A stretch of 64,000 nucleotides of DNA from Malacoraja senta. Taxonomy: Eukaryota. This document shows positions 1 through 64,000 of this stretch, one piece after another. Below the pieces are notes generated by a model that worked only from the letters and a program-made list of their open reading frames with translations, made no database searches and was not told the DNA's origin. The stretch covers positions 12,276,001 to 12,340,000 of the forward strand of contig CM075983.1 of assembly GCA_038087875.1 (NCBI GenBank). Reading direction: 5' to 3'. Position 1 is the stretch's first letter. Every line of letters begins with the position of its first letter. Made by a program: the position numbers and the translations under genes.

Positions 1-570
1 TCAAGTGTGTCTTTACCTTTGGCCAAGCTCAGTATGAAAGTATTAATGCTTATGGCATGAGTGACAGCACAACGAGTGCAAACACTTGGAAAATTACAAA
101 TAGACAGTATGGAAGTAACTGAAGATAAGGTTACATTCTATATCTATGACCTACTAAAGCAAATTAGGCCAGGTGTGACAGGATTTAAAATTATGCTAGC
201 AGTATATCCAAATGATCCTTGTCTCTGTATTAAGACATATTTGTTACAATACATTGAGGTCACAAAGAATTTGAGAAATACGGAAACTGGGTTGTTGATC
301 ACACACAAGAAACCACACAAGAGAGTTTCAATACAGACTATTTCCAGATGGATAAAAGAAGTCTTAACAGCTGCTGGTATTAACACTTATGTTTTTACGT
401 CTCACTCGACTAGGGCAGCAGAAACGTCGACGGCCAGGGCAAAAGACGTCCCCGTCGACCATATCCTCGCAGCCGCCGGGTGGTCCAATGAGTTGATGTT
501 TCAACATTTTTACCATCGGCCTATTGTTAATGCGGGATTGTTTGCAGAAACTATTTTAAGTTCTGTGTAA
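1..570 (+). pseudogene. Tyrosine recombinase (DIRS YR) C-terminal part
   Basis: ORF 61..570 contains HSTR (HxxR), AAGW and FYHR (catalytic Tyr region). The upstream frame has a TGA at 58-60 inside the L(M)ALV(T)AQR motif. Confidence 0.9.
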
Positions 571-1085
571 ATTCCTCTGGTTTAAAGGGGATCTGATTCA
601 TTTCATTATTGAAATGAATTACTGCATTTGTGGTACAAATGTTATTATGAATGCATGATTGATTATTTCTCGTTCCGAGTCAATCAATGCAGTGAGAAGC
701 CGGGATTGATCTACGGCATGAAATCACAAAGCTTTAAAATCTTCACGTAGTCACTTACGTGACTCCGAAGTAAAATAGTAAGATTAAACAAGAACTTACC
801 TAAGTTTGAAGTTTGATCTTTATTTTATGAGGAGTTACGTAGGTGATTACGTGCCCGCCACGACCCTACCCTCTATCATAAAGGTCAGATGGAAGTTCTT
901 GTATTACTCGTTTTATTATGAGACTATATTACTTCGGTTGTTGTTTTTTGTGATTTCACACCGCTGCTTTGAAGATTGACACGCAGGCGCACTGGCGGGG
1001 TTCTTCACGTAATCACCTACGTAACTCCTCATAAAATAAAGATCAAACATCAAACTTAGGTAAGTTCTCGTTTAATCTTACTATT
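1..1085 (+). mobile_element. DIRS1-like tyrosine-recombinase retrotransposon, 3' part (runs off the left edge)
   Basis: YR C-terminus at 61-570, followed by an internal complementary region (740-853) and a right ITR (977-1085). 776-853 is the reverse complement of 1006-1085. Termini are nearly identical to those of the complete element at 10118-14926. Confidence 0.93.
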
Positions 1086-1229
1086 AACACACTGTTGCAA
1101 AATTATATTATTACAATCATCTTACATTACATCCGCATAACTGTAATAATCATATCTAAACTTAGCACTTATAATGGTTCATTCCACTCATCTTCCTTAA
1201 ACCAAATACATTACCCCTTGCTTTATGTG

Positions 1230-1740
1230 TTATCCTTTTCCGTTCTCTTCTGTGTAAATTGCACACTCTTTCTAATCACTCTAGCTCTACCTGTATCTCT
1301 GCCTCTTCCCTTTTTAAATATCCTAATCTAATTTGCAGATTTCTTCCTGTTCTTGATATTCTGCTAAAGTTAACATTTCCTCTGTTTCTGTTCCTTATTT
1401 GTAGGTGGGATCTGACACATGACTGCAGGTTTTCGTTTTTCAGCAGCTTCCTCTGTCGCTCAATTTCCTGGCGCTGCATATTTATCTGATCTTGTTGTAT
1501 AATAACATTCTGCAATGCATGACCATTTGTCCATTGCTCAGTGAAGGAAGCTCCATGCTGGACTACAGTGAAGTGTCCTAATCGCAATCGGTCCTGCATA
1601 CTTTTGTCTCGACCGACAAGCCTCTCTTCTATAGACTTTTCTATTAACAGCTTTTTGCTCATCGTCACTCATTTATTTAACCGTTCTTTGTATCGTTTAA
1701 GCCTTTTCTGTTGTTCATCTATTTGTCTTCTTAAATCACC
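1230..1740 (-). other. TLK2: Captured tousled-like kinase 2 (TLK2) coiled-coil coding fragment, intronless
   Basis: [60 protein letters not shown]..(KRKP..EQKQRK)..([12 protein letters not shown])..[29 protein letters not shown] matches vertebrate TLK. VTMSKK, RDKSMQ and EQKQRK favour TLK2 over TLK1. No kinase domain is present. Confidence 0.9.
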
Positions 1741-2800
1741 TTTCTGTTTATTCATCAAGAAGTAGGATCTATATTGTCTTTGCAATACAACAGTGGCTTT
1801 CATTTGCGCTCCGTATAATTTTCTTACTACATAAGCACGGTAGTGAGACTGCACTACAACTGCTGTATAAATCAGTTTGAGGAAGTCTTTCCTATATCAT
1901 TTAAGCCTTTTGTATCGTTTAAGCCTTTTCTGTTGTGCATCTATTTGTCTCCTTAGGTCTTTCCTATACCAACTCATACGGAGTACTGACTGCATTTTTA
2001 CAGTAGCTCTCTTTTGCTTAACCCACTGCCAAACCACCATACTCTTGTAGGCAGCCTGAATGGTAATAGTTGCATACCTCATTGACTGATATTGCACAAA
2101 CTGGGAATGCCCTATTTTGCATGCTTTGTACCATCTCTGGATCGAAATGACTGCTTGTCGTATAGCTCTGTACCGTACCCTTAATTGGTAACCATGGTAT
2201 GCAGCTTGCAGAGTGACTACAGCCGCCTTTTGCATCAAGAAATGCTTTCTTGTAATGCACATCCTTATGAATGACTTAATATGGCGTGCTGCCTTGATTT
2301 TCTCAACCAATTCTCTGGCTTTAATACCACGGTAGAAGGCCTGAATACAAACCACTGCTTTTCTCAAACTATTATAATGTCTCACTTGGACATCTCTTAT
2401 CTGGCAAGCTCTGTATCGTTGCTGTACCGCAATGGCAGACCAGCGTAGTTTCTTGAAATACTGACGCTGTTTATGCATCTGATAATAAGTCTGTATGACC
2501 TTGGCAGACTTGTGCATGCACCGCAATTGCTTTCGAACAACCATTCCTCGGTAGGCAGCCTGAAGCAGTACAATGCTTCTGCGTGCCTTCATGTAAGTCT
2601 TGCGATCACTTTCCATTTGAAGGTGTGCCCTATAATGGGTTTGTACTATTATAGCTGCTAATTTCATTGCCTTGTATTGACGGTATACTCTGTGCCTTCT
2701 AAATGCTGCTTGTATTACCGTTGCTGCCTTCTGTTTGTTCTGGATCTCTCTCCGTACCTTCATACCCCTGAATGCAGCTTGAATTGTTAGGGTTGCCCTT
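1741..2800 (-). other. ASPM: Captured ASPM IQ-repeat coding fragment (14 IQ motifs)
   Basis: IQxxxRGxxxR-type motifs; the first seven are spaced 23-23-27-23-23-27 aa, the short-short-long higher-order pattern typical of the ASPM IQ region. Confidence 0.85.
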
Positions 2801-2838
2801 TGGATGGCAATTTCCCTTTTCCTTTGACTTCTGTCACT

Positions 2839-2984
2839 TTGCATTTGCCCTTTGTCCCTTTGCACTTGACCTTTGCCTTTTGCACTTTACCTTTGTCCTT
2901 TTGCACTTGACCTTGGTCCTTTTGCACTTGACCTTGGTCCCTTTGCACTTGACCTTTGTCCTTTTGCACTTGACTTTTGTCCTT
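2839..2984 (-). repeat. 21-bp tandem repeat x7 encoding (Q/K)VQ(K/R)D(K/Q)G
   Basis: Units of the form TTGCACTTGACCTTTGTCCTT; the unit at about 2860-2879 is only 20 bp long. Confidence 0.95.
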
Positions 2985-3039
2985 TGAGGGACTCTCTGCC
3001 CTCTTTAGTTCAGGCTCCTTGCCTCTGGATGCCCTTGGA

Positions 3040-3293
3040 GGTTTTGGCGAGAAATGAGCCATTAATGCCTCCTTACACTCCTCGTAAATTTTATCTGTGG
3101 GCTTTGCTGGCCGCAGTAACACACGTAAGGTCTGATAACCCTCTCTTCCTAAGCCTAATATGAACCATGCTCTCATCTTCTCCTCTGCAGCGATATCATT
3201 GGAAATGAAACAAGCCTCCAAGACTTCGGTCCATTTCTCAAAATTACACCCAGATTCTAACTGGGGCACGTTTCCTACAATTTGAAAAGCCAT
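3040..3293 (-). pseudogene. Gypsy (Mag-like) gag N-terminal fragment
   Basis: MAFQIVGNVPQLESGCNFEKWTEVLEACFISNDI..RAWFILGLGREGYQTLRVLLRPAKPTDKIYEECKEALMAHFSPKP fits the Mag-clade gag start (W..Y.E..E..F.AN.I...L..L..P.KP....Y......L..HF.PKP). Confidence 0.8.
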
Positions 3294-3589
3294 GCTACCT
3301 GTTGCTATTCAGGTGCACTATATTCTGTTCTCTCACTGTGTTTTCTGCATTAGACTTAATCCTTTTACACAAAGTGATCCAGCCCACAGACTATTACTAA
3401 TTCTTATAATAATAGATTTTTACTATTAACCAACATTTTATGTTAATAGCCAATTAGAACATTTTAAACCATATTCCTTCTATGCACACATATTTACTAT
3501 TATTAACAGTGACGAATGCATTACATTTAAACAGTCCTGCTTTTACTGTGTCCATGCATTTCATTCACAAAGGGCTTTTATTATGAAGG

Positions 3590-4650
3590 ATTTCACAGCT
3601 CCAGCTTGTGGCCTGTGGACTCTGGTGCATCCTCGACCTCTCGAGCTGTTCCCACTGGTACCTTTGCTGATGGCCTCACCGGACCTCCACTTTTCCTGCT
3701 TTTGCTGGCTCCCCCGGGCTTCACCGTTACTTTTGCTGCCGCTGGCTCACTGCCAAGTCGACTCCTGCTGCTCCGCTGACTTGTCTGCCCGCTGGCTCCA
3801 CAGCCCTCCTGGCTGCTACTGGACCCGCTACGTGGCTCGTCGCTGGCTCCCGTGGACACCCTGCGGAAGGTAAGTCACTCCTGGTTTCTGCTGCTGGTCC
3901 CCGCTGCTCCAAGCGTCGGGACTGTGCCTCTCTCGTGGTAGGCTTTCTCCACTCTCGGCCGTCTCCCACGACTGGGCTTTCTCTGCTTTCGGCCGTCTCC
4001 CGCGACCGGGCTTTCTCCGCTTTCTCCCCCGTCCGGGCTGACTCTGCTCCCGACCGGCTGAAGTGCTTGAGTGCTGTGTCCCGCTTCTCTCGCGCGGACC
4101 CACTCTTCGCTCGGGGCCGGACTCCCTTTCACATCCGGTCTTTCCCCGCTCTCGGCCATCCCTTGCGACCGGGCTTTCACGGCTCTCGGCTTCTCTCCGC
4201 TTCTCTCGCGGGCCTGTCCGCTTTTCTGCTCACAGTCGGGCTGACTCTACTCCCGACCGGTCTTTCACTCCTCACGGTCGTCTCTTGCGACTGGGCTTTC
4301 TCTCACATCCCGGCCAGTTTTTTTTTTTTACTCTGCTGGTCCGCTTCTCAGGCGGCCGGCTTTCTCCCTCGACTGGGCTGACTCTTCTCCCGGCCGGGCT
4401 GACTCCGTTTCGTCGGTGGCTTCACCGGACCTGTCCGTGGCCTACCCGGTACTAGGCCCTCACTCGACGTCGGTGGCGGCTCCTGGGCCTGGCTGTGGGC
4501 TACACGGCCCTGGAACTCACCCGAAGTCGGTGGCGGCTGCTGGGCCTCTTCTGCCCCTTTGCCGTGGCTGCACGGCCCTGGAAAACGTTCCAGGTAAGTT
4601 GACACCGTTGCTGTCCTGCTGGTTAGACTTCCAGCTTTCAGCTGCATTCT
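3590..4650. repeat. GC-rich degenerate repeat region in the leader of the chimeric LTR element
   Basis: Recurrent GGCTTTCTC and GGGCTGACTCT..TCCCG.CCGG motifs, plus two related units of about 55 bp at 4470-4585. Confidence 0.65.
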
Positions 4651-5162
4651 TCGGTGACACTTACTTACTGCCCCACTTGTTTTCCTTGCTTCCTGTTCCG
4701 ACCTTTCTTTTCTTTGGCTCCAATTCAAAACCATTTGGCGCAAAATCTTTTTGCTTGGTGCCGTTCCACTTTGTTTCCAAACACAACCTCTTATTTTTAC
4801 CTTTTTTTTCTCTTGACAACCCTTCTACTTTGTTCTTTTCTGTTCTTTTATCCTCATTGCCTCGTTATCCTTGTTGTGTGTTCTGGTGCAACAATTCACC
4901 TAAAACTTAGCTGTACAAAGATTATTCAGTTTGCCGCCTTGTACAGCTGATGTTTTTGTAGATTGATGATGCATGTGAACCAATCACACTTAGCCAGCAC
5001 CACTAACTCCACCCCATTATAACACTTATACTAACGCCCATTCCCAGCACAGTTAGTTGAAGTAGCTAGGATGAACTGACAACACCTTGTTTTGTAATGC
5101 TGCCAAGTTACAGTGCTGATTAAAGATGTGTGTAAATCTTATACAGTCTCAAGTGATTTACA

Positions 5163-5181
5163 TGGTGTCAGAAGTGGGATT
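5163..5181 (+). promoter_or_regulatory. Primer-binding site complementary to the tRNA-Leu(CAA) 3' end
   Basis: TGGTGTCAGAAGTGGGATT lies directly after the 5' LTR and is the complement of ...AATCCCACTTCTGACA-CCA. Confidence 0.85.
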
Positions 5182-5978
5182 TTAGAACATCAAAGGCATC
5201 CTGGTGTTGCTGGAACCATGACCATGCAGTGTCCTTTTTGGTCAGCTGCCGCAGTGTGGAGCTTAGTTCGCTGAGGTTCGGTATGAACTTTCCGAGATAG
5301 TTTACCATGCCCAGGAAACGTTGCAGGCCTTTCACGTCAGTGGGTGCAGGCATTTCTGTGATGGCAGTAGTTTTCTTCGGATCGGGTTTGAGGCCATCAG
5401 GGGTGAAGATGTGGCCGACGTTGGAGACCACTGGAACCCTGAACTTGCACTTGTCAGGATTGAGCTTGAGGTTGATCTTGACAGCACGCTCCAAGATGAG
5501 CCTGAGATTGTGGTTGTGTTCCGCTGCGTCTTTACCATAGACTAGGATGCCGTCGACAATAATGGTACAAGGCAGATCCTCGAATAATTGCTCCATAGTT
5601 CTTTGGAAGACTTCACTGGCGGAGTTGATCCCGAATGGCATTCTCAGAAACTTATATCTGCCGAATGGGGTGGCAAATGTGGTGAGGTTTGATGACTTCT
5701 TGTCCAGCGGTATCTGCCAGAATGAGTACTTTGCATCTAGGACAGAAAATAGGGTGGCCATTCCGATCTTTACCGCAACATCCTCTACTGTCTTCATGGG
5801 ATGGTGTGGGCGCTTAATGGCAGTGTTCAGGTCTTTGGGATTAATGCACAGGCAGATTTCATTATCTCCCTTCTTGACTGTGGCAACCATGGTTGAGACC
5901 CAGTCGGTGGGGTCGCTGACTGCTTCAATTACGCCTTTGGAGACCATGTCCTTCAGCATAGAATGAACCCTGACAGTC
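5168..5978 (-). pseudogene. Gypsy reverse transcriptase fragment (antisense to its own LTRs)
   Basis: PTDWVSTMV, DLNTAIKR, SVLDAKYSFWQIPLD, TTFATPFGRYKFLRMPFGI, IIVDGILVYG (catalytic DD changed to DG), LQRFLGMVNYL. Confidence 0.95.
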
Positions 5979-5979
5979 A

Positions 5980-6720
5980 CAGAGTAATGGACTCGCTGAA
6001 CGCGCTGTCAGAAGCGCCAAGCACTTGCTGGAGGGAGCGCGCATTTCAAAGTCAGATGTCTATCTCGATCTCCTGAATCTCAGAAACATCGCCAGAGACG
6101 GAACCTTGGGGTCACCAGCACAGCGTCCGCTGTCGAGGGTGACGAGGTCTCCGGTCCCCGTCGCACAACAGCAGCTGGTCCCTCGGGTGTTGAAGCCCGC
6201 CACTGTCCAGCAACGTCTCCAAGAGAAGCACGACATCCAGAAACGGTCATACGACAGTTCCAGCAGACCTCTACTGCCGGGCCAGGTCGTCCTTCTACGA
6301 ACTTCAACTGGACATTCTCGTCTGGGCATTGTTGTACGCCCGACTGATGAGCCGCGATCATACCTTGTGGACTGTGAGGGAGCGGTATACTGGAGAAGTC
6401 GACAACACCTGCTTGCTGTGAAGGAGCCCCGACCACCGCCTGCTGATCCCTATGCTCCGCCGCTCCAGTTCCAGCCGCCTTTTGCAGTGTCTCCTGCCCG
6501 TCCCCGCATGCCTTGCACCCCCTCACGTCCCTCGGTCTCCACTAACCACGGGGTTACACCCACCGCATGTTTCCCCTCTCGGTCACCACAAGCCTCTCCC
6601 GTGCGATTTTCACCTTCAGCCTCTCCGCCTAATCCTTCAGTGGAGAAAGGGGATGGTTGGGTCCACACGAGCTCGGGCCGTGTTAGTAGACCACCAGACA
6701 GGTATGGCGAGTATGTTTAA
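5980..6720 (+). pseudogene. Gypsy integrase C-terminal fragment
   Basis: CAG AGT AAT GGA CTC GCT GAA CGC = QSNGLAERAVRSAKHLLE (final catalytic Glu region), then GSPAQ, PRSYLV, and a terminal TSSGRVSRPPDRY motif. Confidence 0.9.
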
Positions 6721-7112
6721 TACACTTCCTTTCCACATTTAATCTTTAGGGGGAAGGATGTAGATTGATGATGCATGTGAACCAATCACACTTAGCCAGC
6801 ATCACTAACTCCACCCCATTATAACACTTATACTAACGCCCATTCCCAGCACCGTTAGTTGAAGCAGCTAGGATGAACTGACACCTTGTTTTATAATGCT
6901 GCCAAGTTACAGTGCTGATTAAAGATGTGTGTAAATCTTATACAGTCTCAAGTGATTTACAGTTTTAAATTACAGTCCCCGGCATAGAGGGATCTGCAGG
7001 CCTCTCATGTCCAGCTCGCAAACAACTGCGACACAACTCCGTATCTACTGTTTAAACTGTTAAACAATCCTGCGTGTTGCAAAACAGTCCTGCGGGTGAG
7101 TTCACGAACTCT

Positions 7113-7130
7113 ATCCCATCCTCGTCGCCA
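7113..7130 (-). promoter_or_regulatory. Primer-binding site complementary to the tRNA-Ser(GCT) 3' end
   Basis: Minus strand TGGCGACGAGGATGGGAT; the plus strand ATCCCATCCTCGTCGCCA equals the tRNA-Ser(GCT) 3' end plus CCA. It lies 2 nt from the LTR end. Confidence 0.88.
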
Positions 7131-7132
7131 AT

Positions 7133-7296
7133 TGTAGTGTATTTGGGTACTTGGAACTGACTTAAAAGAACTCTCAGATACAGCAGTAAACTGACAAGCT
7201 TCTTTATTCTAGGACGCCACCTTGAGTCTACTCTAGCACATGCGTCCCCTTGCACAAGACATAACATATGCTAATTATATTACATACATCACAACA
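7133..7296 (-). mobile_element. 5' LTR of the chimeric Gypsy element
   Basis: Minus strand begins TGTTGTG and ends CACTACA (imperfect terminal IR), contains AATAAA (TTTATT near 7203), and is followed by the PBS. The partner LTR is not in the window, so the outer boundary is inferred. Confidence 0.78.
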
Positions 7297-7334
7297 TTGA
7301 AACAGTACATTAAATCAGTTCATAAGTTCGGTTG

Positions 7335-7627
7335 GGGCAGCACAGTGGCGCAGTGGTAGAGTTTACCTTACTGCGCCAGAAACCCGAATTCAATTCTGAC
7401 TATGGGCGCTGTTGTACAGAGTTTGTACGTACTTCCTGTGACCGCGTGGGTTTCCTCCAGGTTTCCTCCCACACTCCAAAGACATGTAGGTTTTTTAGGT
7501 TAATTGGCTTCGGTAAAAATGTAAATTGACCCTAGTGAGTAGGATAGAGCTAGTGTACGGGGTGATCGCTGGTCGGTGTGGACTGAAGGGCCTGTTTCCT
7601 CGCGGTTTCTCAGGTCTAAAGTCTAAA
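7335..7627 (+). mobile_element. HE1-type tRNA-derived SINE
   Basis: A-box TGGCGCAGTGG, V-SINE-type core (TTTCCTCCCACACTCCAAAGAC), CR1-like tail GAAGGGCCTGTTTCC ending in CTAAA repeats. Confidence 0.85.
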
Positions 7628-8094
7628 TAGCCTGTTTCAATTGGGCCATTGAAGTACAATCTCTTGCACATGTCTAAGCACGATGAGCCCGAAGCTCTCA
7701 TAATTGATATACCTGACATTTTAAGTCCCATAAGAATCATGAGCTTAGAAGGAATAGCTTAGATGGGACATCTTGGTCAGCATTGGGCGAAGTTGGGCCG
7801 AAGGGTCTAGCTTCCATCCAGTATGACAACACCACAAACAGTGCTAGAAATGGCTGTGGGATTTTCCAATAAGTTGTAAGAAAATATGTTAATCAAATCA
7901 TCATTCCTTCAGCTTTGAAGCTGATAAACAGGGTATTTAGGGGGAAGTACTGTTGGTTCGATTTCTGGTCCATGGGATTAGTTCCAACAAACCAAAGATC
8001 ATTATATATTCACCTACATATGGACAGCACCTCACCTCCATTTTGGAAGAGAGTCTATTGAAGCAAAGCAACCACCGAATCAACTGGAATCAAA

Positions 8095-8406
8095 AGGAAT
8101 TAATATTGATTTCTCTAATTTCAGGTCGCCCCGGCATTCCCTGTCTTTCTATCCCTCCCCCATCCAAGCCGTGCTAGCTTCTCATTTTCACCCAACAAAC
8201 AGTTAACAATGGCCTGTCTCCTTTATCATCGTTACTTTTTACATATCTTTCACTCATTGGTCTTTATCTCTCTACATCGCCTATATCTCTCGTTCCCCTT
8301 ACCTCTAACCAGTCTGAAGAAGGGTCTCGACCCAAAGCGTTACCCATTCCTGCTCTGCAGAGATGCTGCCTGTCCCGCTGAGTTACTCCAGCATTTTGTG
8401 TCTATC
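8095..8406 (+). mobile_element. Penelope-like element 3' end and pseudo-LTR
   Basis: ORF end GINIDFSNFR, then a 3' UTR and the CTGAAGAAGGGTCTCGACCC...GAGTTACTCCAGCATTTTGTGTCTAT repeat, the same layout as 52557-52840. Confidence 0.75.
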
Positions 8407-8899
8407 TAAGGCAAATGTTAAATTGTAATTAAATTCTTATCATTAATGAGTCAGGCAATGCCCTGCTGAGCACAATACTCATGGAAAGCTTTGGGCAAAC
8501 AAATGTGCTTTGATGATCTCATTCTAATATTTACCTTGTCTCATAAGACTCGTAAAAGACGAGTGAATTATTGAAAGTATTCCTGCAAGGGGTAGGTTTA
8601 ATTTTTCAACATGATTGTCTCTCCTTTCCTGATGAGGGAAAGTGTCGAGCTGGGAGTCTGCTCCATAGAAGCTGGGCTAATATCCAACACATTACTGAAG
8701 TATCCATTGGCATCACAGAGGTGTGCAAACACATTATTCTACCGCTGAAGTCCAACACCTGCAACTCAACACTACCCTCAATTGACATCCACACACAGTT
8801 TTCTGCAGGGAGAGGAAAAAGGTTTGCAATTCTTTTACTGGAGAGGGATTACAGCGTGGACAAATACAGCAGTCAGGCTTCACACGGCAAAGTTTCACA

Positions 8900-9194
8900 A
8901 GGTGGTGCAACGTTAGAGTTACTGCCTTCCAGCGCCAGTGACCCGGGTTCGATCCTGACAATGGGTGCTATCTGTACTGAGTTTGTACATTCTCCCCGTG
9001 ACCTGCGTGAGTTCTCTCCGGGTGCTCCGGTTTCTTCCCACATTCCAAAGACGTGCAGTTTTATAGGCTAATTGGCTTCTGTGAATCATCCCTATTGTCT
9101 AGGATATAAATAGTGTAAAGGTGATCGTGGTCGGCACGGACTCGGTGGGCCGAAGGGCCCGTTTCCAGGCTGTATCTCTAAACTGAACTATAAA
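8900..9194 (+). mobile_element. HE1-type SINE
   Basis: B-box GGTTCGATCC, conserved core and tail. Confidence 0.85.
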
Positions 9195-9279
9195 CAGAGA
9201 AACGAGTGGCCAGATGATTTGTTTACAGAAAGGTTGGTTGAGAGAAGGCTGATGAATATGTCGTGATGCTGTCAATCAG

Positions 9280-9492
9280 ATAACACCAGGGGAATTTTCG
9301 TGTCCATCGGAACGGGCTGACAAGGCCTCATTTTAAAGTCAAAATAAGATCCTAGTTTAACAGCTTGTGTGACAGGCATGCAGGATTCCCCCAGGTACTG
9401 CACCACAACGTCAATCTAGATTACATGCTCAAGGCAGCAAAAAGATTTAATCCCACAAAGTCTGACTCATAGGCACTTTGCTACCGACCAGG
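9280..9492 (-). mobile_element. Old Deu-domain SINE (AmnSINE/SacSINE-like), degenerate
   Basis: GTACTGCAC...GTCAATCTAGATTACATGCTCAAG...TCTGACTCA.AGGC resembles the antisense Deu-SINE core and tRNA-like head. Confidence 0.5.
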
Positions 9493-10624
9493 TCAAGAAG
9501 ATATCACTAATTGGAAGTGTGGCATCTGGCAGATATCTCCAGCCTATCTCAGTGCCACTTGTTCTTACAGGTACTTGTAGGTACAGCTACAGATACTTGT
9601 ACTGAACTGTATACAAAGATGAATTTCACTGTACCTCGGTACAGGTGACAAATAAAGTTCCATGCCAAGTACAAAAAAAAGTTGAAATCAGCGATTCAGT
9701 ATAGTCCAGGTGTCCAAACCAAAACTATCTGAGACGCGTGTCTGAACTACCTGAAGAAGGTTCCTGAACCAAAACATCCATTTCCTCCACTGAAGCTGCC
9801 TGACCCGTTGAGTTCTTCCAGTATTTTATGCTTCACTCAAGATCCCAACATCTGCAGTTCCCTGTGTCTCTCTTACCTACTATTATCTTAATTGGTATAA
9901 AGCATCCAAAATAAAGAAAGTTTAACAAATGAATCCTTTGGTCAAAGAGAGGGCAATGCAGAGGTTAAGCTTGAGGGGTAGTGGATACTGTGCAAGTCCT
10001 ACCTCGAAAGAGGAGATGGAGATGAAGGTTCCAGCTGGATATGGAGATGGCCACTCTCGATGGCCTGATAGCACATGTGCTTACTCACACTGATGCGATG
10101 TGCTCATCATTGATCTTTTTTACTTCGGAGTCACGCGAGTGACTACGTGAAGAACCCCGTCAGGGCGCATGCGCGTCATTACGTCGGACGCATTGGTGCG
10201 AACGGCAGCGGGAGCACGGACCTCCTGCTGCAGGTGAGTAATTACAGCTCCACCAAAGTCGGGGAGACTTTGGAGGAGTTAGAGAAAAGTAAAGACATTG
10301 TTTCTGTGTGTTTTTTCCCCACATACAGGAACAAGGAAAAGGTGCAGGCTGCTGCCGACAAGGAGAGAGAGAGCTGCGGGACGCAGTCTCTGAAAGGCAG
10401 CCTGTCACCTCGGGGGAGTCGCAAGCCGGTAGCGGTGCGGCGACAGACTTGGCAAAGTGCCCAGCCGGGTACACAGCCAACGCCAGTCGGGCGGTCGGCA
10501 TAAGCCAAGTCTGTCAGGGCTATAGACTCCGCAGAGTCGGGCCACGAGAGTCCCGTCGGGGACAGGATACCGTTCCCCAGCGGTTATCCAAAAGGAGCAG
10601 CTCATACAGGGGCTGCTCCACAGA

Positions 10625-10870
10625 GACGCTCCAGGAGGAGTTGTGTGGGCGGGAAGCCATAGGTAAGGCTTCGCTGGCAGTGCCTAGGAGAGGTCTGCTT
10701 CATAAAGCCACACTCCAGGAGGAGTTGTGCAGGCGGGAAGCCTTAGGGAAGGCTCCGCTGGCAGTGCCTAGGAGAGGTCTGCTTCATAAAGCCATACTCC
10801 AGGAGGAGTTGTGCAGGCGGGAGGCCGTGGGGACGGCTCCGCTGGCAGTGCCTAGTAGAGGCCTGCTTGA
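10625..10870 (+). repeat. 84-bp tandem repeat x about 3 in the DIRS gag region
   Basis: CTCCAGGAGGAGTTGTG.. recurs near 10629, 10713 and 10797 (28-codon period). Confidence 0.9.
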
Positions 10871-11699
10871 AAGCACCCTCTTTGCAAGAGGTGAGTGCAG
10901 AAGGGCAGATACGCTCTGACCCTGAGTCCGACGACTTCCAAAGGGAGGGCAGGCAGCTGTCAGAGCTGACACCGTGTGCAGCACGGTTTGCCATGTCGTC
11001 GGATGCTGGTGAGCCTCTGGGTGAGGAACTTGCCACCAGCATAAATTACCAAGTCTCACATCAGCTACAGGAGCTGACAATGGATGAGACAGTAACAAAG
11101 TATGAAGCCCCAATCAACTGTGGACTGTTAAAAGTTCCTATTGGGAACAGGAAGAATTGGGGCAAGATGGGCATACTAATGAAAGCCCAGGAGCATGTGA
11201 AGCTCCAGCATATTTTTAAAGTTGCTGGCATCTGGTATAACGAGCTTTGCCAGGATGGTGGATGGAGAGGCCATGACAAATTACAACAAAAGGCGCTATT
11301 GTGGAGTGCCCACTTTGAGATCAACTGCCTCCGCAAGATGCGATTAGACCAACCATCAATGCTAAATATGCTTCACTCTGCCAGCCTGGCACAGTGCAAC
11401 CGGCACAGCTGTTTGGCGAGGATTTCGCACAGCAGGTGAAGGAGCTGGAGGAGGAGGCTAAGACGGCAGCCACATATTCACCAAAGCGGAAGTATCCCTA
11501 TAAGGGAGCAGACTGGTCCGGGCAAGGGACTAGTCCAGCTACGATGCAGCGCAGTTGGCGTTTGGCTGTAGCACCGCCACGGAGGTGAGATATCCAGCTC
11601 AAGGCCGGGGAAGAATGCCAGGTGGTAAGGAGGTAAGAGGGTCTGGTTCTCATGTAGACAGATCTAATGTGATACAATTAAATGTTTACCTCAGTTTAT

Positions 11700-13300
11700 A
11701 CTGAAGGTTATTCAAGGGCATCAAATAAAGCTTAATGCAAATTCTGATTTACCCATGCAAGATGTTCCAAAAAAGGAGTTTGACTTCAGTATCACTGAAC
11801 AATTGGAAGTTCAGCTGGAACTTGCAAGCTTATGTAATAAAGGTGTAATTGCTAAGGCAGTTTACCAAAGCCATCAGTTTGTGTCCAATATCTTTCCCAG
11901 ACCAAAAAAGGATGGGGGGATGCAGAATTATACAGACCTGAATAGTCTTAACCCTTTTGTACGGTATAGACATTTTAAGATGGAAACGTTTGTGAAGGAG
12001 ATCTTAAAGATGCGGATTCAGTGTCTGTTCATTTGCAGGATAGAAGATTTAAAATTCAGCTGGATGGGGCAATTATGCCAATACAATCCACTGCCTAATG
12101 GTTTCTCTTCAGCTCCTAGAGGGATTACAAAGTTGTTAAAACCTATTCTAGGCATGATGAGAAGTCAAGGTCATGTGTTCATGGCTTAACTAGATAATAT
12201 CTTGATTGTAGGACAATCAAAGGAAACAGCTGAAGCATCAGTGGCAGTTGGTAAAAACCAATTTTTAATTGGGCTTTATAAGCTATCCAGATAAATCTAA
12301 ATTTATACCTGTGACACAAATTGACTAGTTGGGTTCACAATGGACTTAATCAACATCATTGTGACCTTGCCCAGGCAAAAAAGGGTAGAGCTAATTAAGA
12401 GCTATATCAAGTTAATTGCTAACACACAGCCTTCAATTAGCCAGGTGACAAGTCTGCTGTGGTAATGGCTGGCAGCATTTCCAGCAGTTCAATATGGCCA
12501 CTTTATTATCTACAATTACAAAGGTCAAAGGAACAAGCATTGAGGATACATTGGGGTCATTATAATAGACCTATGCTTCTATCAATAGAGGCTGTTGCTG
12601 ATGTACAATGGTGGATTCAGCATGTGTCCACTAGTAGTTCCAAAGTGTTATTGGACCAAGTTTCCATGATTTGCAGACAGATGTCAGAGCACTTGGGTAG
12701 GGTGCTACTGATACAAGATCCAGCGGTGGAGACAGATGAACATTGCTTCTGCAAACATGGGGAATTAACCAAGAGTATTTTATGGACTCGAGGCTTATGG
12801 CACTAACTAAACTAGTTTGCATGTGCAGTGCAAACTAGACAATACTACAGCAGTTGCTGATATGAATCACATGGGTGGAATCAAATCGTTATCATGTGAC
12901 AGGTTGGCAAATACAATTGGACCTGGAGTAGGGATAGAGAGATTTGAATTGGAGATATCTATCTCCCAGGGAAACTTAATGTAGTACCAGATGGCAGCTC
13001 ACGAAAATTCCATCATAACACAGAGTGGATGTGGAACCAGGATGTGTTCAAGAACATAGTATTTCTATATGGAAGGCCAAAATATGTTTCATAGGCACCA
13101 GATCCAGGGGCAGTGACAATTGATGCTTTTTCACTAAATTGGGATGATATGTGTGTGTACATTTTCCCACCATTCTGCCTCATAGGACGGTGTTTGAGAA
13201 AATCAAGCAGGATGCCGCTTCAGGGGTTTTGGTGATACCAAATTGCCTGATTCAACCATGGTTTCCTTTGATGTTACAGATAGCGATCCAACCTCTTTTT
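11700..13300 (+). pseudogene. DIRS RT / RNase H / MT-like pol remnants
   Basis: FVSNIFPRPKKDGG, RHFKMET, LPNGFSSAPR, A*LDNILI (degenerate YLDD), LDNTTAVADMNHMGG (RNase H), and DAFSLNW..YIFPPF..QPWFP (methyltransferase-like). Confidence 0.88.
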
Positions 13301-13399
13301 GCTGATTCCAAACAGTAGGAATTTGCTGGAGCATCCAGTAACGCATTAAGTTCATCCGTTATGTGATGGTATGGATCTGTTAATTTGCAGGTTTTAAGA

Positions 13400-14376
13400 A
13401 TGCCTTACATTGGTCGAGGACTTTCTAGGCCAACGGTGGATATACTCACTGCAGCCTGCAGAAACAGTACTCAAGAACAGTATATGACTTATGAAAAAAA
13501 AAAAAAAAAATGGGAACAATATTGTGTTCAAAAGAATATTCAATATGATACTGTAGTTATTGAAAATGTGTTAGAGTTTATCTACACTTTATTATGATGT
13601 GGGTCTTAGCTATACTGCTATCAATACAGCTAGAAGTGCTTGGTCGGCATATCTTGTAATAGGTACACGGACACAAAGTATAGGTTCTCACCCTCTCATA
13701 TCTAGGTTGATGAAAGGAATTCCAAACCGCCTAAGCCTAGGTATATGGTAATCTGCGAGGTAAGTGTTGTTTGTAACATACTTCGTCATTGGGTCCCTGT
13801 CAAGGCTATAACTTTGTTAAAATTAACCATGAAATTGGCTATGCTAATGGCATTGGTGTCAGTACAGAGAGTGCAGACTTTCCAAAAAACTTCAGTTCGA
13901 GAGAATGGAAGTGAATACAGAGAATGTTCTGTTTTATATTTCTGACCTGCTCAAACAAAGCAGGCCAGGTGTGACAGGTCTTAAGATTGTGTTCTCAGCA
14001 TATCCTACAGCTCCATGTTTATGTGTAAGGACACATTTGTTACATTACATTGAAGCCGCAAGGGCTTTAAGACAAGAAGAAACAGGATTATTTGTCAGTT
14101 ACAAGAAGCCAACATAAAAGAGTGGCAGTTCAGACTATCTCAAGGTGGTTAAAGCAAGAGTTGGTTCAGGCAGGAATTAACATTTATGTGTTTACATCTC
14201 ATTCCACTAGCGCAGTAGCAACATCCGCGGCCAGGGCGATGGACGTTCCCATCGACCATATATTAAAAGCCGCAGGTTGGAAAAATGAACTTGTGTTTCA
14301 GCAATACTACCATCGGCCGATTGCCGATGGAGGGCTGTTTGCCAACTCAATATTGAGTGCTGTTGCTATTGTTTAA
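13400..14376 (+). pseudogene. DIRS tyrosine recombinase
   Basis: LMALVSVQRVQT, TISRWLK, SHSTS (R lost), AAGWK..VFQQYYHRP. Homologous to 61..570. Confidence 0.9.
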
Positions 14377-15839
14377 AGTCTGTTTTCAATACTGTTTCAT
14401 TCTGTTTCGTTTGTTGCCCTACATTAAGAGGGTTTATTGGTTGTTTTATGACCAAAAATAAAACTGTTTTGTTTTTGCATGATATGCAATGTCATGTTTA
14501 CAGCATTATTGATGATACTCAGAGTCAATCGATGCAGTGAGAAGCCGGGATTTTGATCTGCGGCATAAAAATCACAGAGCTTTAAAATCTTCACGTAGTC
14601 ACTCACGTGACTCCGAAGTAAAATAGTAAGATTAAACGAGAACTTACCAGTTTGAAGTTTGATCTTTATTTTATGAGGAGTTACGTTGGTGATTACGTGC
14701 CCGCCACGCCCAACCCTCTCTCATAGAAAAAAGGTCATAATGGTAGTTCTCATGTTGATCATCTTAATATGTTACTTCAATTATGGTGTTGTCTGTGATT
14801 TCATACCGCTGCTTTGAAGATTGACGCGCATGCGCCCTGATGGGGTTCTTCACGTAATCACCAACGTAACTCCTCATAAAATAAAGATCAAACTTCAAAC
14901 TGGTAAGTTCTCGTTTAATCTTACTAATAAACTGTAGTGTTGAAGGCTGCATTTCCCGTGGAAACAATGGCTCAAATCATACCTTTATCCAACAATTCGG
15001 GGGGGGGGGGGCGGGGCATCAAGGTGCTTCCTGAAGGTCAGCCCATTCCGGACTTGCATGTTGCAACTCAGAAGTCAGGAAGGCACTGGACACACCATGA
15101 AGTCCACAGGTCGTCATGACCTGCAGACAGAGGAAGTTAGTTTAATTTGGCATCATATTCTGTGCAGACATCGTGGGCCGAAGGGCCTGTTCCTATGGTG
15201 TACTGTTCTATGTTCTATGTTTTATGATATCAAGTCTTTGACAACCTTGGATTGGGCTTCAATTCCACTACCTGAGACCCGGTCACCACTTATATTCCTT
15301 TCCACTTAGTATGCCAGTGAGGCCTCCATGTAATGGTGGCTACAATAGATAGTTGCAGCAACAAAACCAGTAGAAAGGCTATTTTTTATGGCATGGGCTG
15401 TTCAAAGTAGGATTCAAGCCTTTGAGATTGAGTGTGAGAAATGTTTGGTCCAAATACAAATGCATAATCTATTGCTACAGACAGTTAATCGTATTTAGAC
15501 TCCTCTTCCACTCCTCATAGGATTGTAAACCTACCTTATCCTGTCTGGATGCTGTGCATTTACAGTATTATATAGTTTGTGTGCAAGGTCCAGGATCTGC
15601 ACTTATTCTTTGTTTCTATAGCATCAGCTAACCCATTAAATGGAAGTGTATTAGTCTATTTAATGATATGTGGATCATGTGGGAGAGCTGTTTTGCTTCA
15701 TGTTCATCCAGATATACATAGAAGGAACAAGATTTTTATGTACATTTAGTTCTCTTGCGTTTTGTGTATAGTTAATTGTATTTGAGTGCTACAATATCTT
15801 CATTTATTGAATTAAATCAACTTGTCATAATGTCATCCG

Positions 15840-16258
15840 CTGGCGGCTCCTTGTGGCTGCGGCTCGCCTGCAGTCCGTCTGTCTCTTTTCTTTTTTTTTT
15901 GGTCTTGTTAAGAGTATGTTTTTGGTTTATTTTTAGTTGTGTATATGTTGGGGGGGGGGGGGGGTGGAGGGGGGATGGAGGAAACTTTTCAATCTCTTCC
16001 TTGAATGGGGATGCGACCTTTTCCTTGTCATGTCTCCGTTTCGCTGGGGCCTAACATCATGGAGCTGGTGGCCTCCAACTGGAATCGACCTGAGGGCTCC
16101 AGTCGTAGAGCCTGTGGACTTACCATCATGGAGCTGGCTGACTTCGGAGGCTGTGGTGGCACTGCGGCTGCGACCCGACTTCGGAGCTTCGGAGGCTTGG
16201 GAGTGTTTTCCAGAACATTCCTCACACGCTTCCCCCCTCCCCAACCGTCGAGTGAAAA
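15840..16258 (+). mobile_element. 5' part of a GC-rich non-autonomous retroposon family
   Basis: GGCTGCGGCTCGCCTGCAGTCCGTCTGT head, T-rich tract, G-run and ATGCGAC.TTTT, all shared with 35595-36456. Confidence 0.7.
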
Positions 16259-17297
16259 GAAAAACGGTACACGATAGCGCTAACATTTTTTTCCCACCTT
16301 CATCACCATTGTCCTGTGCTGTAAATGCAACAAGTTTTGTTCAGATCTACGGTATAATTTTAGAGTTATTAATGTTTAAAAACCTTTAAAAACGTGCATG
16401 CGTAGTTGGGGGAGAGTTCCCGTGCGCGTCTTTACTGGCGTCGCAAAGGGCACCCAACGGGTCTTCAGCCATGCCTGCGCAGTTGGGGCCTTTGAGGAAT
16501 TGATATCGTGGTGGCGGCAGTGGTGAGAGGCCACCCCAATGATCCAGGGCCTGGGCACTGAGGCCGGTGGCGGCGGTGGCAGCGGCAGGCTCCGGGGATG
16601 GGGAGAGGCCACGCGACGATCCGGGGTGTGGGCGCTGATGCTGGCAGCGGCAGCCAGCTCCGGCTCCGGGGGCGGGCTGAGGCCACACCGAAGATCCGAG
16701 GCCTGGACGCTGAGCCTGGCTCTGAGGGCGGCGGCACATGCAAGTAGGGTAAGGAGTGTCACGTCGAGATCCGGGGAGGTGAGGAGGGAGCATTAGGGGC
16801 TTGAGGGAGAGGAGGGGGTAGGGAGGGAGAGGGGGGAAAGTGGTGGAGGTGAGGAGGGAGAGTGGGGGAGGAGGGGGAATAGAGGGAGAGGAGGGGGGGA
16901 GTGATGGAGGTAAGGAGTGGGGAATAGAGGGAGAGGAGGGCAGCGCGGGAGGTGAGGAGGGATAGTGGGGGGGGTAGGGGGAGGTGAGAAGTGAGGGAGG
17001 TGAGGATAGAGGGATATGAGCGGGTAGGAGAGGAGAGGAGTTATGGAGGGAGGGAGTGACAGAGTAGCGGAAAGGAGAGGGAGGGAGAGGTGTTGGAGGG
17101 ATTGGGGGAGCGGAGGAGGAGAGGGGAAAGAAGAGGGAGGGTGGAGCGGGAGGGAGTGCTGGGGGAAGAAGGGAAATGAGACGCGCCTGCGCAGTTGGGG
17201 GCTATGGGTGAGTGGTGGAATATTGCGTTGGGGGAACAGGTGAGTGGTGGAATATTGCGATGGGGGAGCAGACCAAACGGGTCTGCACTTAATCTAG
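16259..17297 (+). mobile_element. Non-autonomous Helitron-like element (5'-truncated)
   Basis: Ends with hairpin GCAGACC-AAACG-GGTCTGC (17268-17286) followed 7 nt later by CTAG|T. Interior is GC-rich with a purine-rich low-complexity tract at about 16770-17175. No 5' TC terminus seen. Confidence 0.65.
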
Positions 17298-17904
17298 TTT
17301 GTTCTATATCTCTCTCTATCACCGTCTATATCTCGTTTCCTTTTCCCTGGACTCTCAGTGCGAAGAAGGGTCTCGAGTGGAAACATTACCTATTCCTTCT
17401 CTCCAGAGATGCCGCCAGTCCCGCTGAGTTACTCCAGCTTTTTGTGTCTTTCTTCGGTTTAAACCAGCATCTGCAGTTCCTTCCTACACAAATACAAATG
17501 GGTGCTGTAGTGTGAACATATATGAATGCAATGCATGAAGTCAGAACAGATTATTGCATGTTGTCTCATCTCTGATCAGAGCTTTGCCTTAATCATGGGG
17601 CTTGATTTTGGGACTGATTTAAGTGTCTGTGGATAGCAGATGGTTATGTCCCCAAACTCTGGCTGATATTAAAAAGGCTGCAGATGAAATGTTTAATAAG
17701 CCACAATATTCAGCTCGCAATATTAAAGAAAAATACTTTTGGCACTTGTGGTGCCCCAGCTGAGCTGGGAGTGTGATAAAGCTGCAATTCCCAGAAGCTG
17801 TTTCCTCCAAAACAACGACACTTGGCAAGACGTCGTGATCAAGTTTCTAGATTAGATTTGTTTTACTCTCAAAAGTACTCTGCTGAGCAGAATATGATTG
17901 GGGA

Positions 17905-18129
17905 AGATAGACACAAATAGTTGGAGTAAATTGTAGGACAGGCAGCATCTCTGGAGAGAAGGAATGGGTGACGTTTCGGGTCAAGACCCTTCTTCAGTCT
18001 GAAGTAATGTCTTGACCCGAAACGTCACCCATTCCTTCTCTCCAGAGATTCAGCCAGTCCTGCCGAGTTATTCCATCTTTTTGTGTCTATCTTTGGTTTA
18101 AACCAGCATCTGCAGTTCCTTCCTACACA
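17905..18129. repeat. Inverted dimer of the Penelope pseudo-LTR repeat
   Basis: Two opposite-orientation copies meet at CTTCTTCAG|TCTGAAG. Similar fold-back copies lie at about 18640-18832, 19098-19285, 25494-25780, 33545-33750, 42389-42735, 48568-48738, 52842-53010 and 58909-59232. Confidence 0.85.
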
Positions 18130-18386
18130 TATGTTTGGGGAAGTTATTGCAAGAGTTTTCTGGAGAAACAAAGGTTTACCTTATTGACTATTCCTGAAGT
18201 TGGGAGAGATTGGAAGATCCCAAGTTTGTGTCAAGTTCACTGATAACGCTAGGCATGACTCTATAGCGTGGTCTGTACATCCCCACTGTTGTCCACAGTT
18301 CTGGAGCAGGCAAGTGTAACCAAAAATGCTTAACACTGAACCACTATTCAGTAGCTTCTGCTGCCCAGCCGTACATCCGTTGCATA

Positions 18387-18635
18387 TTCCAGGCCCCCAC
18401 CACTCTCTGTGTAAAAAATTGCCCCGCACATCTCTATTAAACTTTCCCCCTCTCATTTTATAGCTATGCCCTCGAATGTTGGGCATTTTCACCCTGGCAA
18501 AAAAAGGCCTGATTGTCTACCCTATCTGTGCATCTCATAATTTTATATACTTCGATAAAGTCTCTTCTCAAACTCCGACGTTCCAGAGAAAACCACCCAA
18601 GTTTATCCAGCCTCTCGTAGCTGAAGCTCTCTAAT
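18387..18635 (-). mobile_element. CR1 (HER1-like) LINE 3' fragment
   Basis: Translates to NIRGHSYKMRGGKFNRDVRGNF, the CR1 ORF2 C-terminus. Confidence 0.75.
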
Positions 18636-20252
18636 TAGCGATAGACACAAAGTGCTGGAGTAACTCAGGGATCAGGCAACATCTCTGGAGAAAAAGGATG
18701 GATGATATTTTGGTACGACCCGAAACATCACATACCCTTTTTCTCCCGAGATGCTGACTAACCCGCTGAGTTACTCTAGCACTTTGTGTCTATGTTTTGC
18801 ATAAACCAGTATCTGCAGTTCTTTGTTTCTACAAATTGTTAATTAGATACAGAGCAAACTATTTGTAGCAATCACAGAATCTCCAGCATCGTATTAGTGA
18901 TCCAGGCAAGATTTAAGTAATGCAAACTATTCTTGAGTACAGGAACGAATCTACCAGGGATTTTTGTCAAAATATTTTGCCTTGTAAACAGTGCAAGGAG
19001 CATTGGCTGTATGCAGTGATTGTGGTCATACATGGAAGTGTAAAGTTGACATCCTGACTTCTTGATCATCAGAAGTCACTGATTAATTCGAGCATAAAAT
19101 ACAAAGTGCTGGAGTAACTCAGCGGGTCAGGCAGCATCTCTGGAGGACATGGATAGATGACGTTACAGATCGGTCCTGAAATGTCACTTATCCAAGTCCT
19201 CCATGGATGCTTCCTGACCCGTTCATTTATTCCAGCACTTTGTGTTCTACTCAAGATTCCAGCATCTGCAGTTCATTGTGCCTCCATTAATGAGACCATA
19301 GCCAAGCCGCACAGAAATAGACCCTTTGCTCCAATTTGTCCATGCCGACCAAATTGTGCATATCAATCCTTAAGTTATTATAGGGAGTTGTCCAAGTTAG
19401 CTCCTACAATCTTTTGCAAAAACTTTAATAACAGGTCTTTAACTGATGGGTTTATAAGAATTGTGTTTGTCTAAAATGTGTTATATTTTCTGAATGTAGT
19501 TTAACTTAAAAGCTAAATGGCGCCCCTTAGTGGTGAAATAATGACATTACAAAGATATGAGAAATTACTCTGGGGATCGCCAACATTCCGGATTTCTAAT
19601 TTATACTTATAAGCGAGTTCGGTATTCCGACTGCACATGCCCAGGTCATAGGTCACCCGAGACAAACATTCTCGGCAGCTGAGCTGCTGCGTGTATACAG
19701 ACCTGCGTTTCATCCGTATTTTCCAGCTTTGATTCTTCTAGGTAAGAAAATACTGCCTTCAAACTATGAATTAGTTGGATTTATTGTTCCTTTGTACAAA
19801 ACTACAATGATTTTGTCGGTTTTATAGCTTTATGCTTCGGTCAGTGAGTGAGATCGTGATGATGAATAACACGCATTTTTTTATCTTTGTTGTGGACGGG
19901 CGGGGGAATGTAATGAAATGTATGATTTTTATAACTTTCAGTAGACTTCTGAATGTGTTCTGCATGTACATGTGTAAGTAAAGTTGTGTAGTACAAAACT
20001 TAGTTACTAGTTTCCTGACTAATCATGTCTCTTCTGATTCCCATAACATTGGATAATTTAAATCAGTAATTGACATTTTCATTTTCTGTTATAATCTTGT
20101 GATTGTATAAATTATTTCAATATACTTGCACTATTTTCTTTTGCATTGTAACTTGTACCGGTATTTAATGGACATGCTTACAAGACCCTATTTGAATTAA
20201 CATATGATTGACTTTGTTATTTATTTTGTTTTATATGTTACTGGGCAAAGCC

Positions 20253-22187
20253 ATGCCCATTTGTGCAATGTTGGGGGTGTGGGAGCAGCACGTATCACCT
20301 GAATAAGTGGATGCAGAATGTGTGTAAAGGGCCTGTCCTACTTACGTGACTTTTCAGCAAACTGTCTGCGACCTTCAAGCTTGGGGGCATTCGCCTGAAA
20401 AACCACGAGCTGGATCAACTGTGAGCACAGAACACACACACACACATACACAAACACATCGCAAAGGCGGGGGCCAGGGAAAGAGGGGGAGCGCTGTCTG
20501 AAATTCACATGGTGCAAAGCCAATGTGATACCCGCGATGAACAGGAAGGTTAAAGACGGCTAGCACAGTGAACGGAAAGTTCTTTAAAAGAGTGGGGAGG
20601 GGGGAGACAGGAGAAGGGGGGAGAAGGGGAGAGAAAGGGGAGGGGAGAGAATGGGAGAGAAGGGGGGAGAAGAAACCAGGCAACGTTTAATAAGCCAGAG
20701 ATACACAGCTGTGAAGTTTAGCGGGCATTTAACATTACCGGTCAGTTTTCCTTGATTCTGAAAACTCGTGCTTACGTTTTTTTTTTCCCAATAAGCCAAT
20801 TAAAATGCCCGGTCAGCAAAGGAGATTACCCATGGCTACCTCGACTACCTACAACGACATGGCGACACTACCACTGCACTACGAGTTCAAAAGTATCGAT
20901 TTTCTCCATGCCTCGCAGAAACATTTTCAACATGTTGAACATTTTTCCACGACCAAACTGAGGCCGCGAGTAGTAACCACTATGCGGGAACTCCTCTCGA
21001 CCATGAAGGAGTCTTACCAGTGACCACCTACGACCATGTGTCGACCATGCTGCGAGCTTGTGGCGAGTGCAGAGTCTCCTAAACTCGCCAATAAGGTCGC
21101 CATAGTGGGACAGGCCCTTGACAGCCACAACTGTAAATTTGCAATGGGAAACTGTTTCTGCCCACCTCCCTTCAAACTCTTCCCATTTCCGACAGAGAGA
21201 AGGGATGAACCAGCCCAGTTGCGTTGGTCCAAACTGCTCAACCGAAAGGATGGGAAAGGCAAGAATTATCAGCCTGACCCGAAAGGCAACAGCCGCGTGT
21301 GCTCTAAGCACTTTGTGGAAGGCGAGCCAACAACACTCAATCCGCACCCGGTCCTGAATCTTGGTTATTTGTTATCAGACTCCCCAATGTACCCACATGC
21401 ACTCTCTCGCAGAGATGGAAAACCCTCAAATAAAAGAAGAAAGTCGGTGACAGTAACGCAAAGCAATGTTGACGAACATGTTGAGGATGGACCAGACAAC
21501 AAGCGTTTATGAGCTATTGCTGTAGATCCTGCTTATGGGTACAAATGCAGCTGTCAAGAGAACTGTTAATGCATGGGATGCATCCAAAAACAGAAGGACA
21601 TAAACAAACTGACAGACAAAGTTGAAATGTTGGAAGGCAAGGTAAATGAATTGAAACTAAAACTGAAAAAAATCATTTTTGTAGCAATATCAAGACCGAC
21701 CAAAATGTGAGAAGATTGACAGGGCTTTCTTCGAAGGAAGACTTAGACAACCTATGCGAGTATGTGAAGCATAAAGCAAGGAAAATACGATATTGGGAAG
21801 GGAGAAAAAAAGTAATCAGTACTAAAATACCAAGAACATTTAAACAATCGCCAAAGAACTGGTTGATGAAGCTACGCCTTGGGCTGTTGATGGTGTTTCT
21901 CATGACTTTGTTTGAACTCAGTGGGGGTACATGTTCTAAAATATTCAATACTTGGATTAAATTCCTAGCCACCCAACTGAAACCCCTGATTTTCAGGCCA
22001 GATCGTGATTTGATAAGGTCCAAGAAGGTGGCCAATGTCCGCATTCATGTTTAACGGGCCATAGGTCGTCTAAAGTTGTTTAATATCCTGAGAAATACTT
22101 TACCCATCACTTTAGTTCCACCCCTTAATGATATTTTCACCGTCTGTGCAACATGATGTAATTTACTAGCCTCCATTGGTGGGTAAA
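20253..22187 (+). pseudogene. THAP-domain DDE transposase, interrupted and internally deleted
   Basis: MPICAM..GCGSSTYHLNKW.|.LFPFP..RW..RVCSKHF..PHPVL (THAP), LMKLRLGL..SGGTCSKIFNTWI (HTH), and VANVRIHV*RAIGRLK.FNIL..VCA..CNL (DDE C-terminus, E changed to stop). The core carrying the two Asp residues is missing. Confidence 0.85.
20328..21118. mobile_element. Harbinger-like MITE inserted in the THAP domain
   Basis: TIRs AGGGCCTGTCCTACT / AGTGGGACAGGCCCT with a 3-bp TSD TAA/TGA. Removing it restores the THAP frame (..QNVC-DSHNC..). Confidence 0.88.
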
Positions 22188-22556
22188 TGAGATGTTGTTG
22201 CACTTGCAGATCATCTTGATCAGAAGTTCAACTTTATGTTCAACCAGATTTGATGTGAACTGAAATCTAGAACTCAATCAGTAACTGTACAGAAGTTCAT
22301 ACCACTGTTAATTTATTTCATTCAGTTTAATAATTTTTCAAACATTGTTTAAGTGTGCATTAGCCACTAAGTTACATGTACACGTTAAGAAGTAGTCACA
22401 CATATGCACTATACTTACGTTGAGTTTCATTTCAAAACAACAAAATTATGTTGACATTGTTTCAAGTTTATAACATTAAAATGTATGGTAAATACCATAA
22501 ACATAAAGTTATCTTGTCCTTTATTACTTCTCTCCGTTGTATGTGATGTATTGCAT

Positions 22557-24863
22557 TTATATGCCTGCAACCAGCTGAGGAGCGAGGTGATTGTTGAGGA
22601 ACCATGATGCTGATTCTATTATTTCGCTCCACATTTCACCATCAAACTTGATCCTCTCCAAGTGCGGTGAACTGTTGCGGCCCGGGTATATGAAAAAGTC
22701 AAACCACTTGCTCAACGTTGCAGCCATCTCCATCTGTATTTGTGTGTAGTAGGCGTGTGTCTTCTTGAGCTTCATCTGCCCATTATCGCTTTCATACAAG
22801 CACTTCAAATTACTTGCTGTTGGCTCTTGGCCATATGCACTTATAGGACATTTGATTTCTAAGGGCCCACTGCCACAACAGATGCATGTCACAATACCAT
22901 CTGGGCTTGAGCCCATGAAGGGTTTGTCTCTACAGACAAACAGCCCACATTCTTCAGTTAATGCTTGCACAAACATGGCTCTAGCTTCATCTTTGTGCTG
23001 CCGTCCACGCACTAGTGCAGGTAAGTGTTCACTCGGCTTGTCGTAGCCCATGACTCGCTTTACAAGCCCGCTTGTGTCGAGGTCAGTTTGATAGTTCTTT
23101 AGGAAAGTCCTCATCCTCATCAAGACCGCATGATTTTACCACCAGGGGCGCTGCACGATTGGCAGCCCCGCCAACAGACTGTCGGTTTTTTCATCTTTAT
23201 AAAAAATAATTGTCTGTGTTAAAAATCGGTGTAAAAGTTCTCCGGTTTGTTTTATGTGGGGGGAGGGGGAGGGGGAGGGGGAGGGGGAAACTTTTTTTTC
23301 TGTTTCTTACCTTTCCGGAGATGCGATTAATTTTTGGATCGCATTCTCCGGTCGCTCTGCGGCCTACCATTGATGGAGCGGGAGGCCTCCTTGGACTGAC
23401 CTTGAGCCACTCCGCAGGGCGTGGACTTACATCGGGGCTGATCTCTTGCCTGGGATTGTTCCAACCGTGGCCTGCGGAATTTACATCGAGAGCTCGCAAT
23501 CTCAGGAGAGGCTAGTCGGGAGCTCCATCCGGGGTTTGAGCAACACCTCCCCGATGCAGGAGCTGATCGTCCCGATGCGAAGGGCCCGCCGCCGGCTACG
23601 GGTGTCAAGATCATCCCGTCAATGGAGGGCTCGAGGCCCCCTGACCGTGGGAGAGCAAAGGGAAGAGATTTTAACTTTCTTCGCCTTCCATCACAGTGAG
23701 GAATGTGGAGGAGACACTGTGGTGGATGTTTATGTTAAAATGTATTTTGTGTGTTCTGTTGCTTTTTATTTGTTTGACTGACTTGGCAAATGAAATTCCT
23801 CGTATGTTGCAAAACATACTTGGCTAATAAAGTATTATTGTGATTGTGATTGTGATTGAATACTTGACCCTGTGATGCATCCTTTACGTTGCTTGAGCCG
23901 CATAGGGTTCTTGTACATTCTTGGAGCAATGTTGCTTCTTCCTGAGTGTATGCAGTCAGCTTGTGTAGGAACTCAGCAACAGAGGTGCATTCTCCTTCCG
24001 GCATTTCATTCAGGGTCGCTTTGCCCCGGAAAAGGTTCCACGTACATGGTCGCGAGGTACACGCTTTAGATGTCCATCCTCTTTGATAAGCGTAATCAAG
24101 TTTGAAGAGAATAACAGCCACATGGTTACAGGATGACCCTAGCCTGAAAGATATTGGAAAAATTTAAGGTAACTGGTTAGATGTGATGCACACAATACCC
24201 CAACATGGCAATAAAAATAATATGACCTTACCACCGGTGAATGAAGAAGTAAGTTTTTCAATCTACCCGGCAAGAGAGCTGCAATAAGCAGTGTGAATAA
24301 TCCCATATGACATCTGGATGCACACCCATGGCTTATGGGGGGGGTTGGCGTACTGTTTCGGAAGGTGTACAGTCTGCTTTCACAAAGCACATTGCCAAAT
24401 CATCAGATATGGGAAGAAAGAAGACTTCTTTCAGCCATCTAGCATCAAAATAACTGTAGGCCTTGCCTTCCTTGTAGTCGCTAAGCAGGCGGGACTTCAG
24501 TGAGGTAGATGGCTGGTTAGCCTCATCATAACTGGCAAGGTGATCTGACAGCTCGACAATGGATGTTAGATTCTCCAAGCCACCCATCTTTCAGTTCCCT
24601 CATGGGATCGGGAAGAATTTTTTCTCCACATTTCAGGAGTCCTTTGTACTGATCAAAATGACTACGTTTTGATCAGTTTTTTCTTCACCTGCAGTCGGCA
24701 GCACAGGCTTCTTCATGAGCGCAGCAACATACGCGAGAGCTGCGAGTTCAGCTTTTCTTCCTTTTTTTTTCAACCCCCTGTCCGCTTAACAATGCTTCAA
24801 ATCTTCGACTTTCCATCGCTGAAAATCATCCAGTGTCAATTCGTCGTAATTTGATTCAGCCAT
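22557..24863 (-). pseudogene. SAP + SWIM + YqaJ (lambda-exonuclease-like) accessory protein of the ISL2EU element
   Basis: ATG at 24863; WKVEDLK..RGLKKKGRKAELAAL (SAP-like); AYCS.LAG|LGSSCNHVAVILFKL (SWIM, split by a GT-AG intron at about 24145-24266); SSPDG..LEIKCP..HAYYTQIQ (YqaJ PD-(D/E)XK). Confidence 0.85.
23143..23858 (+). mobile_element. GC-rich non-autonomous retroposon inserted in the YqaJ gene
   Basis: Head related to the 35595 copy; 3' ATCACAGTGAGG..CACTGTGGTGGATGTT, AATAAAG and a (GATTGT)n tail. Confidence 0.75.
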
Positions 24864-26084
24864 GACCAATACAAGCTTCAAAAAAGACGAAACATTGGAC
24901 CGAAAAATTACTCACTGTTTCTACAGTGCTTCGTTCGATTTTTCTTTATCGCGATTGACCTTTGACAAATCCCATGATTCCTTTTGTTTTTCGGAATACC
25001 GAACGCACTTATAAGACCCGAAATCTTAACACATTGAAATGGAATTAATTTTTGAAGTGCAGTTGTTGAGAAATTAGATCACTTTGTGCAACATGAGCAA
25101 GAATCACAATGTACAAGCAACACCAACCAGCTTAGCCTGGTGTTAAGTAGCATCAGAGAGTCGGGTGCATGCATTATATGATTGCAATACCAACTGCACT
25201 GTTTATCGCATTAGCACATATTGAAGTTGTGCAGTTTCCGCAAACTAACACTAGCTGAGGTTAACTGGCACGAAGTGAAACCCAGCGTGCAATTCCTAAA
25301 GGGTGCAGCTTCATGCTTCCCAACACCGCCAGAAGTTGTTTCACACACTTTGGACCTTTAGCAGCAGAGTGGAAATTAAGAGTAGGTGCACTATTTTCAG
25401 AAGCAGGATTGGACATATTAGTTAGAGAGGAAGGGAAGCTCTCTCTCCCGGGCCCTCAGTAACTTCTCCAGATCCAAGATGAAGAATAACAAAAGACACC
25501 AAGTGCTGGAGTAACTCAACGGGTCAAACAGCATCTCTGGACAACATGGATAGGCGACATTTCAGTTCGAGACCCTTTTTCAGGGTCCTGTCTCAAAACA
25601 TCACCTCAACTGTTTTCCAGAGATGCAACCTAACCTGCTGAGTAACTGCAGCAATTAAATAGCGTCCCGACCCGAAATGCCAGCTATCCGGGTTCTCCAG
25701 AGAAGTTGTCTGACCCACTGAATTCCTCCAGCATTTTGTGTCTTTTTCTTGTACAGTAGCGTCTGCAGTTCCTGGTGTCTCTGTGATGAATCATTGGCCA
25801 GTGGTAGCTATTGATCTTAACACCAGTTATAGAGCTGACTGCAGCAGTGTAAAAGATTAATGACTTCTCTTGCAGTACATGATTAAGATCAGGGACCTTC
25901 AAATCCCACTTCCAAGCAACTGTACAACTAAATTCCCCACTTCTTGAGCCTACACACCAGCCACGTATCTAACAACAATCCCCCATCAATCATAGTTCAT
26001 GTTCAAGATTCATGTGCTCCGTTACATCCTCAGGCATTTACTATCACTCCAGCACTAACCCATACAACCCACTGTTTGCACAAG

Positions 26085-26379
26085 AGCGGCACGGTGGCGC
26101 AGCAGTGGAGTTGCTGCCTCACAATGCCCGGTTCGATCAGGTTCGATCCTGACCATAGGTGCTGTCTGTGCGGAGTTTGTACGTTCTCCCCGTGACCGCG
26201 TCGGTTTTCTCAGGGAGCGCTGGTTTCCTCCCTCAAAGAGGAAGGACATACAGGTCTGTAGGTTAATTGACTTCGGTAACAATTGTAAATTGGCCCTTAT
26301 GATGATGCTAGTGTATGTGGATCGCTGGCCAGCACGGACTCAGTGGGCCGAAGTGCTGCATTTCTAAACTAAACTAAAC
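26085..26379 (+). mobile_element. HE1-type SINE
   Basis: TGGCGCAGCAGTGG A-box, duplicated GGTTCGATC B-box, (CTAAA)n tail. Confidence 0.85.
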
Positions 26380-26754
26380 ATTCCCAGCTGTACAAGTTTG
26401 AAAGGCACATTGCACCAATACAGCAAAGCATTCAGTAGCACCCATCCATCTCACTTGATGGATAATCTATCAGCAACAATAGACCATGTCCATCAGCTCA
26501 GTGGCCCACTGCAGAGAATAGGGACCATTGCAGGAATGGTTGCCAGTCGATAAACCACATATTTTTAAGCAGGAAAGGTAATATCAATGAAAAAGAGTTG
26601 GGATTTCAAATTGAACACCATTCATTTATGAAGAATCAATAACCTGGTACACCAGTTTAGTTATTACAGTTCAATAATTGCACTCTAGTACATATGTACA
26701 ATTGTACTTGTGTTTAATGTGAATTAACTGAATTGTACACAAAATGAAGAATTT

Positions 26755-26968
26755 AGGGCCTGTCCCACTTGGGCGTCATTTGCGCGTCATGCAGGTGGCG
26801 CGCGAGGATTTTGAGAATCCCAAAATCCTGCTACCGCATGTCACTGCCTACGCCACCACCTCTCACCATGCGCCATGCGCGCGTAATGCACGCCATGCGC
26901 GTGTTACGCACGCGTCATGACCCATAAATGATGTCGCGTAAATGGGCAGATAACGCCCAAGTGGGACA
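26755..26968. mobile_element. Harbinger-like MITE, CpG-rich
   Basis: AGGGCCTGTCCCACTTGGGCGT ... ACGCCCAAGTGGGACA inverted ends; right end truncated. Confidence 0.75.
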
Positions 26969-28261
26969 AGAACATGTGACAAGAAAGTACTTGACTATTG
27001 ACAACTATTGTCTTTCTGTCTCCGTAAATGTTAACTAACTTCGCAAATATTTCCAGCTTTATATTTTTTCTAGACTTCCAGTAGAAGTTCTGCTAAAACA
27101 CAATTCAGTAAACCCTCGTTTTAATGGACCTCTTTATAACAGATTTCAGTTATAGCAGACGGACCTACTGACCTTCACCACCAGGCCTGGCTGCCGACAT
27201 TACACATGGCCCACACCGCTAATCCGTCCACTTCCAGGCTGGGCAGCTGATGCCACCCCGGCCCACAAAGCTTCCTCGGCCACTTCCAGGCCGTGCGTGC
27301 CGCCGCCACCGACTGTTTACCTGTACTTTGGCTGCCTGCGGGCCACGGCCAATGACTCGCCTCTTTCCCCGCCGCCAGCAGGTCTGGGCCGTCAACTCAC
27401 TTGGATTCCAGGCCCAGTTCCAGACCGAGAGCCTGAAGAAGGGTCTCGTCCTGAAGTACTGGCCAGCATGGCTGTGGTGGGCCAAAAGGCCTCTTTCCAT
27501 GCTGTATGACCCAAAAAAAGATTATACGTGGCAGTTCTTACTTCTATTCTTGTCGTGGATGGAAGGTCATTGAAGACACATCTAGGAACCTTGGCATTAT
27601 TTTTTGGGCATTATCTAATTCATCAGCAGTGGGTGGCTTCTTGGTTTAGCTTGACGGTTTGGAATTGTTTCCAAGGCTTGGAAAAGGGTATGTGGTGTGT
27701 TTACAAAAATGCTGTGATATAGATTATTATCCTAGATACTTTTAGAGTTGACCAAGTCAGATTCCAACCTGTATTTTTCTTGTGAAAGGGGTACAATAAA
27801 TCGTAGCATGGTTTAAAAAGCAATGAACCAATTCCATCGTAATTGAATCTTCTGGTTTTATTTAATGAAAAAAAACACACAATTATTTTGAACCATAAAA
27901 TATTTACAAATGAGGTTGGAGAATAGAATTTAGGTAAATGCCTTCAAAATGCAGATAGACATGAATGATTCTCTGTAATAAAAAGGCACATAGCAATTAC
28001 AAACGTGGAATAATTTATTTAATCATCTGAATAGTCCAACTCAATCTATTTGGTTTCCCTTATTAACCTAGAAATTATGGTGTGCTGTATAACTATAATG
28101 CTTCGTAATCATAGTACCTTGTCCTGCTGCTGTTTAAAATATTAATCAGGAAAATATTAAACAAAGGACTTTCATTTGCTCAGGCTATCTCAAAATGTTT
28201 CACTGAACATAAAACTCCTTCGAATCGCTTGGTTTGGAAGGTCTTGTGGAAAAGCTGGACA

Positions 28262-28670
28262 GACATGGAAACACTGGAGGTTGAGGAGAGATGTGATAAA
28301 AGTATACAGAATTATGAGGCATGCATCGGGTAGACAGTCAGAACCTTTTTTTTCCAGGGTGGAAATGTCAAAGAACAGAGGGCAGAGAGGAAAGAGGCAA
28401 ATTTTGAGAAGTGTAGAAAGTTTTTTTTTTAAATAATTTACTTACTTACAGAGGGTGGTGGGTGCCTGGAATGCAGCAATGCCAGGAGTGATGGCGAAGG
28501 CAGATATGATAGTTGCATCGAAGAGGCGTTTAAACATGCACGTGGATATGCAGGGAATGGAGGGATATGCATCATGTGCAGGCAGATTACATTAGCTTAC
28601 TTGGCATCATATTCGGCACAGACATTGTGGGCCGAAGGGCCTGCTCCTGTGCTCTACCCGTTCTATGTTC
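28262..28670 (+). mobile_element. CR1 LINE 3' fragment
   Basis: RLRRDVIKVYRIMR followed by a GGGCCGAAGGGCCTG..TTCTATGTTC tail. Confidence 0.75.
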
Positions 28671-29900
28671 CAAAATTAGCCACTGTTCTAACCTATGAAA
28701 TACAGTAGCAAATTACACATTGCAGTTGGCCACACAAAACAAAACAATGGAATAAGTGGCCTTTAGGGAAGTTGAAGAAATGATGACCCTTTATAGGATT
28801 TTTTGCGTTACCTTGACCCTACGTGTCAACTTTAAGATGGCACCATTCACTCTGCATTAAAAATATGCTCAAGTATCTGGATTGGATTAGACCCGCAGCG
28901 TTCTGACAGAACTGACTGGTTAATCTTCAAGCCATAAAACTAATAGGTTAAGTAGTCATCTGGTAAATATGATATTACATAATTTCTAAGTTTTACACCA
29001 TGAAACAAAATCGTGGGCTTGACAAGAGTGATCAGATTTGTACAGCATTGTCAGTATGTGCTAGTTCCTGGTTATTATTCAGAGCATGAAGTCTCAGTAG
29101 GTGAACATGAGGTGACATTTCCTGCTGTACACTATCACCATTAAGGACGGTGTATCTACAATTGAACATGTTCTTGGTTTGATTCCCACCTGTGGGAAGT
29201 TCTCTCACCTCAGAGGGCGTTAGTTGGCCTCATCATTCCATGGGAAGGAATGAAAAAAAGCTTGGTCCTGCATTCAGCAGGTCCACTTGGAAACTATTCA
29301 CTCGAATAGAATCAAATTCACCTATAACCATGTCACCGTTAAATAGTCTGCGAGTATCTACCAGTTCATTTGGCAAGAGGTAGGCACCCACATTCATGGT
29401 GCTGCAGCCCAGGAGGAATCAACACCAAAATAGCTTTTGATTTGTTGATCGTAACAAATGTTTTCTTTTTCCAAAAAGAGATAAATGATACAGCTATCAT
29501 CATGACTAACTTAGTTGACTTTCTCAAATGACACAACCATTTAGTCTTGGTAATGAATAAAATCTACAACTTCATCAAGGCTAGGTGTACCGTTATTCTA
29601 ACATTTCAGTTCAACTAATTCACCATACACCACTTGTAGTACTTTTCTCTCTGTCAATTAAATATCTATGTATTCATATTTAAACAACCTGACATTCTAC
29701 CCAACACTATCTGAAGTACATTTCATGGATAAGTTACACTGGCATAAGATTCATTTCTCTAAAAATCAAGATACAGCTTGTGCTTACAACACATGAAAAT
29801 ATAAAATAGCTACATAATGACACTTCAGTTTGCACGAGTAACATTGCCACATTTAAACTTTAATTAATTTGTGCACATTTCTATTGGGTTTTCCGGGTTT

Positions 29901-30014
<114 letters not shown>

Positions 30015-30216
30015 CTAAGGATAGATATAGGACGATTAGTAACTTCCCTTGGATCAACGTAGATATTACTGTCAAAGAATCACTATTACTATCTTGCCGG
30101 GCCATGATTATGCACATGGCTTCGAAAATGCTCTTGATCACACATGTAATATAGGCAGACACAAGGAACTGCAGATGTTGGTTTACAAAACAAAAGTCAC
30201 AAAGTACTAAGAGTCT

Positions 30217-30514
30217 CTTGTCCAGAATAGGGGAATCGAGAACTAGAAGACATAGGTTTAAGGTGAGGGGGGAAAGATTTTCTAAGAATCTGAGGGGTAA
30301 CTTTTCCAAGCAAAGGGTGGTGGGTGAATGGAACGAGCTGCCAGAGGAGGTAGTTGAGGCAGGTACTATCGCAACGACGGGTACATGGATAGGACAGGTT
30401 CAAAGGGATATGGGCCAAATGCAGGTAGATGGAACTAGTGTAGATGGGACATGTTGGCCTATGTGGACAGGTTGGGCCGAATACGTGTTTCCATGCTGCA
30501 AGACCCTATGACTC
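30217..30514 (+). mobile_element. CR1 LINE 3' fragment (ZC4H2 intron 4), inside a Penelope repeat
   Basis: GESRTRRHRFKVRGERF..FSKQRVVGEWNELPEEVVEAGTI. Confidence 0.8.
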
Positions 30515-30796
30515 TACTGGAGAAACTCAGTCAGTCAGGCAGCATTTCTGGAGGACATGGATAGGCAACTTTTCAGGTCAAGGACATTAGGTCAGGGAGG
30601 TTCAAGGTAGATTTCTTGACCTGAAACGTACCTATCCATGTTCTCCAGTGATGCTGCCTAACTTGCTGAGTTACTCCAGCAATTTGTGTCCATTTCTGTT
30701 TTTCCTCCATGCCTCCAGTATCCACTGCAGACCCACCAAATCCAGAGATGTATCCAGCATTTGATCAATGATCTGAGATTGTTTATTAAGCCTTCA

Positions 30797-31042
<246 letters not shown>

Positions 31043-31107
31043 TTACATAAAGGTTACGTCCCGTGGACCCTTGCGTAAATCAGGTGTGACGCAAGTCGGA
31101 AACGGAA

Positions 31108-31491
31108 ATGAGAACATTACGGAGATTCGGCACGTCAGAGAGGATTCTCTTGAACCTCTACAGGTGTACAGCAGAGAGCATATGGACTGGTCGCATCACG
31201 GCCTGGTTCGGCAACTTGAACGCCCAGGGGCCGAGAAGACTGCAAAATGTGGTGAACACTGGCCAGTCTATCACGGGTACTGACCTCCCCACCATCGAAG
31301 GGATTCAGAGGAATCGCTGCCTCAAAAAGGCAGCCAGCACCATCAGAGACCCACACTACCCTGGCCACATACTCGTTTCACTCCTGCGATCGGGAAAAAG
31401 ATATAGGAGCCTGAAAACTGTAACATCCAGGTTCAGGAACAGCTACTTCCCCACAGCCATCAGGCTATTAAACACTACAACCTCTAAATAA
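31108..31491 (+). mobile_element. Rex1/Babar-type LINE RT C-terminal fragment
   Basis: LRRFG..LLNLYRCTAESI..ITAWFGN..HYPGH..LLRSGKRYRS..SRFRNSYFPTAIRLLN. Confidence 0.85.
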
Positions 31492-34481
31492 GCTCTGAAC
31501 TGCATTGATTTTGTCTTTCTGTATATGTGTAAAATGTATAATATATATACACACACAGAACTTTGTTTTTGTTTATTATATTCTGTACAGAATACTGTTT
31601 TTACTGAAGAAGGGTCTCGACCCAAAACGTCACCTATTCCTTCGCTCCATAGATGCTGCCTCAACCGCTGAGTTTCTCCAGCATTTTTGTCTACCTTCGA
31701 TTTTTCCAGCATCTGCAGTTCTTTCTTAAACAACTGTTTTTACATATTCTGTTGTGCTGCTGCATGCAAGAATTTAATTATTCTGTCTAGGGCATACGAC
31801 AATACTCTTGACCACAGTCCGCGCATAAGTTTACTATTCCTCGCGGTGACCTACTACTCGGGGGGGGTCAGTGGGCTTAAAGAGTTGCTTATACAAGTGC
31901 GAGTTTATGCCAGTCGTCTATTATGCAAGTGGGGTAGTGCCTGTACACTGCATTCAGGTAATATCAACATTAATAATCACCTCAATAGCCAAACAACACA
32001 ACAGTTTGAGTATGGCTCCCCTCCATGTATTAATACAGTGCGAGCTCAGTATAACATGCCTCATAACCTCAGTTTTGGATGCACTGTATGTTTGATCCCT
32101 GGGCCCCAAAGATGGCAATTGGGTAAACATTACATTAACACTTATGAGCTGCCCACTATATAAGTGAGAGTTGTTCCTCACCAGTTGCTCACTATTTGCA
32201 CTTCATCTTGCAATAGGATTCTGAAAGCATTGAGCAAGTTACTTTCCAAAGCTCAAGTGGCAAACCTTTTCCTCAAGGCGCTAATTTTTACTACAACATA
32301 TTTCAACAGTTGCCAGCAATTCCCCAGCTCATTACACAGCTCTTCAGAGGACCCAGATACACTTCTTGTATCCATCAACCACTCTCCTGTCTTCTGTATT
32401 TACCTCACCTGTATTTATCGATGATGCAAATATCACTGTAGCCCTGTAATTTCTTCCCTAATTCCCCACTAGGATGGGCGAGGATGCACTTGATCAGATA
32501 CCAGGAATGTGGCCATTGCATCATGAGTTGCCATGTTGAGCATTGTGGCAGTTTAGAGTCAAGAATGTTTAATTGATGTATATACCAGAACAGGACAATG
32601 AAGTTCTATCTTACAGCAGCACAACAGGCTTGTAAACACAGTACTCAATAGATAACAAAATAAGGCAAAAAGAAACTCAATAAATATAAAAACCCCAACA
32701 TAGTGCAAAGCAAAATATAAACCACAAAGATCCTAATGCAACCAAGATGATTCGTAGTTTAGATGGTATTTGTAGTGTTCAATGGCTTGATGGTTGTTGG
32801 GAAGATTTTCTTGATTGGTATGGGTGTCAGAGGTTATGGGAAGAAGGCAGGAGAATGGGGTGTAAAGGCAAAGATAGATCAGCCATGATTGAATGGCAGA
32901 GTAGATTTGACAGGGCTGAATGGCCTAATTCTGCTCCTATAACTTATGAACATATGAAGAAGCTGTCCCTGAACCTGGAGGTCCCAGTTTTCTGACATTC
33001 TTCTTGGGAGATTCCAGATCAGCTATTTCCCCTCTGACTCACAGGAGATTTGGCAGTGTTCCTAATACCCATGGCAAACCCACTGTCGAGTCTGCATGCA
33101 ATCCCTGCCACAACTCATCATAGTGGGCAGCAGCAGCAATGGCTTCCTGCATTGTCAGAAGGAAGGAAGCTCCTACACAGATTTCATGTGTCCTACTGCA
33201 ACATGACCTTGCAGGGAATGCTGCTGCGATGCCACCGGGACAATACAGATTAGCAACCTAGTCAGAAAGCAACACAGCTGGACCTGCGCACTTCCTTGTC
33301 CATAATCCACTCACCAGTATTAACATCAGAAGGAAAAAATAATTATCCTCTACCAAATGTGTTGGGTCAAATTAGAATGCTCCAGCCGTTTCTCTGGCTG
33401 AAAATAGCGAAATCAGCAAAGACGTTACAGATCAACTCTGCTGTTTCTTGTCAGAGCAAGTTGATATCATATTCAGCAACATCTCTCCATACCAAACCAC
33501 TCAGGAGCATTTGGGCACTTTGCAAGCTATACTTCAAATCCTAGTGTAGGAAGGAACTACAGATGCTGGTTTGAACCCAAAAAGCTGGAATAATTCCGCA
33601 GGATCCCTGGAGAACATGAATAGGTGATGTTTCAGATTGAGATCCTCCTTCAGTCTGAAAGAGCATCCCAACCCGAAACATCATCCATCCATGTTCTCCA
33701 GAGAAGTTGCCTCTCGCACTTAATTACTCCAGCACTTTGGTGCCTTTTTCTGGTCAAATAGGTCTGGTTTTTGGAAGTGTCTTGATACAAGCCCCAGGTG
33801 TTTGAAGATGTTGTACCAAATGCAGAATAGGCAAGGGTGCCCTACACTGATGCAGAAGATCAGAATGTTTTTTGTGGAAGACTTTAAGGAGACTCAGGTC
33901 TGTTGTAGGCAAAGAGATAGGAAAAGACAAAGGTGTGAAGAGCCACAGATTACAGGACTTTGAGTGTGTGTAAATCAGTAAACAACTGCAAATAAATCAT
34001 CAAGATTTGATGCAACATAGACTGCAGATTATGGATTTTTTTTTAAAACATTGCTCTATTTAATAGAGATGTTAAATGCAGAAATATGGATTTCAACAGC
34101 AGGTGAGCTGAAGGTCGGGGAAAATAAATGATATTGTGGAAGGAAAGTAAATCAAAATCTGCCTGGACTCTGGTTTCAAAGATCTCCAAGATCTGTGATA
34201 AAAGGTGTGCAATTTGTGACAGAAGACATCTGTGGTCTTCTGGTTGCCCATTTAGCCATTCACAAGTGGACTATTGGTCATAATATTCGCCAACACAAAG
34301 GCAGCAGAGGGAACCAGTCAAACTGAAAAATTTGACTCGGGGATAAAAAAATATTTTTCATCGCTTTTACTAAATGGATGATACATTGCGCTTGACTTCC
34401 TCTATTTTCTTCACTAAAGCCTACAAATGGATAAACAACTTGATACCCAAAAGTTGTACTCTGTCAAATCAAAGATGCTTA

Positions 34482-34706
<225 letters not shown>

Positions 34707-34715
34707 TCATAAATA

Positions 34716-35045
34716 CATTAGAAAATAGGTGCAGGAGTAGGCCATTCAGCCCTTCAAGCCAACATGGCAATATGATCATGGCTGATCATCCAAAATCAGT
34801 ACCCCATTTCTCCCCATATCCTTTGATTCTGTTAGCCCTCAGAGGTATATCTAACTCTCTCTTGAATACATCCGGTGAATTGGCCTCCACTGCCTTCTTT
34901 GGTAGAGAATTCCACAGATTCATAACTTTCTGGGTGAAAAAGTTTTTCCTCATCCCAGTCCTAAATGGCCTACGCCTTATTCTTAAACTGTGACCCCTGG
35001 ACTGGACTCCCCCAACATCGGGAACATGTTCCCTGCATCTAGCAT
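34716..35045 (-). mobile_element. CR1 (HER1-like) LINE 3' end
   Basis: Same 3' UTR and ORF2 end as 53205-53560. Confidence 0.8.
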
Positions 35046-35345
35046 CTGGGAATGAAGGACATGATTAATGGAAGAAAACTAAAAAGTATCTTTCCCTCTC
35101 TACCATTTTCTTCATTGAGTCACTTGCGAGTGGGTATTGAGATATCATTCCAAATGAGTTGGGAGCATTTCAATCACATACCTGGAAGCAAAAATTCTTG
35201 GTATGAACAATGAATTTTGAAAATGTCATTGTTTGCACAAGGTGTCTCTGATCCAGCCCGCCGCTACCCAGGATGCTATTGAGGTTCATTTTTTCTCCGC
35301 AGATGCAAGAGAAAGATTTGCAACTTTGAACCAATACAGTGGAGA

Positions 35346-35593
35346 AGTTTGTAGGAAGGAACTGTAGGTGCTGGTTTGCACCGCAGATAGACACAAAATG
35401 CTGGAGTAACTCAGCGAGACAGGCAGCATCTCTGGAGAGAAGGAATGGGTGACGTTTCGGGTCGAGACCCTTCTTCAAATCTTACGTCACCCATTCCTTC
35501 TCTCCAGAGATGCTGCCTGTCCCGCTGAGTTACTCCAGCATTTTGGGTCTATCTGCGGTGCAAACCAGCACCTGCAGTTCCTTCCTACAAACT
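35346..35593. repeat. Near-perfect 110-bp inverted repeat (Penelope pseudo-LTR fold-back)
   Basis: Arms 35346-35455 and 35484-35593, about 3 mismatches, 28-nt loop. Confidence 0.92.
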
Positions 35594-35594
35594 C

Positions 35595-36456
35595 GGAAGT
35601 GGCGGCGCTGTTGCACGGCTGCGGCTCGCCTGCAGTCCGTCTGTTTTTACTTTTGTTGTTGTTTTTCTTTTGTCTTGTTTTAGTCAAATTTTGGTTTATT
35701 GGGTTGTGTACGTGTGGGGTGGGGTGGGGGGGGGGTAAAACATGACTTTTGTCTCTTCCTTCGGGGGAATGCGACTTTTTCTTGTCGTATCCCCCTTCTC
35801 TGCCTCCGTCTGTGCTGAGGCCAAAATGGCGGAGCTGCCGGCCTCCAACTCCAACTGCGACCGACCGACCTCGAGGCTCCGGAGGCAGAGCCAGGACTTA
35901 CCAGCGCTGGGGCTGGCCGGCTTCGGGGCTGCGGTGGCGTTCCGGCGGTGGCGACCGAGGACGCTGGTGGCGACCTAAGACCGGAAGCTCGGCCGCGGGC
36001 CCGGTGGACGACATCGTCGGGAGCTCGCAGGTCACAAGTGGGTGACCTGTTTTTCTGGTGCTCCCGCAACTACAGCTGCATCCGCTGGACTGGAGGGCGG
36101 CAGCTTCGGCAGCTTCGGCCACCCCGGGCCGCGGAGTTTGAACCGGACCGTCGCGGACGGAGCACGGATTCAGACGCGGGACTGGCTTACCATCACCCGG
36201 CGGGGTCACAGCGTCAGAAGCCTGGATCGCCTCAGCTCAGAGGGAGAACAAAGAGGGAAGAGACAGAGACTTTAAGACTTTTGCCTCTATCACAGTGAGG
36301 AGGTGTCTGGTGAACTCACTGTGGTGGATGTTAATTTGTGTTTATTGTGTGTTTTGTTATTTATTATATGTATGACTGCAGGCAACAAAATTTCGTTCAG
36401 ACCGAAATGTCTGAATGACAATAAAGGAATCTAAGTCTAAGTCTAAGTCTAAGTCT
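35595..36456 (+). mobile_element. GC-rich non-autonomous retroposon, apparently complete
   Basis: GGAAGTGGCGGCGCTG head, CpG-rich body, LINE-like 3' end TGAATGACAATAAAG plus (CTAAGT)4. Confidence 0.75.
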
Positions 36457-37005
36457 AACAGGATCCTGAGGGGTAACCTTTTCTGTCAGTGGATGGTGGG
36501 TAGATGGGACGAGCTGCCAGAGGAGGAAGTTCAGGCAGGTACAATTTAGAAAGACACTTGGACAGACATTTGGATAGAAAAGGTTTAGAGGGATAAGGGC
36601 CAAATGCAGGCTAATGAGACTAGCTTAGATTGGGCAGCTTGGTCCCCATGGACGAGTTGGGCCGGAGGCCCTGCTTCCGTTCTGTATGGCTCTATGAGAA
36701 GCTACAGTAATTTGCCTTTTTGTTTTAAACAAGTTAACTGCCTTCTAAATTTAAAAATAAACTACCAAATGGAAATTTAAGCTAATTAGCATCTGGCTAG
36801 AACTCATTGTTGCAACAAAATGTTTTTTAAAACTGGGACACGTTAAATTTGCTTTAACCCAGTATGTTCGATAGTTTGTCATCATTGATGCACTGAATCA
36901 ATGCCTATTTTTAATAGGGTCTTGGTTTTACAACTAATGATTTACAATGAAATCAACTTGTTTAAAAAAAAAACGCAATGCAATATTAAGGTGCCTTCGA
37001 CATAC

Positions 37006-37177
37006 CACGTTGATATCAGCATGGATCAGTCTCAGTTCTTCTACATGAGCCATCTTCTCCTGCAGCAAGAGGTCCATTTCATGCTTGTAGTCCTTCAAGT
37101 GTCTTTCTTCAGATTCCAGTGAATCGAATTCAGCCTTCAACCGAGCTTTAATTTTTTCCATTTGCACCGTCTTAGAC
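37006..37177 (-). CDS. ZC4H2: ZC4H2 exon 2
   Basis: cag|G TCT..: (R)[57 protein letters not shown]|gtatg; 172 nt. Confidence 0.97.
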
Positions 37178-37616
37178 CTGCAATTACACGTGAACATTTC
37201 AGGTTCCTGAAATCTAAAGACTTTTATAATTTTGTTTTGCATCACTGTGAACAACTTGCCGTGGTACACTAAAGCTTTAAATAATAAATCAGTTTTCATC
37301 CATCTGGAAAGCAGTAGTACTCGACAAATACCAGACCCAGAAGGATTCTATTTTATTGGAGCCAGTGTGTTTGTGGTCACCTCATGGCCTGGTGCAACCC
37401 AGCACTTACTTTCGTCATCCGAACCAAATCTGTTGATTGCACAACAACCAGCAAGGTACAATTACCCCTCAAATGGGTGAAGGAGGTATAGTTGAGTGGA
37501 GCAGCCAATTTCACACACTGACTGGACAGGTCCTATTTTTACATATTAAATTAGTGCAAGGTTAAACTTTAACGCCCCACACACAATAACACAAAAAGGG
37601 TCCAAGAACACCTTTA

Positions 37617-37960
37617 GGGCGGCAAGTTCCCTTACAGTGCTAGAGACCCAGGTTCGATCCAGACTACAGGTGCTGTCTCAATAGCCTTTGTATGTTCGCA
37701 CTGTGACCGTGTGGGTTTTCTCTGAATGCTCCAGTTTCCTCACACACCCCAAAAACGTGCAGGTTAGTAGGTTAATTGTCTCTAATGTTTCAAGCTTCAA
37801 GGTGTCAAGGTCAGTTTATTGTCACATGTATCAATTAAGGTACAGTGAAATTCGAATGACGTGTTGGATAGAACCAGTGCATGGGTCATCGTTGGTCGGT
37901 GTGGAGTCGTTGGGCCGAAGGGCCTATTTCCACCCTGTATCTCTAAAACCGAAAACTAAA
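37617..37960 (+). mobile_element. HE1-type SINE with a small antisense LINE-tail insertion
   Basis: B-box GGTTCGATCC; extra TTTATTGTCACATGT..ACAGTGAAATTC segment at about 37789-37860. Confidence 0.75.
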
Positions 37961-39002
37961 CATTTGTAGAATTCCTGCATCAACATTTACAGGAGACAAT
38001 TTAAGCCATCGATTGTTTTTAAAATCTACTTGAAGTAACTGTGGGGTTAATCGGTATAATATCTTATTATACGAGCAGTATCTCCCACGCTGCAGTAGCC
38101 GCACATCAGACAAAATTCAAGCTTAAATCTTGGTGTGGCTCTTGAATCTGCAACTTAATTTGGTTCTAACAGAGGTACCAACTGTCCTCCCACAACATTC
38201 GCCCCCAGATTTTAGCTCTACTGATAAAATGGCAGCCAAACTACAGAAAATGTATATTTATAAATTGAAAACTCTAATTAAGTAGTACACTGCAAAACTG
38301 ACGGGCAGGGTTTGGTGCATTGCACCGAATCTGGGTTCGAGTCTAGTTCAAGTCAATGCAACGACTGTTTATTCACTGGAATCTAAACAACAGCTTGCTG
38401 AATATATGCAGCCTGAAAATCCAGTTGAAGAATCCCTATTCACTGTCACTTTTCAAACACATGCTTTATTCTCTCTCGATTTCAGTTGTTTGAATGTTGT
38501 GGCTACAGGACTTTGAGTTATGAGCTGTTCCTCAATGAAGCAAAACCACAGCCTGAGTTGCAAACAAAACACTGAACATATTCCTCCAAGCTTCCTGTGT
38601 GGCTTCTAGAATTCTATGATAAAGCATCTGTGGAGACCCAATGACAAAGCTACAATGAATGACAAATTCCCTGGCTGGAATAGACTGAGTGCAACAACTG
38701 ATGGCAGCTGGCTGCTAAGTGGTAACGCCGTGACAGCCCTCTATTGGTATTCCACACTTCAACTGCACCTCTCTTTTGCAACCAAAATTCTTCCCCTTTT
38801 TCCCAAATTTGGAGTCTGGCAATTATATTTTCTTTAGAACTGAAACAGGCTGCAGAGATCATCGACCACCAGTTTTTACAGAACAAAGCTTTTCACTGTA
38901 CCTCGGTATGCGTGACAATAAGCTAAACTGAACCGAACTCAACTCACTCATCTCATTACACCGTTCATTGAATTCTTGCCCCATCTGATTGTAATGCGTC
39001 AC

Positions 39003-39277
39003 ACTGTACAGTTGCTGCCCTACAGCGCCAGAGACCTGGGTTAGATCCTGACTACAGGTGCTGTCTGTATGGAATTTGTATGTACTCCCCATCACCGGCG
39101 TAGGTTTTCCCCCAGTGCTTCTGTTTCCTCCCACACTCCAAAGACATACAGGTTTGTAGGTTAAATGGCTTTGGAAAGAATTGTAAATTGTCCCTAATGT
39201 GTAGGTCAGTGCTAGGTCGGCACAGACTCGGTGGGCCGAAGGGCCTGTTTCCGCACTGTATCTCTAAACTAAACTAA
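39003..39277 (+). mobile_element. HE1-type SINE
   Basis: Conserved core and CTAAACTAAACTAA tail. Confidence 0.85.
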
Positions 39278-40983
39278 GTCCTATGATCTTTGAGTGAGAG
39301 ATGCACGATTTTCCTTATTTTTAATTTCATATGGAATTATCATAGTAACTCCAATCTATAACTGAGGTATTCTACTTGTTAATGAAGTTAAACTAATGTA
39401 AGAGAATCATTTAATTAATGCCCTATCCACTGACTAAGTTTAGAAAAATCCTGTTTACTAATCGTTTGGCCAAGCATGTTGTCTGCATGGCTTTCAATGC
39501 CACGCAATACAAGCTTGAATGAAAAGTTACTAACATCATCGCTGTTGACACAAGGAGGTGCAGATGTTGGAATCTTGAGCAAAACACAAAGTGCTGGAGC
39601 AACTCCGCGAGTCAGGCAGCATCTGTGGGGCGACACTTCGGATCGGGATCCTTCGCAAACTCAAGAAGGGTCTGAAATGGGTGCCTATCCATTAGACAAT
39701 AGACAATAGGTGCAGTAGGCCATTCAGCCCTTCGAGCCAGCACCGCCATTCAATGTGATCATGGCTGATCATCCCCAATCAGTACCAGTTCCTGCCTTCT
39801 CCGCTGACTCCACTATTTTTAAGAGCCCTATCTAGCTCTCTCTTGAAAGCATCCAGAGAACCTGCCTCCACTGCCCTCTGAGGCAGAGAATTCCACAGAC
39901 TCCATTCCACAGATTCCATTCTCTCCACATATGACTTATTTAGTCAGGTGGTGAATCTGTGGAATTCTTTCCCACAGAAGACTGTGTTGGCCATCTCAGT
40001 GGATATTTTTAAAGCAGAGATAGATAGATTCTTGATTAGTACATGTGTCAGAGGTTATGGGGAGAAGGCAGGGGAGTGGAGTTAGGAGGGGGAGATAGAT
40101 CAGGCATGATTGAATGGCGGAGGAGACTTAGGGCCGAATGGCGTAATTCTACTCCTATTCCTCATGATCTTGATCGATAAAAATACATCTATTGAAGCTC
40201 CTGAACACATCATGTGATCCATATTCCTTATGATCTTTAATACTGTTAGTCCCTCTGAATTACTCCAGAATCTTTGTGCTTTGCTCGTTATCTCTGTTCC
40301 TCTCTCCATGGATGCTGCCTGCCTTGTTGAGTGTTTCCAGCACTATTTATGTTTATATTTCTTACTAAAATTACTTCAAATTTAGCTCCTTTGGGTTACC
40401 CACAGAAAAAAAAATCAAACAATACATTTAACGAGAATTTGCATTACATAATAAAAGTTTACAAAGCAATGAAAAATGTTAAAACACTATTTTCGGCCAT
40501 CAATATCTTTGCCATTTATAAATTCTTCTTCATCATTTTCATGGTAGAATAGGTGTAAAGTGATAAAGCCTTGCGTTTCACACAAACTGTATTTGACAAA
40601 ACTAGCTAAAAGTACATAAAAACCAAAGCTCAAGCAAACATTTTGACACATCTCAGAACCCAGGGAGATAAGCAATCAGGACAGATATTAAATAATTCTA
40701 CCGGCATTATTACTTTTTTATTTCACCTGGTACTAAATAAATATGATTTCTGGCTATATAAATTGACTATGTGTAAAGTGGGGATGTGTTAGCTGAAGAA
40801 AAGCCCTATTTGAAGAGCATGGTTTATTGATTTTATAAAGAGGCTTAGTTTGTGATGATGGATAGAAAAAAAATCACATTCAGAAAACACTGAAGAAGAA
40901 ATAAAAATTGAAATATGGGACATTTAAAGCAATTAATAACATTAAACATCCAGCCAAATATATATTTTTAGAAAGTAATTTAC

Positions 40984-41268
40984 AGCAGCTGGTAGAGCAG
41001 CCGCCTCAGAGTGGCAGAGACCCGGGTTCGATCCTGACCATGGGTGCTGTCTGTGTGGAGTTTGCACTCTCTCCTGTATAGGCTTCTGCCAAATGCTTCG
41101 GTTTTCTACCACAGCACAAAGGCACGTGGGCTTGAAGGTTAATCAGCTTCTGTAAAATTGCCCCTTGTGTTGAAAGAGTAGTTGAAGTACCAGTCTGAAT
41201 GGGGGATCGATGGTCAGCATGGACTCGGTGGGCCAAAGGGCCTTTTTCCACGCTGCATCTCTAAACTA
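40984..41268 (+). mobile_element. HE1-type SINE
   Basis: GACCCGGGTTCGATCC B-box, core and tail. Confidence 0.8.
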
Positions 41269-44047
41269 TATTAAAGCTTCCTATTCCTATTCCTATTTCC
41301 ATAGAGCTCCAATCCCCATTGCAATTAACAGGGTCTCGGCCAAGTGTCTGCTTTGGCCTGGCGCAAGATCCAGAAGGGGATTATACCATTGTAAATTTGG
41401 GCAAGTTGCAGTAAGAGTGAACTCCATCACTGATCACTATGGAGACTCCAGTAGTGAGGTGAACCATCCATTCACCCTTCAAACAGGTCAACATGCACCA
41501 TAGCTCCACGTTTCATACTTCACGTGTGGACGTCTAGGACTTACAACCACGTAAAATACTGAATGCCTGGTCTTGATCTGAAATGCCAGCGAAACACCGC
41601 ACAGTCCAGCCCAGTATCAGCATACTACAGGCAGATAGTGTTGGGTTTGTGAGGGAAGAAGATTGAGCATTCACAGAACAATGAACGGACACTGTGAACA
41701 ATACCAGTATTGTAAGCAGAACAATTCCAAATGCTTATTCTCATTCCATGCATACAAGGTCTCATTTTCCAGGGATTTATTTTAAAAGTGTTTCTGGCAA
41801 TAGACCAGAACAGATGCAAATAATCTACACCATTCTTCATTATATTTTTATTACAGTTATTCCATTGCATAATATGACAAACAGTCCCTCAACAACCTGG
41901 TAGTTAGATCAGGATCCTACTTTTATAGATCAACATCCACCAAATGTTAGAGACTTTCTCATGGGTTGCAAGAAACCTGTATTAAATTTATCACGAAGAG
42001 GCAATAATTAAGAAGAATATTGTTCATTTAAGGAAGCAGCCGCTTGCAGAAGGTAATGAAGCAAAATTACATTTCGTACAAATAAATGTGCTTAATGAGT
42101 TGGGGTAAATTGAAGATAGCTCACTCATCTGTTAGCTCCAATGCACTGTTTCCATTTCCTTCATTCCTCTCTGGAAGCCTGGCATAGTTTCTTTGAGTCA
42201 GTAGAATGGTGCTGGATAATTTTCAATACACTATTAAAGCTGCCAAAGTTTCATGATCAAATGACAGATTTGGCAGATTTCCTTTCTCTAGCACAGGGGT
42301 ACCACGGCCAAATGCTTGTATAGCTAGCGTCTATCTAAAGCATCACAATTAAACTTCAAATAAGTAGCCAACTGAATCAGATGAAAGTGTAGAAACAAGG
42401 AACTGCTGGTTCACAAAAGGAGACACAAAAGTGCAGGAGTGCTGGAGTAACTCAGGAGGTCAGGCAGAGCATCTCAGGAGAACACAGGTAAGGAATGTTT
42501 CAGGTCGGGAGTCTAAAGAAGGGTGTCGACTCGAAACGTCACCCTTTCCTTCTCTCCAGAGATGCTGCCTGTCCCATTGAGTTACTCCAGCATTTTGTGT
42601 CTATTTTCAGGTTGGGATCCTTCTTCAGTCTAAAGTTACTCCAGCACTTTATGTATTTCCTTCGCTCCATAGATGCTGCCTCACCCGCTGAGTCTCTCTA
42701 GCATTTTTGTCTACCATCACTTTATGTCTTCTTCACAGATGAAAGTGTGTGTTTTTTTTAATAGATTCCTACTAATTGGGCAATTTCTGTGGCTCTATTC
42801 CTCATACAATTGAATGCATTTTTAAACTTTCATCTCCTCTCTTATCTACAATTCAAACTGTGAGAAAACGACAGATCATAGGATAAAATGGTCATTGTGA
42901 TTGGTTGCATCAATCACCATCATTTTTCATGTAGATTAGTTTAGAGATTTAAAACGTGCTTTTTTGTACAAGTTATTGAATGTTGCAACAAATCATTTGG
43001 CCACTTAATGTCAGAAATGCTTTTAACATGTTTCCTTCCATTTAACTACACTACTGTCTGGGGCTCTGGGGAGTTGTACCTTTCATCTGGCTCCTGAAGA
43101 ACTACAGGGGGTGATGACAACCTGGCAAGGCATTTGCATGAACCAAATAAAAAGGGTGGAAAAAAACATTATTTATTGAAGAAATCTTGAATTAATTATT
43201 TCTCAGTGTTTTTAGATTTAGCCGTTAAAAAGAAATTCTGAGCCATTGCCTTAGTTTAAGATGTGGATTATTTTACATTGCTGAGAGGTGCTTTTTGCTA
43301 AAACATTTAAATGATAATTTGAGGCCAAGCACAGGCATTTGCCCAGATCGTTATCCCATCTGTCTGGATCATGATCTCTCATCTGATTAAGGACTGAGCA
43401 TTAAAAATTATAGAAGGGAAAGTCTCCATTATCATTCAGGGCAGCCCAATGGCGCAGCTGGTAGAGCCACTGCCTTTAAGTGTACAAAACCTGGGTTCAA
43501 TCCTGACATCTGCTGCCGTGTGTGTGCAGTTTGCACATTCTCCCTGTGACCACATCTTTCTGCCAGGTTCTCCAGTTCCCTCCTACATCCCAAAGACATG
43601 TAGGTTGATCGGTTTGGTAGCCATGCAAATTACCATGGTGTGCACGAGTGGTAGAATAGATGAGAATGAAAAATGGTACTAATATTCATGCTTAATGTCA
43701 TATTTATTAATTATTTAAATATAATGTTATATATTAGTATTTAACTAGTAAACTGGTAGTTAAATATTAATATTTTAAAGTATGAATATTTTATATAAAA
43801 TATTTAAGATATGATGGTCGCTACTGACTGTGGGGTGAAGGACCCATTTCAATGCTGCATTGGTATGTCAGAGACAGTTTCAGATCCGCAAATCTATAAT
43901 GGTATTATCAATAAGTTCTTAATTTATGATCTAAAATAGAGCAAGGCTTTGGCAAAAGATTTTAAAAATTCAAACTTTAATGTATATTCTGCCACAAGGG
44001 CGGCAGGTGGAGGGAAATGGACAGACAATGTTTTAGGTGGAGATCCT

Positions 44048-44537
44048 TCTTCTCCTGCCTTCTCCCCATAACCCCTGACACCCGTACTAATCAAGAATCT
44101 ATCTATCTCTGCCTTAAATATATCCATTGACGGCCGCCACCACCTTCTGAGGTAAAGAATTCCACAAATTCACCACCCTCCTCATCTCCTTCCCAAAGGA
44201 ACTTCCTTTAATTCTGAGGCTATGACCTCTAGTCCTAGACTCCCCCACTAGTGGAAACATCCTCTCCACATCCACTCTATCCAAGCCTTTCACTATTCTG
44301 TACGTTTCAATTAGGTCTCCCCCTTATTCTTCTAAAGTCCAGCGAGTACAGGCCCAGTGCTGTCAAATGCTCATCATATGTTAGTTAACCCACATTCCTG
44401 GGATCATTCTTGTAAACCTCCTCTGGATGCTCTCCAGAGCTAGCACATCCTTCCTTAGATATGGTGTCCAAAATTGCTCACAATACTCCAAATGCAGCCT
44501 GACCAGCTCCTCATAGAGCCTCAGCATTACATCCCTG
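44048..44537 (-). mobile_element. CR1 LINE ORF2 3' fragment
   Basis: RDVMLRLYEELVRLHLEYCEQFWTPYLRKDVLALESIQRRFTRMIPGM. Confidence 0.85.
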
Positions 44538-44763
44538 TCGTCTGGAGGTAGAGTGTTCCAGAGATTTGCCACCCTCGGAGAAGTTAGAATTATGAACAAG
44601 TGTTATGGCTCTACTGAACATGGTGGGTTAGCAAGAGGCAGCAGGGCTTTGAATGATCACATGTTCGCAGGAGGTTGAAGTGGGGTGGGGTGGGGGGAGG
44701 GGATGAGCATGTTGTAATAGTCAAATCTAGGTAACAAAAGCATAGACAAGTTTTTCAACAATA

Positions 44764-45308
44764 AGGGCAGTACAGTGGCACAGCGGTAGAGTCGCTGCCT
44801 TACAGTGCTAAAGACACGGGTTCGATCCTGACTATGGGTGCTGCCTGCACGTTGCTTGTACATTCTGCCTGTGCCTTCTTTAGTCAGAGGGTGGTGAATC
44901 TGTAGGATTCTTTGCCACAGAAGGCTGTAGAGGCCAAGTCAGTGGATATTTTTATGGCAGAGATAGATTCTTGATTAGTACAGGTGTCAGAGTTTATGGG
45001 GAGAAGGCAGGAGAATGGGATTAGGAGGGAGAGATAGATCAGCCATGGTTGAATGACGGAGTAGACTTGATGGGCCGAGTGGCCTAATTCTACTCCAATT
45101 CCTTATGACCTTATGACTGCATGGGTTTTCTGCGGGTGCTCCGGTTTCCTCCCCACACTCCAAAGACAGACAGGTTTGTAGGTTAATTGGCTTAGGGAAA
45201 ATTATAAATTGTCCCTAGCGTTAGGGATAGTGCTAGTGTACAGGGTGATCGCTGGTCTGTGCAGGATTGGTGGGTCGAAGGGTCTGTTTCCATGCTGTGT
45301 CTTTAAAT
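44764..45308 (+). mobile_element. HE1-type SINE interrupted by a CR1 3' end (about 44873-45113)
   Basis: SINE head to ..CCTGTG, CR1 tail ending CCTTATGACCTTATGA, then the SINE resumes at CTGCATGGGTTTTC. Confidence 0.8.
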
Positions 45309-46417
45309 AGGTGAATGGAGAAATACTGCAGAGATTCTCCAGAGATGATGTCTGACCCGTTGAGTTACTCTAACTTTTTGTGTCTATCTTCGAATGGAGT
45401 AGGAGATGGATTCAGGAGATGCTATGGAGATCGCTGCAGGCTGCGTCGATGACAACTTGGAAAAGTTGTTGGTAAAATATGACACTAGAGTTGTAAACTT
45501 TCTGGTTCAGTTTCAAATCTAGTTCAATTTGTCAGAGAAAGATTGGAGTTTGCCAATGGGGAACAAAGCTTGTGATGAGATCCAAATAAAACAACATTAG
45601 CCTTCTCCGAAGAAGGGTCTCGACCCAAAACCTCGCCCATTCCTTCTCTCCATAGATGCTGCCTCACCCGCTGAGTTACTCCAGCATTTTGTTTCTACCT
45701 TAGCCTTCTCAATATTCCGTTGGAGTAAATTTATGATCCTCCAGCACAGGTGTTGCCTTCTCTGCTGAGTATTTCCACCATTTTTCTATTTTAGTTTTAT
45801 AACATTTGTAAGTATTGATTTTCATGTTAAAAAGATACATGGACAATTTAGGGATGGTGGAGGAATCCTATAGAGGGGCCATTGAGAAAAACTAGCGTGT
45901 TATGTGGAAACTAGCTGCGTTTTCAAATGGTATCTTAAAGTGGAAGCACTAAAGCAAAAAGGATTGATCCCAGAGGACATCAGTACAGGAATGGGAAGGA
46001 AAGCCATTACTAATCATAGTTATAAAAGATGTAATAAGCGATAAGAATTATGATAACACCAGGACTGAAATGCAACGACTGTTTGGGACACAGATTGGGG
46101 GAGGGTGGTGGATGCAGCCTAGAATTCAAAATAACAATTATGGGAAAGGTGAACAAGTATTCGGGAGACTATTACCAAAAAATTATTACAATTACAATTG
46201 AAAATTGACATGCAAAATGAAATGTGATAACACTCATTTCTGAGCATTTTGACTTCACTTGGGAAATTCAACCAAATATTTCCCAGAATTATTCCCTGTT
46301 GCACAATGGATATGATTTCTGTTTCAGCCACACATGAACTGATGCCATTTTATATATAATACACCTTCACAATAATTGATGATGAAATTTGCTCATGACA
46401 GCCCAGGAGCAAGCTAA

Positions 46418-47075
46418 GATAGACACAAAATGCTGGAGTAACTCAGAGGGACAGGCAGCATCTCTGGAGAGAAGGAATGGGCGTCAAGACCTTTCTTCAG
46501 ACTGATGTCAGGGGAGTGGGAGGTACAGAGCTGCCCAAGTGAAATATGAGGCGATGTTCCTCCAATTTGCGCTGGGCCTCACTCTGACAATAGCGGAGGC
46601 CCAGGACAGAAAGATCAGTGTGGCAATGGGAGGGGGAGTTAAAGTGTTGAGCAACCGGGAGATCGGATAGGTTTAGGCAGACTGAGTGGAAGTGTTCAGT
46701 GAAACGATCGCCGAGCCTGCACTTGGTCTCGGCGATATACAGGAGTCCACACCTGGAACAGTTGATGCAGTTGATGAGGTTGGAGGAGGTGCAAGTGAAC
46801 CTCTGCCTCACCTGAAAGGACTGTCGGGGTCCTTGGACGGAGTTGAGGGGGGAACTAAAGGGACAGGTGTTGCATCTCCTGTGGTTGCAGGGGAAAGTAC
46901 CTGGGATGGGGGTATTTTTGTGTGGGAAGGGACGAATTGACCTGAGAGTTGCGGAGGGAACGGTCTCTGCGGAAAGTGGAAAGGGGTGGAGATGGGAAGA
47001 TGTGGCTAGTGGTGGGATCCCATTGGAGGTGGCAAAAATGTCGGAGGATTATGTGCTGTATGCGACGGTCAACCA
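46418..47075 (-). mobile_element. Penelope-like element: Cys-rich linker + GIY-YIG endonuclease fragment + pseudo-LTR
   Basis: FTCTSSNLINCINCSRCGLLYIAETKCRLGDRFTEH..VAQHFNSPSH..RKLEEHRLIFHLG. The upstream PGTFPCNHRRCNTCP linker is Neptune-like. Contiguous with the abundant terminal repeat. Confidence 0.9.
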
Positions 47076-47679
47076 TCATCTGCAGTTCACACCAAGAGCA
47101 ACCTATAATGGGTTATTATTTATTTGATCACATTAACAACAACCTACTTCTGGGACAATTTGGTTTTAATACCACAGCCCTGGACTAGGAACCCTACAAA
47201 TCTAGTCACATCCTTACCTTTGATCCTTCAGTCGCCATTGTGCCTATGACCCAAATTTATATCAAAATATAAAATAAGCCATAAAATAATTACAAGCCAT
47301 AAAATAATTTTCCAGCCTTACCCCACTTTCCAACTCCTGATCTATAGCACTGAAGGTTATGGTACACGATTGAAGCTCTTTTTTTAAAAACTGTGATGCG
47401 GTTTCTCCTTCCACTCCCCGATCACTTAACAATTTTCAGATATTCTCTATCTGCTGAAGTGAAAAGAATACCTACAACACATCTCAAATTTGTTCAGCAA
47501 TTACCACAAATCTTCAGCCCATAGTTATTGACTACTGTGTTATGGGAAATTACAGGCAAGGAAGGCCAACTAAGGTCTTCAATTTTATATTCCAATTAAC
47601 TCTTCCCTCACTTGCATACAAATTAATCAACCCATGTCTGAATAAAAATGTTCACAGCAACATGTTTTCCTTTCCCACC

Positions 47680-49255
47680 TCAGCACCATCTGAAGAAAGC
47701 GTGCATTTAGATCAAGGCCAAGCAGCAGACGGATGCTGGAAATTAGTAACTTGGATGATGAAGGGGGAGGAAGCAGTGGAGATCTGTACCTCCAATGTGA
47801 GTCTGCACAATAACAATAACCCATGACTGGGCTCTCCATCTAGTGCAGCACAATGAACAATGACCATTGCTCCTGGGACAAAGTATGTGGCCAAATTCTG
47901 CTCTAAATGTTTTTATAAGTTTGCAGATGATACCGCCTTAATGGGCTGGATCTCAAACAATGGCAAGATGGAGTACAGCAAGGAGATAGATGAGTCCGAA
48001 GAATGCTCTCGACCCGAAACGTCACCCATTCCTTCTATCCAGAGATACTGCCTGTCTCACTGAGTTACTGCAGCATTTTGTGTCTATCTTCGATAGAGGG
48101 CTTAGTAGCATGGTGGCATGTCAGCAGATTGAAGGAGCTGGTCATTGGCTGGAGTACATGCCCCAATCTGTATCAATGATGCTGAATTGGAAGCGGTCAA
48201 AATCTTCAGGTTTCTGACTATAAAAATCGCCAACAATTTGTCTGGTCCAACGACATAGATACTGCCGCCAAGGAATAACAACACCTCTACTTCCTCAGAA
48301 GGCAGGTTAGTAGGTTAATTGGCTTCTGTAAATTGTCTCTAATGTCTAGGATAGAACTAGTGCATGGGTCATCGCTGGTTGGCTTGGGCTTGTTGGGCCG
48401 AAAGGCCTGTTTCCACGCTGTATTTCTAAAAGCAAAAACTAAACATTTGTTGAATTCCTGCATCAATATTTACAGGAGACAACATAGGTCAAAAATTCGA
48501 CATGTCTCCAACGACTTCTAGCAATGTCTACAGAAGCACTGTAGAAATCATTCTGTCTGGATGCATGTGTGGGAAAGAACCGCAGATGCTGGTTACACTG
48601 AAGATAGACACAAAGTGCTGGAGCACCTCAGCGGGTCAAGCAGCATCTCTGGAGGAAAGGTAGGCGACTACCTTTTGTTCATTTTCTCCCGAGATGCTGC
48701 CTGACCCACAGAAGCAATCCAGCACTTTGTGTCTACCTGTATGGATGCATCACAGCTTGGTGTGGCAACTGCTCTGGCCAAGACGGCAAGAAACTGCAGA
48801 GTTATGGATGCAGCCCAGTCCATCATTCAGACCAACCTTCCTCTACCCCCACCCAACTTGCTTTGACATCATCTCTACTTCACATTGCCTCAGGAAAACA
48901 GCCAACATAAATCAAGGACCACTCTACCATCTTCTCCTCTCACCACTCAGCCACAAGATACAAAAGCTGAAAAGCACTTTCCACCACCTTCAAGAACAGG
49001 TTCTTCCCCACTGTTATCAGACCGACGAACAGACCACACATACACACAGGATGAATTTCCCAATCTTCCAATCTACTTTGTTGCAGCACATACTTTTTTT
49101 TTACATCTGCATTTATTTTCAAAATCCTTGTATGTCCACGATATTTATTCTGCATTCTGTTTATTATTTTTCTCTTTTTCACTACCTGATGTTTCTAGAT
49201 AACAGGCGAAACAAAGTTTTTCACTGTAACTCGGTACACGTGACAATAACAAACC
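47680..49255 (+). mobile_element. Old Rex1-type LINE, fragmented by later insertions
   Basis: KFADDTALMGWISNNG at about 47917, C-terminal motifs, and 3' UTR ending CACTGTAACTCGGTACACGTGACAATAA. Confidence 0.7.
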
Positions 49256-49722
49256 AATACTAATTATATTACCGTTCACTCGTAACAGACAGACTGATGC
49301 CGAAAGCTTCAAATAGTAAATATGACAATTCGCTGACTGTTGTTAATGTGATCAAATAAATCATAACCGATTGTCTTTTGGTTAAAATCAGCTCAAATGC
49401 TACACACCGAATTGTCAACATTGTTGAAGTGTTTGGAAATTAAATTTAGGGGATCGGAGGCTTACTTGAAACAAATTAAGTTTAAGAGTCAACGTTTTAC
49501 AAAATATGTTACGTGTTGAATTGCATTTTGACAGGTCTGCGCCTTATTTTCATTTACGTTAAATGGGCATGTACTGGATGAGGTGCACAGCCTTATCAAG
49601 AGGAAAGTCTAGTCAGCCTACCACCATTGTAAATAGGTACGATGCATCTGCCGCACATATTGATTGTTTGGACCACACTCGAGATGCGAAAGCAATGAAT
49701 TAACAGAATACGTTCTCTTCAC

Positions 49723-49775
49723 CTTATTTCCTTAATGCTCTCCAGTTTGCACATGATCTCCTGCTCTTCGGTCAT
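49723..49775 (-). CDS. ZC4H2: ZC4H2 exon 1 (coding part)
   Basis: gcagcATG ACC GAA GAG..: MTEEQEIMCKLESIKEI(R) AG|gtgaag; 53 nt. Phases join correctly with exon 2, and the total CDS is 675 nt. Confidence 0.95.
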
Positions 49776-49859
49776 GCTGCTTGCAGTGGACGTGCAGCAA
49801 GAAGCTGAATGAATGCTAACAAAAGAAATCACCCTGTAGCGGCTTCACAGTCACACATC

Positions 49860-50110
49860 TAACAGCGAGCGTGTGAAGCGAGTGAGGGAGCACGCACGCA
49901 GCACAAGACCTCGGGAGTTGCAGTCCTTTCCACCCAAAACAGAAAGAAAATTCCCAAGTATGAACTACTACTCCCGTCAAGCCCTATTAAACCCCCCTCA
50001 CTTCCTGTTCTCCACTGGGAAAGTAGGGAAAGGAAGCTTTTGTTACATTTCATTCTCTGCGAAATGCCACCCAGTCGGTGAAACTTCGCAAGCTGCGATT
50101 CCACGCATTA
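49860..50110 (-). promoter_or_regulatory. Probable ZC4H2 promoter region
   Basis: Repeat-free and locally CpG-enriched. ZNF143/THAP11-like motifs GGACTGCAACTCCCGA (-, 49911-49926) and AACTACTACTCCCG (+, 49963-49976); ETS-like ACTTCCTG near 50000. Confidence 0.55.
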
Positions 50111-51012
50111 ACAAAAAATCAAATGCTTTCTCAACTTAATGCTCATGTTTAAATTTAAAAAAATAAACGATTTAAGTGAAAATGGAAAATGCAAAGTTGT
50201 ATATGAAACGTCTTCGAAATATAAAGAGAAAAATAACTTTTAGATGTAGCCTTTTCAAATTCTATGTCTAAAACAATACCTTACATGTTTTTCGAAGTAG
50301 GTCTGATAATTAATCTTTCCCTTAAATGATTTTGGCATTTTGTCATTCTTTTTGGTTCTAAATAACCATTCAATAATAATTAGATAATAATTAGTGTTAC
50401 CAGGAGGAGAATTACTGGCAATAAGAAGAATTCCCAAAATTGGTAATAAACAGCACACCAAATCTAGGCAGCAAACGGAGACTTAGATAAAAAAAACACT
50501 CAAAACGGTCAGGCAGCATCTTTGGGGACAAGAACAAAATTAATCGTTCAGATCAAAGACCCTCCATCAGCATATGGAAGAAAATAAATTAGTATTAGGT
50601 TGGAGAGAAGGAATGGATAGAACAAAGAGCCTGAGGTTACCATGGGATAATCCGTAAATTAGATTGTGTTTGGTGGATTAATGAGGAGTGTTAGGGAAAT
50701 TTAATTTCTAGAATTAGGTACTTGAAGAATCAGTCATAGAATTGAAACAAAAACTGTTCCACATGCCCCCTAAAAGAACAGTTCATTTAGGTCATAGCTT
50801 AAGTCACGAAAGTTTCCACAGATGGAGAAGATGGCATCATCACCCCCCCCCCCCCCCTCCCCAATCATATATTAGCTGAAAAATCTAGTAGAGCAGATGG
50901 CACAAAGCCAAAGAATTTTTTTTTTTTTTTTTTTTTGTATAAAGCTTCAAGTTATGTTAGCCATAGAACGTAAATGACAGTCACTGACCATTATCAGTGT
51001 CAGGAAAAACAT

Positions 51013-51305
51013 AGTTTAGTTTAGATATACAGCATGGAAAGAGGCCCTTTGGCCCACCAAATCCATGTTGACCATCAATCATCCATTCACATCAGCTTTA
51101 TGTTATCCCACTTTAATATCTATTCCCAATTTACAGAGGCTAATTAACCTACAAACCCGCGCGTCTTTGGGAAGGGGGAGGAAACCCACACATCACAAAG
51201 AGAACGTGCAAACTTTACACAGACAGCACCCAAGGTCAGCATCAAACTTGGGTCTCTGGTGCTATGAGACACCAGCTCTACCAGCTGTTCCATTGTGCCA
51301 CCATC
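51013..51305 (-). mobile_element. HE1-type SINE
   Basis: Reverse-complement tail TTTAGTTTAGA and head TGGTGGCACAATGG. Confidence 0.8.
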
Positions 51306-51523
51306 TGGGAAAGGAAAATTGAATTTCTGAAATTGCTTACCTGTAGAATCAGTCATTTTAGGGAATTCTTAAGTTCTGGATTTAGACATTATTGAGCCAA
51401 AAAACAGTATTGGCTGGTATGGTTCTCAGGTGAATGACTCAATCACCTCTTTCATACCTCATTCCTGGAGATGCTGCCACCTACTCTCACTTTTAACTCT
51501 GCCGTAACTCATTCAGTTAGTCA

Positions 51524-52555
51524 TAGAGTGATACAGTGTGGAAACAGGCCCTTCGGTCCAACTTACCCACACCGGCCAACATGTCCCAGCAACACTGGTC
51601 CCTCCTGCCCCAGTTTGGTCCATATCCCTCCAAACCTATCCTATCCTAACTGTTTAGTAAATGTTGGGATAGTCCCTGCCTCAACTACCTCCTCTGTCAG
51701 CTTGTTTCATACACCCACCACTCTTTGTGTGAAAAAGTTACCCCTCAGATTCCTATTAAATCTTTTCCTCTTCACCTTAAACCTATGTCCTCTGGTCCTC
51801 GATTCACCTATTCTGGGCAAGAGACTCTGCTTCTACCCAATCTATTCCTCTCGTGGTTTTATACACCTCAATAAAATCACCCTTCATCCTCCTGTGCTCC
51901 AAAGAATAGAATCCCAGCCTACTCAACCTCTCCCTTCAGCTCAGACGATCTGGCCATGACAACATCCTTCTAAATCTTCTCTGTACCCTTTCCAGCTTGT
52001 CAATTTCTTTCCTATAACATGGTGCCCAGAACTGAACACAATATTCTAAATGTGGCCTCACCAACATCTTATAAAACTGCAACATGACCTTCCAACCTCT
52101 ACACTCAATACTCTGACTGATGAAGGCCAATGCGCCAAATGCCTTTTTCACCACCTTATCTACCTGCGACTCCACCTTCAAGGAACCATGCACCTGCACT
52201 CCTCGATCCCTCTGCTCTACAACACTCCCCAGAGCACTACCATTCACTGTATAGGTCCTGCCCGTATTAGACTTCCCAAAATGCAACACCTCACATTTCT
52301 CTGTATTAAATTCAATCAACCATTCCTCAGCCCACCTGACCAATTGATAAAGATCCTGCTGCAATTTTTCTCAACACTCTTCACTATCTACAAAACAACC
52401 CACTTTTGTATCATCTGCAAACTTGCTCATCTTGCCGTGTATGTTCTCATCCAAATCATTGATATAGATGATTAACAGTAATGGGCCCAGCACCGTAACC
52501 TGAGGCACTCCACTAGTCACAGGCCTCTGGTCCGAGAAACAACCTTCTACCTTCA
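51524..52555 (-). mobile_element. CR1 LINE ORF2 RT 3' fragment
   Basis: [26 protein letters not shown]; LVRPHLEYCVQFW. Confidence 0.92.
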
Positions 52556-52556
52556 A

Positions 52557-52840
52557 GGTAAATTGGAACAGAATCTCATATTTCGCTTGGGTTGCTTACA
52601 GCCCAATGATATGAATTATGATTTCTCTTACTTCAAGCAACCCCGGCATTCCCTCTCTCTCCAACCCTCCCCCACCCAAGTCGCAACAGCTTCTCGTTTT
52701 CACCCAACAAACAGCTAATAATGGCCTGTTTCCTTTATCGTTGTTACTTTTTCACATATCTTTCATTCATTGTTCTTTATCTATCAACGTCATCGTCTAT
52801 ATCTCCTGCTTCCCTTTTCCCTAGCTAGTCTGAAGAAGGG
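52557..52840 (+). mobile_element. Penelope-like element 3' end
   Basis: [21 protein letters not shown] (GIY-YIG C-terminus) plus a 3' UTR ending TCTGAAGAAGG. Confidence 0.75.
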
Positions 52841-52903
52841 AAAGTAGACAAAAATGCTGGAGAAACTCAGCGAGTGAGGCAGCACCTATGGAACGAAGGA
52901 ATA

Positions 52904-52936
52904 GGTGACGTTTCGGGTCGAGACCCTTCTTCAGAC
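52904..52936 (-). ncRNA. Minimal type I hammerhead ribozyme motif in a Penelope pseudo-LTR
   Basis: gt-CUGAAGA-A-GGGU(CUCG)ACCC-GAAA-CG-UC-acc: intact core, 4-bp stem II, palindromic ACGU stem III. Confidence 0.7.
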
Positions 52937-53204
52937 TGAAGAAGTGTCTCGACCTGAAACGTCACCCGTTCCTTCTCTCCAGAGATGCTGCCTGTCCCGC
53001 TGAGTTACTTTAAGTACTTACTGTACTAAGTACTTATTGTACTTTTTTGTACTACTTTGGATTAGACTACAATCTTGTGGCATTCTGTTGTTTTGCACTG
53101 TGTTAATACTGATTACTCTGTGAGCTTCATGAGAACAGAGCATTTCATTCCCCCCTGGCATATGACCATAAAGTAATCTAATCTGAGCATTGAACACACC
53201 CATT

Positions 53205-54001
53205 ACATAGAAACATAGAAACATAGAAAATAGGTGCAGGAGGAGGCCATTCGGCCCTTCGAGCCAGCACCGCCATTCATTGTGATCATGGCTGATCGTC
53301 CCCTATCAATAACCCGTGCCTGCCTTCTCCCCATATCCATTGACTCCACTAGTCCCCAGAGCTCTATCTAACTCTCTCTTAAATCCATCCAGTGATTTGG
53401 CCTCCACTGCCCTCTGTGGCAGGGAATTCCATAAATTCACAACTCTCTGGGTGAAAAAGTTTTTTCTCACCTCTTAAAGTCTTAAATGACCTCCCCTTTA
53501 TTCTAAGACTGTGGCTCCTGGTTCTGGACTCGCCCAACATTGGGAACATTTTTCCTGCATCTAGCTTGTCCAGTCTTTTTATAATTTTATATGTTTCTAT
53601 AAGATGCCCCCTCATCCTTCTAAACTCCAGTGAATACAAGCCTAGTCTTTTCAATCTTTCCTCATATGACAGTCCCGCCATCCCAGGGATCAATCTCGTG
53701 AACCTACGCTGCACTGCCTCAATCACAAGGATGTCCTTCCTCAAATTAGGAGACCAAAACTGTACACAATACTCCAGATGTGGTCTCACCAGAGCACTAT
53801 ACAACTGCAGAAGAACCTCTTTACTCCTATACTGAAATCCTCTTGTTATGAAGGCCAACATTCCATTAGCTTTCTTCACTGCCTGCTGTACCTGCACGCC
53901 AACTTTCAGTGACCGGTGTACAAGGACACCCAGGTCTCGCTGCACCTCCCCCTTCCCTAACCTAACCCCATTGAGATAATAATCTGTCCCCTTGTTTTGC
54001 C
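53205..54001 (-). mobile_element. CR1 (HER1-like) LINE 3' fragment, young
   Basis: ORF 53379..54029 with LVRPHLEYCVQFWSP..RLGLYSLEFRRMRG; (TTTCTATG)n tail. Confidence 0.92.
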
Positions 54002-54786
54002 TAATATAGAATTCTAATAAAGAATTCAAATGATAAACCTTTATAAAACTTGGAGCTTTGCTTTCATCTCCACATCATTCCTAATTAAAAAGCTGCACAC
54101 TTACATAGACCATTTTGCCCTTCTGCTTCTCAGTTGGTGCAGGTGTCAATATGAAGAAGTCCAGCCTGAAGAATGCTGAAGTATTCACAGAATTCACAGA
54201 ATCAATTTCAAATCACACCAGCCTTTTATTTACCCTGATGGAGATTTTGATGTTAGAAACTATATTCTTCACTCTGTATCGTCCCCTTTGTTCTATCGAT
54301 TGTACTTGAGTTTGACTTGATTGCATTTACATCTGTTATATCTGAACTTGTTTAGATAGCATGCAAAACGAAGCTTTTCACTGTACCTTGGTACGCGTGA
54401 CAATAATAAACCTAAACCTCCGGCTGTACGCTATTGGATGAGAAAGAACACAAACTTTCAGCAATCATTGAAGGTGCGGTTGTTCATGGCGTAACGAGAA
54501 GGTTGCAACGCATTAAATGTGGACATCAGATGAAAGGGGATCAATGCAAACAACCTAATGTTCATACATTCTAGGAGCAGAATTAGGCCATTTGACCCAT
54601 CACGTCTACTGTGCAATTCAATCATGGCTGATCTATCTTTCCCTCTCAACCCCATTCTCCTGCCTTCTCCCCATAACCCCTGGCATCCTTACTAATCAAT
54701 AATATGTTAATCTCCACTTTAAAAATATCTATTAACTTGGCCTCCACAGCTGTCTGTGGCAATAAATTCCACAGATTCACCACCAT

Positions 54787-55965
54787 TTTGGTTCTTGGTT
54801 GGTTCTTGGTTTCTTGGTCCTCCAAAATATTCCAAATGGAATTTAAACTGGAGGTGGTGGAGGGAGGACTTAAGCCAGAAAGGATTTTTGGGAAGAAAGA
54901 GCTACCTTAAATTTAGTTGCATCTGGTTGGGTAACTAAAGTAGGGTGGAGATTATTCCATGCTTTAATTGTGCGGGGGGAGAACGAATTGCTGTACACAT
55001 CTGTCTTGGTAGCTGGAATCACAAATTGGATCGAATGCCCTCGTCTGCTCCTAATTGGTTTGTGTTTGGTGTAGGTCTTGTAATCTATGTCGAGCTGACC
55101 ATTTAACATTTTGTAAAAACAGGTCAAACGGTGAGCTTCACGTCTGTCTTGGAGAGGGTTCCACCCCAGTGAATTCAGAAGTTTGGTAACACTCGCTTCT
55201 CTCTCATAGGTGTTAGTAACAAATCGAGCTGCCTGTCTTTGGACACGTTCGATGGAAGAAATGTTTTTATTTGTGTATGGGTCCCATGCTACAACTGCGT
55301 AGTCCAAATGAGGTCTAACGAGGGTGAAGTATAGCTTCTCCTTGACAGAAGTTGAACAATGATGAAAGTTGCGCCTCAGAAAATTTAGGACACCTGTTGC
55401 TTTCACCATTGCATGATGAGTCTGACCATTCCAACGCAGATCATTCTGCAATTTGATGCCAAGATACTTGGTTTGTTTGGATTCTTCAAGGGTGGTACCA
55501 AGTATATGGTACGATGTTTCGCCTGGATTCCTCTTTCTGGTGACACGCATGGTTTCGCATTTGGAAGGGTTGAACTGCATGCCCCATTGTTGTGACCACT
55601 CAACCATTGTATCGAGGTCCTTTTGAAGAGCATCTTCATCATCAGCTGACTTAATTGGATGGTACAGCAAACAAACATCAGCGAATAGTCTGGTCGTGCT
55701 TGCGACTTTTTCATGGATGTCGTTTATGTAAAGCAAAAACAGATGTGGGCCAAGTACTGTGCCCTGAGGTGTACCACTCAACACTGGATGCCAATTGGAG
55801 CTCTTTCCGTTCACACACACACGCTGAAGACGTTTTGTCAGGAAACTGGAAATCCATCGTTTTGTGTTGGAACGAACACCATAGAAGTCAAGCTTCCAAA
55901 GCAGTCTCTGGTGTGGGATGACATCAAATGCTTTAGAAAAGTCCAGCACTACCAAATCCGTGATG
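54787..55965 (-). mobile_element. Divergent CR1-group LINE RT fragment inserted into a HER1-like CR1 3' end
   Basis: Open frame of about 360 aa: LDFSKAFD, SGTPQGTVLGP, RLFADV, LVRPHLDYA..WDPY; (CCAAGAA)n-like tail. The flanks 54567-54785 and 55970-56112 are two halves of one HER1-like 3' end. Confidence 0.9.
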
Positions 55966-57676
55966 ACGTAGTGAGTAAAGAAATGCCTCCTCATCTCCTT
56001 TCTAAAGGTACCTCCTTTTATTCTGAGGCTATAGTCTTCATCCTAGAGTAGACTCTTCCACCAGTGGAAGCATCCTCTCCACATTCACTCTATCAAGGCA
56101 TTTCATAATTTGGTAAGTTAAGTACCGTAACTTTATGTACCATAATGAAGTTTACCTACTCATATTTATACCTGGTGAATGACTACTTAGGTGAGAATTT
56201 ACATAAGAGCACTCTGTGTATTTTGCAATCTCATTAAAAAGATGAGTGTGCGCAAAGGAAGTGGCAGGCAAGTGGTGAATAAAGCATGGATTTCTTTGTC
56301 AAATTAAATGTTAACGTAATCTAAATTTGGTAGGTGGAAAAATGATGTGTGGGTTGGTTCTGTGTGGGAACACCTAAATTGTTTATTACATTCTTTATGG
56401 ATGGGTTGTGCAAAAGACAGTGAAATTTATGGGCTTTGATTATATTTAGAGCAGATAAAAGCTAATAAATTGAAGCAGTTGAATATGGAATGAAGTCTCT
56501 TTCTTTGCATTAGTTTGAAAAGTCAGTTTGTAATCAGTCCATTCAGATGAAGAAAGTTACAGGTTTGATCTCAGCCTCCAGTGGTCTACTAATTGCGCTA
56601 TGAGTAGGTGTATGGGTTAAAAATAATTAAATATGTAATGTTGTTCCTGTGCTTGAAACGTGACAAATCGTCCATGTTTCCCTGGAGATACAAAACACTG
56701 CAGATGCTGGAATCTTGAGTAAAACACAAACTGCTGGAGTAGCTCAATGGGTCAGGCAATGAGCCTGAGAAGGGACTGGATAGGCAATGTTTTCAGGTGG
56801 GGACAATTCGTCAACCTCAATGTCTGCCTGACCCACCAGAACTTTGTACTTATGCCATCTCTCACTCCCTGGAGAGAATTTATCAATTCCTGCCAAAAAA
56901 GAGAGAGAACAAGGGAGCAGTCAGATGGAAAGTGAATCGACTCAATTACAGTTGTTTCGATGACAGACTTTATCGGCTGCTGGTGTCTGAAACGCTACTC
57001 TTATTTTCAGTTCTTGATGTTTTCTGTTGCATTGTTAAATATTAATTTTCTAATCTCCAGATAATTACTTAAATGGATTGTTACAAGTTTTTTTTGATAA
57101 CAATCAATCCATGCATACCTGGAGAATATGGATGGAAGCATATCAATTCTAGTTAGTCTTCCGTTAGTACATGAAACTGGAACAGATGCATTTTAGAAAG
57201 AACATAAACTGTCAGGAAAACTGTCAGGACAATTTTTCAGTGTAAAATTATTCAGAAGTAAATGTACAACTCTTCCCTTACATCAAAATATTTTTGATAC
57301 ATTTTTACTAGATGTGGGCATCATTGATAAGACCAATTTTTATTGTCCATTCATAATTGCTTTCAAAGTGGTGGGGAGCCGCCTTCTTAAACTGTTGCAA
57401 TCATTCTGGTAAGAGTATTCTAGTAAAGCAGAGAGTTCCAGGATATTAACACAGTTTCAGTGAAGTAATAGGGATTAGTTTCTCATTCAGTAATCATGTG
57501 GCTTGGAGATGAACCAGCAGATTGATTGTGTTTCAATGTACCTTCTGCTCTTATCCTTCTTGGTGGTAGAGAATGTAGATATGTGAGATGTTGCCCAAGC
57601 AAGTATCTGCAGTACATGTTAAAGGAGGTAAATGCAACTAAATCCCAAGTCTAAACCTCATTAAAATTTGATTTTC

Positions 57677-58099
57677 CAGGTCCACCACCAATTATCCGGC
57701 ATCCTTGGTTCCAGAGCCATTCTGGATTATCCTTTTTTCAGACCTCCAAGAGGACTCCAACGGCCTCCAAGAGGAGTCCAATGGTACTGGAATGGTCCGC
57801 CTCAGACTGCCAAGAAGCCGAGATACCGGGCCACAAAGTCGACCTCGGACGTCGGCTAGGGGAACAGATCTGTCTACTCAGGACAGCCCGGAGTTCCAGA
57901 GCCTCAGCTGTAGGGGGCAGATTTGAAACACCTTTTGGAGCAGAATTCCCGATGTGGTAAAGATCGGCCACCACATCTAACTTAGGTGCGACATTTTTGC
58001 TGGGACTTCCGTGGGGAATTTCAAATGCGCTCTCGTAATATTGTCTGGATTTAAGGAGGTGCTGCACCACCAGTTGCGGGATAATCGGTTGAGGACCTG
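57677..58099. mobile_element. Tc1/mariner (Tigger-like) MITE
   Basis: TIRs CAGGTCCACCACCAATTATCC / GGATAATCGGTTGAGGACCTG (18/21 match), TA on the right side. Confidence 0.7.
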
Positions 58100-60217
58100 T
58101 ACAATCATTTCAATCCAAGTATTAGTGCCATGTATTTGCATGGTGTAAAATGGAATAAAGCAAAATTATATTTTGGATTCTTGGAATTCCGGTTACACCA
58201 ATTGAATAAAAAACTATTGAGAGTAATGTGAAGCATCCAACCAGTCAATGCAATTAAGATAGACACAAAAAGCTGGAGTAATTCAGCGGGACAGGCAGCA
58301 TCTCAGGAGGGAAGGAATGGGTGACGTTTCGTGTTGAGATCCTTCTTCTCAATGCACTTAGTAGAAATCACTCCCAGAATTTTTGGGGATAGGTAACTTA
58401 AGCGACATCCTCCTGTCAAAAATTTAGAAGGATCGTTATATCATTTAAAAATAGATTACATAGGAATTATATATGGATGTCTTAATTGCTTACGGCTGCA
58501 TTGGCTTGAAGATTGCAGTCAGTGGAGAACTGGCGGAGCACACCATTCATTTCTAAAGTGGCAGCTCAAAAGGATTTCTAATCTAAAGCAGGGATTTCCC
58601 TTTTTCATCTTTATATTAACGTCAAGGTGCCAGGTCAAAAGAATTGCAGATGCACAGTCATAGTAATGTAATCAAGATAGTTAGATTGAAAGGACATGGA
58701 ATCCAGGTCAACCATTGCTTACTAACAAAAAACACCTTGACATCAATGGGGAAGAAATTATACCTGTTACATCAGTTTCCAAGGCAATCAAAAATAATAC
58801 AAATTTTGGGATAAAGTTCCACACCTGAACTTTAGCACATGCGTCATGGTGATCCTACTGGTAAAAGTAAGATTTCAGGTTCCATTGAATACAGATAATT
58901 AGGGGTCTGTTGTAAGAAGGAACTGCAGATGCTGGTTTACACCAAAGATAGACACAAAATGCTGGGGTAACTCAGCGGGTCAGGCAGCATCTCTGCAGAA
59001 AAGGGATAGGTGACGTTTCAAGTCGAGACCCGTAATCAGACTTTGAGAAAAGGAATAGGTGACATTTCAGGTTGAACCCTTCATCAGACAGGAGAGGAAT
59101 AGGTGATGTTTCAGGTCAAGACCCTTCATCAGACCCAGTCTGATGAAGGGTCTCGACCCGAAATGTCACCTATTCCTTTTCTCCAGAGATGACGCCTGAC
59201 CCGCTGATTTACTCTGGCATTTTGTGCCTATTTATTAGGGGTCTGGTATCAGCTTGAAAAACAAACTGTAAAATATGATAGCGTTGAGCACAGGTCATTC
59301 CAGGTCTATTTTACGCAAATTTCAAATGTCTGCATGCTGCAAAAACCAATGATTACAAACAAGCTGCCAAAAGGTGCCACCCAAAAACACAATCCTTTTA
59401 ACAAGTTTACTTTAATGTGCAGCCAGAATTAGGACTGCATTCATTACTAACAAAAGATTACCGCAGGGACCTTGGCTATGTTTAACAGTTTTTGTTAATG
59501 GATTCCTGGAGGCTCCACTACACAAATTTCGCCCTCAAAACCACCACCTAACATCAGCAACGCCACCACCTTCATCCTCATATATTTATAAGAAGTTAAA
59601 GTGCAGAAAAGAAATAAAGATTGTACAACCATTTATTGTTGCCTTTTTAGTCTTTCTGCCCAGGTCTGCTCATAATAATTTTCAGGAGATTCTGAGATGC
59701 TGAGATTGGATTCTGAATCAGGATTGCCTCATCAACACCATCCCCCCCACCCCTCCCCTCCCCTCCGCCTCCCTCTCCGACCGAAGCCCTGCCTGGTTCT
59801 ACTACATAGAATAGATATATTCTATATGACTAATTGGCTTTATGACATCCACCTTTAGAGGTTACAGAGGTTGTTATGGTTATTAAAATGATGCCCGAAA
59901 CCCAATTTCAAGCAAATCTTGTCTCCAATTTATACCATGTAAACTCACTGCTTTTCACAATTGAGCTCTAGGTCAATGATGTAGACTTATTTTTAACCAC
60001 CATATATGCTCGTTCACTCATTATATTTGTTTATTATAATCTAGTTTGTGCTAATTTGCTGTTACAAAACTGAAATGCTTTTAACTTTGTTACTAATCTC
60101 ATTTGTTTACTTTAATCTCACAAGTTTACTTTAATGTGGAACCAGAACAAGAACTGCATTCAATGCTCAAAGAGTATTGCTGCAGGCCTCTTGGCTAGGT
60201 TTAACCACTGTCAGTAA

Positions 60218-60524
60218 TGGGCCTGTCCCACTTAGGCGATTTTTTAGGAAACTACAGGCGACTAGTTTGTCGCCTCATGTTCGCCGGGAATAGTCTCCTC
60301 AGTCACACAAAAAGTCGTAGCGTCTTTCCGGTCGCCGCTAAATTTTCAACATTTTGAACGTTTTTTGGCGACAGTGGGTTTGACGCCAATGAGCGTAGCT
60401 TGACTTCTCCTGATGTAGGTGCTGTCGTAGGTTGTCGCCAGGATGACGTAGGTTGCCGCCGGTTTTTCGGCAACCTGCTATGACTATGACAGTCGCCGGC
60501 AGTTGCCTAAAAAATCGGCAAGTG
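60218..60524. mobile_element. Harbinger-like MITE truncated by L1
   Basis: TAA|TGGGCCTGTCCCACTTAGGCGATTTTTT ... AAAAAATCGGCAAGTG. Confidence 0.72.
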
Positions 60525-63500
60525 CAAACTTTTTAGAGACTATCCCTATGAAATCGCTAAAAAACGAGAATCGTTTACAAACACACGACAGATCTTGAAA
60601 GGGCACAGGAACATTAGATACGGAATAATTTATCCAGCTAAGATGATTATTACTTATAATGGTATTGAACGAAAGTTCAATGATCCAGAAGTTGCTTACA
60701 AATATGCTCAAGACATTTTAAAAGATATAGATGTTTAAGTAAAACATCACAACTTCAAGACAAGGTTTTTATTCTACAGACACCGACTGAGGGAAGGTTG
60801 ATAGAAATAACTTTTAAAACTTTTAAAAAGGATTAAGATGGCGGAGCTTCTTCATGTGCTGCTGTCTAGACATTCTTATCTCTTCAAGGACATTCTGGTT
60901 TCCAACTCGAGCGAAAGAGGGAATAACAAGGGTGTGGCTGAATGAGGTACCTAACGAAGACGGATTGGAAAATAAAAACTCCTGAATGAAAGACTGTTAA
61001 AATTGTATCCCTATACTAATCCCATACTAACACAAAAACTACTGAACTAACATACTAATAGTAATTAAAGTTACTGAAATTAATACAGTAACAATAATAG
61101 TAATTGAATTAAAAACAAATTGCTTAATTGGTAAAATGTAATAATCCATTATAAGGATTGACCCCCCCGGGCAGGGGAGGAGGGGGGCTAAATATAAGGA
61201 AATAGATTCATAACAGACTAAAAAACAAATTTAGAAAATATGATAGGCTGCAATTCAAATTTTGCGTGGAAGAAGGTGAGGAGATTCAGAATCTTGGCAA
61301 ATAGCCAGGTGCCTGAATCGGGTTAACCCCTTCCAACCAAAGGCTGATTAGTATGGAAGGGGAAGAAAATGTAATAATTGTTAACATAAGTAAATGGTAG
61401 ATAAGATTAGAGATTAGAGAAGATTTAATTAGATATATAGATATGGTAATGGTGATATATAAAATCTGGCTTTGAATTGGTCCCAACTCCTTTTTGCAAG
61501 ATTATTCAAGGGGACGGAGCTAAATGTAGATTAACAACTACGGAAGTCAATAAATGATAATCGGTTCAGTGTCGTCATTTTCAGACACTGTAACCTCACT
61601 TTTTTGATTTTTTTTAAATGTCACAATAATGTACACTTTTTTGTTTCTTTGCTTAAGGACAATTTTGAGAGGGATGTAACAACTGAATTTAATATTGCAA
61701 ATGCTCCCCCAACAGCCAGAGACCTAAGGTATTGGTTGCACCACATGTTTAAAAGGTATTAAATAATTTAAAATGCAAGATGATAAACAAAAGAAATCTG
61801 GAGGACTCACATTCTGCAGTTGGAATATTAGGGGTGCTAATGAACCAATTAAAAGGGGTAAGATTTTTGCACAATTGAAGTCACTCAATTCGGACATAAT
61901 ATTTCTACAAGAAACTCACGAAACTGCAAGCTCAAGCTAGATTGAAGGCAAATTGGATAGGCCAAACATACCAATCTTCATATATTTCCAAATCCAGAGG
62001 CACAGCAATTATTATTCGAAAAGGTATACCATTTAAATCGAAGAATATCATAATAGATAAGGAAGGGAGATACCTTATAGTTACTGGAGAGATTCACGCT
62101 ACTCCAATTACCTTGGAAAATATTTATGCGCCTAATTTTGATAATCCCCAATTTTTTAATAAAATCCTGAATATAATTACAGAGTTCAATTATCAAAATG
62201 TGATAATTGGGGGAGATTTTAATTGTGTTTTAGATCCATACTTGGATAAATCTTCACAACAGAGCAGGGGTAACACAAAATCTAAAACCAGGGAAATCTT
62301 AAATACTTACATAAAAAATACAAATATGACAGATGTCTGGAGGATCGCTAACCCTGTCGGAAGGGAATACTCGTTTTATTCAATGGTACACAAAACTTAT
62401 TCACGTATCGACTATTTTTTAGTGGATACAAAACTAATTCCCTATACACTGAACCCAAAATATCACAATAGCATAATATCCGATCACTCCCTGTTAACTT
62501 TTTTTTTTTAATTAGAAGGAATGCCTACTAATAAATCATTTTGGAGGTTTAATCCTCAAATCCTAAATGACCCACAAGGGGAAATATATTTAAAACAACA
62601 GATGGAACTTTTTTTAAAGATTAATGATACCCCAGAGATCTCACCAACTTTACTATGGGAATCATTCATAGCATTTATTAGAGGATCTATAATCTCATAC
62701 CAAGCTTTTCTAAATAAAAAGAATAAGAAAGAACAAAGGCAGTTAGAAGAACGAATTAGAGAATTGGAATTAGATAATGCTAAAGAGCCAACTATAGATA
62801 AACATAATAAAATAACAATAATGAAATTTAAATTAAACAAAATATTATCAGCAGATGTCATTAGATTATTTCAAATTACAAAACAGGAAAATTTTGAATT
62901 TGGGGATAAACCACACAAACTTTTGGCCCGACAACTGAAAAAACGGGAAAAGGATCACACGATTTTAAAGATTAAATCAGATAAAGGGGAATTGTTAACA
63001 CTACCTAAGGATATTAATAAAAGATTCGCTCAATTTTATCAAAACTTATATACATCTAAAGCGTTAGCAGATAGTACCAAAATTATAGAGTTCCTGGATA
63101 ATTGTAATCTCCCAAAACTCAATTTGATCGAACAAGAGGAATTTGGTGCACAACTCTCAACTAAGGAAATAGAAGAAACAATAAATACATTAAAGAATGG
63201 AAAAACACCAGGACCAGATGGTTTTAGTAATGAATTTTAGAAAAGATTTTACGATATAATTACACCACGGTTACATAAAATGTATACATATGCTTTTAAA
63301 GAACATACACTTCCAGAAACATTAGCGGAATCAACGATTACACTTATACCTAAAAAAGGTAAAGATTTAGAAGATCCAGGTTCTTATAGAGCTATTGCGC
63401 TGTTAAATACAGATAAAAAAATATTAGCGAAAACATTAGCTAGAAGATTAAGTAACTATGTTAGTAAATTAATAAATCCGGATCAAACAAGGTTTATACC

Positions 63501-64000
63501 CAAGAGATATTCATGCAATAATCTGAGACGTCTGTTTAATATACTGCACTCACATAAAACCGAAGAACAAGATTTATCAATTATTTCACTGGATGCAGAA
63601 AAAGCATTTGATCAAGTGGAATGGGATTACTTTGTCAAAGTATTGCAAAAATTTCAAATGGGAGAGATATTAACTAATAATATTTTGTCCCTGAAATTTC
63701 AATTATCAAGGGGAAATAGACAGGGATGTTCATTATCATCTCTGCTATTTGCCCTTGTAATAGAACCGTTAGCGGAAAATATTAGAATACATCCGAATAT
63801 CCATGGGTATAATACAAAATACTCAAATAATAAGATATCATTATACGCAGATGATGTACTACTATATATCACAAAATCACAAATCAGTATGCCAAATATA
63901 TTAAATTTAATAGAGGAATTTGGATCCTTTTCAGGATATAGAATAAATTGGAATAAAAGTGAAATTATGACGATTAAACCTCAAGACCCAACACACCTGT
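60525..64000 (+). mobile_element. L1-clade LINE: ORF1 C-terminus, about 1 kb spacer, decayed ORF2 (APE-RT) running off the window
   Basis: ORF1 end LFRDYPYEIAKKR..YGIIYPAKMIITYNG..FNDP..* at 60738. ORF2 ATG 61773 with SWNIRG, IFLQETH, NIYAPN, GGDFN, SRIDY, SDH, GKTPGPDG, LDAEKAFD, RQGC, LYADD; stops and frameshifts present. Confidence 0.93.

Follow-up and report, generated by a model that had tools for sequence, protein, structure and literature searches.

The window, a 64,000-nucleotide stretch of the genome of the skate Malacoraja senta, carries on its minus strand one decayed copy from a high-copy skate family of non-autonomous Ty3/Gypsy LTR retrotransposons, which has captured pieces of two host mRNAs, ASPM and TLK2. 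The copy has the hallmarks of an LTR retrotransposon: 161-bp LTRs, a PBS, a PPT before the 3′ LTR and a 5-bp TSD. The features are listed below in the order of the element's own strand.

7298-7294: left TSD AATGT, adjoining the 5′ LTR
7133..7293, minus strand: 5′ LTR, 161 bp, TG...CA, 6/161 mismatches to the 3′ LTR
7113..7130, minus strand: PBS for tRNA-Ser(GCT), assigned by complementarity with a genomic tRNA-Ser(gct) gene at its 3′ end
3294..4956, resuming at 7112-6962, minus strand: family leader, GC-rich and internally repetitive, 75-95% nucleotide identity to other copies
4957..6961, plus strand: nested, unrelated 2.0-kb LTR element with its own 5-bp TSD, absent from the other family copies compared
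5171..6007, minus strand: RT fragment of the nested element (Pfam RVT_1, E=1.3e-19)
3042..3293, minus strand: Gag N-terminus, 84 codons, recognized from Atlas clusters and nucleotide identity to relatives L127-L129
2813..3041, minus strand: linker with a 21-nt (7-codon) tandem repeat, frameshifted in the window copy, in the place of two CCHC zinc knuckles of older copies
1960..2808, minus strand: ASPM IQ array, motifs 1-12, 65% amino acid identity to stingray ASPM 2591-2881
1899..1959, minus strand: TLK2 stub of 62 nt in an in-frame internal duplication, 86% nucleotide identity to a host TLK2 exon, with a stop at 1899
1741..1898, minus strand: ASPM IQ array, motifs 13-14, from Pfam IQ, the motif list and the stingray ASPM alignment
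1226..1739, minus strand: spliced TLK2, five exons of the coiled-coil region, kinase domain absent, stops at 1671 and 1278, three cancelling indels, 88-93% nucleotide identity to host exons
1088..1225, minus strand: parent-derived 3′ tail including TAA 1164-1162, 71-83% nucleotide identity to the 3′ region of a pol-bearing relative on contig C5966
1..1087, plus strand: end of a 4.8-kb DIRS-type element that separates the tail from the 3′ LTR (Pfam Phage_integrase at 61-567)

The 3′ LTR, displaced by the DIRS-type insertion, lies ∼3.8-4.0 kb before the window start (G000:C7:12272027-12272187) and is followed by the same AATGT. An earlier note on this DNA had placed the 5′ LTR at 7296-7133; the end at 7133 is correct, while the true start is 7293 and the three extra bases belong to the TSD. 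The tRNA-Ser PBS named there matches 15 nt of the 3′ end of the tRNA-Ser(GCT) gene plus the complement of CCA. The ATG at 3293 indeed opens a Gag N-terminus of 84 amino acids, whose nearest Atlas clusters are DUF7041/retrotransposon gag (score 0.95) and which is 80-81% identical in nucleotides to the gag of three relatives (L127-L129) that show protease sequence. The linker, described as seven 21-bp units, does contain the 21-nt tandem repeat, in 8.4 copies at 2986-2813 according to TRF.

All 14 IQ motifs of the initial description are present, with spacings of 23, 23, 27, 23, 23, 27, 22, 23, 23, 27, 22 and then 23 (Pfam IQ, E=1e-25). The TLK2 stub inside this array falls at a repeat spacing of 222 nt and is missing from simple older copies. 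The downstream TLK coiled-coil sequence, likewise correctly recognized, matches PDB 5o0y at E=6e-34, and the last ∼20 codons of the fusion frame, up to the predicted TAA at 1164-1162, derive from the 3′ region of the parent element. The frame was said to be broken by one deletion and three stops, all of which are present, but three further indels in the TLK2 part had been overlooked; these cancel out, with ∼35 residues read in other frames. Of the stops, that at 1278 is subfamily-wide (32/34 copies of the window's subfamily), and those at 1899 and 1671 occur in 4/66 and 1/59 copies, respectively.

The statement that no pol is visible in the window holds for the captured-gene element but not as worded, given the RVT_1 match at 6007-5171. 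This RT was rejected as the family's pol, as it sits within the nested 2.0-kb LTR element that interrupts the leader and has LTRs at 4957-5162 and 6759-6961 (96.6% identical), a PBS, the inverted RT fragment, an integrase C-terminus and a PPT. An Rfam search of window positions 1-12000 gave no match.

The skate family, its parent and the donor genes

The family occupies at least 129 loci in the skate genome, counted from IQ and gag matches and leaving aside LTR-only matches (solo LTRs and a possible closer autonomous partner). In the genome search, 129 scored IQ candidates led to 131 matches; the gag search gave 150, a few of which are pol-bearing relatives. Copies of 4.3-4.8 kb are made up entirely of leader, gag, IQ, TLK2 and tail, with pol absent between the LTRs, which bears out the proposal of a non-autonomous Gypsy element in which ASPM and TLK2 mRNA pieces replace the whole of pol and the greater part of gag. 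Flanks are distinct between copies apart from 8 duplicates, indicating multiple independent insertions, and a perfect 5-bp TSD surrounds 18 of 52 two-LTR copies. The expected replicating family is thus evident from TSDs and locus number. Among the 34 remaining two-LTR copies, 8 have a PPT-like stretch preceding the 5′ LTR (tandem units), and many belong to older subfamilies whose LTR ends are poorly defined by the window query.

The family extends beyond this species. The RefSeq protein XP_055489032.1, annotated as a Leucoraja “ASPM homolog”, is a gag-IQ member, and 14 sequencing runs from 8 organisms and 9 studies, one possibly the source sample, hold 0.34-0.43 of the sampled words. These runs, the Leucoraja model and the many loci rule out an assembly artefact. 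A homolog search with the Leucoraja protein, covering lengths of 159-508 aa, matched only itself and is uninformative on range.

The pol-bearing relative on C5966 has the LTR, gag, CCHC block and tail in common with the family. Its gag-PR-RT-RNaseH-IN order is of Ty3/Gypsy type: Pfam identifies zf-CCHC (below cut-off), aspartyl protease and RT_RNaseH, and an integrase core was recognized downstream by eye. No env was seen among the long open frames between its LTRs. Twin CCHC zinc knuckles, present in the parent, are kept by 6 of 94 examined family copies. Mag-clade Ty3/Gypsy elements are characterized by twin CCHC knuckles, a tRNA-Ser PBS and a 5-bp TSD; all of these occur in the family or its parent, making it a putative member of the clade.

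The IQ array best matches stingray ASPM (65% amino acid identity over residues 2591-2881), with the alignment extending to 2950. Six queries did not find the host ASPM gene in the skate assembly, which is not proof of its absence, and contigs of sequencing runs X15 and X18 contain host-type ASPM continuations that diverge from the element at 1743. Family copies annotated as ASPM homologs, such as XP_055489032.1, crowd out searches for genuine ASPM. The TLK2 cargo corresponds to five host exons (G000:C10:14380653-14388572; 88-93% nucleotide identity) joined without introns across four exon junctions, and was therefore captured from a spliced mRNA. TLK1 was rejected as donor, since the captured exons match the TLK2 locus.

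The ASPM-to-TLK2 join has 4 nt shared at an in-frame Cys codon, read partly by eye from the ends of host-type contigs, and the TLK2-to-parent join has an imperfect shared stretch of ∼10 nt. These short microhomologies suggest that RT template switching between co-packaged RNAs may have made the joins. An ordinary Gypsy element hit by separate processed-pseudogene insertions was rejected as an explanation, as the junctions are common to copies with differing flanks and neither poly(A) nor TSD is found at the cargo ends.

Selection on the reading frame and on the peptide

The open frame has been under selection in the lineages that replicated. Non-CpG variants from 83 copies were classed as shared (at least 3 copies) or private, and stop-creating changes make up 2 of 166 shared variants, where ∼13 are expected, versus 57 of 743 private ones (p=0.0008), in a sample that leans toward window-like copies and in which shared variants include recurrent mutations. 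The depletion is seen in the captured parts alone (p=0.003) and after adjustment for transitions and transversions (odds ratio 6.9, p=0.006), and shifted-frame controls show none among shared variants (p=0.86 and 0.57). The signal comes from older copies (p=0.0007), the young clade being underpowered (0/36, p=0.15).

Length changes show the same pattern. Of the small indels, all five that are found in at least 3 copies are net in frame, counting an adjacent +1/-7 pair as one event, versus 19 of 50 private ones (p=0.012). The main IQ-to-TLK2 length classes (128, 278, 350, 479, 497, 521 and 572 nt between anchors) all preserve frame, and 35 of 46 copies hold it through the scrambled part of TLK2. 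The slippage-prone linker is in frame in only 39 of 73 copies, and also in XP_055489032.1. The full frame is present in none of the 84 copies sampled, the longest from the ATG being 477 codons; unsampled copies remain. Where stops have become established they lie close to the 3′ LTR, ∼305 nt away for the subfamily-wide stop at 1278 and mostly ∼140-260 nt away in copies with a 3′-deleted TLK2.

No selection on the cargo peptide was detected. Missense changes are not depleted relative to silent ones among shared variants (OR 1.03, p=0.95), and dN/dS is 0.83 on internal branches (95% CI 0.56-1.3) versus 0.96 on terminal ones. The young clade differs from host TLK2 by 20 missense and 9 silent near-fixed changes, in a stretch that hardly varies across skates, rays and sharks. 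Beside the internal dN/dS of 0.83, weak and non-significant leans toward constraint appear between knuckle-bearing and young copies (38 missense and 20 silent codons), in lineage changes at IQ core positions (1/15 versus 22% expected, p=0.22) and in gag (internal dN/dS 0.29, from 61 codons). An initial deficit of radical changes (p=0.006) was discarded, as a control frame was also positive and adjustment for transitions and transversions left p=0.08, with a control frame at p=0.02. The earlier view that the fusion evolved as coding sequence in a replicating family is thus right about the frame and finds no counterpart in the peptide. A protein needing only length, charge or helicity would leave the same pattern.

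Models for the captured sequence

The element may have arisen from a pol-bearing parent whose gag lost its central part. ASPM coding sequence came to follow the zinc knuckles, with spliced TLK2 behind it and the parent 3′ end last; these joins, made in whatever order, are observed. The lack of pol and the fresh TSDs suggest that the chimera relied on a pol-bearing partner for its copying in trans. It would then have split into subfamilies in which the knuckles were replaced by the 21-nt repeat, IQ/TLK2 units were duplicated in frame, the later TLK2 part was scrambled or deleted and the LTRs changed.

On balance we lean toward the view that the cargo is an in-frame spacer, translation through which would shield the element RNA from nonsense-mediated decay. 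The RNA would serve as both genome and message, with ribosomes starting at the Gag ATG, traversing ∼2 kb of cargo and stopping near the 3′ LTR; an early stop would create a long 3′ UTR, expose the RNA to decay and yield few progeny copies. What would keep the cargo in place is that host coding sequence comes free of stops, and not any ASPM or TLK2 activity. As a precedent, early gag stops in Rous sarcoma virus are described as reducing unspliced RNA via Upf1 (PMC2925335). Purged stops beside freely changing residues make it testable whether RNA surveillance has shaped non-autonomous retroelements; if so, chimeric open frames would be kept alive as raw material for new genes.

A tenable though somewhat unlikely alternative is that the full-length fusion matters to the element as a crude Gag of which only bulk properties are selected. 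Its Gag N-terminus would dock on a partner particle, its basic IQ helices would bind RNA in place of the knuckles and its TLK2 coiled coil would replace the capsid dimerisation region. A coiled coil can substitute for nucleocapsid in retroviral assembly. Dimerisation is reported to be mediated by the TLK2 coiled coils (PMC6023931), the cargo is very basic (82 K/R versus 9 D/E in 355 residues), and the purged stops, the rarity of knuckles and the low gag dN/dS all fit such a protein. However, radical changes are not significantly depleted after adjustment, K/R loss (11/113 shared versus 72/513 private) is matched by a similar lean in control frames, and much of the TLK2 part is deleted or frame-scrambled in several lineages.

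Alternatively, the target could be the host cell: by soaking up calmodulin, or by poisoning TLK2 dimers with a kinase-less partner, the fusion could alter the germline cell cycle or the silencing of chromatin to the element's benefit. The two cargoes are interaction modules, each joined in its native frame, the 14 IQ motifs all remain recognizable, their core positions have changed little (short of significance) and the TLK2 piece lacks the kinase domain. We nonetheless consider this distinctly unlikely: missense changes, including the near-fixed TLK2 replacements, accumulate at the neutral ratio, a benefit in trans common to all copies would place no selection on each copy's own frame, and the captured piece begins within the run of exons that precedes the later coils, so that the first coiled coil may be incomplete. 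The calmodulin- or TLK-decoy role once suggested is unsupported here. None of the sequencing runs in which the family's words occur is on record as RNA; a contig of run X17, whose RNA nature is a guess, spans the IQ/TLK2-stub/IQ joins (1775-2262) and is too weak to show transcription. That either kind of working protein, with host modules replacing lost Gag capsid and nucleocapsid or acting on germline calmodulin or TLK2, powered the spread across skates seems unlikely; if true, a vertebrate retrotransposon would have been rebuilt from cell-cycle genes. It is highly improbable that the cargo is neutral stuffing whose frame only looks kept after a few open-frame master copies happened to found subfamilies, for despite a star-like tree (internal length 0.27, terminal 2.03), an unconstrained peptide and the lack of any complete frame, shared stops are far below expectation, shifted frames gained them normally and large structural variants preserve frame.

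Comparison with known captured-gene elements

Outside subscription journals, Repbase/Dfam and supplements, our search found no published account of an ASPM-carrying skate retrotransposon. Acutely transforming retroviruses carry gag-onc fusions, and like the skate family they are helper-dependent, with Gag fused in frame to host sequence. Transducing retroviruses are marked by env or an infectious helper and by a retroviral RT. No env was seen in the long open frames of the C5966 relative, and the skate family is germline-fixed and gives no sign of selected cargo biochemistry. RSV src and v-Kit are named as captured genes in an account of crocodilian elements (PMC4299795), which, as far as its available text goes, describes CrocERV29 (KIT-ligand) and CrocERV31 (nectin3) as replicating vertebrate LTR elements that carry host mRNA and are common to several species. 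However, these are retroviral ERVs of 6-9 copies with one near-complete gene in a separate ORF under purifying selection (PMC4299795). The skate family instead has two gene fragments fused to Gag and neutral missense change, and purifying selection of the CrocERV kind was not found in its cargo.

LTR-mediated retrocopies in animals are similar in that partial mRNAs take the place of internal genes at points of microsimilarity, sequences from several parental genes may be joined and the products can retropose again (PMC5131818). In the available text of that survey they are young or low-copy loci, the older ones mostly with loss-of-function changes, and none is noted as having reached hundreds of copies while keeping its frame. 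Animal LTR gene capture being described in these sources mostly from single or low-copy loci, the skate case is a successful family with subfamilies in more than one skate species, and its hundreds of copies form a natural experiment that parts selection on an open frame from selection on a protein.

A close parallel is maize Bs1, described as present in 1-5 copies and as translated (PMC13317346, PMC5131818). As portrayed in those sources, it too is a non-autonomous LTR element with several host mRNA pieces in one chimeric frame and junctions common to its copies. We regard the skate family as a new, Bs1-like variant of LTR-mediated gene capture, which differs from the plant element in being a vertebrate Ty3/Gypsy family with at least 129 loci, subfamilies and measurable selection on the frame only.

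The window copy and its neighbours

The decayed element copy in the window reads on the minus strand, with the following parts.

Features of the window copy and of the insertion in its leader
7293-7133, minus: 5′ LTR, flanked by AATGT
Between the LTR and ATG 3293, minus: PBS, then leader (sequence reading)
6007-5171, minus: RT, part of a separate LTR element (2.0 kb) that lies inside the leader
From ATG 3293, minus: Gag, 84 codons (sequence reading)
Between Gag and the IQ motifs, minus: 21-nt tandem (sequence reading)
After the 21-nt tandem, minus: 14 IQ motifs (sequence reading)
After the IQ motifs, minus: TLK coiled-coil sequence (sequence reading)
1164-1162, minus: TAA stop (sequence reading)

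The earlier note had placed the LTR at 7296-7133; the LTR exists, but starts at 7293, next to its AATGT flank. The 3′ LTR lies before the window start, bears the same AATGT, and a DIRS-type insertion of 4.8 kb parts it from the body. The PBS complements a genomic tRNA-Ser(GCT), in line with the tRNA-Ser PBS of the earlier note, and the 84 Gag codons agree with the proposed 85 or so. Among 1.84 billion representatives, the best match of the IQ block is stingray ASPM (65% identical across residues 2591-2881, the alignment running on to 2950), which bears out the reading of 14 ASPM IQ motifs. Likewise, the block assigned to the TLK dimerisation region matches TLK2 in the PDB (E=6e-34) and has no introns relative to five host exons. 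The window had been said to lack pol; an RT is in fact present, although it belongs to the nested element and not to this family.

The nested element (4957-6961, plus strand) contains a PBS, an inverted RT fragment, an integrase C-terminus and a PPT. A 5-bp TSD of its own shows that it moved in this rearranged form, and a related LTR occurs at about 7280-7504 of another fetched locus, L019. Two related DIRS-type elements (69-86% alike), with tyrosine recombinase, RT and inverted terminal structures, occupy window positions 1-1087 plus upstream sequence (locus L031) and about 10100-14930; one of them splits the 3′ end of the family copy. A THAP domain (21024-21509, plus) faces a YqaJ-like recombinase domain (23135-22560, minus), and the two probably form one DNA transposon. 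Remnants of LINE reverse transcriptase/endonuclease, judged by eye to be L1-like and CR1-like, lie at 61900-64000 (plus), 56042-54873 (minus) and 54074-53382 (minus).

A high-copy family and its sources

The family is a real, high-copy capture of two genes by a vertebrate Gypsy family. Genome searches gave at least 131 IQ matches (520 candidates, of which 129 were scored) and at least 150 gag matches of 536 candidates, a few of the latter being pol-bearing relatives. For alignment, 91 fetched copies, mostly from the top of these match lists, were combined with the window; removing eight same-flank duplicates and one low-coverage copy left 83. Typical full copies span 4.3-4.8 kb without pol, and 18 of 52 copies with both LTRs have a perfect 5-bp TSD. 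LTR pairs differ by 3.6% in 13 young copies and 4.4% in five older ones, and the mean pairwise difference within the young clade is 4.1% (n=38 copies). The intact ORF of about 710 residues anticipated earlier was found in none of 84 copies, the longest frame from the ATG being 477 codons.

Eight of the 52 two-LTR copies resemble tandem units. A PPT-like stretch ahead of the 5′ LTR (L014, L028, L037, L038, L043, L066, L074 and L120) suggests, on sequence grounds, tandem units with shared LTRs, like TRIM arrays. How often the 21-nt linker repeat is iterated differs greatly among copies (L033, L050, L101, L122 and others; anchor distance 117-680 nt), and the repeat may derive from the gag sequence immediately ahead of the zinc knuckles.

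A Leucoraja erinacea RefSeq protein labelled "ASPM homolog isoform X1" (XP_055489032.1) is a single-frame gag-linker-IQ product, best matched mainly by young-clade copies at 90-96% of amino acids. Host TLK2 exons mark the present genome as a skate's, being almost the same as the exons of named skates, with three differences from Leucoraja within residues 31-84 (by eye). Because TLK2 differs and the gag-linker-IQ sequence is nevertheless annotated in Leucoraja, the family is common to more than one species.

Among the weaker gag matches were relatives in which gag is accompanied by twin CCHC, protease, RT/RNase H and integrase sequence. The relative on C5966 shares 75-78% identity with the family in the LTR, 81% in gag and 89% in the knuckle block, along with the 3′ tail, and is not the true parent but its sister. 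Downstream of another Gypsy gag relative (L133, G000:C12:7902800-7906800), open pieces that by eye resemble a retroviral integrase end and env apparently represent a separate endogenous retrovirus insertion. At L135 1439-1520, ARAGORN assigns Thr(ggt) to a tRNA gene whose 3′ end is identical to that of tRNA-Ser(GCT); the gene is probably an anticodon variant.

In six of 94 examined copies the knuckles still separate the N-terminal part of Gag from ASPM, the remainder having the 21-nt repeat there; knuckle-bearing L066 and L126 are closest to host TLK2, at 95-97%. The proposed alignment to host genes succeeded for TLK2, whose intronless captured part matches five exons at 88-93%, but six queries, including parts of stingray ASPM, did not find the single-copy host ASPM gene in this assembly. 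Host-type ASPM contigs are present in public runs, and the absence is probably an assembly gap. Host and parent have a short imperfect stretch in common at the TLK2/tail join, and at the ASPM/TLK2 join the two host sequences agree in four bases, which fall on an in-frame Cys codon (ASPM side from contig ends, by eye). These microhomologies fit the model in which template switching underlies LTR-mediated mRNA capture, as set out in the available part of PMC5131818.

Purging of stops and tolerance of replacements

Private variants were taken as post-insertion decay, and those shared by three or more copies as holding an excess of change from replicating lineages. Among variants at non-CpG codons, 57 of the 743 private ones are stops, against 2 of the 166 shared ones (p=0.0008; p=0.003 for the captured parts by themselves), whereas neither frame +1 nor frame +2 differs in this respect. 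After stratification by transition/transversion, an odds ratio of 6.9 remains in frame (p=0.006) and one of about 1 out of frame; adding CpG codons weakens the effect but preserves it (p=0.004). The depletion is significant in older copies, the young clade being underpowered. Stops are thus purged in a frame-specific manner, upholding the claim that the frame was kept in a replicating family. Of the small indels in gag and IQ, all 5 shared ones keep the frame on balance, compared with 19 of 50 private ones, although slips of 3 nt can arise more than once. The frame also survives the large duplications and deletions of IQ/TLK2, and cancelling indel sets in the TLK2 linker differ between lineages. 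The only subfamily-wide stop, at 1278, and the 3′ LTR are some 305 nt apart.

By analogy, we lean towards a model in which translation of element RNA would begin at the Gag ATG, and copies on which the ribosome stops early would lose their RNA through nonsense-mediated decay. Such decay acts in cis, as selection on the frame of each individual copy demands. In Rous sarcoma virus, early gag stops lead to RNA loss by this route, according to the accessible portion of PMC2925335. A single contig spans chimeric joins, but the run it comes from is RNA by conjecture, and expression is unproven.

The main alternative, which we regard as possible but doubtful, is that the fusion is a mini-Gag for which only bulk charge and length count. 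Relative to host TLK2, 20 replacements and 9 silent changes have come close to fixation in the young clade, and gag alone hints at constraint (dN/dS 0.29 on 61 non-CpG codons, 0.59 with all sites). The decoy proposed in the earlier note is unlikely: the frame is kept, but missense and silent changes do not differ between shared and private variants (odds ratio 1.03), and dN/dS, expected below 1, is 0.83 on internal branches with an interval spanning 1 (0.56-1.3; terminal, 0.96). Capture and amplification are established, and constraint on cargo residues is undetectable. A frame open by chance is very improbable beside the shifted-frame controls.

Relation to known captures

The family is provisionally placed in the Mag clade from clade traits (twin CCHC knuckles, tRNA-Ser PBS and 5-bp TSD). 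No description of it was found in the literature searched; closed journals, repeat databases and supplements, outside that search, may hold one. Crocodilian captured genes are under purifying selection in the part of PMC4299795 available, a feature that the cargo described here lacks. As far as the accessible accounts go, the family works like maize Bs1 and the LTR-mediated retrocopies of animals (PMC5131818), and has the tested features of both.
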